33,935 nt of DNA, from assembly GCA_964549305.1 (NCBI GenBank), contig CAZJVM010000010.1, forward strand, positions 18,613 through 52,547, given 5' to 3'. Made by a program: the position numbers and the translations under genes. This document shows, one piece after another, positions 1-33,935 of the stretch (positions are counted from its first letter, which is position 1; the number at the start of each line of letters is the position of its first letter). Source of the stretch: an uncultured bacterium (GTDB lineage Bacteria; Schekmanbacteria; GWA2-38-11; J061). The notes under the pieces are model-generated. The model ran no database searches. It saw only the letters and a program-made list of their open reading frames with translations, and was not told the origin of the DNA.

Positions 1-328
1 GAACATACTTCACTTTGAAGGTTTTTTCGGGTATAGATTTCCTGCTTACATATTTTAAGGAAATATAATATTTAGAATTTATGATAATGCGGTTGTTCGT
101 ATATTCCCTTCGCAAGCTAAAGGTCGCATTTTGATTCTTCTAAATAAAAATCTGCTCACTGAAACTCTAAACTCGTTGTGCCTTTGCCACAACTCAGACA
201 GCGAGTTTCTGCTTCGCATTGTTCGCATCTTTTTAAGAAGAATTGAAAAATGTTCCCAAATGCTGTGCTCCCGGAACATACTTCACTTTGAAGGTTTTTT
301 CGGGTATAGATTTCCTGCTTACATATTT
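1..328. repeat. Direct repeat, period 273 bp (1-55 identical to 274-328), enclosing nested inverted repeats; left copy cut by the window edge
   Basis: 55-nt exact match gaacatacttcac...cttacatattt at 1 and 274. Internal stems 134-141/236-243, 161-167/203-209, 175-180/188-193 and 250-256/273-279. Confidence 0.9.
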
Positions 329-407
329 AGAGGAATTGTTTTTTTGAACTGATACATTATTTCCGGTTGGTGCCTGCAAATTATATTTCTTGTTTTCCCG
401 GCAGGGG

Positions 408-1160
408 TTACATTTTTTTGTTCATAATGAAACTGTTTCGCCAGACACCTTCCTTCTGATATTGTGTTGCAGTCCAGTTGGGATTTGCTTTGAGCCATTC
501 ATTGAATGCTTTCTGTTCGCCGAGGGCGGGATTTCCCCTGAATGTGTACCAATCGTCAAAGATGATTATCGTGCCGTCAACGAGAAGCGGTTTGATGAAA
601 TTGAGGACAAGAATTGCCGACTCATAAAGGTCTGAATCAATGTGAACGATTGCCGCGTGCTTCAAACCCTCTCTTTTTATTGTCTCATCGTTAAGGGAAT
701 CTTTAAACCATCCTGACACAACCTTTACCTTATCCGAAGGCACACCGCTTGCGCTGATGTTTTTAAGGAATCCTTCCTTCGTGTTTGCGTATTTGCCCTC
801 GGTAAAATCAGCGGAAAGCTTGTCAGTGTCCTGAGGTGCGGGAAGTCCTTCAAAGGAATCGAAGGCGACAAACTTCATCTTGTCCCAAAGCTCTTTCCTT
901 ACTTTGCGGTCTTCCTCCGAATTCCAAATGGAAGGCGAGAAGGACTCCTCGAAGGAATTTTTTATGAGCCGGTACGCAAGGGAAAAGCTTTGTCCTGAAT
1001 AGACGCCGAATTCAAGATAATCTCCCTCGATTTTGTTGCCCGAGATGAAACTTCCTGCTTTTGAAAAAATCGTTTCTCTTTCGTTTATGATGAATTCACC
1101 GAATTTTTTTCTCAAGGGGTAAAGAATTCTCTTAAAAAAATTTTTTCCCTGTAAATTCAT
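408..1160 (-). CDS. TylF/MycF/NovP-family SAM-dependent O-methyltransferase
   Basis: Motifs GDYLEFGVYSG, FDSFEGLP, GWFKDSL, HIDSDLYES and IIFDDW. Confidence 0.85.
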   Translation of the reverse strand: MNLQGKNFFKRILYPLRKKFGEFIINERETIFSKAGSFISGNKIEGDYLEFGVYSGQSFSLAYRLIKNSFEESFSPSIWNSEEDRKVRKELWDKMKFVAFDSFEGLPAPQDTDKLSADFTEGKYANTKEGFLKNISASGVPSDKVKVVSGWFKDSLNDETIKREGLKHAAIVHIDSDLYESAILVLNFIKPLLVDGTIIIFDDWYTFRGNPALGEQKAFNEWLKANPNWTATQYQKEGVWRNSFIMNKKM

Positions 1161-1176
1161 TTTTTCCCACTTTTTG

Positions 1177-2322
1177 TTAGAGGTTCATCTTAGCCAATTT
1201 TTCATAGATTTCAGAAAATTTATCAAGCATATAATCTGGCGAAAATTTTTCCGATACCTTTTTTTTTGCTTCTATTCCCAGTTTATCCCTCAATGCCTCT
1301 TCGCAGATAAGTGATTTTAGGGCGTTGGCAAGAGCGTCTGAGTCGGCAGGGGGGATGAGAATGCCGTTGACTTTGTCACATATGAATTCAGGTATGCCGG
1401 AAACATTGGAAGCTATAACGGGCTTTTCGAAATATGCCGCTTCGAGCATTGTGACGGGAAATCCTTCTGAAAGCGAAGGCGACACCACGATGTCGGATGC
1501 CTGCATTATATTTCCCATATCGTCGCGAAATCCGCAGAATAGGCACTTTTCGTATATCCCCCTCTCGCGGCATCTTTCCTCGAGACTTTCCCTTTCCGGA
1601 CCGTCTCCGGCAAAAAGGAAATAAGTATTGTCGTAATTTTTCCTAATCTTAGATGCGGCATCGATGAAACATTCGAATCCTTTCTGTTTCGTCATTCTTC
1701 CTGCCTGAGTGATCACAACGGCTGATTGGGGAATGGAAAGGGATTTTCTCGTCTCTGCGGCAGATTGTGTGGCTTCGATTGACCGGAAATCAATACAGGG
1801 ATAAACGGTTTCTATTATTCCCTCCGGTATTCCGTAATCGCGGATGAGACTCTGCCTGAGATAGTCCGACACCGTTACGATGAGGGATACCTTTGAAGCG
1901 GTATATTTTTCTATTTTCATATAGATGCTTTTCCTTAAGGCGCTTACGGGATAATCTTTTATGGAGTTGTGAACCGTGGACATAACAGAGGGAATTCCCG
2001 CTCGAAACGATGCTAACCGTCCGTAAAAATTAGACCTTGCGCCGTGGGTGTGGACTATTTGAGGCGATGAGCTTTTAAGATATTCGCTCAGGCGTGATAA
2101 AACCTCGCGGCTTAAAAGACTTCTGTTTATCTCTATAACCTTTGGTGAATATCCGAGTGCCTGAAGTCTCTCGTAAAGCGCGCCCCTTTCAGGAAGGATG
2201 AAATCGAGAGTGAATCTTTGCCGGTCAAGATATTTCGCGAAAATAAGAAGATATTTTTCACCGCCTCCTATTCCGCCTGCGGATATGATGTGGGTTATCT
2301 TTATTTTATCCATTTTTCCCAA
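1177..2322 (-). CDS. Glycosyltransferase family 4 (GT-B); ATG at 2313 is an alternative start
   Basis: IGGGEK N-terminal loop, VHTH, GRMTKQKG and the EGFPVTMLEA (EX7E) motif. Confidence 0.9.
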   Translation of the reverse strand: MGKMDKIKITHIISAGGIGGGEKYLLIFAKYLDRQRFTLDFILPERGALYERLQALGYSPKVIEINRSLLSREVLSRLSEYLKSSSPQIVHTHGARSNFYGRLASFRAGIPSVMSTVHNSIKDYPVSALRKSIYMKIEKYTASKVSLIVTVSDYLRQSLIRDYGIPEGIIETVYPCIDFRSIEATQSAAETRKSLSIPQSAVVITQAGRMTKQKGFECFIDAASKIRKNYDNTYFLFAGDGPERESLEERCRERGIYEKCLFCGFRDDMGNIMQASDIVVSPSLSEGFPVTMLEAAYFEKPVIASNVSGIPEFICDKVNGILIPPADSDALANALKSLICEEALRDKLGIEAKKKVSEKFSPDYMLDKFSEIYEKLAKMNL

Positions 2323-3493
2323 TGATTTTAAAAATTCCTTCGCAGAATTCCTTTGCGCGGTTTTCCCATCTGTGTTTTTCCAGAATCGCCTGCCTACCGC
2401 TTTTCCCCATTTTTACCGCTCTTTCCGGGTCTGCGAGAAGGTCGGTGATCCTTTGTGCCAATTCTTCCGTTTTTTCGTGGTCAACTGATATGCCCGCGTC
2501 GATTGATTCCACAAACTCTCCGTATTCGGGACAGTTGCTTGCGACAACAGGTCTTTCGCAGGAAAGATATTCGAACACCTTCATCGGTGACCCGTAATTG
2601 CTTCGTATCATCTTGAAGAACGCGATGCACAGGTCAAAAGCGGATATATAGCGCGGAATCTGTTCATAGCTTACAAATCCGGTCCAGATTATATATTCCC
2701 CTATGCCAAGCTCTCTGCTTAATTTCTCGAGCGGATTTCTCATCTCGCCGTCTCCCACTATGAGAAAGCGTATGTTGCCGTTTCTGCTTATAATTTCAGG
2801 AGCTGCATGGAAAAGATATTCAAGCCCGTGCCAGGCGCACAGACTGCCCACGAATCCAATGTAGGTGTGCCGGGGGTCAAGTTTAAGCTCTTTGCGCGCC
2901 TGATCTTTTTCTATGGGGTGGAACAGACTCGTATCAACGGCGTCCCTGATTACGGAAGTGCGCTCATATTTTTTCCCGCGGGAAGTTACGGCATAGTTTC
3001 TTACAGGTTCTGAGACTGCAGAAACAAAGTCGCACAGAGAGACATTCATATTCCACGAAAGCTCTGCGATGAAAGATGTTAAAGGGTTTCTTCCAAGCGC
3101 CTTCATATCTTCGCCAATGATGCTGTTAAGATAGAGAAGGACGGGGATTTTGAGAAGTTTCAGAGTGGGAATAATTGTCGGGATGCCGTAAAGGTCAAAG
3201 CAGATGACGGCATCGGGTTTTTTTCGGGCAAAGTGCTTCATTAAAAAGAAGGGCGCGAGAGTTATCAGACTGAGGGGTCTTAGATATTCAATGTCAACGC
3301 GCGGCATATGGCACAATGGTAATTCTCGAAAATTATCCCCACCTGAGGTTTTGGGCGCAATCAATTCTATATTGTGTCCAAGGGATTTTAACGCCTTTGC
3401 AAAGTTGACTATCTGAATGCCCTCTGCGTTGAGCGACGACATGTCAACATGACAGATTACGCTTATGTCAAGAGACGGGCGTTTCTTATCCAT
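2306..3493 (-). CDS. Glycosyltransferase family 4; likely start ATG 3493 (MDKKRPS), overlapping the upstream flippase stop
   Basis: FVGSLCAWHG, LIVGDG and SPMKVFEYLSCERPVVAS. The ORF-track extension to 3589 lies inside the upstream gene. Confidence 0.85.
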   Translation of the reverse strand: MDKKRPSLDISVICHVDMSSLNAEGIQIVNFAKALKSLGHNIELIAPKTSGGDNFRELPLCHMPRVDIEYLRPLSLITLAPFFLMKHFARKKPDAVICFDLYGIPTIIPTLKLLKIPVLLYLNSIIGEDMKALGRNPLTSFIAELSWNMNVSLCDFVSAVSEPVRNYAVTSRGKKYERTSVIRDAVDTSLFHPIEKDQARKELKLDPRHTYIGFVGSLCAWHGLEYLFHAAPEIISRNGNIRFLIVGDGEMRNPLEKLSRELGIGEYIIWTGFVSYEQIPRYISAFDLCIAFFKMIRSNYGSPMKVFEYLSCERPVVASNCPEYGEFVESIDAGISVDHEKTEELAQRITDLLADPERAVKMGKSGRQAILEKHRWENRAKEFCEGIFKIIGKNG

Positions 3494-5078
3494 TTTTTGC
3501 GCTTCCCGAAAGTTTCCCCGCGACACTTTGCCGCAGAGAGGTGAATATAGAGGCAATCTTCTCTTTCTCTTTTCTGTCAAGAAAGGCACTGTTTTTTATA
3601 ATGAGATAGTATGCCCCTGTAAAGATAATACCTTCTATTACGAAATAGAGCGCTTTCCCGGAGAAGCTTTCATAATGGTAAATTCTGCTGAATATGAGGC
3701 AGGGGACAAGGCAGATTGCCGATAAAACAAATGAGTGAAGGACCATTTTAAAAAATATCGCCATCGGTTTTTTATAGTGCGAGTGAAATTTGAATACGAG
3801 AAAAGCCGAGTAAAATAAGAATGTTATCGCTGTAGCAATGACACAACCCGCAAGTCCGTATTTCATTATGAGTATGATGCTGAGCAGAATATTCACGATT
3901 GAAGCGTAAACGCTCGTTTCCATTTCGAATTCCGGTTTGCCTATGCCTATGGAGACAACATTTGCTACGCCCGACAAGAGGTTGAAGTAGTATCCGGCGC
4001 ACATAACGAGAAGAACGATTTCAGCGGGAAGATAAGATTTTCCCAGCCATAATTCGAGGACTAAACGGGCATTCAGCGCAAGGAAAACGAAAAGCGGCGT
4101 GGTGAATATAAAAAGATATTTGGACGCTTTTATGTAAAGATTCCACACATCATTGGCGGTACGCGTCGAATCCACTTCGCTTGCCGCGGGAGTTATGGCG
4201 GAAACCATCAGCAGAGGGAAAGACCTTGCGATTGATGCAACGCGGTTTCCGATGTCATAGAAACCGATTGCCGCGGTGTTGAGGAAGTATCCGATAATAA
4301 ACCTGTCGGTCTGAAAATTTATGAGATACGCGATTTTTGCAACCTGCACCTTGTAGCCGAAGGAGAATATTTTTTTGAAGGTATTTCCGTCTATGCGTGA
4401 AGGCAATAATTTCATTTCAGGGAAAACCCTGTAGGCAAAGATTAAATAGAGAATAGCGCTCAGAAGCGCGAAGCCCACTTCGTTTAAAGCAAGCCCTCTA
4501 AGCCCGTATCCCGAGAGGAGGACGAATATTATTCCACCTGCGCGCGGTATCGATGCCGCGATTTTTATAAGATTGAGAACGCCCATTTTCTGGAATCCTT
4601 CAAAGAGTGAGCGCACGGGAGTTATGGCGCTTTGAAGACAGAAAGCGAGAATTCCGTAAATTAAGACTGAGCGCGTCTCGTCCATATACGGTGCCGGGAT
4701 TTTTAGAACAGAGAGAAAAAAATCCACGAGCAGATAGCAGGCGGCAAACTGCGCCGCGGCAAGGGGAAGGTAAAAGAGAAGTCCGTGGTTTATGATGTTG
4801 TTGATTTGCTCCGTTTCCTGTTTCGCCTTGTGCTCGGCAAGGTATTTCGTGAATGACCCTCCCGCGCCAAGGTCGAGAAGACTGAAGTAGCTTGTAACCG
4901 TAAACATAACCGCCCAGATGCCGAATTTCTCGGCGCCGAGAGTCCTGAATATAAAGGGGGTGAGAAAAAAATTGATGAGTATTTGGGAGAAGTTTCCCAT
5001 ATAATTATAGGCAGTGTTGCCAATAATTTTTTCAGATACAGATAAGTCTTTGTCCGACTTTTCGTTCCATTCGTCCAT
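3486..5078 (-). CDS. Wzx-type polysaccharide flippase (MOP superfamily)
   Basis: 530-aa multi-TM protein with TPFIFRTLGAEKFGIW, LLDLG and QTDRFIIGYFL...IGFY patterns typical of O-antigen/EPS flippases. Confidence 0.85.
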   Translation of the reverse strand: MDEWNEKSDKDLSVSEKIIGNTAYNYMGNFSQILINFFLTPFIFRTLGAEKFGIWAVMFTVTSYFSLLDLGAGGSFTKYLAEHKAKQETEQINNIINHGLLFYLPLAAAQFAACYLLVDFFLSVLKIPAPYMDETRSVLIYGILAFCLQSAITPVRSLFEGFQKMGVLNLIKIAASIPRAGGIIFVLLSGYGLRGLALNEVGFALLSAILYLIFAYRVFPEMKLLPSRIDGNTFKKIFSFGYKVQVAKIAYLINFQTDRFIIGYFLNTAAIGFYDIGNRVASIARSFPLLMVSAITPAASEVDSTRTANDVWNLYIKASKYLFIFTTPLFVFLALNARLVLELWLGKSYLPAEIVLLVMCAGYYFNLLSGVANVVSIGIGKPEFEMETSVYASIVNILLSIILIMKYGLAGCVIATAITFLFYSAFLVFKFHSHYKKPMAIFFKMVLHSFVLSAICLVPCLIFSRIYHYESFSGKALYFVIEGIIFTGAYYLIIKNSAFLDRKEKEKIASIFTSLRQSVAGKLSGSAKNG

Positions 5079-5112
5079 ATTTAGTCTGATAATATTTTTA
5101 TTGGGTATGAAG

Positions 5113-5141
5113 TATAATGTATAATAACATTACATAATGTT
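5113..5141. promoter_or_regulatory. Tandem TATAAT hexamers followed by the palindrome AACATTA-CA-TAATGTT in the divergent wzx/FkbM spacer
   Basis: TATAAT at 5113-5118 and 5120-5125; perfect 7-bp inverted repeat at 5126-5141. Confidence 0.45.
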
Positions 5142-5218
5142 GCTGAAAAAGTTTTATTTGAAGTTGAAGCAATGATAACATTTTATTAACAAGCCAATCG
5201 GCATATGGGGACAGTATT

Positions 5219-6106
5219 TTGGTAAATGCTGAAAAATCAAATATTTCGCCTGCCCGGGAAAAATCAGGAAAAACGTTCAGGGAAATATACGAAAAAACTC
5301 CCCACTTCAGGGGAAAGTGGCAGATTTTCAATCTCTTCGGCAAAAGCTTGAGAGGGAAGGGGTATGAGACGGTAATAACATTTGATATGGGGCAGAAGAT
5401 ATGTCTGTGTCTCGATGACTGGATTCCCTATCAGATTTTTCTTACCGGATATTACGCAATTGAATACAGGCATACTATTTATTTCAGAAACCTCATCAAG
5501 AAGGGAATTGTTTTTTTTGATGTGGGCGCGAATATCGGCTATTACACCCTGCAGGCATCTCCCCGGACTGGATTTGAGGGGAAGGTTTTTTCTTTTGAGC
5601 CGGTGAGCGCTACATACGGGAAGCTCGTTGAAAATATCTCCTTGAATTCACTGAAAAATGTTTTTCCTCAGAAGCTTATAGTCTATGAAAAGGAGTGCGA
5701 ATTGGAGATATTGCCCGGCGATTGCGGTAATACGGGCTCGGCGAAGCTTGCCCCGGCAAATTCCGCTTCCCGGTCAGACGCGGAAAAGGTCAGGGCTGTA
5801 ACTCTCGACTCTTTCGTGAAAGAGAACGGAGTGGATAGGATTGATGTCGTGAAGATTGATGTGGAGGGGAGCGAGTTTTCAGTGCTTCGCGGAATGAAGA
5901 ATATCCTTTCCGAAATGAATCCCAAACTACTCATTGAACTTACCGAGCATACCCTGAAGGCGCGAGGCACATCGTGCGAAGAGGTTATAGCATTTTTGCG
6001 CGGTTTCGGATACGAACCTTATAGCGTCAGATCAGGTGAAGAGAAACCGGCAGATATTTCAAAGATAAGGCGTGAATCCCTCGTGCTTTTCAAAAAGGAA
6101 GAGTAG
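5219..6106 (+). CDS. FkbM-family methyltransferase
   Basis: FFDVGANIGYY, VFSFEP and VVKIDVEGSEFSVLRG. Confidence 0.9.
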   Translation: MVNAEKSNISPAREKSGKTFREIYEKTPHFRGKWQIFNLFGKSLRGKGYETVITFDMGQKICLCLDDWIPYQIFLTGYYAIEYRHTIYFRNLIKKGIVFFDVGANIGYYTLQASPRTGFEGKVFSFEPVSATYGKLVENISLNSLKNVFPQKLIVYEKECELEILPGDCGNTGSAKLAPANSASRSDAEKVRAVTLDSFVKENGVDRIDVVKIDVEGSEFSVLRGMKNILSEMNPKLLIELTEHTLKARGTSCEEVIAFLRGFGYEPYSVRSGEEKPADISKIRRESLVLFKKEE

Positions 6107-6130
6107 GGGGGGTGGGGGAAAGAAAAAGTT

Positions 6131-7615
6131 TTATTCCTCCTTTTCTTTTTTTATTCCCGAAATGACAAGCAATTCTTCTAACTGCTTTTTGTTAAAAATC
6201 GCGCTTAAAAGGAGATATATGGCTATTCCCGAAATCACGCACAAAGTGAATGTTATGCCTTCTTCACTATCGTGAGGGAAAAGGGATTTTATAAAGAGAA
6301 GCGAGAAGGCCATAAGGACGCTGTTTGCGAATGAAGGCGCGAGGGTTTTCGCCAGTTGTAAGACTTTCAGGTTTATGAGGCGAAAGGGTATGGCAAACTG
6401 CGGATATGAAAGGAGTAATACTGCGATTGCGTATCCTCCGGCAACTCCCGTTATGCCCCAGCGAAGTCCCATTATGAAAACGGCTATTAACAGCAATCCT
6501 GTGCCCACGCCCCAGCGAAACATCCAGTCGGTACGCCCCTTTGCCTGATAAATCGCGCCCACCGTCGTGCCGATTGATTGAAAAAGCCCCACAGGCGCGA
6601 GTATCATAATGAGCAGGATTACCGCCTCCCATTTCGCGCCGAAGACTGTCAGTACGAATGGTTTGGCGAGGATGAAAACTCCTGCCATCAGAGGAAAGGA
6701 TATGAACCCGATTGTTGCCGCGACCTTGAGATAGATTTCGCCGAAGCGCCTGTTGTCATCCTGTATGCTCGAATAGACAGGAAACATAACACGCCCTATT
6801 ACGGCGGATATGTTTTGAAGGGGAAAGAGGAGTATGCGGTAAGCAAGGGTGTAATAACCGAGATTTTCGGCGCCGAGATACCTGCCTATCAAAAAATAGT
6901 CGGCGTTGCGGGAGAAGTAGTTGAAGATGCTGAACCCCGTGAGATTTAAGCTGTAACTGCTCACCGATTTTACTTCGCGCCAGCGGAAAATAAGACTGGG
7001 GCGCCAACGGCTTGAAAACCAGAGAAGTATTGTAGTTACCGTGACGAGGGTCAATGACTGGACTACGAGACTCCATACTCCGCCACCTAAAAGCGCGAAT
7101 CCTATGCCCGCAAAGGAAGAACAGAATACTGCCGTTATTTCTATTTTCCCCAGTGCGCGGAAATTGAGGGACCTTTCCATCAGCGATTGGTGTAAAATGC
7201 TCACACCTGAAATGGCAAAGCTTACAGAGAGTACACGAAGCACTGGCACTACCTGAGGGTTTTTGTATAACAGTCCGCCTAAAGGGGCACCCAGAAAAAC
7301 GACTGCCGTAGAAAGGAAACCGAATCCCGCGTTAAGCCAGAAAATGCTCGAGAGAAGCTCTTTAGATAAATCCTGTTTTTGAATGATTGCCGCAGATGTG
7401 CCAAGGTCTTTGAAAATAGCTATGAAACCAGTAACGACCACTGCCATTCCAAGAAGCCCGAAATCAGAGGGCGCAAGAAGACGGGCGAGAATTAGCGTCG
7501 TTATGAGTTGCGCGCCCTGACGGAAAACCTGCGACAAGGTTGACCACTTTACGCCAGTGACGGAACGGTTTTTTAAGTCTGTCGAAATTTTGTTATTACT
7601 GCTGTATAAATCCAT
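6131..7615 (-). CDS. WzxC-like lipopolysaccharide/EPS flippase
   Basis: GVKWS...ILARLLAPSDFGL, DLGTSAAIIQ and NADYFLIGRYLGAENLGYY resemble colanic-acid WzxC-type flippases. Confidence 0.88.
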   Translation of the reverse strand: MDLYSSNNKISTDLKNRSVTGVKWSTLSQVFRQGAQLITTLILARLLAPSDFGLLGMAVVVTGFIAIFKDLGTSAAIIQKQDLSKELLSSIFWLNAGFGFLSTAVVFLGAPLGGLLYKNPQVVPVLRVLSVSFAISGVSILHQSLMERSLNFRALGKIEITAVFCSSFAGIGFALLGGGVWSLVVQSLTLVTVTTILLWFSSRWRPSLIFRWREVKSVSSYSLNLTGFSIFNYFSRNADYFLIGRYLGAENLGYYTLAYRILLFPLQNISAVIGRVMFPVYSSIQDDNRRFGEIYLKVAATIGFISFPLMAGVFILAKPFVLTVFGAKWEAVILLIMILAPVGLFQSIGTTVGAIYQAKGRTDWMFRWGVGTGLLLIAVFIMGLRWGITGVAGGYAIAVLLLSYPQFAIPFRLINLKVLQLAKTLAPSFANSVLMAFSLLFIKSLFPHDSEEGITFTLCVISGIAIYLLLSAIFNKKQLEELLVISGIKKEKEE

Positions 7616-7645
7616 ATTTTTTTATAAGGTTTTTGTGACAGGAGT

Positions 7646-8863
7646 TCATAAAATGCTTTCGTAAATATTTAAAAGTCTCTTGTTGAGACTTTTTATATCA
7701 TAGTTTTCTTCCACGAATTTTCTTCCCGATTTTCCCGATTGCGCGCGGATTGCGGGATTTTCTACAAGGAATTCTATTTTTTCCGCAATGGCATCGACAT
7801 CCTTTTGAGGTACGAGAAAAGCCGAGTTGTCCCGCGATAGTGTTTCCGGAATTCCTCCGATTGAGGAAGCTATTACGGGAATGCCCGATGACTGCGCCTC
7901 GAGAAGCACCAGTCCCTGTCCCTCCGTTGCGCCGTTTTCCCCGATTATGCTTGGAAGAATGAATATATGCGCTTTTTCGTAGAGATTCAGCACTTCCGAT
8001 TCGTCTGCCAATCCCGTAAAAAAGACATTTTTTTCAAGCCCCGATTCCGCTGTCAATGATTTGAGTTTTTCCTTCAAGGGTCCGTCTCCCGCAACAGTGT
8101 ACCGTATCTGCGGATATTTTTTTACTGCCTTTGCAATCGCTCTTATGGCGTATTCGTGCCCTTTTTCCTCTACAAGTCGTCCCACGGTCAGAATGTTTAC
8201 GGATTCTCCTTCCTTATTTTTTTTCTCACAGAATTTGAATTTTTCCGTGTTTACTCCAACAGGAAGAATGGTTATCTTTTCCCCGTCGCATCCCAACTCA
8301 ACCACTTTGTTTTTGATGAAGTTTGTGTTTGCGGTGAAGATGTCACCATTTTTGAATAATTCCTTATATACATCTCCGCCTGCTGTTTGGGGATAGCAGT
8401 TAACGTCGTATCCGTGAAAGCTTGTAAGATATTTTCCTGCAACCCCCGCCTTTTTCAAAAACATTCCGAAAAGTCCGTTAGTGCCGAAGTGACAGTGTAT
8501 GATGTCGAATTTTTTCTCGATGAAGGGGACTGTTTTATACAGAAGATTCAAAGAGAGAGCGTTTTTCCCGTAACTAAAAAAATTCAGCGCCCTGAGGATT
8601 TTCAAAGGCGCTTTCGGAAAATTTACCGAGATTAAGGATATTGCCTTGAGTATCCTTATTATCCTGTTGCAGGGAGGAGTCAGATAGGTGACTTTCTCCA
8701 TAAGGCGGTATTTTTCAATGTCCTGATGCCTCTTGCCTTCATTGGGATTGTATTGGGCTAATATTTCAACTTCCTGCCCCAAGTCTATTAGCCCCGTAAT
8801 CTGATTCAGAATAAATGTTTCAGACAGAGTGGGAAATCCGTTTACTATAAAAGCTATTTTCAT
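7646..8863 (-). CDS. GT4 glycosyltransferase, WcaL/AmsK-like
   Basis: FPTLSETFILNQITGLID, HCHFG, SFHGYD, VGRLVEEKG and EGQGLVLLEA. Confidence 0.88.
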   Translation of the reverse strand: MKIAFIVNGFPTLSETFILNQITGLIDLGQEVEILAQYNPNEGKRHQDIEKYRLMEKVTYLTPPCNRIIRILKAISLISVNFPKAPLKILRALNFFSYGKNALSLNLLYKTVPFIEKKFDIIHCHFGTNGLFGMFLKKAGVAGKYLTSFHGYDVNCYPQTAGGDVYKELFKNGDIFTANTNFIKNKVVELGCDGEKITILPVGVNTEKFKFCEKKNKEGESVNILTVGRLVEEKGHEYAIRAIAKAVKKYPQIRYTVAGDGPLKEKLKSLTAESGLEKNVFFTGLADESEVLNLYEKAHIFILPSIIGENGATEGQGLVLLEAQSSGIPVIASSIGGIPETLSRDNSAFLVPQKDVDAIAEKIEFLVENPAIRAQSGKSGRKFVEENYDIKSLNKRLLNIYESIL

Positions 8864-8911
8864 ATTAAAATGATTATGGCAGATTTTGGCCGGTAAGAAT
8901 AGCTGAAGTCA

Positions 8912-9130
8912 TCAGCTGAATTTTTTCCCCTTCTTCTTCCTGCATTTCTTCAGCCTTTTTTCAACGGATTCATTATGCTTGGGGCATTTCGGCTTGTGCT
9001 TTTTTTTGTCGGCAAAGGCATCGTCTTCAAGTGAAATAATCTGAGGGCTTACCCATACCTTAAGCACTGCCGCAGTTGCGGCTACTGTGGCGACTTTTTT
9101 GCCTTTTTTAAGAAAATCTCTTCTTTTCAT
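8912..9130 (-). CDS. 72-aa putative RiPP precursor / twin-arginine peptide
   Basis: AAGGAG SD at 9137-9142; starts 12 nt after the rSAM stop; double TGA stop. Contains KRRDFLK, a hydrophobic stretch, WVSPQI, AFA and a Lys-rich two-Cys tail. Confidence 0.75.
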   Translation of the reverse strand: MKRRDFLKKGKKVATVAATAAVLKVWVSPQIISLEDDAFADKKKHKPKCPKHNESVEKRLKKCRKKKGKKFS

Positions 9131-9142
9131 TTTTTACTCCTT

Positions 9143-10138
9143 TTAAATTGCCGGGCAAAGGGGATATTCGCTCCATATGTTTTCCGTAAGCGCGTATGCC
9201 AGTGCCCTGCATCCGCCCTTGCAATCGGCTTTTTCTTTACAGCTTGCGCATCTTCCGCCAAGTTTTTTTGAGTCTAAATAATTTCCGAATTTTGAAATGT
9301 CTTTCCAGCACTGCCTGAGACCTTTTTCAGGGACACTGTTTCCTTCCTTCCAGAGTGCTGATAGCGTGCAGGGATAAAGATTGCCGTCAAAGGTTATCGT
9401 AGAGCAAAAGGAGTTTTCGTCGCCCAGTGAGCATTCCGCTGCCCTGCCGTCTTCGAGCATTGAAAGGGTAAAGCTCGAGAATTCCACTTCCCCCGGCTTT
9501 TCCCGCGAATTTATTTCGTCAACAAAAGCTTCAAGCTTTGAAAGCATTTCCGTGGGAGGTTTGAGAAGATTGTAATTAGCTATTGCACGTCCCATAGGAA
9601 TCACTTCGTCGAGATCGATTTTTTTTATTCCCATACTTTTCAGCATTTCTGTCATTGCCGGAATGTGGGCTATATTTTGGGCGGTAATAGTTGTTTTCGT
9701 GTGAAGCGAAATATCCTTTTTAAGGCAGATGTTCAGGGCATCGATGATTTTATTGAAAGATTTGCCCATCATCTTATCGTTGATGAGCGCGTTGGGACCG
9801 TTAATGCTTATTTGAATGTCGCGAAGTCCGCAACCTATGAGCTTATCGATTATTTTATCATCAATCAGAGTGCCGTTTGTGGTGAGTTCGACGGCGATAT
9901 TATTTTTTCTGAGTTTTTCTATTATTGTAAATACTTCAGGTTCGCAAAGAGGTTCACCTCCCGTTAGAATCACTTTCAGAACTTTACCCCCGATTATTTC
10001 ATCCAGTATAAAAAACCTCTCTTTCTGAGAGAGAATGGCATCTCTTCCTCTTCCGGCATCAACAAGGCAAAAGGAGCAGGAAAGATTGCATTTTTTTGTA
10101 AATGACCAGGTTACTTCAATGGGGGTTTCTAAAATCAT
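9143..10138 (-). CDS. Radical SAM/SPASM-domain protein (PqqE/MftC-like peptide maturase class)
   Basis: CNLSCSFC (CxxxCxxC), LTGGEP and TTNGT. C-terminal SPASM cysteines C..GNLYPC..CASCKEKADCKGGCR..C. Confidence 0.9.
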   Translation of the reverse strand: MILETPIEVTWSFTKKCNLSCSFCLVDAGRGRDAILSQKERFFILDEIIGGKVLKVILTGGEPLCEPEVFTIIEKLRKNNIAVELTTNGTLIDDKIIDKLIGCGLRDIQISINGPNALINDKMMGKSFNKIIDALNICLKKDISLHTKTTITAQNIAHIPAMTEMLKSMGIKKIDLDEVIPMGRAIANYNLLKPPTEMLSKLEAFVDEINSREKPGEVEFSSFTLSMLEDGRAAECSLGDENSFCSTITFDGNLYPCTLSALWKEGNSVPEKGLRQCWKDISKFGNYLDSKKLGGRCASCKEKADCKGGCRALAYALTENIWSEYPLCPAI

Positions 10139-10143
10139 TTTCG

Positions 10144-10425
10144 TTACGTTAGAGAGACAATCTTTTTTTCCGCTAAATTTTCAATGAAAGCGATTACTTC
10201 CTTTTCTATTACGGCGGAATCTCCTTCGAACTGTTTTACGGTTTCTTCCGTTATTTCCCTGACACTTAGCATTCCGTCGCATAATTGCCAGATAAGAGTG
10301 CCTGTTTCATTAAGAAGATAAGGTTCGCCTTCTTTGTCATCGAATATGACCGCTTTCCCTTTCTCCGTGCGGGACAAAATGTTGTCTCGGGGAACCGGTA
10401 TTTTCTCTGATATCTTATTTTTCAT
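10144..10425 (-). CDS. PqqD-family protein / RiPP recognition element
   Basis: 93 aa with LNETGTLIWQLCDG..SVREI and EVIAFIENLAEKKIV, the typical PqqD pattern. Confidence 0.9.
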   Translation of the reverse strand: MKNKISEKIPVPRDNILSRTEKGKAVIFDDKEGEPYLLNETGTLIWQLCDGMLSVREITEETVKQFEGDSAVIEKEVIAFIENLAEKKIVSLT

Positions 10426-11392
10426 AGGTTTTCTCTAAAAGCCCTTTTACCGCAAAGGGAATCTCTTCGAAATGTTTTTCCAAATTATATTTTATTTCAT
10501 AGAGAGGCACCCTGTCGAATATAAAATTTGCGATTTCAAAAGCGCTCCTGTTGTTTCTCCTGATTTGGGCGTTAATACCTTTTTCAATTTCATCTGGAGT
10601 CATCAATTCCGAAAGTGAAACAACGCGGTAGAGAGACGATATTTCATCAAGATGATTAATTCTCACCCTTTCAAAATCCGGGGAGTTTCTTAAAATGGCA
10701 AAAAGGCAGAGGGGGCTTTTTTTTGCTATGCAATTTCGGTTTATCTCGCGCGGGTCGAGTATATAGCCCTTTTCATAAACAGCTTCATATTGTTTTACGT
10801 TATAGGATTTCAGGAATTGTTTTCCTTCAATACTTTTCGCGAAACTTTCTCCAAGTCGGAGGTTTCTCGGGAAGGAGAGTATATGAGGTGTTTCGCCTTC
10901 TATCTCAACAAGTGAATCTTCGTCGGAAAGATAGGAAAATCCCTCTTTTATGAAAGACGCGGAAATCGTTGTTTTCCCCGCTCCTGAGTCGCCGGATAAA
11001 AGCGCGCCCCTGCCGAAAAGCGCTACTGATGCTGAATGAAGCGATGCCGCGCGCCTGCGAGATGAAATGACGTATCGCGCGAGATATCCTATTAGCGACA
11101 GGGTCACAAGCACTGCGTCGTCGCGCGAGAATTTATCCCTGCCTGTGACGATTCCTGAAAGGTTGTTTAAATCGGCGTGACTGTAGATTGTGTCGGTAAT
11201 CTGTTCGTGTTTTTTTATACTTTGCTTTGCTCGGGAAGAAGATTCAGTTGATTGAAAATGTACCGAAACTTCGGGAGTCGAAGGTTTTGATTCAAATTCC
11301 CTGATTTCTTCTTTAACGCACCGGGCAACTGTCGCGGAATCAGAGCGAAGTCTGACTATGATGCCGTGCATATTGAAAAAAAATTCTTTCAT
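10415..11392 (-). CDS. HPr kinase-related P-loop kinase
   Basis: LHSASV, Walker A GDSGAGKTT and YLSDED. Lacks the HprK N-terminal domain and overlaps the PqqD start by 11 nt. Confidence 0.8.
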   Translation of the reverse strand: MKEFFFNMHGIIVRLRSDSATVARCVKEEIREFESKPSTPEVSVHFQSTESSSRAKQSIKKHEQITDTIYSHADLNNLSGIVTGRDKFSRDDAVLVTLSLIGYLARYVISSRRRAASLHSASVALFGRGALLSGDSGAGKTTISASFIKEGFSYLSDEDSLVEIEGETPHILSFPRNLRLGESFAKSIEGKQFLKSYNVKQYEAVYEKGYILDPREINRNCIAKKSPLCLFAILRNSPDFERVRINHLDEISSLYRVVSLSELMTPDEIEKGINAQIRRNNRSAFEIANFIFDRVPLYEIKYNLEKHFEEIPFAVKGLLEKTYEK

Positions 11393-11492
11393 TTATTGCC
11401 TCATTTGAATTTGTATATTGAGATATATACCAGTATCAGGTTAACTTGTCAGGTAATTAGAATTAACTTTTAAGTGCTGTGTTTTTCTTCTT

Positions 11493-12665
11493 ATGAAAAC
11501 TTTTTTCATAGAAAAGGGGAGTCCCGAATATTCCTTTTTAATGGGCGCGCTCAGAGGTTTTATGCGTCATAACGATTCAGAGGAATACGGCAGGCGCGCG
11601 GGAGAATTGAACTGGCAGGGGATAATCGATGAAGCCGATATGCTCGATGTTTTCCCTTTCCTTTACGGGGCGATTGCGAATTCTCCTTTTAAAAATGACG
11701 TGCCCGCGCACCTTTTTTTAATGATTGAAAAGGAATATTACGCCAATCTGTCAAGGAATCTCCGGCTTTTAAAGGAAGCGAAACAAATTGCGCAAAGTGC
11801 CGGGGATGAAGGCGCGCGACCGCTTCTTCTTGGCGGAATATCTCTTCTGGGCTCGGTTTATGAGGATTACGGATTAAGGCATATCGGCGATATTGATATG
11901 CTGGTCAGCGACAAGGACAAAAATAAAGTTTTTCGAATTCTCCGAAAAAAAGGATATTCCCCCTTCGGAAAATACGCGGATTCCTTTTGCCGCGATGATA
12001 TTTCCATTGATATTAAAACAGATATAATAAGCGCCGGGAGAATTGCTTCAAGAAAGGCGGTTTTCCCCGTAAGTGACAGCTTTTGTTTTGAGGGGAGATT
12101 GTCACACTGTGAAATAAAGGAAGCGGACATTCTCGCCGCGCCGTGGCAGTTGATTGAATCTTCCCTTCACCTTTTCAAGCATTCCTTCTCGAGAATTATG
12201 TGGAGTATCGATATTGCCGCGATTATAAGAAAATATTCCTGCGAAGAATTTTATTCCCGCGTAATATCACTTGCGGAGTCAAACGGTGTGCATCTGCCTC
12301 TCTATTACTGCCTTAAATACGCTGACGATCTTAGGCTTGCAAAGGTTGATGGGGAAGTGCTTGAAACCCTGAAGCGCGGTTTTAGGGAAAAGTGGTTTGG
12401 AAGAAGGATTTATTCCATGCTTTCTGAAGGCAGGGGCGCGGAGCAGATATCGGAAATTCTCGCAATGCAGGTTAAATGCGGAATTTCTGCAAAGTTCAAA
12501 TTTTTCTTTGAATCGTTGTTTCCGCGAAAAAGAATAATGAAGGGAATCTATCCGAAATGTCCCGTTTCTATTATTTATGCCGCCTATATTCCGCGATTCT
12601 TTTCAATGTTGATTAAATTTTTTTCACTTTCCCTTCGCGCTGCGACCCATCGAAAAGGCGGATAA
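11493..12665 (+). CDS. Uncharacterised nucleotidyltransferase (NTP_transf_5-like)
   Basis: Helical N-terminus (LNWQGIIDEA..VFPFLY), Y...RN, and the catalytic-type motif GISLLGSVYEDYGLRHIGDIDMLV. Confidence 0.8.
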   Translation: MKTFFIEKGSPEYSFLMGALRGFMRHNDSEEYGRRAGELNWQGIIDEADMLDVFPFLYGAIANSPFKNDVPAHLFLMIEKEYYANLSRNLRLLKEAKQIAQSAGDEGARPLLLGGISLLGSVYEDYGLRHIGDIDMLVSDKDKNKVFRILRKKGYSPFGKYADSFCRDDISIDIKTDIISAGRIASRKAVFPVSDSFCFEGRLSHCEIKEADILAAPWQLIESSLHLFKHSFSRIMWSIDIAAIIRKYSCEEFYSRVISLAESNGVHLPLYYCLKYADDLRLAKVDGEVLETLKRGFREKWFGRRIYSMLSEGRGAEQISEILAMQVKCGISAKFKFFFESLFPRKRIMKGIYPKCPVSIIYAAYIPRFFSMLIKFFSLSLRAATHRKGG

Positions 12666-12681
12666 AATTTCTTTTTGGCTT

Positions 12682-13959
12682 TCAGGAAATTTTGTCGAGG
12701 GCTTTCCTGCCGATGTCTTTTCTGAAATGCATATCCTTGAAGCGTATTTTCGAAACCGCGTCATAAGCTTTGTCTATGGCATCGGGTATGGAATTTCCCA
12801 GCGCTGTTACGCCGAGCACTCTTCCGCCTGATGTGAGATATCTGCCTGAATCTGATTTCGTACCGGCATGAAATACCTTTACGCCTTCAATCTTTTCCGC
12901 CTCGCCAAGCCCTTCTATCTCTTTTCCCTTTTCGTATTTTTCCGGATATCCTCCCGATGCAAGGACTACGCAGACCGATGATTCCTCCTTCCATAGAGGG
13001 GTAACCTCAGATGCCTTTCCGTCTATGCACGCTTCAATGATGTCCATGATATCGCTTTCAAGGCGCATAAGCACCGGTTGCGCTTCAGGGTCGCCGAAAC
13101 GCACATTGAATTCGAGCACCGAGGGTTCGCCGTCTTTAATCATAAGCCCCGCGTAGAGTATTCCCCTGAAAGGCGCGCCTTCGGAGTTCATTCCCCATAT
13201 TACAGGTTTTATGACTGAGTCTGTTATACGTTTTTCAACGTCTTTGGTTACTACGGGCGCGGGGGAATAGGCACCCATACCGCCCGTATTAAGCCCCATA
13301 TCGTTGTCAAGCGCCCTTTTGTGGTCCTGTGATGAAGGCATTGGGATTATGTTTTCCCCGTCGCTGAAGACAAGAAAAGACGCTTCTTCTCCCTGAAGAA
13401 ATTCTTCGATTAGTATCTTGTTCCCCGCGTCGCCGAATTCTCTGGTTTCCATTGTTTTTGACAGGGCATCTTTAATTTCATCTCTGCTGTTGCAAATCAA
13501 AACACCTTTTCCCGCGGCAAGTCCGTCCGCCTTTACGACGCAGGGAAGTGAGATTTTACAGGCAAAGTCCATTGCATCGTTTATGTTGTCAAAGCTTTCA
13601 TATTTTGCCGTGGGTATATTGTGTCTTTTCATAAATTCTTTAGAAAATAGTTTGCTGCTTTCAAGCTGTGCCGCTTTTTGGGAAGGACCGAAAACCCGAA
13701 TGTTTTTTTCTTCCATAGCATCGACGATTCCGAGAGACAGAGGAACTTCAGGTCCCACGACAACAATGTCTATTTCGTTTTTCAGAGTAAATTCCGTCAG
13801 TTCGTTTATGGCTGAAGCATCGATGCTTACGCATTCGGCTTCCTTTGAAATACCGCCGTTTCCCGGCGCGCAAAAAACCTTTGATACCCGCTTTGAGCGG
13901 GATATTTTCCATACAAGAGCGTGTTCTCTTCCTCCGGAACCTACAACAAGTACCTTCAT
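12682..13959 (-). CDS. purD: Phosphoribosylamine-glycine ligase
   Basis: MKVLVVGSGGREHAL, KADGLAAGKGV, NTGGMGAYSP and EFNVRFGDPE. Confidence 0.98.
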   Translation of the reverse strand: MKVLVVGSGGREHALVWKISRSKRVSKVFCAPGNGGISKEAECVSIDASAINELTEFTLKNEIDIVVVGPEVPLSLGIVDAMEEKNIRVFGPSQKAAQLESSKLFSKEFMKRHNIPTAKYESFDNINDAMDFACKISLPCVVKADGLAAGKGVLICNSRDEIKDALSKTMETREFGDAGNKILIEEFLQGEEASFLVFSDGENIIPMPSSQDHKRALDNDMGLNTGGMGAYSPAPVVTKDVEKRITDSVIKPVIWGMNSEGAPFRGILYAGLMIKDGEPSVLEFNVRFGDPEAQPVLMRLESDIMDIIEACIDGKASEVTPLWKEESSVCVVLASGGYPEKYEKGKEIEGLGEAEKIEGVKVFHAGTKSDSGRYLTSGGRVLGVTALGNSIPDAIDKAYDAVSKIRFKDMHFRKDIGRKALDKIS

Positions 13960-14098
13960 AGTATAATTTTCCTCCGGTCTTTATTATTCATTTATGAAGC
14001 GAATACAAAAATTTGTCGGCAAAGAAGCTTGTTTTTTTTATAACTGAAAATTATATTGTTATCAACAGGTTATATTTTTACCTTGCGAGGTGCTAAAA

Positions 14099-14800
14099 AT
14101 GGGAATAATAACGTTTTCCAAGGAGTTTGCCAGCGGTGGAAGAGAAGTTGGCGAAAATGTGGCAAAGAAGCTGTTTTTTTCCTATTTTGACAGAGAAATC
14201 GTCAAGCAGGTTGCCCTGAAATCAAAAGTGCCCGAAATTGCTGTGCAGGAATATGACCAGGATATGTACAATCCAATGCGCGTTTTTTTCTCCCGTGTAA
14301 TGGACCCCGTATTAAGCAGCAGCAGATACAAAAGCCTTGCCATTCCCGCGGGAAGCGAATCTGCTAAAAAGAAAAACCGGAAAAGGTTCAAGCCCTATGA
14401 GTGTGAAGTTGATGGCTGGCTTGACAGCGACATTTTCAAGGAAATGATAGAGTCTTTCATACTGGAAATTGCAGATAAAGAAGATGCCGTTATCGTTGGC
14501 AGAGGCGCGCAATGCATACTTAAAGGCGTAGCAGGAGTTTTTCACGTGAGAATAGTTTCTCCCGTAGATTACAGGGTCGAAAGGGCGGTTAGGGAGAAAA
14601 GGATTATGCCCGGGGACGCAAAAAAGACAATCCTTGATATTGACAGGAGAAGAAGAGCATATATTAAAAACAACTATGATTATGATTGGGAAGACCCTCT
14701 TCTATACCACCTGATAATCAATACAGGCTGTATCGACTTGCAGAGTGCGACAGATATTATAGTCGATGCCTACGGGAAATATTCTTCTATGAGGAATTAA
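14099..14800 (+). CDS. Cytidylate kinase-like family protein; likely start ATG 14099
   Basis: IITFSKEFASGGREVG, VIVGRGAQCIL and DPLLYHLIINT. GAGGTG SD precedes the ATG. Confidence 0.8.
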   Translation: MGIITFSKEFASGGREVGENVAKKLFFSYFDREIVKQVALKSKVPEIAVQEYDQDMYNPMRVFFSRVMDPVLSSSRYKSLAIPAGSESAKKKNRKRFKPYECEVDGWLDSDIFKEMIESFILEIADKEDAVIVGRGAQCILKGVAGVFHVRIVSPVDYRVERAVREKRIMPGDAKKTILDIDRRRRAYIKNNYDYDWEDPLLYHLIINTGCIDLQSATDIIVDAYGKYSSMRN

Positions 14801-16071
14801 CCCTTTGCTCCCTTCTTTGATGCTCTCAAAATCAAATATGTAATGAGGACGCCTCCTATGAAAGCGATAATGAATATCACTATTATAGGGACCTCTTCGT
14901 GGGAAGTTTCAATCTCGGCACTGTTGTGCGTGTTACTTGCCATTTCGACTTCCATTGTCTTGAGGGAGATTACGGGAGTCTGCATCTGATACTTCAGGAT
15001 ATTTTCGACCTTGTATTTTTTCAAACCCGAGGGCTTCTTGAATTCAAATGTTTCCTTTCTTGCTTCTTTCGGGGCGATTCTGTTGTCGCTTAAAACCCTT
15101 GCCGCATAGAAAAAGATATCCTTTATGTTCTCGAGTTCTTTTCCCGCTTCGTCAACGAGGACTTTTCTGTATGCACGGGACTGACTCGACACTACTTCGT
15201 TTTTTTCGTTTAAAAGATTTACTTCAAGTATGATTTTTCTTGAAGGTATTCCGGTGGGAATTTTATGTCCCGACTCCCTGTTGAATACGGTGGTGTTTAC
15301 TATGATTTTATCTCCGTTGTCTTCAATTTTTGACGAGATTGTGGCTGCTTTATTGAGCTTAATCTGTGAATGTCCTCCGAAAACGGAATGGTCTTTTGCA
15401 AAATTGTTTGTTTTCTTTACATCGGGATTTACATCGTTAACACCGAACATTTCCGGCATATGGCAATTCTGACACTTTATACCTTCCTTGCTGTATGAGC
15501 TTTCCTTCCATTCTGAGTAAGTGCCGAGAATCGTTACGCCGTTTTTCCCCTTCATTTCGTGGCAGGAACCGCATATTTTAGCAGTTTTATGGACTTCAGA
15601 TTCTTTTATTTTATGCGCGGGCGAAGATATGTTGTCGAAAGGTCCTCTCATTACATTGCCCGGGTCATTCGATATGGTAGGAATTGCCGTCTCCATATTG
15701 ACATTGGTAATTGTATGGCAGAACGTGCAGGTAATACCTTCCGATGATATATCCGCTTTTAATTCGTAATCTTCCGTTCTTCTCGTTGTGGGACTGTGGC
15801 ACTGAAGGCAGAATTTCCTTGCCTCATCGCCCTTGTCTTTTATCGCTTCCATAAAAGAAACTTCAAAAATCGGGTCTGAAATCGCCGCCGCGTGCATCGA
15901 GGCATTCCAGTTTTTGTAAATATCTGTGTGGCAGTTTTTACAAATATTGCTCGATGTAAAATCCAGACGGTTTACTTTTAAATTCACTGCCTCTGAAATA
16001 AAAGAAAAAGAAGTGATAAAAAATAAAATGCTGAAGAAAACTGCATTTACCCCCCCCCTGCTACGGAACAT
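14797..16071 (-). CDS. Membrane-anchored pentaheme c-type cytochrome
   Basis: Five CxxCH motifs (CKNCH, CLQCH, CTFCH, CGSCH, CQNCH), N-terminal signal peptide, GHKIPTG motif, C-terminal TM helix with basic tail, AAGGAGG SD. Confidence 0.88.
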   Translation of the reverse strand: MFRSRGGVNAVFFSILFFITSFSFISEAVNLKVNRLDFTSSNICKNCHTDIYKNWNASMHAAAISDPIFEVSFMEAIKDKGDEARKFCLQCHSPTTRRTEDYELKADISSEGITCTFCHTITNVNMETAIPTISNDPGNVMRGPFDNISSPAHKIKESEVHKTAKICGSCHEMKGKNGVTILGTYSEWKESSYSKEGIKCQNCHMPEMFGVNDVNPDVKKTNNFAKDHSVFGGHSQIKLNKAATISSKIEDNGDKIIVNTTVFNRESGHKIPTGIPSRKIILEVNLLNEKNEVVSSQSRAYRKVLVDEAGKELENIKDIFFYAARVLSDNRIAPKEARKETFEFKKPSGLKKYKVENILKYQMQTPVISLKTMEVEMASNTHNSAEIETSHEEVPIIVIFIIAFIGGVLITYLILRASKKGAKG

Positions 16072-16290
16072 ATTAACCCTCCTTATCCGAAAAGGAATAG
16101 ATGATTTTAATATAATTCTGCTTTTGAAAAAAATGTAGTAAATGTAGTTGCAAAAATGTAAATAACAGATAACAGATTTTAAGCCAATTTGTCAATTTTT
16201 GCTTTAATCATTGCTGAAAGTGACAATGTTTATTTTCTTATGTATTAGAAATATATCGTAAAAACAATGCCTTATATTTTTTTTAAAAAA

Positions 16291-16306
16291 TGGCATAAAA
16301 ATTGCT
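16291..16306 (+). promoter_or_regulatory. Sigma54 (-24/-12) promoter for the cytochrome c3 gene
   Basis: TGGCAT-AAAAA-TTGCT matches TGGCAC-N5-TTGCW with exact GG-N10-GC spacing, about 95 nt upstream of the ATG. Confidence 0.75.
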
Positions 16307-16401
16307 TTATCTGTAAGATGAGACTTTTTAAGTTTTTTAATCTGTACAATTTTGACACTTAAATGTTATAAAACCACAGTAAAGAGGAGGTGAGAAAAGA
16401 G

Positions 16402-16809
16402 ATGAAGAAAATCAGCTTGTTAATCGTAGCAGTTGTATCGATGTTTGCAATGTCAGTGACTTTTGGCGTTTTTGCTGAGGATTTTCAAATTCCTGAAAAG
16501 ATAACGATTGATATCGTACAGGAAAAGAAACCTGCTGTTGTATTCCCTCACAAAGAACATATTGACAGGAAAACAGAATGTACAATTTGTCATCACAAGA
16601 GAGAAGGCGAAGCAAAACCGAGAAAATGTGAAACTTGTCACGACAAGACAAAGGATGACGGAAAGAAGATTGCAATCAAGGGAAATCCTCCTACAAGTTC
16701 AAAGAGGGGTATTTTCCATGTAAGATGCATCACCTGCCATAAGGCAGAAAAGAAGAAAAATCCGTCAACAAAGGCACCTACAGTATGTACAAAATGCCAT
16801 AAGAAGTAA
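16402..16809 (+). CDS. Class III tetraheme cytochrome c3; start ATG 16402
   Basis: Sec signal ending VFA, FPHKEH distal His ligands, CTICHH, CETCH, CITCH and CTKCH. AGGAGGT SD at 16385-16391. Confidence 0.9.
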   Translation: MKKISLLIVAVVSMFAMSVTFGVFAEDFQIPEKITIDIVQEKKPAVVFPHKEHIDRKTECTICHHKREGEAKPRKCETCHDKTKDDGKKIAIKGNPPTSSKRGIFHVRCITCHKAEKKKNPSTKAPTVCTKCHKK

Positions 16810-16842
16810 TTTTTCCGGAGATTCCGGATAGCATATTATAGC

Positions 16843-16878
16843 GAGGGAGAGAAAGTGATTTTCTCTCCCTCAAGTTTT
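16843..16878 (+). terminator. Stem-loop (terminator/attenuator) between cytochrome c3 and resB
   Basis: GAGGGAGAGAAA-GTGAT-TTTCTCTCCCTC 12-bp stem followed by AAGTTTT. Confidence 0.65.
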
Positions 16879-16904
16879 AAAAAGTAATTACACTGGATGG
16901 CAAT

Positions 16905-18356
16905 ATGAAAAACGAAAAAAAAAGAAATTCACTCATAGATTTCTTGAGCTCATTGCGTTTGGCGATATACCTTCTCATTATACTTGCGCTTGCTTCGATA
17001 ATAGGGACTGTCATTCAGCAGGAAGGGACTGAATCACAACAGAAGATAATAGTTAATCTCGGATATAACACCGCTGAAATACTCACTTTTTTCAAGATTA
17101 TTGACAAACCGGAATCAATGGACGAGATTTTTGAACTGGGTACGAAAACATATAATATTTTTGATAAAGCCCAGCTTTTCGATATGTATCACTCCTGGTG
17201 GTTTATTGCAGTGATGACGCTATTCTCTATCAATTTGTTTCTATGCAGTATTAAGAGGATTCCCAATGCGTGGAAATTTTTCAGTACCCCGTCATTTAAC
17301 CCCTCTTCGGGAAAATTAATCAAAAAAATTGAAATTACGGGAAATTCCGCGGAATCCACATTTCAAAGCGTAAAAGAGTTGCTTTCCAAAAAATACGGAA
17401 ATCCCGTTGAAAAAGGCGGAGAGGGTGAAAAGATTTATCTCTTTCAAAAAGGCACGATAGGACGGCTTGGAGTATATATAACCCATTTGAGCATTTTTAT
17501 AATTTTTACCGGCGCAATAATAGGATCATTTTGGGGATTCAAAGGTTATGTGAGTCTCCTTGAGGGAGAGCAAACTTCTACCTACTGGGATTCGAAACAA
17601 AAGAAAGAAGTGCCTCTCGGTTTTGACATTAAGTGCGAAAATGCCTATGTGGAATACTATAACAATGTTCGCACAGGAATGCCGAAGGATTGGCGAAGCG
17701 ATCTTTTGATTTTAAAGAATGGTGAGATAATTAAGAAGAAAACCATAGAGGTGAATGACCCTCTGGAATATAACGATATAGCTTTTTATCAGTCAAGTTT
17801 TGGAGAGGGCGGAGTTAAAAAGCTTATTTTAAATGTTAAGCCAAATGACGGCACAGTTCCTTTTAAGGTGGAATTGGACTCTCAGGATGAAACACCGATA
17901 GATGATAAGACGACTGTGAGGCTTTTGAAATTTATCCCCGATTTTGTAATTTCGGGAGGTGAAATATTTTCAAAATCAGATGAGCTGGTCAACCCTGCTG
18001 TTCAGATTGAGCTTAAAAGCGGAGAAGAAAAAAAGACACAGTGGCTATTTCAGAAGTATCCCGATTTTCATTCCGCGGAAAAAGGGGATTACAAAATACT
18101 TCTTGCATCGGTTGTCCCAAAAAACAGAACCGGACTGCAGGTGGCAAAAGACCCTGGAGTCAATGTTGTCTGGCTTGGATGCGTGATTATGCTTATAGGG
18201 CTTTATATTTCGTTTTTTATTCCTCATAAGAGAATATGGGTTAAAGCGGCAGATTCGATGATTGAAATAACGGGCAATGTGTCAAAGAACAAGCCCTCAT
18301 TTGAAAATGAAACAGGTATCCTTGCTGATGAAATTGAAAGGAGCATAAAATGTTAA
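16905..18356 (+). CDS. resB: Cytochrome c biogenesis protein ResB/CcsB (System II)
   Basis: LSSLRLAI..IGTVIQQ, DMYHSWWF, YITHLS, IEVNDPL and GLQVAKDPG. Confidence 0.92.
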   Translation: MKNEKKRNSLIDFLSSLRLAIYLLIILALASIIGTVIQQEGTESQQKIIVNLGYNTAEILTFFKIIDKPESMDEIFELGTKTYNIFDKAQLFDMYHSWWFIAVMTLFSINLFLCSIKRIPNAWKFFSTPSFNPSSGKLIKKIEITGNSAESTFQSVKELLSKKYGNPVEKGGEGEKIYLFQKGTIGRLGVYITHLSIFIIFTGAIIGSFWGFKGYVSLLEGEQTSTYWDSKQKKEVPLGFDIKCENAYVEYYNNVRTGMPKDWRSDLLILKNGEIIKKKTIEVNDPLEYNDIAFYQSSFGEGGVKKLILNVKPNDGTVPFKVELDSQDETPIDDKTTVRLLKFIPDFVISGGEIFSKSDELVNPAVQIELKSGEEKKTQWLFQKYPDFHSAEKGDYKILLASVVPKNRTGLQVAKDPGVNVVWLGCVIMLIGLYISFFIPHKRIWVKAADSMIEITGNVSKNKPSFENETGILADEIERSIKC

Positions 18357-19189
18357 GTTCAAAACTCTTCGGAGTTGTTATGATTGGCTATGTTATTAGC
18401 TCACTTTGTTATATTCTTTATCTCCCGTCAAAAAAAGAAGCGCTCGGAAAGATAGGGAGCATTCTTACAATGATAGGGCTTGCCATTCATACAATTGCAA
18501 TCGGGATTCGCTGGCAGGAGTCTTATAAGCAGGGATACGGAAGAATTCCACTCACTAACCTTTTTGAATCTATGGTTGTGCTTTCGTGGTTTATCGTAGT
18601 TGTCTATGTAATAACGGAAATTAAATTCAAACATAGAGTATTCGGGGCTTTTGTCATTCCTTTTGCCCTCATCGCGCTCGCATATACTTCCTTCCTTTCA
18701 GATGAAATCGAACCGCTTGTGCCCGCTCTTCAAAGCTATTGGCTTCACGGTCACGTGGCAACGTGTATGCTCGGTTATGCCGCCTTTGCCGTTGCCTGCG
18801 GAGTCAGCATTGTTTACTTAATAAAGGAAAGAGGAAAGGCAAAGGGAGAATCTCAGGATACTGGATTTCTCTCCATTTTTCCCGACCTGAAAACTCTTGA
18901 TGAAATAAATTACAAGATTGTCGCCATAGGATTTCCTTTCCTTACAATCGGAATTATATCCGGCGCTTACTGGGCACACTATGCCTGGGGTACATATTGG
19001 AGTTGGGATCCTAAGGAAACGTGGTCTCTGATAACGTGGTTTATCTATGCGGCATTCCTTCATTCAAGAATGACTTACGGTTGGATGGGAAGGCGAAGCG
19101 CTATCTTGTCGGTTGCGGGTTTTTGTTCGGTCATTTTCTGTTATCTCGGAGTTAATTTACTGCTTTCAGGCCTTCACAGTTATGCCTGA
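18350..19189 (+). CDS. ccsA: Cytochrome c biogenesis heme lyase CcsA/ResC (System II)
   Basis: PALQSYWLHGH, WWD motif WAHYAWGTYWSWDPKETW, and C-terminal GLHSY. Confidence 0.95.
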   Translation: MLSSKLFGVVMIGYVISSLCYILYLPSKKEALGKIGSILTMIGLAIHTIAIGIRWQESYKQGYGRIPLTNLFESMVVLSWFIVVVYVITEIKFKHRVFGAFVIPFALIALAYTSFLSDEIEPLVPALQSYWLHGHVATCMLGYAAFAVACGVSIVYLIKERGKAKGESQDTGFLSIFPDLKTLDEINYKIVAIGFPFLTIGIISGAYWAHYAWGTYWSWDPKETWSLITWFIYAAFLHSRMTYGWMGRRSAILSVAGFCSVIFCYLGVNLLLSGLHSYA

Positions 19190-19407
19190 CACGATTTGAT
19201 GGTTTTTTTTGACAGACTTGTTGCAGTAACGGAGAGGTTAGCGGGAAAGTAGAATATCAGAAAAGTTTTATCACCGGTTTTTCACTATGGATGTTTCGAT
19301 TTCTCTGAAAAAGTTTGTTTTCAAAACTTGACAAATTGGAGTTTTTCCTTTATTTATTAGTTATTTAGGGTTAGAGAGAACTATGAGAAGGTAAAGGAGT
19401 TGCAGCG

Positions 19408-19755
19408 ATGTTACGCAGGATGTGCAAATCTAAAATCCACAGGGCAACGGTAACCGATGCAGACCTGCATTATGCGGGTAGCATTACGATTGACGAGGAA
19501 TTGCTCGAGCGTGCCGATATTCTTCCTCACGAGATGGTGCAGGTAGTTGATATCAATAACGGCAACCGCCTCGAAACATATGTGGTAAAGGGTGAGAGGG
19601 GTTCAGGTGTAATATGCATCAATGGCGCCGCCGCGCGTCTTGTCAATAAGGGGGACCTTGTAATAATTATTTCCTATGCGGACTTTACCGAAGAAGAGGC
19701 CCGCGCCCTTGAACCGAAAATAATTCTTGTTGATGAAAAAAATCGGGCCTCGTGA
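19408..19755 (+). CDS. panD: Aspartate 1-decarboxylase
   Basis: [18 protein letters not shown] (Gly-Ser self-cleavage site) and NGAAAR. Confidence 0.97.
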
Positions 19756-19769
19756 CGGGACAATAAATA

Positions 19770-20693
19770 ATGAGAGTAATCAGGGGAGTGCCTGATAAGC
19801 GGCTCGGATTAAAAAATGCGATTGTAACGATTGGAAATTTTGACGGTATTCACGTAGGGCATCAGGAAATATTCAATGAGCTTGTAGAAACGTCGCGCTC
19901 TGTAGGCGGAACGAGCGTTGTCATATCATTTAATCCCCATCCTTTAAAAATACTTTTTCCGGAAAAATGCCCTTCTTTAATCAACACCTTTAGGGAAAAA
20001 GCGGAACTTCTTTCAAGAATGGACATAGACTGTCTTGTCTGTATCCGCTTTACAAAGGCATTTTCCGAAATAGATCCTTTAAGTTTCATAAAGGATGTTC
20101 TCCTGGATAAAATAGGGATGAACAAACTCCTTGTGGGATATGATTTCGGATTCGGGAAGGGGAGGGAAGGAAGCATTGATTTCATCAGAGAGTCCTCCGG
20201 TGACCTGGGTTATGAAATGAAAGTGATTGACCCGCTTAAACTCGGTGATGTGACCGTAAGCAGTACTCTTGTAAGAAAGCTCATTCGCGAAGGGAAAGTA
20301 GCAAGAGCGAAGACTTATCTCGGAAGGCCTTTCAGCATCAGGGGACGGGTTGTCCACGGCGATGCCAGGGGAAGAGAGCTTAATTTTCCAACTGCGAATA
20401 TTTCCGCTTTCAATAAAATGGTGCCGCCAAACGGTGTTTATCTTGCGGAATGCCTCGTTGACGGGGTAAAATATCCTTCACTTGTAAATATTGGCAGAAG
20501 ACCCACTTTTGGGAATGACAAACGCCTCATAGAAACCTATCTTCTGGATTTTGATAAGGATATTTACGGAAGGTTTATTCGGGTTTTTTTCCTGCGCCAT
20601 TTAAGAGACGAAATGAAATTCGATGGCGCGGAAGAGCTTAAAGCCAAAATGACGGAAGACCTTCAGGAAGCAAAAACGTTTTTTAAAATTTAA
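19770..20693 (+). CDS. ribF: Bifunctional riboflavin kinase/FAD synthetase
   Basis: IGNFDGIHVGH, VSSTLVR, GRELNFPTAN and NIGRRPTF. Confidence 0.96.
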   Translation: MRVIRGVPDKRLGLKNAIVTIGNFDGIHVGHQEIFNELVETSRSVGGTSVVISFNPHPLKILFPEKCPSLINTFREKAELLSRMDIDCLVCIRFTKAFSEIDPLSFIKDVLLDKIGMNKLLVGYDFGFGKGREGSIDFIRESSGDLGYEMKVIDPLKLGDVTVSSTLVRKLIREGKVARAKTYLGRPFSIRGRVVHGDARGRELNFPTANISAFNKMVPPNGVYLAECLVDGVKYPSLVNIGRRPTFGNDKRLIETYLLDFDKDIYGRFIRVFFLRHLRDEMKFDGAEELKAKMTEDLQEAKTFFKI

Positions 20694-20706
20694 CCAAGGG
20701 GAGAAG

Positions 20707-21747
20707 TTGAAAAAAAAACTCATATTCTGGTTCGGAATTATTCTTAGCGCGTTTTTCCTGTGGATTTTCGTTTTCGGTCTGAATCTCGAAGTTTTCGGAA
20801 AAGAAATAAAGTACAGCGGAATAGACTTTGCCGCAGTAGCCGGCGCCTTGAAGGAAGCAAACTATATCTACATTATTCCCTATATGATAATTTATGCACT
20901 TGTTTATTATTTCAGGGCGCTTAGGTGGAAATACTTTATGTACCCCATAAAAAATATAAAGATAGGCACTCTCTTTACGACTACCATGATAGGTTTTATG
21001 GGAAACTGTATTCTTCCCGCAAGGGCGGGAGAAGTGGTTCGCCCCGTGGTAATCGGAATCAAGGAGGGAGTGAGCAAAAGCGCTTCCTTTGCAACTATTG
21101 TAGTCGAAAGGGTTTTTGACCTGTGCACCCTGCTTCTTTTTTCATTTATAATGCTTATGAATTTTTCATTTGCGGATACGGGAAAGGGAAACCTGAATGA
21201 ACAATTCAAGGGCATAGGCACCGCAGTCGGATTGATGGCAATGTGCCTTGTTCTTTTTCTTGTGGCGTTAAAATTCAAGTCGGAACTGGTTATATCGCTT
21301 TTGCGGAAAATATTCTTTTTTATCCCTGAAAAGATTATGGAAAAGTTTCTTTCGGTGATTGATTCCTTTATAGTGGGATTGGGTGTTTTGCAGAATGTAA
21401 AACATCTGTTCTACTCATCGATTCTTTCCGTTGCCGTCTGGTTTGCAATGGCAGCGTCGTTCTATGCAATGTTTCCCGCTTTTAACCTTGACCTGCCATT
21501 TTCTTCTTCTTTTGTCATAATGATACTTATTGCTCTCGGTGTCGCGCTTCCTTCCTCACCGGGATTTATAGGCATTTATCAGGTTGCTTGCGAAATGGCT
21601 CTGAAAATAGTCAATGTGGAACCGACCGTTGCCAAAAGCTATGCCATTGCCATGTGGACACTCAATATGATTCCAACCATCATAGTGGGCTTGATATTCC
21701 TGTGGACGGGAAAACTTAAACTGAGTCAGATACAGGATAAGGGATAA
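20707..21747 (+). CDS. UPF0104/YbhN lysylphosphatidylglycerol-synthase TM-domain (flippase-like) protein
   Basis: RALRW, GNCILPARAGEVVR, VVERVFD and PSSPGFIG in a multi-TM protein. Confidence 0.85.
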   Translation: MKKKLIFWFGIILSAFFLWIFVFGLNLEVFGKEIKYSGIDFAAVAGALKEANYIYIIPYMIIYALVYYFRALRWKYFMYPIKNIKIGTLFTTTMIGFMGNCILPARAGEVVRPVVIGIKEGVSKSASFATIVVERVFDLCTLLLFSFIMLMNFSFADTGKGNLNEQFKGIGTAVGLMAMCLVLFLVALKFKSELVISLLRKIFFFIPEKIMEKFLSVIDSFIVGLGVLQNVKHLFYSSILSVAVWFAMAASFYAMFPAFNLDLPFSSSFVIMILIALGVALPSSPGFIGIYQVACEMALKIVNVEPTVAKSYAIAMWTLNMIPTIIVGLIFLWTGKLKLSQIQDKG

Positions 21748-21769
21748 TCGAAGTTTCTTTGCAGGGAGT

Positions 21770-24700
21770 TCAATTTTCCGTTAAGAGCGAAAAATATTTG
21801 CTATAGATTCTGCGAACCGTTTCCGTTCTTTCTTCATACTCCGAAAGTAATTGCTCCGCCGGGCTCTTATCGTCTTTTTCACGGTAACCTGCCCTGAGCG
21901 CAAGTTTGACTATCTTTTCAGGCTTTTTGTAAAAAATGTTCAAAGGCCTGTTTTCGAGAATTCTGATTCTGTTTTCGATAGTACGTAAAAAAACTAATGC
22001 GCTTGCAAGGTCGCGATAATCCTTTTTTTCTATAACGTCAGCACCTTTGAGCTTTTTTAAAGCTCCCAGAGTGTTGTTCCCGCGCAATGCGGGATTGTCT
22101 TTCCCGTATTTTAGCAGTAGTGCCTGAGCGATGAATTCAATATCAACTATTCCGCCTTCTCCGAATTTTACGTGAAAGTACTGTTTTTTCCCGCCTGCTA
22201 TCTCTTTTTCCATCCTCTCCCGCATTGAGTTTATTTCCATTGCCTCTTTCCGGGAAAGCGATTTGTCGTAAATACTATCCCTTATCGCTTCTTCAAATTC
22301 CCATATGGGACCTTCCATACCGCATATAAAGCGAAGCCGCGTGAATGCCTGTTTTTCCCAAACCTTTACCTGAGAAGCGAAGTAATTTCTGTAAGAGTTT
22401 ATATCCTGTACAAGAGGCCCGCTTGTGCCCGATGGCCTCAATCGTGTATCGATTTCAAAGCTGATCCCTTTCATACTTTCCTTTTTTGTGGTTTCAAGGA
22501 TTGTTTGGGCGATTTTTGTGAAATATTCCTGAAGAGTCATTTCGCCTTTTCCTGTTTGAATGATTCCTTCACCCTTGAAAACAAATATGATGTCAAGATC
22601 TGAGCTGTAGATAATTTCCCTTCCTCCAAGCTTCCCGAGTCCGTAAATTGAAAGATTTGAATTGGGCGGAAGAAGAGATAAATCTATGCCAAGCTCCTTG
22701 TTGCACTTTACCAAAGATATTTCAAAAACAAGCCCGAGAAACAAATCGGCAATGCGGGAAAGGCGCCGCGATATTTTTAAGGTTTTTGCTTTTTCGAGAA
22801 TATCATCAACTCCAACGGTGAATACGGATTCGGAAATCAATTTAATCAGCTCGTCTTCAATATCCGTGAAGTCGCAGATATTTGATATTTTTGTCCGGAA
22901 TCCCTCAGCCATATCCTGTCGGGATTCAAAATGTTTTTCTTCTGCGGAATAGTTTATGAAATCAATCAACTGAGGCCTTTGAATGAGCATATCGCTTATG
23001 AACTGACTGTTGCTGAATATATTGAGCAGTATTTCCCTTGTTGATGACAATTCCGTAAAGAAAGGGAGTACCGATTCTTTCATGGAAGATGACGACACGA
23101 ATGTTTCAATATTGTTGAGAGCCCTGTCGGGATCTGCAGTATTCAAAATGTCCCTAAATAAGATGGGAACTGCTTCTGACATTCTCCGTTGGATTTTGCT
23201 CGAATAATGGGCAAAGGGCTTACCTTCTCTCAGACGTGATATGTTGGCTATCGCTTTTTCCGGTTCGGAAAACCCCATTTCTTTTAAAGCTGATAATTCT
23301 TCGCTCTCGGAAAGACCGCCTTCCCAAATAGTAAGAAATTTGTCTTTCTCTTCCGATTCATCTTTTTCCCCGCCTGACTTAAAAAGCTGATTAAAGGACT
23401 CTCTTACGGTACCCGTAAAAAATTTGTAATCGCTTTCAAATAGCTCGGACTCGTTGCTGAAACCTTCGGGAATGTATCCGAGCCGTTTTGATATTTTTTT
23501 CGTTTCGCTTTCGTTTTCGGGAAGCAACTGAGTTTGTCTCCCGTCCATCATCTGAAGTCGGTGCTCGATTGTCCGTAAAAATTTGTATGAACGGGTAAGA
23601 ATATTTAAATCTTCGAAATTGATATACCTCGAATCATAGAGGTTTTTAAGGGATTCGAGGCTATTGTTGTTTCTGACGCTTTTGTCCCTTCCGCCGTAGA
23701 TTAGCTGAAGCGCCTGAATGAAAAATTCGATTTCCCTTATACCGCCGTATCCGTTTTTAACATTGATAAAAGATCTTCCGTTTGCCTTCAGACTGCGGTC
23801 TATTTTTCCCTTCATATTTCTTATTTCGTCGATTGACCTGTAATCGAGATTCTTCCTGTAGATGAAGGGCGCGACTATCGCAAGAAATTCTTCTGATAAA
23901 GATTTGTCGCCTCCGGCATGAGATGCCTTTATAAGCGCCTGCCTTTCCCAGGTTTGACCCCACGACTCGTAATAAATTTCTATACTTCTCAGCGAATTTA
24001 CAAGGTCGCCGCTTCTTCCCTCGGGGCGAAGGCGAAGGTCCACTCGATAGACGCTGTCTTCGCCTCCTTCGCCGCGCAGAATAGAAACAAGGATTTCGGC
24101 AAGTTTTGTAAAGTATTCGTGGAGGGAAATCTGAACTTCGGAAACACCGTCGGAGTTTTCTTTGTAAATTTTCCCCCTGTCGGAAAAATATATGAATAAA
24201 AGATCTATGTCGGAAAAATAATTGAGTTCATTTCCTCCAAGTTTACCCAATGCAATAACCGAAAATCCGCAATTCGTTTCTTTTCCGTCGCTGTCTATGG
24301 TAACAGCTTTGCCATATCTCTTTTCCGACTGGAAAGATGCATATCTGAACGCGATTTCGATTATTGCCTTTGCAAGGTTGGAAATGGCTGAGACTGTTTC
24401 TTCAAAGGAGTAAAACTCGAAATAATCCATGGTCATAATGGAAAAGATTTCAACCTCTCTGAATTTTAGGAGAAAATTCTTGAACTTTTTCTGACTCCAT
24501 TCGTAGCTTGTATTTTCTTCCAGTTTCTCAATTAGATTATTTCTGTTCGGTACTTCTTTTTTTGAGGTACTTTCGAGTATAAAGGACGTTTCTTCCGGGT
24601 GCCTTATCATTATATTTGCGGCAAGCCTGCTTGCCGATAAGAGTCGCAACAGGTTTTTGATGCTTTCCCTGTTGCCTTTAAAAGGAATGAGAAGGTTTTT

Positions 24701-24919
24701 CTGCAGAGACGAAGCGATTCTTTCAATGTTATTGACGGAAAGATCGGGATCCGGTGAGTTGGCTATTTCGTTAAGGAAGAGAAAAAAATACTCCTTGTCC
24801 CTTTCTGAAACATTGAAAAGTTTCCAGAGGGAGATAATATTCTTTTCTGCTTTTTCTTTTTCAAGAAAAACCGGTTTTTTATTGAGAAAGAGGTCTATTT
24901 CCTGTGCTATTTCCGTCAA
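21770..24919 (-). CDS. glnE: Glutamine synthetase adenylyltransferase/deadenylase; likely start TTG 24919 (the ORF extends to 25009)
   Basis: Two repeated NT domains: LGKLGGNELNYFSDIDL..VDLRLRPEG and LGKLGGREIIYSSDLD..IDTRLRPSG; also GGIREIEF and GGIVDIEF. AGAGGT SD precedes TTG 24919. Confidence 0.95.
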   Translation of the reverse strand: MTEIAQEIDLFLNKKPVFLEKEKAEKNIISLWKLFNVSERDKEYFFLFLNEIANSPDPDLSVNNIERIASSLQKNLLIPFKGNRESIKNLLRLLSASRLAANIMIRHPEETSFILESTSKKEVPNRNNLIEKLEENTSYEWSQKKFKNFLLKFREVEIFSIMTMDYFEFYSFEETVSAISNLAKAIIEIAFRYASFQSEKRYGKAVTIDSDGKETNCGFSVIALGKLGGNELNYFSDIDLLFIYFSDRGKIYKENSDGVSEVQISLHEYFTKLAEILVSILRGEGGEDSVYRVDLRLRPEGRSGDLVNSLRSIEIYYESWGQTWERQALIKASHAGGDKSLSEEFLAIVAPFIYRKNLDYRSIDEIRNMKGKIDRSLKANGRSFINVKNGYGGIREIEFFIQALQLIYGGRDKSVRNNNSLESLKNLYDSRYINFEDLNILTRSYKFLRTIEHRLQMMDGRQTQLLPENESETKKISKRLGYIPEGFSNESELFESDYKFFTGTVRESFNQLFKSGGEKDESEEKDKFLTIWEGGLSESEELSALKEMGFSEPEKAIANISRLREGKPFAHYSSKIQRRMSEAVPILFRDILNTADPDRALNNIETFVSSSSMKESVLPFFTELSSTREILLNIFSNSQFISDMLIQRPQLIDFINYSAEEKHFESRQDMAEGFRTKISNICDFTDIEDELIKLISESVFTVGVDDILEKAKTLKISRRLSRIADLFLGLVFEISLVKCNKELGIDLSLLPPNSNLSIYGLGKLGGREIIYSSDLDIIFVFKGEGIIQTGKGEMTLQEYFTKIAQTILETTKKESMKGISFEIDTRLRPSGTSGPLVQDINSYRNYFASQVKVWEKQAFTRLRFICGMEGPIWEFEEAIRDSIYDKSLSRKEAMEINSMRERMEKEIAGGKKQYFHVKFGEGGIVDIEFIAQALLLKYGKDNPALRGNNTLGALKKLKGADVIEKKDYRDLASALVFLRTIENRIRILENRPLNIFYKKPEKIVKLALRAGYREKDDKSPAEQLLSEYEERTETVRRIYSKYFSLLTEN

Positions 24920-24967
24920 CGTTTTACCTCTTTCAATGGACTGTTCATTAACCTGTTTTTCTCTTTC

Positions 24968-24996
24968 TTGACATACATTATCAGCTTTGCTACGCT
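24968..24996 (+). promoter_or_regulatory. Sigma70-type promoter for queD operon
   Basis: TTGACA-N17-TACGCT. Confidence 0.55.
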
Positions 24997-25008
24997 TCCA
25001 AAATCTCA

Positions 25009-25037
25009 ACAGTATTATGAGTATTTTACTCTGTCAA
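25009..25037 (-). promoter_or_regulatory. Sigma70-type promoter for glnE
   Basis: Minus strand TTGACA-N17-TACTGT. Confidence 0.5.
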
Positions 25038-25057
25038 GCGCCTAAAGGGAAAAAATA

Positions 25058-25426
25058 ATGTATTTGATTTCGGTAAAACTTGATTTTTCTGCTGCTCATC
25101 AGCTCAGAAATTATAAGGGGAAATGCGAATCTCTCCACGGACATAACTGGAGAGTTGAAGCTATCGTAAAAGGCGAAAAACTTAACGATCCGGGAATGCT
25201 TATCGATTTTCACGATCTTAGAAACGAGCTTATGTCGGTACTTGATTCACTTGACCACAAAAACCTGAATGAAACGGAAATGTTTCAATCCGAAAATCCG
25301 ACTGCCGAGAATATCGCGGAATGGATTTATAACGAGATGAAATCAAGATTAGGGCAATACAATGCCAATATGAGCGAAATAAGGGTTTGGGAAAGTGAGC
25401 ATTCCTGTGCGGTTTATTTAGAATAG
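25058..25426 (+). CDS. queD: 6-carboxy-5,6,7,8-tetrahydropterin synthase
   Basis: FSAAHQL, CESLHGHNW, LDH and NPTAEN. Confidence 0.95.
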   Translation: MYLISVKLDFSAAHQLRNYKGKCESLHGHNWRVEAIVKGEKLNDPGMLIDFHDLRNELMSVLDSLDHKNLNETEMFQSENPTAENIAEWIYNEMKSRLGQYNANMSEIRVWESEHSCAVYLE

Positions 25427-25428
25427 AA

Positions 25429-26064
25429 ATGTTCATAAAAGAAATATTTTCGAGCATACAGGGCGAATCCTCCCATATCGGTTATCCCTGCTTTTTTATC
25501 AGGACATCCGGGTGCAATCTTCGCTGTAAATGGTGCGACACCGTTTATGCCTATGAGGGGGGGGAGGAATATTCCATTGAACTCCTTGAATCGCAAGTTA
25601 AGAAATCTCCTTATCCTCTCGTATCTCTGACGGGAGGTGAACCTCTTATTCAGAATGATGCCGTTAAATTTCTTTCACGCATTGCGGAAATCAAAAATAA
25701 GACCGTTATTCTTGAAACAAACGGAAGCCAAAGCATAAAAGATATTGACGAAAGAATTGTTAAAGTGATTGATGTAAAATGCCCCTCGAGCGGAGAGGAG
25801 AAAAGCTTTTTCTATGAAAACCTCGATTACATAGGCGAAAATGATGAAGTTAAGTTTGTTATTGCGGACAGGCGGGATTATGACTGGAGTTGTGGCTTTA
25901 TTCGTAAAAACGGGATAGAATCCCCTTCAATCCTCTTTTCTCCTATGGCGGATTCGCTAAAGCCGTCAAGTCTTGCAAAGTGGATACTCGATGACAATAT
26001 GAATGTGCGGTTTCAGATTCAGCTTCATAAGATAATCTGGCCCGGCAGAGAGAGGGGATTTTAG
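25429..26064 (+). CDS. queE: 7-carboxy-7-deazaguanine synthase (radical SAM)
   Basis: EIFSSIQGE, GCNLRCKWCDT, TGGEPL, LETNG and QIQLHK; lies between queD and queC. Confidence 0.95.
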   Translation: MFIKEIFSSIQGESSHIGYPCFFIRTSGCNLRCKWCDTVYAYEGGEEYSIELLESQVKKSPYPLVSLTGGEPLIQNDAVKFLSRIAEIKNKTVILETNGSQSIKDIDERIVKVIDVKCPSSGEEKSFFYENLDYIGENDEVKFVIADRRDYDWSCGFIRKNGIESPSILFSPMADSLKPSSLAKWILDDNMNVRFQIQLHKIIWPGRERGF

Positions 26065-26783
26065 TGAGTCTAAAAAATGAAAAAGGAGTCATATTGCTCA
26101 GCGGAGGGCTTGATTCCGCAACTGTTGCGGCTATTGCAAAAGATGAGGGGTATGAGCTTAGTGCCCTTACCTTTCTTTACGGACAGAGGCATAAGATTGA
26201 AATTGATTCGGCAAAAAAAATTGCCGCTTATTTCGGAATAGACGAGCACAAGATTATTGAAATAGCCCTTGATGATATCGCCCTTTCAAGTCTAACGGGA
26301 GAAGGGGATATTCCCAAAGGCAGAAGCGCAGAAGAAATGGTGTCGGAAATCCCGACCACTTATGTGCCCGCGAGAAATCTCATTTTTTTGAGCTATGGGG
26401 TAAGTTACGCGGAATCAATTGACGCCCGCGCGGTTTTTACAGGAGTCAATGCGATTGATTTCAGCGGATATCCGGACTGCAGGCCCGAATTTATAAAGGC
26501 CTTTCAAAGAGCTGTTGACGAGGGGACGAAAACGGGAGTAAGCGGTGACAGGGGGATTAAAATTAAAACGCCCCTTCTTTTTATGAAGAAGAAAGAAATT
26601 ATTGAAAAAGGCTTGTCGCTTAATGTTGATTATTCTCTTACTCACAGCTGTTACTCGCCAAAAGGCGACGGTGCACCCTGCGGTGATTGTGACAGTTGTA
26701 TATTGAGGGAAAGAGCTTTTGAGAAAATAGGAATTAGCGACCCTGTTTATGAAAGAATTATGAAGGAGAAGAAGTTAAAATGA
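26064..26783 (+). CDS. queC: 7-cyano-7-deazaguanine synthase
   Basis: LLSGGLDS, YVPARN, GYPDCRPEF and SCY..CGDCDSC. Confidence 0.97.
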   Translation: MSLKNEKGVILLSGGLDSATVAAIAKDEGYELSALTFLYGQRHKIEIDSAKKIAAYFGIDEHKIIEIALDDIALSSLTGEGDIPKGRSAEEMVSEIPTTYVPARNLIFLSYGVSYAESIDARAVFTGVNAIDFSGYPDCRPEFIKAFQRAVDEGTKTGVSGDRGIKIKTPLLFMKKKEIIEKGLSLNVDYSLTHSCYSPKGDGAPCGDCDSCILRERAFEKIGISDPVYERIMKEKKLK

Positions 26784-28405
26784 GTGTGAAAAGAAAAAAA
26801 ATAGCAAAAGAAGAACTTAAAAAATGTACGTCGCATCTTGAAGATATATTTTCGACTTACCTTTCCGATCGCGGGAAAGACCCTCAAGAGGGAGGAATTG
26901 CGGAAAGCTGGATATACGAAATGTCGGCAGGTGAAGATGTTGTTGTGGAGTCGGCAGTAAAACTCCTCGAGAAAAAAGATGCCGGCGCTTTTTTCAGAAT
27001 TGCGGAAGTTATGGCTGTGTTGCGACTTGCAATGTGCGACATAGTCCTTAACCGGATGCTTGCAAATGATAAAATCGAAACGGAGAAAAGGGTGTGCGCC
27101 GCAGAAATGCTCATTAAGGGATGGAGAGCTGATTTCAACGGGATTCCGGAAAATATCAGAAAAATAATTACTTTTAAAAATGATTTTCTGCAGATTGCCC
27201 ATGAAAATGCTGCGGAAAAGATTGAAGGTATGAAAGCGGTTATCAAAAATCTAGGAAGCGAGGAAATGTCTGCGGGATTGCTCTTTGCAATGAAAGAGTC
27301 TGACTTTGCCGGATTTTCAACTTCTGCGGAAAAACTTCTGAATATATCACCCGCTTTTGAAAAGATAATCATAAGCATCATTTCTGATGAAGCATCGGGA
27401 AAGGGCATTCCTCTTCTTGAAAAAATATTTGTTCAAACAGAGAAGAAAGACATCAGGAAAGAGATTAACAGGGCAGTCTACAGATTGAAGAAAAAGGGAA
27501 TAGAGTTTGATGAGGACAAATTTAAAGAGGAGAGGAAAAATCCCCTTGCAGGGGGTACTGTGGAAAGCGAAGGTTATGTAAGCGCAATGTTTGAAGGGGG
27601 AGATATTCAGTTTGTGATTTTTTATATTCACCATTCCGTGAAGGGATACCGGCTTTTTAATTTTCTCAAAAGTGTCAGGGAAGGGCTTGCGGATTTTTCT
27701 GTAAACAAGGTTTCCAAAAATGAAATAAAAAAATATCTGAACCATATTACGAACGTTAGAAATACGCCTCTTTTCAAGGTTTCTGCCGAACACTGCCGCT
27801 TTTTGCTCGATGAAAGCGTAAAAGTGACAAAAGAAAAAGGCGGTGAATTAAACAGGCATTATGACAAATGGAAGGACTATATAGAAGAGCACATTGCGCC
27901 GAGCGATAAGTCATCGGTTTACGCTTTATTTAACGGTAATGAATTGGGTAAAAAGCCCGTCGCAAGGATTCTTGACGATATGAAGGGTGAGGAATTGCTC
28001 GCTCTCTCCTTTATAAACAATGAGGAATTGTCGCAACTCTATGAACGTTTTAATGATATTGATGAAAGCGGCATTGTGTTAAAGGAATATCAAAAGGATG
28101 AGATGCGCAAAGAAAAACTCGCGGGGATTGCGAATGATTTTTTTGGAAAGTCATACAGAAGGCTTATTGTCAGAAAATTGGAAGATTTGTCCCTTCTTCT
28201 CTATTTGTCCGATAAAAAGGAAGAATCAGAAAAATTTCTAAGACTTGCCATTGATGCCGATTCTGCAGATAAACCTTCGGATTCCGCTTTTCTTTCGCAT
28301 CTACTCTATAGTTATTTTGAAAATTACTCTAATATGCGTGATAACAAAGTGGAAGACATTGATAATTCAGCACAAACGCTCAACACGTTTGAGAAAGAAG
28401 GGTAA
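26780..28405 (+). CDS. Hypothetical, largely helical 541-aa protein coupled to queC
   Basis: Long ORF with ATGA overlap with the queC stop and a HEAT-like segment (KDIRKEINRAVYRLKKKGI); no catalytic motif recognised. Confidence 0.75.
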   Translation: MSVKRKKIAKEELKKCTSHLEDIFSTYLSDRGKDPQEGGIAESWIYEMSAGEDVVVESAVKLLEKKDAGAFFRIAEVMAVLRLAMCDIVLNRMLANDKIETEKRVCAAEMLIKGWRADFNGIPENIRKIITFKNDFLQIAHENAAEKIEGMKAVIKNLGSEEMSAGLLFAMKESDFAGFSTSAEKLLNISPAFEKIIISIISDEASGKGIPLLEKIFVQTEKKDIRKEINRAVYRLKKKGIEFDEDKFKEERKNPLAGGTVESEGYVSAMFEGGDIQFVIFYIHHSVKGYRLFNFLKSVREGLADFSVNKVSKNEIKKYLNHITNVRNTPLFKVSAEHCRFLLDESVKVTKEKGGELNRHYDKWKDYIEEHIAPSDKSSVYALFNGNELGKKPVARILDDMKGEELLALSFINNEELSQLYERFNDIDESGIVLKEYQKDEMRKEKLAGIANDFFGKSYRRLIVRKLEDLSLLLYLSDKKEESEKFLRLAIDADSADKPSDSAFLSHLLYSYFENYSNMRDNKVEDIDNSAQTLNTFEKEG

Positions 28406-28438
28406 TACATTTTTAGGGAATAAAGATGGAGGGAAAAA

Positions 28439-28636
28439 TTATTTTTCTTTTTCTGTGGTAGATTTGTTTTCTTTTTCGGTTTCGCTGTCGGAAGAATCGA
28501 TTTCCTTCATTGATTTCTTAAAATTCTTTATGCCCTTGCCAAGTCCTTCTCCGATTTCAGGAAGCTTCCTTGCTCCGAAAATAAGAAACGCGATAAGCAG
28601 AACAATCAGAAGCTCCTGCATTCCGAGTCCGAACAT
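28439..28636 (-). CDS. tatA: Twin-arginine translocase subunit TatA/E
   Basis: [35 protein letters not shown], with AAGGAGG SD. Confidence 0.95.
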
Positions 28637-28673
28637 TTTTAATCCTCCTTCAAGGTATTCTGATAAAAATATG

Positions 28674-28701
28674 ATAATATATTTTCCTGATGAAATGTCA
28701 A
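28674..28701 (-). promoter_or_regulatory. Sigma70-type promoter for tatA
   Basis: Minus strand TTGACA-N16-TATTAT. Confidence 0.55.
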
Positions 28702-28762
28702 TTTAAGTTTTTGTGTCCGTTTAAAAAAAAGAAAAAGATAAGTTAAAAGAAATTGCGGCAAT

Positions 28763-29221
28763 ATGAATAAATCTAATGATAACAGCTTTCTGGAATGCTT
28801 CGAAGTAACCGGAAAGAAAGAAAAATCCATATGCTTCAGAATAAGGGAAAACGTCTTTGTGACAGAGATGAAAATGTTCGAAGGAAGTGATGTTGACTCC
28901 TTTGACGACGAAGCTATACATATCGCTGTAAAAGATAAAGATGGGATTATAGGCACCGTGAGAGTTTACAGGGATGAGGAAGGACGCTGGTTCGGAGGGC
29001 GGCTGGCTGTAAATAAAGGGAAGCGCCGCGGCAATGCCGCAAGAATGCTTGTTAAAAAAGCCGAAGAGATTGCGTCAAGGGTAGGCGCGGATTTTCTTTT
29101 TGCTATGGTGCAGGAGAAAAATGTGAATTTTTTTCTGAAAAACGGATGGAATGTTGAAAAAGGTCCTGTTGAGCATCACAAAACAATCCATTATTTGATG
29201 TCAGTAAAGACCGGAAAATAG
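28763..29221 (+). CDS. GNAT N-acetyltransferase (resembles the MSMEG_0567/Sll0786 type)
   Basis: IRENVFVTE..DVDSFD, IIGTVRV, WFGGRLAV..RRG and VQEKNVNFF..GW. Confidence 0.8.
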   Translation: MNKSNDNSFLECFEVTGKKEKSICFRIRENVFVTEMKMFEGSDVDSFDDEAIHIAVKDKDGIIGTVRVYRDEEGRWFGGRLAVNKGKRRGNAARMLVKKAEEIASRVGADFLFAMVQEKNVNFFLKNGWNVEKGPVEHHKTIHYLMSVKTGK

Positions 29222-29238
29222 TGATTTCTGATTTTTTG

Positions 29239-30504
29239 TTACTCTTCGTTTTCCTCATCGGTTAGGTCTGAGGTTACGACGTAACAGGTGATTTTTCCTT
29301 CTGTATCGGTTGCAATATTGAAAGATTTGCGGATGAAACGGCGCTCACCGTCTTTGCGCAATATATGGTATTTGACAGAATAATGGTTGTCTCCGGACTT
29401 CATAAAAGTTCCGATTTTTTCCATGACGGATTTTCTCTCTTCGGGGACGATACATTCGGAGAGGGTTTCTTTAGTTATTTCATCCTTTGAAAGGCCGTAA
29501 ATTTTGCAAAGACGTTCGTTGCAATAAGTCATATGCCCCTTTTCGATTACCGTAAGCCCTTCGGAGATATTTTCCGCAAGTCGCCTAAAGCGGTCTTCGC
29601 TTTCAATCAACTGTTTCTCACTTTTTTTTCTTTCAGTTATGTCTCTTGCAATGTTCAGGATCATCATTTTATCTTTTATTTTGACCGGATATGCTCTGAT
29701 TTCAACAGGTATGAATGTGCCGTCCTTTCTCTTTAAAAGAAACTCCGTTGGTCCTGCAGGCATTCCCATTGTGGTTTTTCCGAGCATTTCAATCGCTTTG
29801 GGGATTTGGTCGTATGAAAGCATATTGGCTTCCACAAAATTCACTCCTTTAAGTTCACTGCTGTCATATCCTGAAATTGCTTCTGCCTGAAGATTGCCTT
29901 CGATAAAGTTGCCTGCCTGGTCAGTGAGATAATATCCGTCAGGAGCATATTGGAAAAGCAGTTTAAGTCGTTCTTCATTTTCCGTTAATTCTTTTTCGAC
30001 TTTTAAGCGTTCCATTTCCGTTGCAGTTCTCACTGCAAAGAGACTCAGGATTGATTCAATGAGAGTAATTTTTTCGATAGGTTTTCCGTGAAGCACTACT
30101 AACAGTCCGATAGGAGATCTTTTTGAATTGAAAAGCGGAATTCCGATGTAACCCTCGATATTCATCTCCCTTAGAAGACGGTCTTTTGGGAATATTGCGG
30201 CAACATCCCTCGGGTATGAACAGAGAGATTTGCCGATTACGTTTTCACAGGGCGAATCCTTCAGGGGATATTCAAAGTTCTCAATAAGTTCTCCCCCCTT
30301 GCAGACTGCCAGAGTTTTGATTACATTTTTTTTGTCACTGTGCAATTCACCGATAAGCGCTATATCAGTATTGAGTATTTCTACGATATTTTTGACAAGG
30401 CAGTGGCAGAATTTTTCGCCTGTAGTTGCCGATACTTTTTCAACCAGGTTTTGAAGGGAAATATCTATTATGTTTTTTTCAACAACTTTCTTAGCTAAAG
30501 CCAT
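29239..30504 (-). CDS. GAF-PAS-PAS sensor protein with no output domain (the ORF could start at TTG 30516)
   Basis: GAF (FEYPLKDSPCENV..GYIGIPL), PAS1 (APDG..N..ISGY..RKDG..RDITERK) and PAS2 (ISEG..CNE..RKDG..SDLT), followed by the stop. Confidence 0.85.
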   Translation of the reverse strand: MALAKKVVEKNIIDISLQNLVEKVSATTGEKFCHCLVKNIVEILNTDIALIGELHSDKKNVIKTLAVCKGGELIENFEYPLKDSPCENVIGKSLCSYPRDVAAIFPKDRLLREMNIEGYIGIPLFNSKRSPIGLLVVLHGKPIEKITLIESILSLFAVRTATEMERLKVEKELTENEERLKLLFQYAPDGYYLTDQAGNFIEGNLQAEAISGYDSSELKGVNFVEANMLSYDQIPKAIEMLGKTTMGMPAGPTEFLLKRKDGTFIPVEIRAYPVKIKDKMMILNIARDITERKKSEKQLIESEDRFRRLAENISEGLTVIEKGHMTYCNERLCKIYGLSKDEITKETLSECIVPEERKSVMEKIGTFMKSGDNHYSVKYHILRKDGERRFIRKSFNIATDTEGKITCYVVTSDLTDEENEE

Positions 30505-30785
30505 ATTTTTAAACAAATAATTTAAAATATTTTAATAAAAACCCGGAACAAAATTCTTATATTATCAAGTGTTCGATTTTAACAAGTGAACTGATTTAGT
30601 ATTTGTTCAAATTTATTTCGTATAAATTGTCATTTATCTTAAATTAACTTCACTTGCCTTGTTCCGGAATATTATGGAGACAGTTTATTCGGATAATTTA
30701 GGATGAAAAAAAGTTTTAAAAAGAGTAATAGTTAAAAACGGTATAATTTTAAAAATTAAAAAAAAATAGGGTGATTTTGGCATTA

Positions 30786-30814
30786 TTGACAGTGCACCTT
30801 TATTTGGGTATATT
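30786..30814 (+). promoter_or_regulatory. Sigma70 promoter for the ferritin-like pair
   Basis: TTGACA-N17-TATATT, followed by AAGGAGGT SD at 30841-30848. Confidence 0.75.
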
Positions 30815-30852
30815 CACCCGGAAAACAATATTTTGTCTTGAAGGAGGTATAG

Positions 30853-31341
30853 ATGGTTGAGTATGGGAAAAAACTGGAGGAATCCCTTTTGATAGGGATG
30901 AAAAACGAAATTTGTGTAATAGAATTATACAAAAAAAGCGTGAAATGCGAAATTAGCGAGGAATCCCGCGCAAACATAAAGACTGTAACTGCTGATGAGA
31001 TAAGGCATCTTGAAATGCTTCAGTCGATGTTTGAAAAGAAGACAGGCAAACATATTGACAGGGATAAACTCAGTAGTGATTCATTAAAGTCAATTCAAAA
31101 AGTAGCGGGAGATTCTTCCCCGCTTCATCTTCTTGATCTGGCAAAGGGATACGAAGAGAGGGAATGTGATCATTATAAAAACGCTCTTGAAGAATTTAAG
31201 GATGACGGTGACCTCAAAAACCTGTTTTCGCACCTTGTGAAGGATGAAGAAGCGCACCTGGAAATTCTTGTCAAGGAAAGAAAGGCTCTTCTCAAACAAC
31301 CTTTCGATGATTTTGAACTTGATTTGTATGTTCGTGAATAA
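30853..31341 (+). CDS. Ferritin-like/rubrerythrin-family diiron protein (copy 1)
   Basis: E19, DEIRH, YE and DEEAH diiron ligand pattern; no rubredoxin domain. Confidence 0.85.
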   Translation: MVEYGKKLEESLLIGMKNEICVIELYKKSVKCEISEESRANIKTVTADEIRHLEMLQSMFEKKTGKHIDRDKLSSDSLKSIQKVAGDSSPLHLLDLAKGYEERECDHYKNALEEFKDDGDLKNLFSHLVKDEEAHLEILVKERKALLKQPFDDFELDLYVRE

Positions 31342-31407
31342 AAAGAAACTGCCACGTGACAGTTAAACGAATAAAAAATACGCAATATAACAAGAAGGAG
31401 AAGTTAA

Positions 31408-31896
31408 ATGGGTGATGATGAAAAAAGATTGGCGCAGGCATTAATTGTAGCAATGAAAAACGAAATCAGAGTTATCGAGCTTTACAGTCAGTGCCTGAAG
31501 CGTGACATTACCAAAGAATCAAGAGCCAATGTGGAAGTGGTGGTAAAGGACGAAGAACGTCATATGAAAATGCTCAAGGAGTTTTTCGAGAAGAAGCTTG
31601 GAAAAAAACTCGATGTGGCAAAGCTGAAGGATGATTCCCTGTCAAGCATTAAAAATATGGCCATAGAACCATTTTCAGTGCATCTTATTGATGTTGCCAT
31701 GGGATATGAGCACAGAGAGAAAAACCATTTTGAAAAAACGCTTGCCGCTTTCGGCGGTGACCCGGCCCTGAAAGAATTGTTTGACGAGCTTATTTCTGAC
31801 GAAGTTGCCCACATAGATATTCTCGAGAAGGAAAGAAAAGCAGTAATGGGGCAGGCATTTGATGATTTCGAGCTTGACCTTTATGTAAGAGAATAA
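31408..31896 (+). CDS. Ferritin-like/rubrerythrin-family diiron protein (copy 2, tandem paralog)
   Basis: Same length (162 aa) and gap-free alignment with copy 1; DEERH and DEVAH motifs. Confidence 0.85.
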   Translation: MGDDEKRLAQALIVAMKNEIRVIELYSQCLKRDITKESRANVEVVVKDEERHMKMLKEFFEKKLGKKLDVAKLKDDSLSSIKNMAIEPFSVHLIDVAMGYEHREKNHFEKTLAAFGGDPALKELFDELISDEVAHIDILEKERKAVMGQAFDDFELDLYVRE

Positions 31897-31922
31897 TTTT
31901 TAAAAAAAGATACAGGTAGTTG

Positions 31923-31960
31923 AAAGCCTTCCTCATTAAGGTTTTGAGGAAGGCTTTTTT
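31923..31960 (+). terminator. Rho-independent terminator after the ferritin-like pair
   Basis: AAAGCCTTCCTCA-loop-TGAGGAAGGCTTT followed by a T run. Confidence 0.85.
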
Positions 31961-32069
31961 ATGCCCTTGGGGGAATCTTGCGTCATTATAGAAAAATTCT
32001 TGAAATTAACCTCACATATTTCTAATACTTAAGACAATTTTCAAATACTTTGGCAGGGGGGGGATAGGC

Positions 32070-33098
32070 ATGCTTGATTCGCAAAAAGTAAAAGGATTTC
32101 TCTATGAAGAGTGCAATGCGGAAGTTGTGGGAATTTCTTCCGCAAAACCTTTCAGTGAAGAGAACAAAAAAAGGGTGCTTGCTTCACAGGATATTCTTAA
32201 ATCGGCAAATCCTATGATGTCTGCCGCGTCGGGAATATATAATGCTGAAGATTTTCTGGAGAATGCGCGTTCGGTAATCGTATTTGGAAGAAATTCCTTT
32301 TTCGGGCCCGAATATATAAATGATTCATCTCAGACGGACGGGCCGCGCGGGACAATCGGGAATTTTTATCTCAATGAAAAAATATTGAACAGGGCAATCA
32401 ATCAGGCGTCAAAACTTCAGCAGTTCCTCGAGTCGGAAGGATACAAAGGGGATTCTCCTTTTCAGGGATTTCCGCAAAAAATAAAAGGCGTGGAAGCAGG
32501 GATAGGATTTTACGGGAAAAATACTCTCGTAATTAGCGAAAAACTCGGCACCTGGACATCCTTATCAACCGTTATAACTGATGCGCGCCTTGAACCCGAC
32601 TCCCCGGTGGAAAAGAATTGCGGTAATTGCACGAAATGTGCCGATGCCTGCCCGACAGGAGCGCTTTCGACTCCCTACAATCTGCAGGTTGATAAATGTC
32701 TTATCTATTATCTTTGCCACTTGAAGGGGGAAATTCCGACTGAAATAAGAGAGAAGATAGGTGTCAGAATCGGCACCTGTCTTGTTTGCAGTGATGTGTG
32801 CCCTTACAATAAGAAAGTCCAACTCAATACGCGGGACAGATTGCCTGACGAAGAAATATATCCACACCTTATTCCGCTTCTCAATATTTCTCAGGAAGAG
32901 TATGACGAGAAATTCGGCGCAAAGATGTTCGGATTGATTATCGGCGGAAGAAGTTACCTGCGTCGAAATATCGCTGTTGCCCTTGGTAACGCGAATGACA
33001 GGAAAGCTTTGCCTGAGCTCGAGAGGGCAGTGCGCGATGAAGACCGGCTTGTAAGCTCTCACGCAAGATGGGCTATAGATAAACTGCAAAGCCAATGA
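32070..33098 (+). CDS. QueG-like (epoxyqueuosine reductase family) cobalamin/2x[4Fe-4S] protein, divergent
   Basis: AGIGFYGKN, CGNCTKCADACPTGAL, CLVCSDVCPYN and HEAT tail RRNIAVALGN..HARWA. Confidence 0.75.
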   Translation: MLDSQKVKGFLYEECNAEVVGISSAKPFSEENKKRVLASQDILKSANPMMSAASGIYNAEDFLENARSVIVFGRNSFFGPEYINDSSQTDGPRGTIGNFYLNEKILNRAINQASKLQQFLESEGYKGDSPFQGFPQKIKGVEAGIGFYGKNTLVISEKLGTWTSLSTVITDARLEPDSPVEKNCGNCTKCADACPTGALSTPYNLQVDKCLIYYLCHLKGEIPTEIREKIGVRIGTCLVCSDVCPYNKKVQLNTRDRLPDEEIYPHLIPLLNISQEEYDEKFGAKMFGLIIGGRSYLRRNIAVALGNANDRKALPELERAVRDEDRLVSSHARWAIDKLQSQ

Positions 33099-33137
33099 AA
33101 TGAGCGGCAATAGAAATTTTAAGGGAGAAATGGAAAT

Positions 33138-33749
33138 ATGAATGTCCTTTCAATAGTGGGAAGCCCAAGAAAAAAATCCAATACAGATATACTTGTAGAT
33201 AAGGTTGTGGAAGGAATTGCCAGTGTTGCCCATGTGAACGCGGAAAAGATATATATAGTCGATAAAAAAATAAACTTTTGCACGGGATGTGGTTTTCATC
33301 TCAAGCAGGCTGATAAAACAGAAGGAAAGATGTGTTCACAGGATGATGATATGGCTGAAATACTTCCGAAAATGGTGAATGCCGATGCTCTCATTTTCGG
33401 CACTCCGGTTCATATGAGGACGCTTTCCGCTCCAACGCTCAATTTTTTAACGAGGTCGATTCCTCTTCTAAAAATGAAACCTGTATTTGATGAAAACGGA
33501 AAAATTGTTTCAGCCGATGTCAATTCACTTTTAAAGGGGAAAAAGGCGGCATCCGTCGTAAGCCAGGGAGACCCTATGGCATATTCCGGCGCGCTCGCGA
33601 TTCAGGTTTTGGCGATAAATATTACAGACCTGATGATGAAATATGTGGGAGATGTCCTGAGTACCGGAAACATAAAAAGAGGGATGGTTGCCGAAAGGGA
33701 AGAAGAACTTAAAAAGGCCTTTTCCCTTGGAGTCAGAATAGGTTCCTGA
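33138..33749 (+). CDS. Flavodoxin-like NADPH-dependent FMN reductase / iron-sulfur flavoprotein family
   Basis: GSPRKKSNT, CTGC..C..DDM and ADALIFGTPV. Confidence 0.85.
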   Translation: MNVLSIVGSPRKKSNTDILVDKVVEGIASVAHVNAEKIYIVDKKINFCTGCGFHLKQADKTEGKMCSQDDDMAEILPKMVNADALIFGTPVHMRTLSAPTLNFLTRSIPLLKMKPVFDENGKIVSADVNSLLKGKKAASVVSQGDPMAYSGALAIQVLAINITDLMMKYVGDVLSTGNIKRGMVAEREEELKKAFSLGVRIGS

Positions 33750-33935
33750 AGTTGATATTGATTTTAAAACCACTTTAACCGGGAAAATCCCGGGCAGTCC
33801 CTGTAAATTTATCCGCTAAAATTAACTCATTATCTGCATTTTTTTATTTCCCCATTCTGTTGTCAATCTTTCCCCAATATTGACGATTAACATAGATTTC
33901 AGTATTTTATAAAAATAAAGGAATATTAAAAAAAA

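Follow-up and report, generated by a model that had tools for sequence, protein, structure and literature searches.

A candidate peptide-maturation cassette joining a SPASM radical SAM enzyme to an HprK-like kinase and a PF14907 transferase in an uncultured Schekmanbacteria bacterium

We analyzed a 33,935-nucleotide stretch of DNA (the window) from an uncultured bacterium of the Schekmanbacteria, an anaerobe rich in multihaem cytochromes. Five open reading frames of this window were confirmed base for base at the coordinates of an earlier annotation made from the letters alone (the original prediction). They are listed below with their main features and the two genes that follow them.

11493-12665, plus strand: NTP_transf_5 (PF14907) nucleotidyltransferase gene, 390 aa, divergent from the operon
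11393-11492, no strand: divergent intergenic spacer of 100 bp, read directly, presumed promoter region of both transcription units
10415-11392, minus strand: HprK-like P-loop kinase gene, 325 aa
10144-10425, minus strand: gene for a PqqD-family discrete RiPP recognition element, 93 aa
9143-10138, minus strand: radical SAM gene with a full SPASM domain, 331 aa
8912-9130, minus strand: precursor peptide gene, 72 codons and stop
9071-9130, minus strand: twin-arginine-type signal, residues 1-20, with MKRRDFLK, KGKK and hydrophobic VATVAATA, ending A-x-A
9044-9055, minus strand: W26-V-S-P29, predicted leader docking motif, W and P invariant
8942-8986, minus strand: core segment C49 to C63 with two invariant Cys, from the alignment of distinct peptides
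8915-8917, minus strand: S72, C-terminal Ser, candidate phosphorylation site from terminal-residue conservation
7646-8863, minus strand: GT4 glycosyltransferase gene, directly downstream of the peptide gene
6131-7615, minus strand: MOP/Wzx flippase gene, downstream of the GT4 gene

The HprK-like gene runs, over its last 11 nt (10415-10425), into the beginning of the PqqD gene, which is separated by 5 nt (10139-10143) from the radical SAM gene, itself 12 nt (9131-9142) from the small ORF, and AAAGGAG lies 6 nt ahead of the ATG of the latter. The original description of four packed minus-strand genes, a strong Shine-Dalgarno sequence and a divergent NTP_transf_5-like gene is thus confirmed in all its spacings and coordinates. 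This anatomy and the translational coupling of the genes count towards a peptide-maturation cassette, an assignment that we consider highly likely. A consensus scan of the 100-bp spacer revealed no convincing sigma-70 site. The 48 nt between the peptide stop and the GT4 start contain a weak hairpin only and no clear terminator, and the GT4 and flippase genes may be co-transcribed with the cassette.

The radical SAM protein matches Radical_SAM PF04055 in Pfam (E 9.1e-24), and C17-x3-C21-x2-C24 is invariant among its orthologues. The Pfam SPASM model gave no match to the window protein; the seven-Cys SPASM pattern C236, G252-x4-C257, C297-x2-C300-x5-C306-x3-C310, C328 is invariant in 16 orthologues. 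An AF2 model (pLDDT 92.3) submitted to Foldseek best resembles peptide-modifying SPASM enzymes, namely SuiB (1.5e-15), PqqE (1.6e-15), CteB (3.6e-14), anSME (1.2e-12) and SkfB (4.2e-12), with TM values of 0.64-0.76, and the sugar enzyme BlsE is also among the matches. The structural neighbours of this model thus mix C-C cross-linkers (SuiB, PqqE), a sugar enzyme and thioether formers, which counts against our best explanation. All the curated models compared remain under cut-off, be it AhbD (132.9 vs 500 bits), NirJ (125.6 vs 515), the mycofactocin enzyme (134.7 vs 265 bits) or PqqE (122.4 vs 381). Membership of a non-peptide family such as AhbD or NirJ, which would have spoken against the original prediction, is therefore not what these scores and folds indicate.

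In order to evaluate the conservation of the arrangement, we compared 31 loci from several phyla, window included, that carry an orthologous radical SAM/SPASM gene; recurrence on this scale goes beyond chance. A homologous small ORF, the presence of which the original prediction had set as its own test, adjoins the radical SAM/SPASM gene in 29 of the 31. In 28 loci, the W codon of this ORF lies no further than 20 nt ahead of, or 138 nt beyond, the radical SAM stop, and at L019 the small ORF is convergent and about 700 nt away. L107 is truncated within the radical SAM gene, and L025 yielded no peptide, which counts against our best explanation. The PqqD gene is present in 25 of the 31 loci (of the six PqqD-less ones, four lie on contigs broken at the radical SAM gene or immediately ahead of it), the HprK-like gene in 20, the transferase gene in 14 and a lasso-B2-like transglutaminase-fold protease gene, located after the peptide, in 13.

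M1, W26, P29, C49, C63 and S72 are invariant in 25 distinct peptides. A profile search against 1.84 billion representatives returned 27 matches, of which 24 were short; the three others, on reading, were unrelated long repeat proteins and were dropped. All 24 short matches contain W..P, and they end in Ser (23) or Thr (1). Among the pooled 46 distinct peptides, the sole constants are the W-x-x-P leader motif, at least two Cys (2-5 in each peptide, the last being 6-12 residues from the end) and a C-terminal hydroxyl residue (Ser in 45, Thr in 1), the background rate of Ser-terminated small ORFs in the same loci being 111/1064. Core composition varies widely among clades, from lysine-rich to near neutral. 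The peptide classes track the radical SAM clades, and three classes besides the Tat one each correspond to one clade; as relatives share labels, this shows co-inheritance only. As far as can be judged by sequence comparison, these data establish the predicted 72-aa product as the substrate of the cassette, composed of a clade-specific twin-arginine-type signal, the family-wide W26-x-x-P29 leader and a very basic core. Two peptides count against our best explanation: that of L106, with 32 aa, no Cys and a terminal Gly, and that of L058, which has Y-x-x-P, ends in Pro and comes from a remoter cassette that includes an HprK-like gene.

One would also wonder whether the substrate of the radical SAM enzyme is a sugar from the polysaccharide locus next to it, the small ORF encoding an unrelated exported mini-protein. 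The gene of the enzyme indeed stands at the head of such a locus, and BlsE figures among its structural matches. However, the peptide accompanies the enzyme across phyla with or without polysaccharide genes, the recognition element is similarly widespread, and the enzyme has a full two-cluster SPASM domain, whereas BlsE-type enzymes carry a shorter twitch domain. We regard this possibility as most improbable. Another hypothesis is that the peptide, instead of being a secreted product, matures into a small redox cofactor, as for PQQ or mycofactocin, or into a cross-linked protein subunit, as for QhpC. By sequence, the radical SAM enzyme obtains its highest scores with the models of the mycofactocin enzyme and PqqE, and with PqqE among PDB entries; PqqA also starts with a W-x-K-P-type leader, and the abundance of multihaem cytochromes in the anaerobic host would suit a redox role. 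But the enzyme reaches no curated cut-off, the window showed neither PqqB, PqqC or PqqF nor any further gene of the mycofactocin pathway, and the invariants are Cys and the terminal Ser instead of the Glu/Tyr or Val-Tyr of PQQ/mycofactocin-type precursors. Moreover, the variation of the cores by clade is typical of secreted peptides rather than cofactors. We hold a cofactor or subunit role to be improbable.

As regards the N-terminus of the peptide, the TAT_signal_seq model TIGR01409 gives a marginal 17.7 bits for a cut-off of 16.7, and this is one of eight six-frame places above the cut-off in the 2.94-Mb genome, which encodes TatC. The extension is kept in 4/4 loci of the window clade (support 100/99 in the radical SAM tree), with 10-11 synonymous vs 8 non-synonymous codon differences and a conserved AAGGAG upstream of the gene. 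Across the family such N-termini are scarce (4/29 loci, 1/24 library clusters). Judging from these codon differences and this distribution, the twin-arginine-like N-terminus is real and translated, and confined to the window clade. The original prediction of recurrent RRxFLK...WxxP peptides consequently holds for WxxP, which is family-wide, and fails for RRxFLK, a clade-specific rather than a family feature. The interposition of KGKK between the RR motif and a hydrophobic stretch no longer than about 11 residues counts against the Tat reading, as do the marginal score and the restricted spread. Tat export of the matured peptide thus falls slightly short of an even chance.

The PqqD protein matches PF05402 (Pfam, E 1.8e-15), and its top NCBIfam match is the GeoRSP PqqD model, below cut-off. 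A profile of 20 orthologues best matches the lasso B1 proteins TbiB1 (3.7e-13) and TfuB1 (8.5e-8) as well as 9x90_B, a 'lasso peptide biosynthesis PqqD family chaperone' (3.3e-11), with PqqD (1.7e-6) and 9x8z_B (3.1e-5) lower. By this profile comparison, the window PqqD is closest to lasso B1 recognition proteins. The kinase-like protein reaches no Pfam or NCBIfam family cut-off (Hpr_kinase_C, 24.6 bits, beneath 33.3), and this failure counts against our best explanation. All 17 homologues compared retain H119, G134, G139, K140 and E158, and the profile aligns with HprK/P 1ko7 (E 1.5e-5) over the His, the P-loop and the acidic segment. Its AF2 model (pLDDT 92.4) matches, in Foldseek, ATP-PEPCK (E 1.7e-9, TM 0.62) and HprK/P 1knx (E 2.2e-8), and is that of an HprK/PEPCK fold. 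The transferase is a clear NTP_transf_5 protein (PF14907, E 9.1e-35, 120.9 bits vs a 31.2-bit cut-off), and 14 homologues share without exception its G115, D133 and D135 (the G...DxD motif), as well as H226 and D240.

According to PMC8498205, paeninodin is phosphorylated while still a linear precursor, at its C-terminal Ser and by a homologue of HPr kinase, and the nucleotidyltransferase of pseudomycoidin adds hexoses to that phosphate. W-x-x-P is described in PMC13381572 as the motif bound by paeninodin-type lasso recognition proteins. The lasso-type tailoring link proposed originally for the kinase and the transferase is thus substantiated by the W-x-x-P leader, the preference of the PqqD profile for lasso B1 and the C-terminal Ser/Thr of 46/46 peptides. 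The lasso cyclase and peptidase are absent from the window, as previously stated: Asn_synthase was detected neither in the 96 neighbouring ORFs scanned nor in the window cluster, and no B2-like protease is found in the window.

One could also assume that the peptide, the PqqD protein and the radical SAM enzyme form the pathway, and that the kinase and the PF14907 transferase act elsewhere; their target could be, for instance, a polysaccharide of the neighbouring locus or one of its lipid-linked sugars, and the role of the terminal Ser would lie in the radical SAM reaction or in later processing. Supporting this idea, the clade of L012, L014 and L018 retains a terminal K-F-S and shows no HprK-like or transferase gene within the 5-13 kb examined, so that Ser may serve something else, unless the kinase lies elsewhere in the genome. 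The window genome has four PF14907 genes, one of which (contig C15) has GT2, GT4 and epimerase genes as neighbours and neither a PqqD nor a radical SAM gene in its vicinity, and polysaccharide genes flank 7 of the 15 Pfam-scanned loci. In addition, PMC13381572 reports that deletion of the transferase of the LPP family caused no change in a heterologous host. On the other hand, the kinase gene overlaps that of PqqD and lies directly beside the PqqD or radical SAM gene in 20/31 loci. In the same-family genome G002, both genes stay with the cassette although the flanks are response regulators, not polysaccharide genes, the nearest GT4 being about 8 kb away. For the kinase as for the transferase, homologues with peptide substrates have been published (PMC8498205, PMC13381572). 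We thus judge a separate role of the two enzymes unlikely.

Altogether, the five genes very probably serve to cross-link a small lysine-rich peptide carrying an export signal, to phosphorylate it and to decorate it further. The RiPP system originally proposed, with kinase, PqqD, rSAM/SPASM and peptide, is supported, and neither peptide recurrence nor enzyme family speaks against it. We propose, by analogy for every chemical step, that the lasso-B1-like PqqD protein would bind the W-x-x-P leader and present the peptide to the SPASM enzyme, which would act in the cytoplasm and cross-link the core. The likeliest product, with roughly an even chance, would be thioethers formed by C49 and C63, a C-C link being the alternative. 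Ser72 would then be phosphorylated, which we consider fairly probable. The PF14907 transferase could extend this phosphate, probably with a sugar as in pseudomycoidin, and the flanking polysaccharide genes may take part; action of the transferase on the phosphate is a tentative proposal. Of the phosphorylated or nucleotidylated peptide foreseen originally, phosphorylation is therefore retained, while by this analogy sugar onto phosphate becomes likelier than nucleotide addition. In the window clade, the matured peptide would exit via the Tat pathway, signal peptidase cutting after A-x-A, and this route would stand in for the B2-like protease and exporters of other clades. As a whole, this stepwise scheme seems probable to us. 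Two observations published in PMC13381572 count against it: LppK phosphorylates core Ser3, not the C-terminus, and the LPP transferase deletion was silent in the heterologous host.

A parallel can be drawn with several known systems. Like the CteB, SkfB, SuiB and PqqE maturases, the window enzyme has CX3CX2C and a seven-Cys SPASM domain in the same fold, a Cys-containing core as substrate and a presumed dependence on a PqqD-type recognition element. This element is an N-terminal domain in CteB and SuiB and a separate protein here. The window enzyme further differs in reaching no curated cut-off and in its coupling to a kinase and a nucleotidyltransferase, which our literature searches did not find described for SPASM peptide maturases. 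The GeoRSP system, the SynChlorMet cassette and the HPr-rel-A system of NCBIfam likewise combine one or more radical SAM/SPASM enzymes with a PqqD relative and with either an HprK-like protein or ScmC, but the window scores far under their cut-offs (45.2 vs 100, 96.5 vs 400, 36.9 vs 200, 16 vs 125). In the literature searched, no paper was found on these database-only cassettes.

With the paeninodin/pseudomycoidin lasso systems, the cassette shares a discrete lasso-B1-like PqqD, W-x-x-P, an HprK-like kinase, a C-terminal Ser, a PF14907 transferase, a frequent place in polysaccharide loci and, in the related loci mentioned above, the B2-like protease. Unlike them, it has a SPASM enzyme instead of a lasso cyclase, Cys in the core and an occurrence outside Bacillota and Pseudomonadota, and the window clade has a Tat-type N-terminus and no B2. 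The LPP family (Popov et al., Nat Commun 2026, PMC13381572) does without a cyclase and relies on a recognition element, an HprK-like kinase and an NTP transferase, often in capsule loci, with a [Y/W]xxP kind of leader, all of which recall the window. Its own features are the leader YxxPxVLxHQxIxFETxxS, core Ser3 phosphorylation, an archaeal-type signal peptidase as leader peptidase, an MsbA-like exporter and a reported restriction to Bacillota, and the term 'radical SAM' is absent from the paper. The window cassette differs by its W, terminal Ser and radical SAM enzyme, and has neither signal peptidase nor exporter. With its lasso-B1-like PqqD, HprK/PEPCK fold, W-x-x-P and terminal Ser, and G...DxD transferase, it thus looks like a SPASM maturase joined to the paeninodin/LPP kinase-transferase module, an unstudied cousin of recently described phosphorylated lasso and linear peptides. 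The combination was originally reported as unrecognised, and literature searches found no description of such a cassette; however, the published LPP family makes it less isolated than was thought. Finally, contig C28 of the same genome holds a second cassette, in which a radical SAM enzyme accompanies the LPP set.

All five open reading frames of the original prediction are found in the window:

8912-9130, minus strand: 72-codon ORF, the candidate precursor gene, with AAAGGAG six bases 5' of its ATG
9143-10138, minus strand: radical SAM gene
10144-10425, minus strand: PqqD gene
10415-11392, minus strand: HprK-like gene
11493-12665, plus strand: PF14907 (NTP_transf_5) transferase gene

The claimed spacings were also read in the sequence: the HprK-like and PqqD genes overlap by 11 nt, the next two gaps measure 5 and 12 nt, and the divergent spacer is 100 bp long. 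As for the domain types, Pfam and NCBIfam confirmed them but assigned no cassette protein to a curated family. The cassette is real and conserved, it is of the same general kind as known systems, and peptide maturation is the best-supported explanation for it. A polysaccharide locus begins with this cassette, in an organism that is an anaerobe with many multihaem cytochromes. Immediately downstream, in the same orientation, come a GT4 glycosyltransferase gene and a Wzx flippase gene, followed farther along by a second flippase gene, two more GT4 genes and methyltransferase genes; purD is located on the other side. The precursor gene has a short hairpin over its stop codon (8889-8918 on the minus strand; the 8850-8925 fold has -12.8 kcal/mol, z -2.15). 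As this hairpin lacks a clear T-run behind it, transcription probably continues into the GT4 gene. Elsewhere in the window, a 541-aa ORF (26780-28405) directly after queD/queE/queC-like genes had no Pfam match at E<=1e-5.

The radical SAM protein displays a CX3CX2C motif and a complete seven-cysteine SPASM pattern, and two of its orthologues were weakly matched by the Pfam SPASM model, which missed the window protein itself. Its structural model (library protein P0001, pLDDT 92.3) best matched SuiB, PqqE, CteB, anSME and SkfB, the sugar enzyme BlsE also ranking high. P0001, although reported as 100% identical to the window protein (9143-10138), differs from it at one residue, a leucine replacing the arginine of the window. 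The original prediction had considered that the enzyme could instead group with the haem enzymes AhbD and NirJ. With the corresponding models the protein scored 132.9 bits for a cut-off of 500 (TIGR04545) and 125.6 for 515 (TIGR04051), as part of a general picture in which the mycofactocin, AhbD, NirJ, PqqE and GeoRSP models gave about 95-135 bits for cut-offs of 265-515.

The PqqD protein was best matched in NCBIfam by the GeoRSP and the lasso PqqD models, both below cut-off. A profile built on 20 orthologues came nearest to the lasso recognition elements (B1), with E-values of 3.7e-13 for TbiB1, 3.3e-11 for 9x90_B, which is deposited as a lasso peptide biosynthesis PqqD family chaperone, and 8.5e-8 for TfuB1; PqqD proper (1.7e-6) and 9x8z_B (3.1e-5) matched more weakly. 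For the kinase-like protein, Pfam and NCBIfam matched only about 50-65 residues around the P-loop. Its invariant histidine, GxxGxGK[TS] loop and acidic residue nevertheless align with the HprK/P structure 1ko7, and its model (pLDDT 92.4) matches ATP-dependent PEP carboxykinases and HprK/P, which have one kinase fold in common. Finally, the PF14907 transferase retains a G...DxD motif in 14 homologues.

Close relatives of the radical SAM protein are rare. Only 16 proteins were retrieved at E<1e-40 among 5.8 billion, the sole named one, at 65% identity, being labelled Candidatus Schekmanbacteria, and the protein occurs in three of 41 related genomes including that of the window. A profile of these 16 proteins led to further close loci, 15 of them in species genomes (labelled Schekmanbacteria, Nitrospirota, 'Cytophagia', Zhuqueibacterota, Mcinerneyibacteriota or unclassified) and 13 on metagenome contigs. 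Together with the window and the related genomes G001 and G002, they make up a set of 31 loci. In iterated searches with the window's proteins, many of the contigs being cut, we counted PqqD in 25 loci, the HprK-like protein in 20, the PF14907 transferase in 14, a transglutaminase-fold protein resembling the lasso leader peptidase (B2) in 13 and a myxosortase-like CPBP protease in three. Four of the six loci lacking PqqD are on contigs that begin within the radical SAM gene or immediately ahead of it. The CPBP intramembrane protease is encoded just upstream of the kinase gene (L016 3925-4584, L022 3879-4538, L026 3092-3751), that of L016 scoring 115.9 bits with Mrt_core for a cut-off of 100, and it could have a role in processing or self-protection.

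Other genes also recur around these loci. In several clades, single-domain response-regulator genes, often convergent with the cassette, directly follow the precursor gene: L011 (8606-9585), L012 (7200-8203), L014 (6588-7632), L015 (7327-7701) and L020 (7330-7704), and a histidine kinase gene occupies this position in L018 (1748-3340). AAA_22 and/or HD_5 (HD-GYP-like) proteins adjoin the cassette in four loci (L013 1985-3953, L015 1014-3353, L022 9818-11050, L023 1736-3796).

A small ORF accompanies the radical SAM gene in 29 of the 31 loci. In 28 of them it lies 3' in the same orientation, with its Trp codon between 20 nt upstream and 138 nt downstream of the radical SAM stop codon; in L019 it is convergent and about 700 nt away. 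As for the two other loci, the contig of L107 stops within the radical SAM gene, and a search of L025 found no peptide. The 29 loci provide 26 distinct sequences, 25 of which end in serine. The exception (L106, 920-1015) is a cysteine-free stump of 32 residues that ends in glycine and shares part of its sequence with the PqqD gene; decay or mis-assembly probably explains it. In the alignment of the 25 others, only six columns are invariant (Met1, W26, P29, C49, C63 and S72 in the window numbering), and the leader follows the pattern K-x-W-x-x-P-x-h-x-x-L. Beyond these constants the cores, from lysine-rich to nearly neutral, have nothing else in common.

The peptide profile gave 27 matches among 1.84 billion representative proteins. 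Three long ones (P0045, P0049 and P0053) proved on reading to be unrelated repeat proteins and were dropped. The 24 short ones all carry W-x-x-P near their start and end in serine (23) or threonine (1). Pooling yielded 46 distinct peptides with 45 terminal serines and one terminal threonine, a penultimate Phe (29), Leu (14), Pro (2) or Gln (1), and two to five cysteines, the last one lying 6-12 residues from the end. By comparison, 111 of 1064 other small ORFs from the same loci end in serine; as the peptides are homologous, the terminal-serine tally measures conservation and does not count independent events. The grouping of the peptides into classes agrees with the radical SAM clades, which demonstrates co-inheritance.

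Further radical SAM relatives, more distant at 23-30% identity and found in Acidobacteriota, Kiritimatiellae and Clostridia, also adjoin HprK-like and PqqD genes, mostly without a PF14907 gene (L033, L041, L044, L045, L052, L058, L114, L123, L133, L136 and L148). The recurrence of this trio points to a far wider set of cassettes. In one of them, L058, the peptide is Cys-rich with a Y-x-x-P motif and has proline as its last residue, and we thus rejected the terminal serine as a mark of every HprK-containing cassette.

The first 20 residues of the window peptide deserve a separate discussion. The small ORF scores 17.7 bits with the Tat-signal model TIGR01409, just above its cut-off of 16.7, and the genome encodes TatC (233.7 bits). 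A six-frame scan of this genome found eight places over the cut-off of the Tat model, the seven others being in ORFs of 258-1013 aa. Only four loci, which form a single radical SAM clade (window, G001, G002 and the metagenome contig L097; support 100/99), add about 20 residues 5' of the leader, consisting of MKRR[DE]FL, KGKK and a hydrophobic Ala/Val/Thr run. One could object that the start of this ORF was mis-called, since a GTG within it, four codons ahead of the tryptophan, is a possible initiation codon. However, between genera 23-25 of the first 75 nt differ, with 10-12 synonymous versus 6-8 non-synonymous codon differences, and AAGGAG precedes the ATG in all four loci. Conservation at the protein level, the synonymous excess and this conserved Shine-Dalgarno sequence led us to reject the mis-called start, and on these comparative grounds the Tat-type extension is translated. 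An A-x-A motif is present five residues before the tryptophan in all four members, and the predicted cleavage at this site would leave a start that about matches that of the other family members. Arguments against a Tat signal are the marginal score, the unusual charged KGKK spacer, the short hydrophobic run and the presence of the feature in only one of 24 library clusters. Neither a B2-like protease nor an exporter adjoins the cassette in the window's clade. The same is true of the L012/L014/L018 clade, which has no signal either, so that a trade-off of the signal for protease and exporter is suggestive but not clean.

The resemblance to paeninodin-type lasso systems comprises a discrete B1/PqqD recognition element with a [W/Y]xxP leader, an HprK-like gene, a PF14907 gene and an invariant terminal Ser/Thr as putative acceptor. 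On the other hand, the lasso cyclase and the B2 peptidase are absent from the window cassette. No PF00733 match was found in the cluster or, at E<=1e-4, among the 96 ORFs scanned around 13 related loci, the sole Asn_synthase match of the window being a QueC protein (26064-26783). No B2 gene is adjacent to the cassette in the window, and the B2-like protein of locus L098, used as a query, found none in the same genome, where PF13471 is represented only by a fragment at the edge of contig C3. The gene set of the linear polyphosphorylated peptides (LPPs) has no cyclase; it couples an HprK-like kinase and an NTP transferase to a recognition element, and further contains an archaeal-type signal peptidase and an MsbA-like pump (PMC13381572). 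Neither this archaeal-type signal peptidase I nor the MsbA-like exporter was found in the window cassette, with no ABC transporter among window ORFs of at least 110 aa. The leader differs as well, since the LPP consensus is YxxPxVLxHQxIxFETxxS in place of K-x-W-x-x-P-x-h-x-x-L; Y-x-x-P is described as the motif of LPPs and W-x-x-P as that of paeninodin-type leaders (PMC13381572). With the SPASM peptide maturases, the enzyme has in common the CX3CX2C motif, the seven-cysteine SPASM motif and the SPASM fold. These maturases cross-link a co-encoded peptide, and here a co-encoded peptide with invariant cysteines is present as the predicted substrate.

The remaining families were compared through their model cut-offs. 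The scores fell below them for PQQ (PqqE TIGR02109, 122.4 vs 381.35; PqqD TIGR03859, 38.5 vs 46), mycofactocin (MftC TIGR03962, 134.7 vs 265) and the GeoRSP, SynChlorMet and HPr-rel-A models (TIGR04303, 96.5 vs 400; TIGR04302, 45.2 vs 100; TIGR04250, 82.6 vs 400; TIGR04248, 36.6 vs 100; TIGR04249, 16 vs 125; TIGR04352, 36.9 vs 200; TIGR04353, 24.5 vs 35). The original prediction had set the cassette apart from PQQ, mycofactocin and lasso systems, and these scores together with the missing cyclase bear it out. Since one defining feature of each family is lacking, the cassette lies outside the lasso, LPP, PQQ, mycofactocin, GeoRSP and SynChlorMet families. Our literature searches, mostly at the level of titles and abstracts, found nothing joining the kinase/transferase module to a radical SAM enzyme or a Tat signal, no paper combining a twin-arginine signal, a RiPP precursor and a radical SAM enzyme, no relevant paper on GeoRSP, SynChlorMet or HPr-rel-A, and a single, unrelated paper on PF14907. 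The term 'radical SAM' is absent from the wording of PMC13381572 outside its supplement, which could list neighbours containing such enzymes.

We propose that the lasso-like recognition protein would bind the W-x-x-P leader, a point for which the comparative evidence is strong. By analogy with known systems, the SPASM enzyme would then cross-link the cysteine-containing core, the kinase could act on the terminal serine and the transferase could extend the phosphate. In the window's clade, the product is predicted to be exported through Tat. The paeninodin-type kinase is reported to have little regard for the remainder of the peptide, and in pseudomycoidin the nucleotidyltransferase puts one or two hexoses on the phosphate (PMC8498205). 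Three observations go against this scheme: the peptides of the clade L012/L014/L018, which has no kinase gene near its cassette, still end in K-F-S, the distant L058 peptide lacks the terminal hydroxyl residue, and LPPs are phosphorylated at a different site, the target of LppK being the core Ser3 (PMC13381572). Moreover, loss of the LPP transferase is described as having no visible effect in a heterologous host (PMC13381572).

Glycosyltransferase, export, chain-length or flippase genes are present in the available flanks of the cassette in seven of the 15 Pfam-scanned loci, and in G002 the flanks contain response regulators instead. The link with polysaccharides is thus frequent and not obligatory, as likewise reported for paeninodins and LPPs, the loci of the latter often lying inside capsule loci; the Discussion of the same article leaves the reason for this recurrence as an open question (PMC13381572). 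A basic, phosphate-tagged and Tat-exported peptide would offer a concrete hypothesis for this link. In a fuller and admittedly unlikely version, the precursor, carrying its own Tat signal before the docking leader, would receive its cross-link and phosphate in the cytoplasm, cross the membrane through Tat as a finished product and be trimmed by signal peptidase. Once outside, this very basic peptide, bearing a phosphate or phosphosugar at its C-terminus, would become attached to the polysaccharide of the adjoining locus or would organise it. If true, Tat and an ordinary signal peptidase would take the place of the specialised protease and the ABC exporter on which comparable pathways rely, Tat export would be seen for the first time in a modified-peptide pathway, and one would gain a direct handle on why such cassettes sit in slime and capsule loci.

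The cassette would also unite two branches so far described apart, namely the SPASM radical SAM cross-linkers and the kinase/nucleotidyltransferase module of phosphorylated lasso peptides and LPPs. LPPs and paeninodins have been called Bacillota-restricted, with unknown roles (Popov et al. 2026, PMC13381572). The present cassettes would carry the module well beyond Bacillota, into uncultured anaerobic lineages such as Schekmanbacteria, Nitrospirota and Zhuqueibacterota. With a peptide of 50-90 residues, only five constant positions and three or four enzymes, they constitute a compact test case, and the family has natural variants without kinase, protease or signal.

The genome of the window contains a second, paralogous cassette (L183, positions 3000-16000 of contig C28; 1368-8952), faced by two MsbA-like ABC genes (1368-4906). 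It includes an archaeal-type signal peptidase (TIGR02228, 59.9 bits for a cut-off of 51.85) and amounts to the LPP genes as published, joined by one for a radical SAM enzyme; a search for its precursor found none. Four PF14907 genes were observed in this genome. The one on contig C15 (L185, 4180-9561) follows a 298-aa ORF without family match and has GT2, GT4 and epimerase genes as neighbours, PqqD and radical SAM genes being absent from its surroundings, and the one on contig C53 (L184, 270-1805) is a 511-aa form located near the contig end.

Follow-up and report, generated by a model that had tools for sequence, protein, structure and literature searches.

A 72-aa peptide encoded in the DNA analyzed here is probably the precursor peptide within a RiPP module of five genes, which also comprises an HprK-like kinase, a PqqD-type RRE, a radical SAM/SPASM enzyme, and a PF14907 NTP-transferase. 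We tentatively read its leader, with slightly less than even confidence, as a composite of a Tat-like signal (residues 1 to 23), an RRE-binding motif (residues 24 to 37), and an A-x-A sequence (residues 38 to 40), such that enzymatic maturation in the cytoplasm would be followed by export and cleavage by general cell machinery. The five genes lie together in the window, by which we mean the whole stretch of 33,935 nucleotides that was analyzed, and which comes from an uncultured bacterium.

The peptide gene and its module

The genes of the module and the ribosome-binding site of the peptide gene are placed as follows.

8912 to 9130, minus strand: gene of the 72-aa precursor peptide, with its stop codon at 8912-8914 (translation, orthologues, and purifying selection)
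9137 to 9142, minus strand: AAGGAG ribosome-binding site, an identical hexamer lying upstream of the G003 and G004 orthologues
9143 to 10138, minus strand: radical SAM/SPASM enzyme, 331 aa, without a fused RRE (PF04055, 84.9 bits)
10144 to 10425, minus strand: discrete PqqD-family RRE, 93 aa (PF05402, 57.5 bits)
10415 to 11392, minus strand: HprK-like P-loop protein, 325 aa, a putative peptide kinase (TIGR04352, 36.9 bits, cut-off 200; PF07475, 24.6 bits, cut-off 33.3)
11493 to 12665, plus strand: PF14907 "uncharacterised nucleotidyltransferase," 390 aa, divergently oriented (PF14907, 120.9 bits)

The 72-aa ORF is a real gene, and it is under purifying selection. Its product begins with MKRRDFLKK and ends with KKFS, and translation and residue counts recovered every feature that an earlier note, made from the letters of the window, had listed for it. 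AAGGAG precedes the ATG by 5 to 8 nt in all three genomes with DNA (G000, which is the window genome, G003, and G004); pN is 0.08 to 0.22 across these genomes against a pS of 0.60 to 0.93, with synonymous sites near saturation; and the gene is found directly 3' of the same radical SAM gene, at a distance of 12 nt in G000 and 31 nt in G003 and with an overlap in G004. The Shine-Dalgarno site, the low pN relative to pS, and the conserved position after the radical SAM gene together bear out the treatment of the ORF as a genuine gene. The shared position thus covers three of the five genomes of the phylum, and the peptide profile has matches at E < 1e-37 in three of the five. In a promoter and terminator scan, the counts stayed within the range of shuffled sequence, and no terminator was seen on the minus strand beyond the peptide gene. 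Fragmentary contigs from two DNA sequencing runs left the peptide gene mostly uncovered, and no RNA dataset was listed among the sequencing runs searched.

The peptide family has five members, in all of which both arginines of the RR pair, F6, L7, W26, S28, P29, A38, and A40 are invariant, as are the two cysteines (spacing 14) and the terminal F-S. The earlier note had looked to an alignment of homologues for the residues that matter; W26, P29, the A-x-A sequence, and both cysteines stood in five of five, whereas the histidines and the extreme charge vary. A word-index search gave three relatives among eight candidates, and a HMMER profile run against 1.84 billion representatives found nothing beyond the cluster of the peptide itself and a single repetitive protein of 1387 aa (P0006). 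Neither two metagenome scans nor an initial scan of genome contigs found further members, and a search of the ESM Atlas had a best score of 0.83 and produced no lead. A further scan of genome contigs reached 80 loci that held distant radical SAM enzymes only (22 to 38% identity). HprK-like or PF14907 neighbors were present at 0 of these 80 loci and a PqqD-like ORF at 2, and none of 30 regex matches was judged to be a Tat-type short precursor.

The radical SAM enzyme has the CxxxCxxC motif (residues 17 to 24; C17, C21, and C24) and a SPASM pattern of seven cysteines, read by eye (C236, C257, C297, C300, C306, C310, and C328), both invariant in three sequences. Its best PDB matches are PqqE (6c8v) and CteB (5wgg). 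The best NCBIfam matches are below their cut-offs (MftC, 134.7 bits against 265; PqqE, 122.4 bits), as are those to other curated maturases (PapB, 85.9 against 340; SCIFF maturase, 65.1 against 425), and no curated maturase family, including PapB, CteB/SCIFF, AlbA, StsB, and others, was reached at cut-off. The HprK-like protein keeps the G-x-S-G-x-G-K-T/S-T and S-D motifs invariant in six sequences and its PDB match, to HPr kinase (1ko7, E = 3.9e-5), is confined to the P-loop region; with that region as its basis and with family scores below cut-off, we annotate it as a putative kinase. An AF2 model of this protein built from four sequences had a pLDDT of 30.4 and was unusable. The PF14907 gene has an orthologue in G004 (140.4 bits) with the same divergent arrangement.

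The module is set in a polysaccharide locus in G000 and G003 and among response regulators and NUDIX/YchF genes in G004. Because the same five genes recur in two different surroundings, the five genes are the unit. There is no leader protease in the module or its flanks in G000 and G004 and no transporter in the module, so the earlier statement that the cluster has neither holds in two genomic contexts; the MOP/Wzx flippases at 3486-5078 and 6131-7615 are part of the polysaccharide locus, which is absent in G004. The proposal that the adjacent PqqD and radical SAM genes act on the peptide as a precursor-type substrate likewise gains support from synteny and from the RRE motif described below. 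Four elements had been overlooked at that stage, namely the HprK-like kinase, the PF14907 NTP-transferase, the invariant C-terminal Ser, and paralogous modules in the same genome.

The leader and the core of the peptide

Five segments can be distinguished along the peptide.

9095 to 9130, minus strand: residues 1 to 12, basic n-region that reads MKRR-D/E-FL-K/E-KGKK and includes the twin-arginine motif (no variation among five sequences in 10 of 12 columns)
9062 to 9094, minus strand: residues 13 to 23, Ala/Val/Thr-rich hydrophobic stretch, or h-region (11 uncharged residues, mean Kyte-Doolittle value 2.18)
9020 to 9061, minus strand: residues 24 to 37, K-x-W-x-S-P-x-(I/L)-I-S-L and an acidic run, proposed RRE-binding motif (register match to PbaA)
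9011 to 9019, minus strand: residues 38 to 40, A-x-A (AFA), proposed leader/core junction and signal peptidase I site (A38 and A40 invariant in five of five)
8915 to 9010, minus strand: residues 41 to 72, basic core with an invariant C-x13-C and C-terminal Phe-Ser (five-member alignment)

The sequence WVSPQI at residues 26 to 31 of the window peptide is very likely an RRE-binding motif of the WxxPxI type, as the earlier note had supposed. Two observations lead to this assignment. First, the RRE of the module is homologous to the RREs of lasso peptide pathways and, by profile comparison with the PDB, closest to the W-preferring PbaB1 (9x90_B, E = 5.3e-9), followed by TbiB1 (E = 1.6e-4) and LppB (9x8z_B, E = 0.18). 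Second, counted from the A-x-A sequence, W is at -15, P at -12, I/L at -10, and L at -7 in all five members, and this register equals that of PbaA bound to PbaB1 (W-15/P-12/L-10/L-7). When the 12 pocket residues of PbaB1 were mapped onto the RRE by hand, identical or conservative pairs were found at L41/L38, I48/I45, F83/F80, L87/L84, L92/I89, and Y69/F66, and the pair Y39/Y36 was matched in two of three RRE sequences. The position of A-x-A as the junction agrees with its spacing from the RRE motif, and cleavage there would be expected; the residue at -2 from the junction is F, Y, or D in the family.

The claim that the N terminus is a Tat signal, also made in the earlier note, is plausible but marginal. 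On the one hand, RRxFL is kept in five of five members, and the window peptide scores 17.7 bits against TIGR01409 (cut-off 16.7). On the other hand, TIGR01409 reaches E <= 0.1 in just two of the five, the hydrophobic run is short, and three of the five read RREFLE, with a Glu following RRxFL, whereas the other RRxF-type N termini examined in these genomes are non-acidic at that position and mostly have K. The n-region is the best-conserved segment of the peptide, and the h-region has 4 of 11 columns invariant in the five sequences, as would be the case if selection acted on composition and not on sequence. Among the eight Tat-type signals of the genome, the uncharged run of 11 residues is the shortest (the others have 13 to 23), and its mean Kyte-Doolittle value is the highest. 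It is followed by a Lys and 10 further uncharged residues; the distance from the run to A-x-A is unusually long at 17 residues, and the c-region is acidic. The genome encodes Tat machinery (TatC, 207.9 bits, and three TatA genes) and signal peptidase LepB (165.8 bits). AF2 modeling of the peptide alone gave helices at residues 3 to 27 and 54 to 67 with a pLDDT of 60, which is low confidence. Between G000 and G004, 24 of 38 leader residues are identical (hand count), against 13 of 24 and 13 of 25 in control Tat signals; the leader is thus slightly better kept than the controls, though the module enzymes are less conserved.

The core (residues 41 to 72) contains 14 Lys, 2 Arg (K+R 16), 2 His, and 2 Cys (C49 and C63) and opens with D-K-K-K-H-K-P-K-C, core position 3 being K or T in the family. 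Three more distant members have 0, 0, and 1 His. The net charge of the core across the five members is +13, +12, +12, +11, and +5, the last in G004. The suggestion that the cationic core is antimicrobial or binds anionic polysaccharide is weakened by this drop to +5 and by the missing polysaccharide neighborhood in G004. Ser72 is the sole invariant hydroxyl residue of the core in the alignment, which was read by eye. A thioether may be formed at the two core cysteines, the only hint being that both are invariant. We also looked for an anSME-type formylglycine motif and for a heme CXXCH motif; there is no C-x-P-x-R in the core, and CXXCH is absent.

Paralogous modules and known systems

The same genome carries two paralogous modules, on contigs C27 and C28 (the window module being that of C10). 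The C28 module encodes an ABC exporter along with a PF14907 protein and a signal peptidase of the SipW type (TIGR02228, 59.9 bits, cut-off 51.85); its precursor was searched for and not found. The C27 module has an S24/S26-like peptidase homologous to that of C28, and its precursor adjoins a radical SAM enzyme with a fused PqqD domain and has the motif Y-x-S/P-P-x-I/V-I-T and no signal-like N terminus. C27-type precursors have an HprK-like neighbor, yet no C-terminal Ser. Comparison of the C10 and C27 leader families by hhalign gave a match that is weak on its own (P = 0.0072, probability 5%). It is conceivable that the window leader is cut in trans by S24/S26-like peptidases whose genes lie elsewhere in this genome. 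A 109-aa ORF at the end of C86, considered as a lasso B2-like protease, has no family match.

Through its putative kinase, its NTP-transferase, and the invariant C-terminal Ser, the module is tied both to phosphorylated lasso peptides and to LPPs, the linear polyphosphorylated peptides (Popov et al., Nat Commun 2026, PMC13381572). LPP clusters have a signal-peptidase-like (SipW-like) leader peptidase, which is RRE dependent, and an MsbA-like ABC exporter; the kinases LppK and BsfK phosphorylate Ser3 and not the C terminus, and the leader consensus is YxxPxVLxHQxIxFETxxS (PMC13381572). The LPP systems and the window module have in common a core set that consists of a discrete RRE of the lasso type, a kinase of the HprK-like kind (putative here), and an "uncharacterised NTP transferase," as well as a [Y/W]xxP leader motif, the lack of a macrolactam cyclase, an embedding in a polysaccharide locus (here in two of three genomes), leader removal by signal-peptidase logic (here proposed), and co-resident sister pathways that differ in W versus Y (here W in the C10 type and Y in the C27 type). 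There are also differences. The window module has neither a SipW-like peptidase nor an MsbA-like exporter, and it has a radical SAM/SPASM enzyme, whereas "Radical SAM" has 0 occurrences in PMC13381572. Where LPP leaders have Y at -16, the window leader has W at -15, and of the LPP consensus it keeps only the [Y/W]xxPx[hydrophobic] part; core position 3 is Lys and not Ser; the junction is A-x-A; and the first 23 residues are Tat-signal-like. In keeping with the E values given above, the window RRE is much closer to PbaB1 than to LppB. The host here is Schekmanbacteria-like, whereas LPPs are described as Bacillota restricted (PMC13381572).

In phosphorylated lasso peptides, HprK homologues phosphorylate the C-terminal Ser of the precursor and PsmN adds a hexose to that phosphate, according to PMC6993621 and PMC8498205; the wording of the papers suggests that LppN and PsmN are PF14907 members. 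The paeninodin/pseudomycoidin-type systems (PMC6993621, PMC8498205, and PMC10368454) resemble the window module in having a B1-type RRE, WxxPx(L/I) at -15/-12/-10, an HprK-like kinase (putative here) with a PF14907-type transferase, and a precursor with a C-terminal Ser, and they differ from it in that the window module has a radical SAM/SPASM enzyme and a peptide with a signal-like N terminus. No lasso B2 cysteine protease or C macrolactam synthetase family was found among 12 ORFs of the window and 10 of G004. A lasso fold for the core was rejected, as there is no ring-forming N terminus, no acidic residue at positions 7 to 9, and no Thr at -2.

On the radical SAM side, the module resembles PqqE/PqqD, MftC/MftB, CteB, PapB, and QhpD in its CxxxCxxC and seven-Cys SPASM motifs and in the short Cys-containing substrate encoded next door, and it resembles the PqqE/PqqD and MftC/MftB type in having no fused RRE and a PqqD-family gene immediately upstream. 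Unlike in the PqqE, MftC, and CteB systems, the substrate shows no relation to PqqA, MftA, or SCIFF, and a kinase and a transferase are added. HprK-related, PqqD, and radical SAM genes also adjoin each other in the HPr-rel-A (TIGR04352/04353), SynChlorMet (ScmC/D/E/F), and GeoRSP (TIGR04302/04303) systems, which were compared by NCBIfam names only. These are the only named families touched by the kinase-like and PqqD proteins, with all matches far below cut-off (e.g., 36.9 against 200, 45.2 against 100, and 96.5 against 400).

Proposed maturation and export

In the composite-leader reading, residues 24 to 37, WxxPx(I/L), would be bound as an added beta-strand by the discrete PqqD-family RRE, which would hold the leader in the cytoplasm and offer the basic core of 27 to 32 residues to the enzymes. 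The radical SAM/SPASM enzyme would act on the core, most likely at the two invariant cysteines to give thioether cross-links, and the HprK-like kinase would also act there, its most likely phosphorylation site being the invariant C-terminal Ser, to whose phosphate the PF14907 transferase may next make an addition. After release from the RRE, the modified peptide would be exported by the Tat system and cleaved after A40 by the housekeeping signal peptidase I. Use of Tat and signal peptidase I would explain why the module is without the signal-peptidase-like protease and the ABC exporter of the paralogues and LPPs.

A narrower part of this reading is that the RiPP leader doubles as a working Tat signal, with the RRE bound inside the signal peptide until maturation is done, much as a Tat proofreading chaperone would be; we regard this as possible, if somewhat doubtful. 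Cytoplasmic chaperones of the TorD, DmsD, and NapD type hold twin-arginine signal peptides until maturation is complete. The likeness is that here, too, maturation would have to precede Tat export and the substrate would be bound, inside its signal peptide, by a protein of the cytoplasm. The differences are that the binder is a RiPP RRE, that the cargo is a peptide of about 30 residues, and that the present case is read from genes.

We think it unlikely that the precursor is RRE dependent but has no working Tat signal, its leader being cut, in the cytoplasm or at the membrane, by one of the signal-peptidase-like S24/S26 enzymes of the paralogous modules and the peptide leaving through the C28 ABC exporter or being retained in the cell, with RRxFL and the hydrophobic stretch serving in membrane targeting or enzyme contacts. 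The marginal Tat scores, the RREFLE variants, and the short uncharged run would all fit such a leader; two paralogous modules supply SipW-type or S24-like peptidases and one an ABC exporter; and LppS cuts an RRE-held leader in vitro with no need of an export step (PMC13381572). However, conservation along the peptide is highest in the n-region, RRxFL being kept in every member, and the G004 module stands alone, with no peptidase or exporter nearby as far as its neighborhood extends. In addition, PMC13381572 stresses co-evolution of RRE and peptidase and discrimination between co-resident pathways, which argues against the use of paralogous peptidases in trans.

It is improbable, in our judgment, that the signal stays uncleaved and anchors the peptide in the inner membrane, with the modified basic tail displayed outside, where it might face anionic polysaccharide or lipid, for instance. 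The stretch does have the top mean Kyte-Doolittle value among the eight signals, AF2 draws residues 3 to 27 as a single long helix (at low confidence), and a polysaccharide locus surrounds the module in G000 and G003; but 11 uncharged residues are too few for a membrane span, the invariant A38 and A40 are located where the register of the RRE motif predicts the leader/core junction, and the polysaccharide context is missing in G004. Lastly, although modification of the peptide is predicted from its gene context and small Tat-targeted families exist (TIGR02811 and TIGR04401 match weakly, via the signal region only), it is highly improbable that this is an ordinary small secreted basic protein beside enzyme genes and not their substrate, as its gene lies within 31 nt of the radical SAM gene or overlaps it in three genomes and two surroundings, its RRE-type motif is in the correct register, and the module holds no other candidate substrate.

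The composite leader would combine a secretion signal and an enzyme-docking site in a way not yet described. A 2023 review of RiPP leader proteases makes no mention of Tat or twin-arginine, and no paper among those searched combines twin-arginine, RiPP, radical SAM, and precursor peptide. If the leader works as proposed, it would join RRE-guided peptide maturation with Tat export and quality control, two fields so far separate, and would reveal a RiPP pathway able to pass export and leader removal to the general machinery of the cell, an evolutionary snapshot in which a dedicated secretion and processing pair is being swapped for that machinery. It would also extend the toolkit of LPPs and phosphorylated lasso peptides (RRE, HprK-like kinase, and PF14907) beyond Bacillota and couple it to radical SAM chemistry. 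The peptide would be among the smallest natural Tat cargos, and engineering could profit from a 40-residue tag that serves both maturase recruitment and secretion. Finally, the W-type and Y-type leaders that reside together in this genome offer a further case, independent of the first, on which the RRE discrimination rule of 2026 (PMC13381572) can be tested.

Proposed precursor gene and five-gene module

The peptide gene closes an operon in the window, with a transferase gene diverging from it:

8912-9130, reverse strand: precursor peptide gene, a 72-aa ORF by translation
9143-10138, reverse strand: radical SAM/SPASM protein (rSAM), 5 nt after the PqqD-family gene and 12 nt before the peptide gene
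10144-10425, reverse strand: PqqD-family protein, overlapping the HprK-like gene by 11 nt
10415-11392, reverse strand: HprK-like P-loop protein, first in operon order
11493-12665, forward strand: PF14907 "uncharacterised nucleotidyltransferase," divergent from the operon

The features that the earlier note read from the peptide are all present, including an MKRRDFLKK N terminus, a stretch rich in Ala, Val, and Thr, the sequences WVSPQI (residues 26-31) and AFA (38-40), and a tail of 32 residues that contains 14 Lys and 2 Arg (a computed K+R of 16), 2 His, and 2 Cys (residues 49 and 63). A ribosome-binding AAGGAG precedes the ATG by 5 to 8 nt in the window gene and in those of two related genomes (the three genomes with DNA). 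Pairwise comparisons of the peptide genes gave pN of 0.08-0.22 against pS of 0.60-0.93; synonymous sites are therefore near saturation while the protein sequence is maintained. The ORF is a real gene.

By word index and HMMER, the peptide family is very small, comprising four relatives of the window peptide: P0002 (96% identical), P0003 (labeled by its source as coming from a Candidatus Schekmanbacteria MAG), P0004, and P0005 (the gene of genome G004). Among five genomes of the phylum, the peptide profile strongly matched three, namely the window's own (G000), G003, and G004, which are all three of family f1, and had no match in the two f2-family genomes, one of them just 70% complete. Two metagenome scans and genome-collection scans gave no further members. 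Invariant columns in the five-member alignment make up 10/12 of the n-region, 4/11 of the hydrophobic stretch, 9/17 of residues 24 to 40, and 13/32 of the core.

G004 belongs to a different genus (rSAM identity, 48%), and carries the five module genes in identical order and orientation; there, two response regulators border the module at one end, and NUDIX and YchF genes lie at its other end. In G000 and G003, the module sits within a polysaccharide locus that encodes GT4 transferases, flippases of the Wzx type, and methyltransferases of the FkbM type; such surroundings thus occur in two of three genomes, both from one genus. Because the module is kept across these two different surroundings, we take the five genes as the unit, and, as proposed earlier for the cluster, it holds neither a dedicated protease nor a transporter. 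The adjoining polysaccharide locus in the window (408-8863; three GT4 transferases, two MOP/Wzx-type flippases, and FkbM and TylF-like methyltransferases) is partly common to G003 and absent from G004. On inspection by eye, the stretch at 14797-19189 encodes a cytochrome with multiple CXXCH motifs, a small protein that also carries CXXCH, and cytochrome c biogenesis proteins resembling ResB/CcsB.

Probable RRE recognition and the Tat-like leader

A profile of three PqqD proteins was searched against solved structures. It matched PbaB1 (9x90_B; E = 5.3e-9), TbiB1 (5v1u; 1.6e-4), PqqD (3g2b and 5sxy; about 2e-3), TfuB1 (6jx3; 3.8e-3), and LppB (9x8z_B; 0.18). Structure 9x90 is a leader-bound RRE from a paeninodin-like lasso pathway, and 9x8z is the RRE of linear polyphosphorylated peptides, or LPP (PMC13381572). 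In PbaB1, a two-pocket hydrophobic cleft, split by F83, takes leader residues W-15, P-12, and L-10, and residues -9 to -7 extend the RRE sheet (PMC13381572). In all five members of our family, W, P, I/L, and L stand at -15, -12, -10, and -7 from the invariant A-x-A. We mapped 12 PbaB1 pocket residues by hand (the deposited chain is numbered +18 relative to the paper, and under this shift all of the named residues agree). Identical or conservative pairs (PbaB1/window) were L41/L38, I48/I45, F83/F80, L87/L84, L92/I89, and Y69/F66, and Y39/Y36 matched in two of three PqqD sequences; I44, L65, V71, E75, and Q79 differ. The homology, leader register, and pocket residues lend strong, if indirect, support to the suggestion that the peptide carries an RRE-binding motif. 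The register of the PbaB1 ligand also gives independent support for a predicted leader/core junction after A40.

The claim that the N terminus fits the Tat consensus held in part. RRxFL is kept in 5/5 members, and the window peptide scores just above the TIGR01409 cut-off (17.7 versus 16.7, the lowest of eight above-cut-off matches in G000), but only two of five members match this model at E ≤ 0.1. The n-region is the best-conserved segment of the peptide, which counts in favor of a Tat signal. The hydrophobic stretch resembles other G000 Tat signals in composition, a profile of residues 2 to 37 recovered the ordinary Tat signal of an ORF of 334 aa in genome G002, and G000 encodes TatC, three TatA genes, and LepB. 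The remaining three members have Glu after RRxFL, a position with no acidic residue in the other RRxF-type N termini printed for these genomes. The uncharged run of the window peptide, at 11 residues, is the shortest among the eight G000 signals (others, 13 to 23), and is followed by Lys and 10 further uncharged residues. The acidic segment preceding AxA counts against a Tat signal. We judge the probability that the predicted signal works in Tat export to be a little over one half.

As a control, hand counts show that two bona fide Tat substrates (64 to 65% identical overall between G000 and G004) keep 13/24 and 13/25 of the signal residues that span RR to the cleavage site, whereas the window peptide keeps 24/38 leader residues between the same genomes, although the module enzymes are only 48 to 56% identical. 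This agrees with an extra constraint on the leader, although n = 2. One of the three tatA genes, of tatA/E type, lies in the window at 28493-28630 on the reverse strand (TIGR01411, 69 bits), ~19 kb from the peptide gene.

Module enzymes and candidate core chemistry

The rSAM enzyme lacks a fused RRE, since its CxxxCxxC motif (residues 17 to 24) stands right at the start of the protein. A complete seven-Cys SPASM pattern, read by eye, is invariant in three sequences. The enzyme falls below the cut-off of every curated family, with MftC best (134.7 bits versus 265), followed by heme b synthase, NirJ, and PqqE; PapB scored 85.9 against a cut-off of 340. Related solved structures are PqqE, CteB, anSME, and SkfB. 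Similarity of the HprK-like protein to HprK-related models and to structures of HPr kinase is confined to the region around the P-loop; six sequences share this P-loop, and the S-D motif after it, without variation. The precomputed Pfam family PF27840 is found on its relatives P0007 to P0009 and P0012, and did not appear in Pfam scans of the window protein. The transferase clearly belongs to PF14907 (120.9 bits).

Alignment of the core upheld the two Cys, which are invariant at a fixed C-x13-C spacing, but not the His residues or the strong charge. The highly cationic core described earlier is a feature of a single genus, where the net charge is +11 to +13; it is +5 in G004, and His is not conserved across the family; 14 of 6,122 G000 ORFs contain an equally K+R-rich 32-residue window. 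A possible role of the core in binding anionic polysaccharide has no support from conservation.

Thioether formation is the commonest chemistry of such rSAM enzymes with Cys-bearing substrates. It is possible that the enzyme would form thioethers at the two invariant Cys, a putative reaction that we propose tentatively, at somewhat less than an even chance. For the HprK-like kinase, the preferred target would be the invariant C-terminal Ser, because no other hydroxyl residue of the core is invariant and because paeninodin offers a precedent. In paeninodin and pseudomycoidin, an HprK homologue places a phosphate on the precursor's C-terminal Ser, and the transferase PsmN adds a hexose onto that phosphate (PMC6993621, PMC8498205). 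We place this assignment just short of even, because the C27-type paralogues described below lack that Ser and because LppK and BsfK use Ser3, the core residue polyphosphorylated by the LPP kinase (PMC13381572).

Paralogous groups and likeness to phosphorylated peptide systems

A phmmer search of all six-frame G000 ORFs with the module proteins revealed three further HprK-like/PqqD/rSAM groups, named here by contig:

C27, L006:180-2956 and L126:1438-1986: 54-aa ORF, fused PqqD-rSAM/SPASM, HprK-like gene, S24/S26-like ORF
C28, L122:676-6452: PqqD, rSAM/SPASM, HprK-like, SipW-type signal peptidase I, PF14907, convergent ABC exporter
C86, L123:1-2619: PqqD, HprK-like, rSAM, at the contig end

The 54-aa ORF of C27 immediately precedes the rSAM with the fused PqqD domain (PF05402, residues 35 to 92). 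Its leader motif is Y-x-S-P-x-I-I-T and it has a single Cys; it shares with five relatives, in a 6-member family, Y-(A/I)-(S/P)-P-x-(I/V)-I-T-Y-S-G-D, then ELGT and one or two Cys. The first 25 residues of these peptides are hydrophilic, with neither RR nor a hydrophobic run, and the peptides have no C-terminal Ser. In a profile-profile alignment, weak alone (P = 0.0072; probability, 5%), their motif falls on residues 21 to 39 of the window peptide. A leader-motif regex returned 15 short ORFs across G000, of which only the window peptide and the C27 ORF lie beside such modules; this is not an independent test, as the pattern was widened after both sequences were known. The C27 S24/S26-like ORF (182 aa, ~3.3 kb downstream of the kinase-like gene) scores 30.4 bits to TIGR02227 (cut-off, 47) and matches the C28 peptidase by BLASTP (E = 4e-7). 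That peptidase, of SipW/archaeal type, scores 59.9 bits to TIGR02228 (cut-off, 51.85), and the C28 PF14907 gene scores 164.9 bits. A precursor gene was sought in the C28 group and not found. In C86, an N run lies just upstream of the PqqD gene, and the following ORF, truncated at the contig end after 109 aa, had no family match.

The C28 group is an LPP-like gene set plus an rSAM. Compared with it, the window module has lost the peptidase and exporter, and its precursor has gained a signal-like N terminus and the A-x-A junction. The window system is LPP- or phosphorylated-lasso-like, joined to a radical SAM/SPASM enzyme. LPP clusters often sit in capsular polysaccharide loci, and the LPP peptidase cleaves only with an RRE-presented leader (PMC13381572). 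The authors describe the LPP and paeninodin families as restricted to Bacillota and of unknown function (PMC13381572); the supplementary LPP cluster lists of that paper could hold rSAM-containing or non-Bacillota examples.

In the literature outside subscription papers, we found none joining twin-arginine, RiPP, radical SAM, and precursor peptide. Papers linking twin-arginine, RiPPs, and leader peptide concerned engineered lanthipeptide systems. In the consulted passages of a 2023 review of RiPP leader proteases, Tat is not mentioned, nor is signal peptidase in the role of leader protease. As far as checked, in literature other than subscription papers and the PMC13381572 supplements, the composite Tat-like/RRE leader is undescribed. 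A signal on an rSAM substrate may not itself be unique, because NCBIfam describes other radical-SAM targets carrying signal peptides.

In Bacilli, co-resident LPP and paeninodin pathways, whose leader motifs differ in Tyr versus Trp, ignore each other's precursors (PMC13381572). The same split separates the co-resident leader families of G000 at the first motif position, with Trp in the window peptide (contig C10) and Tyr in C27.
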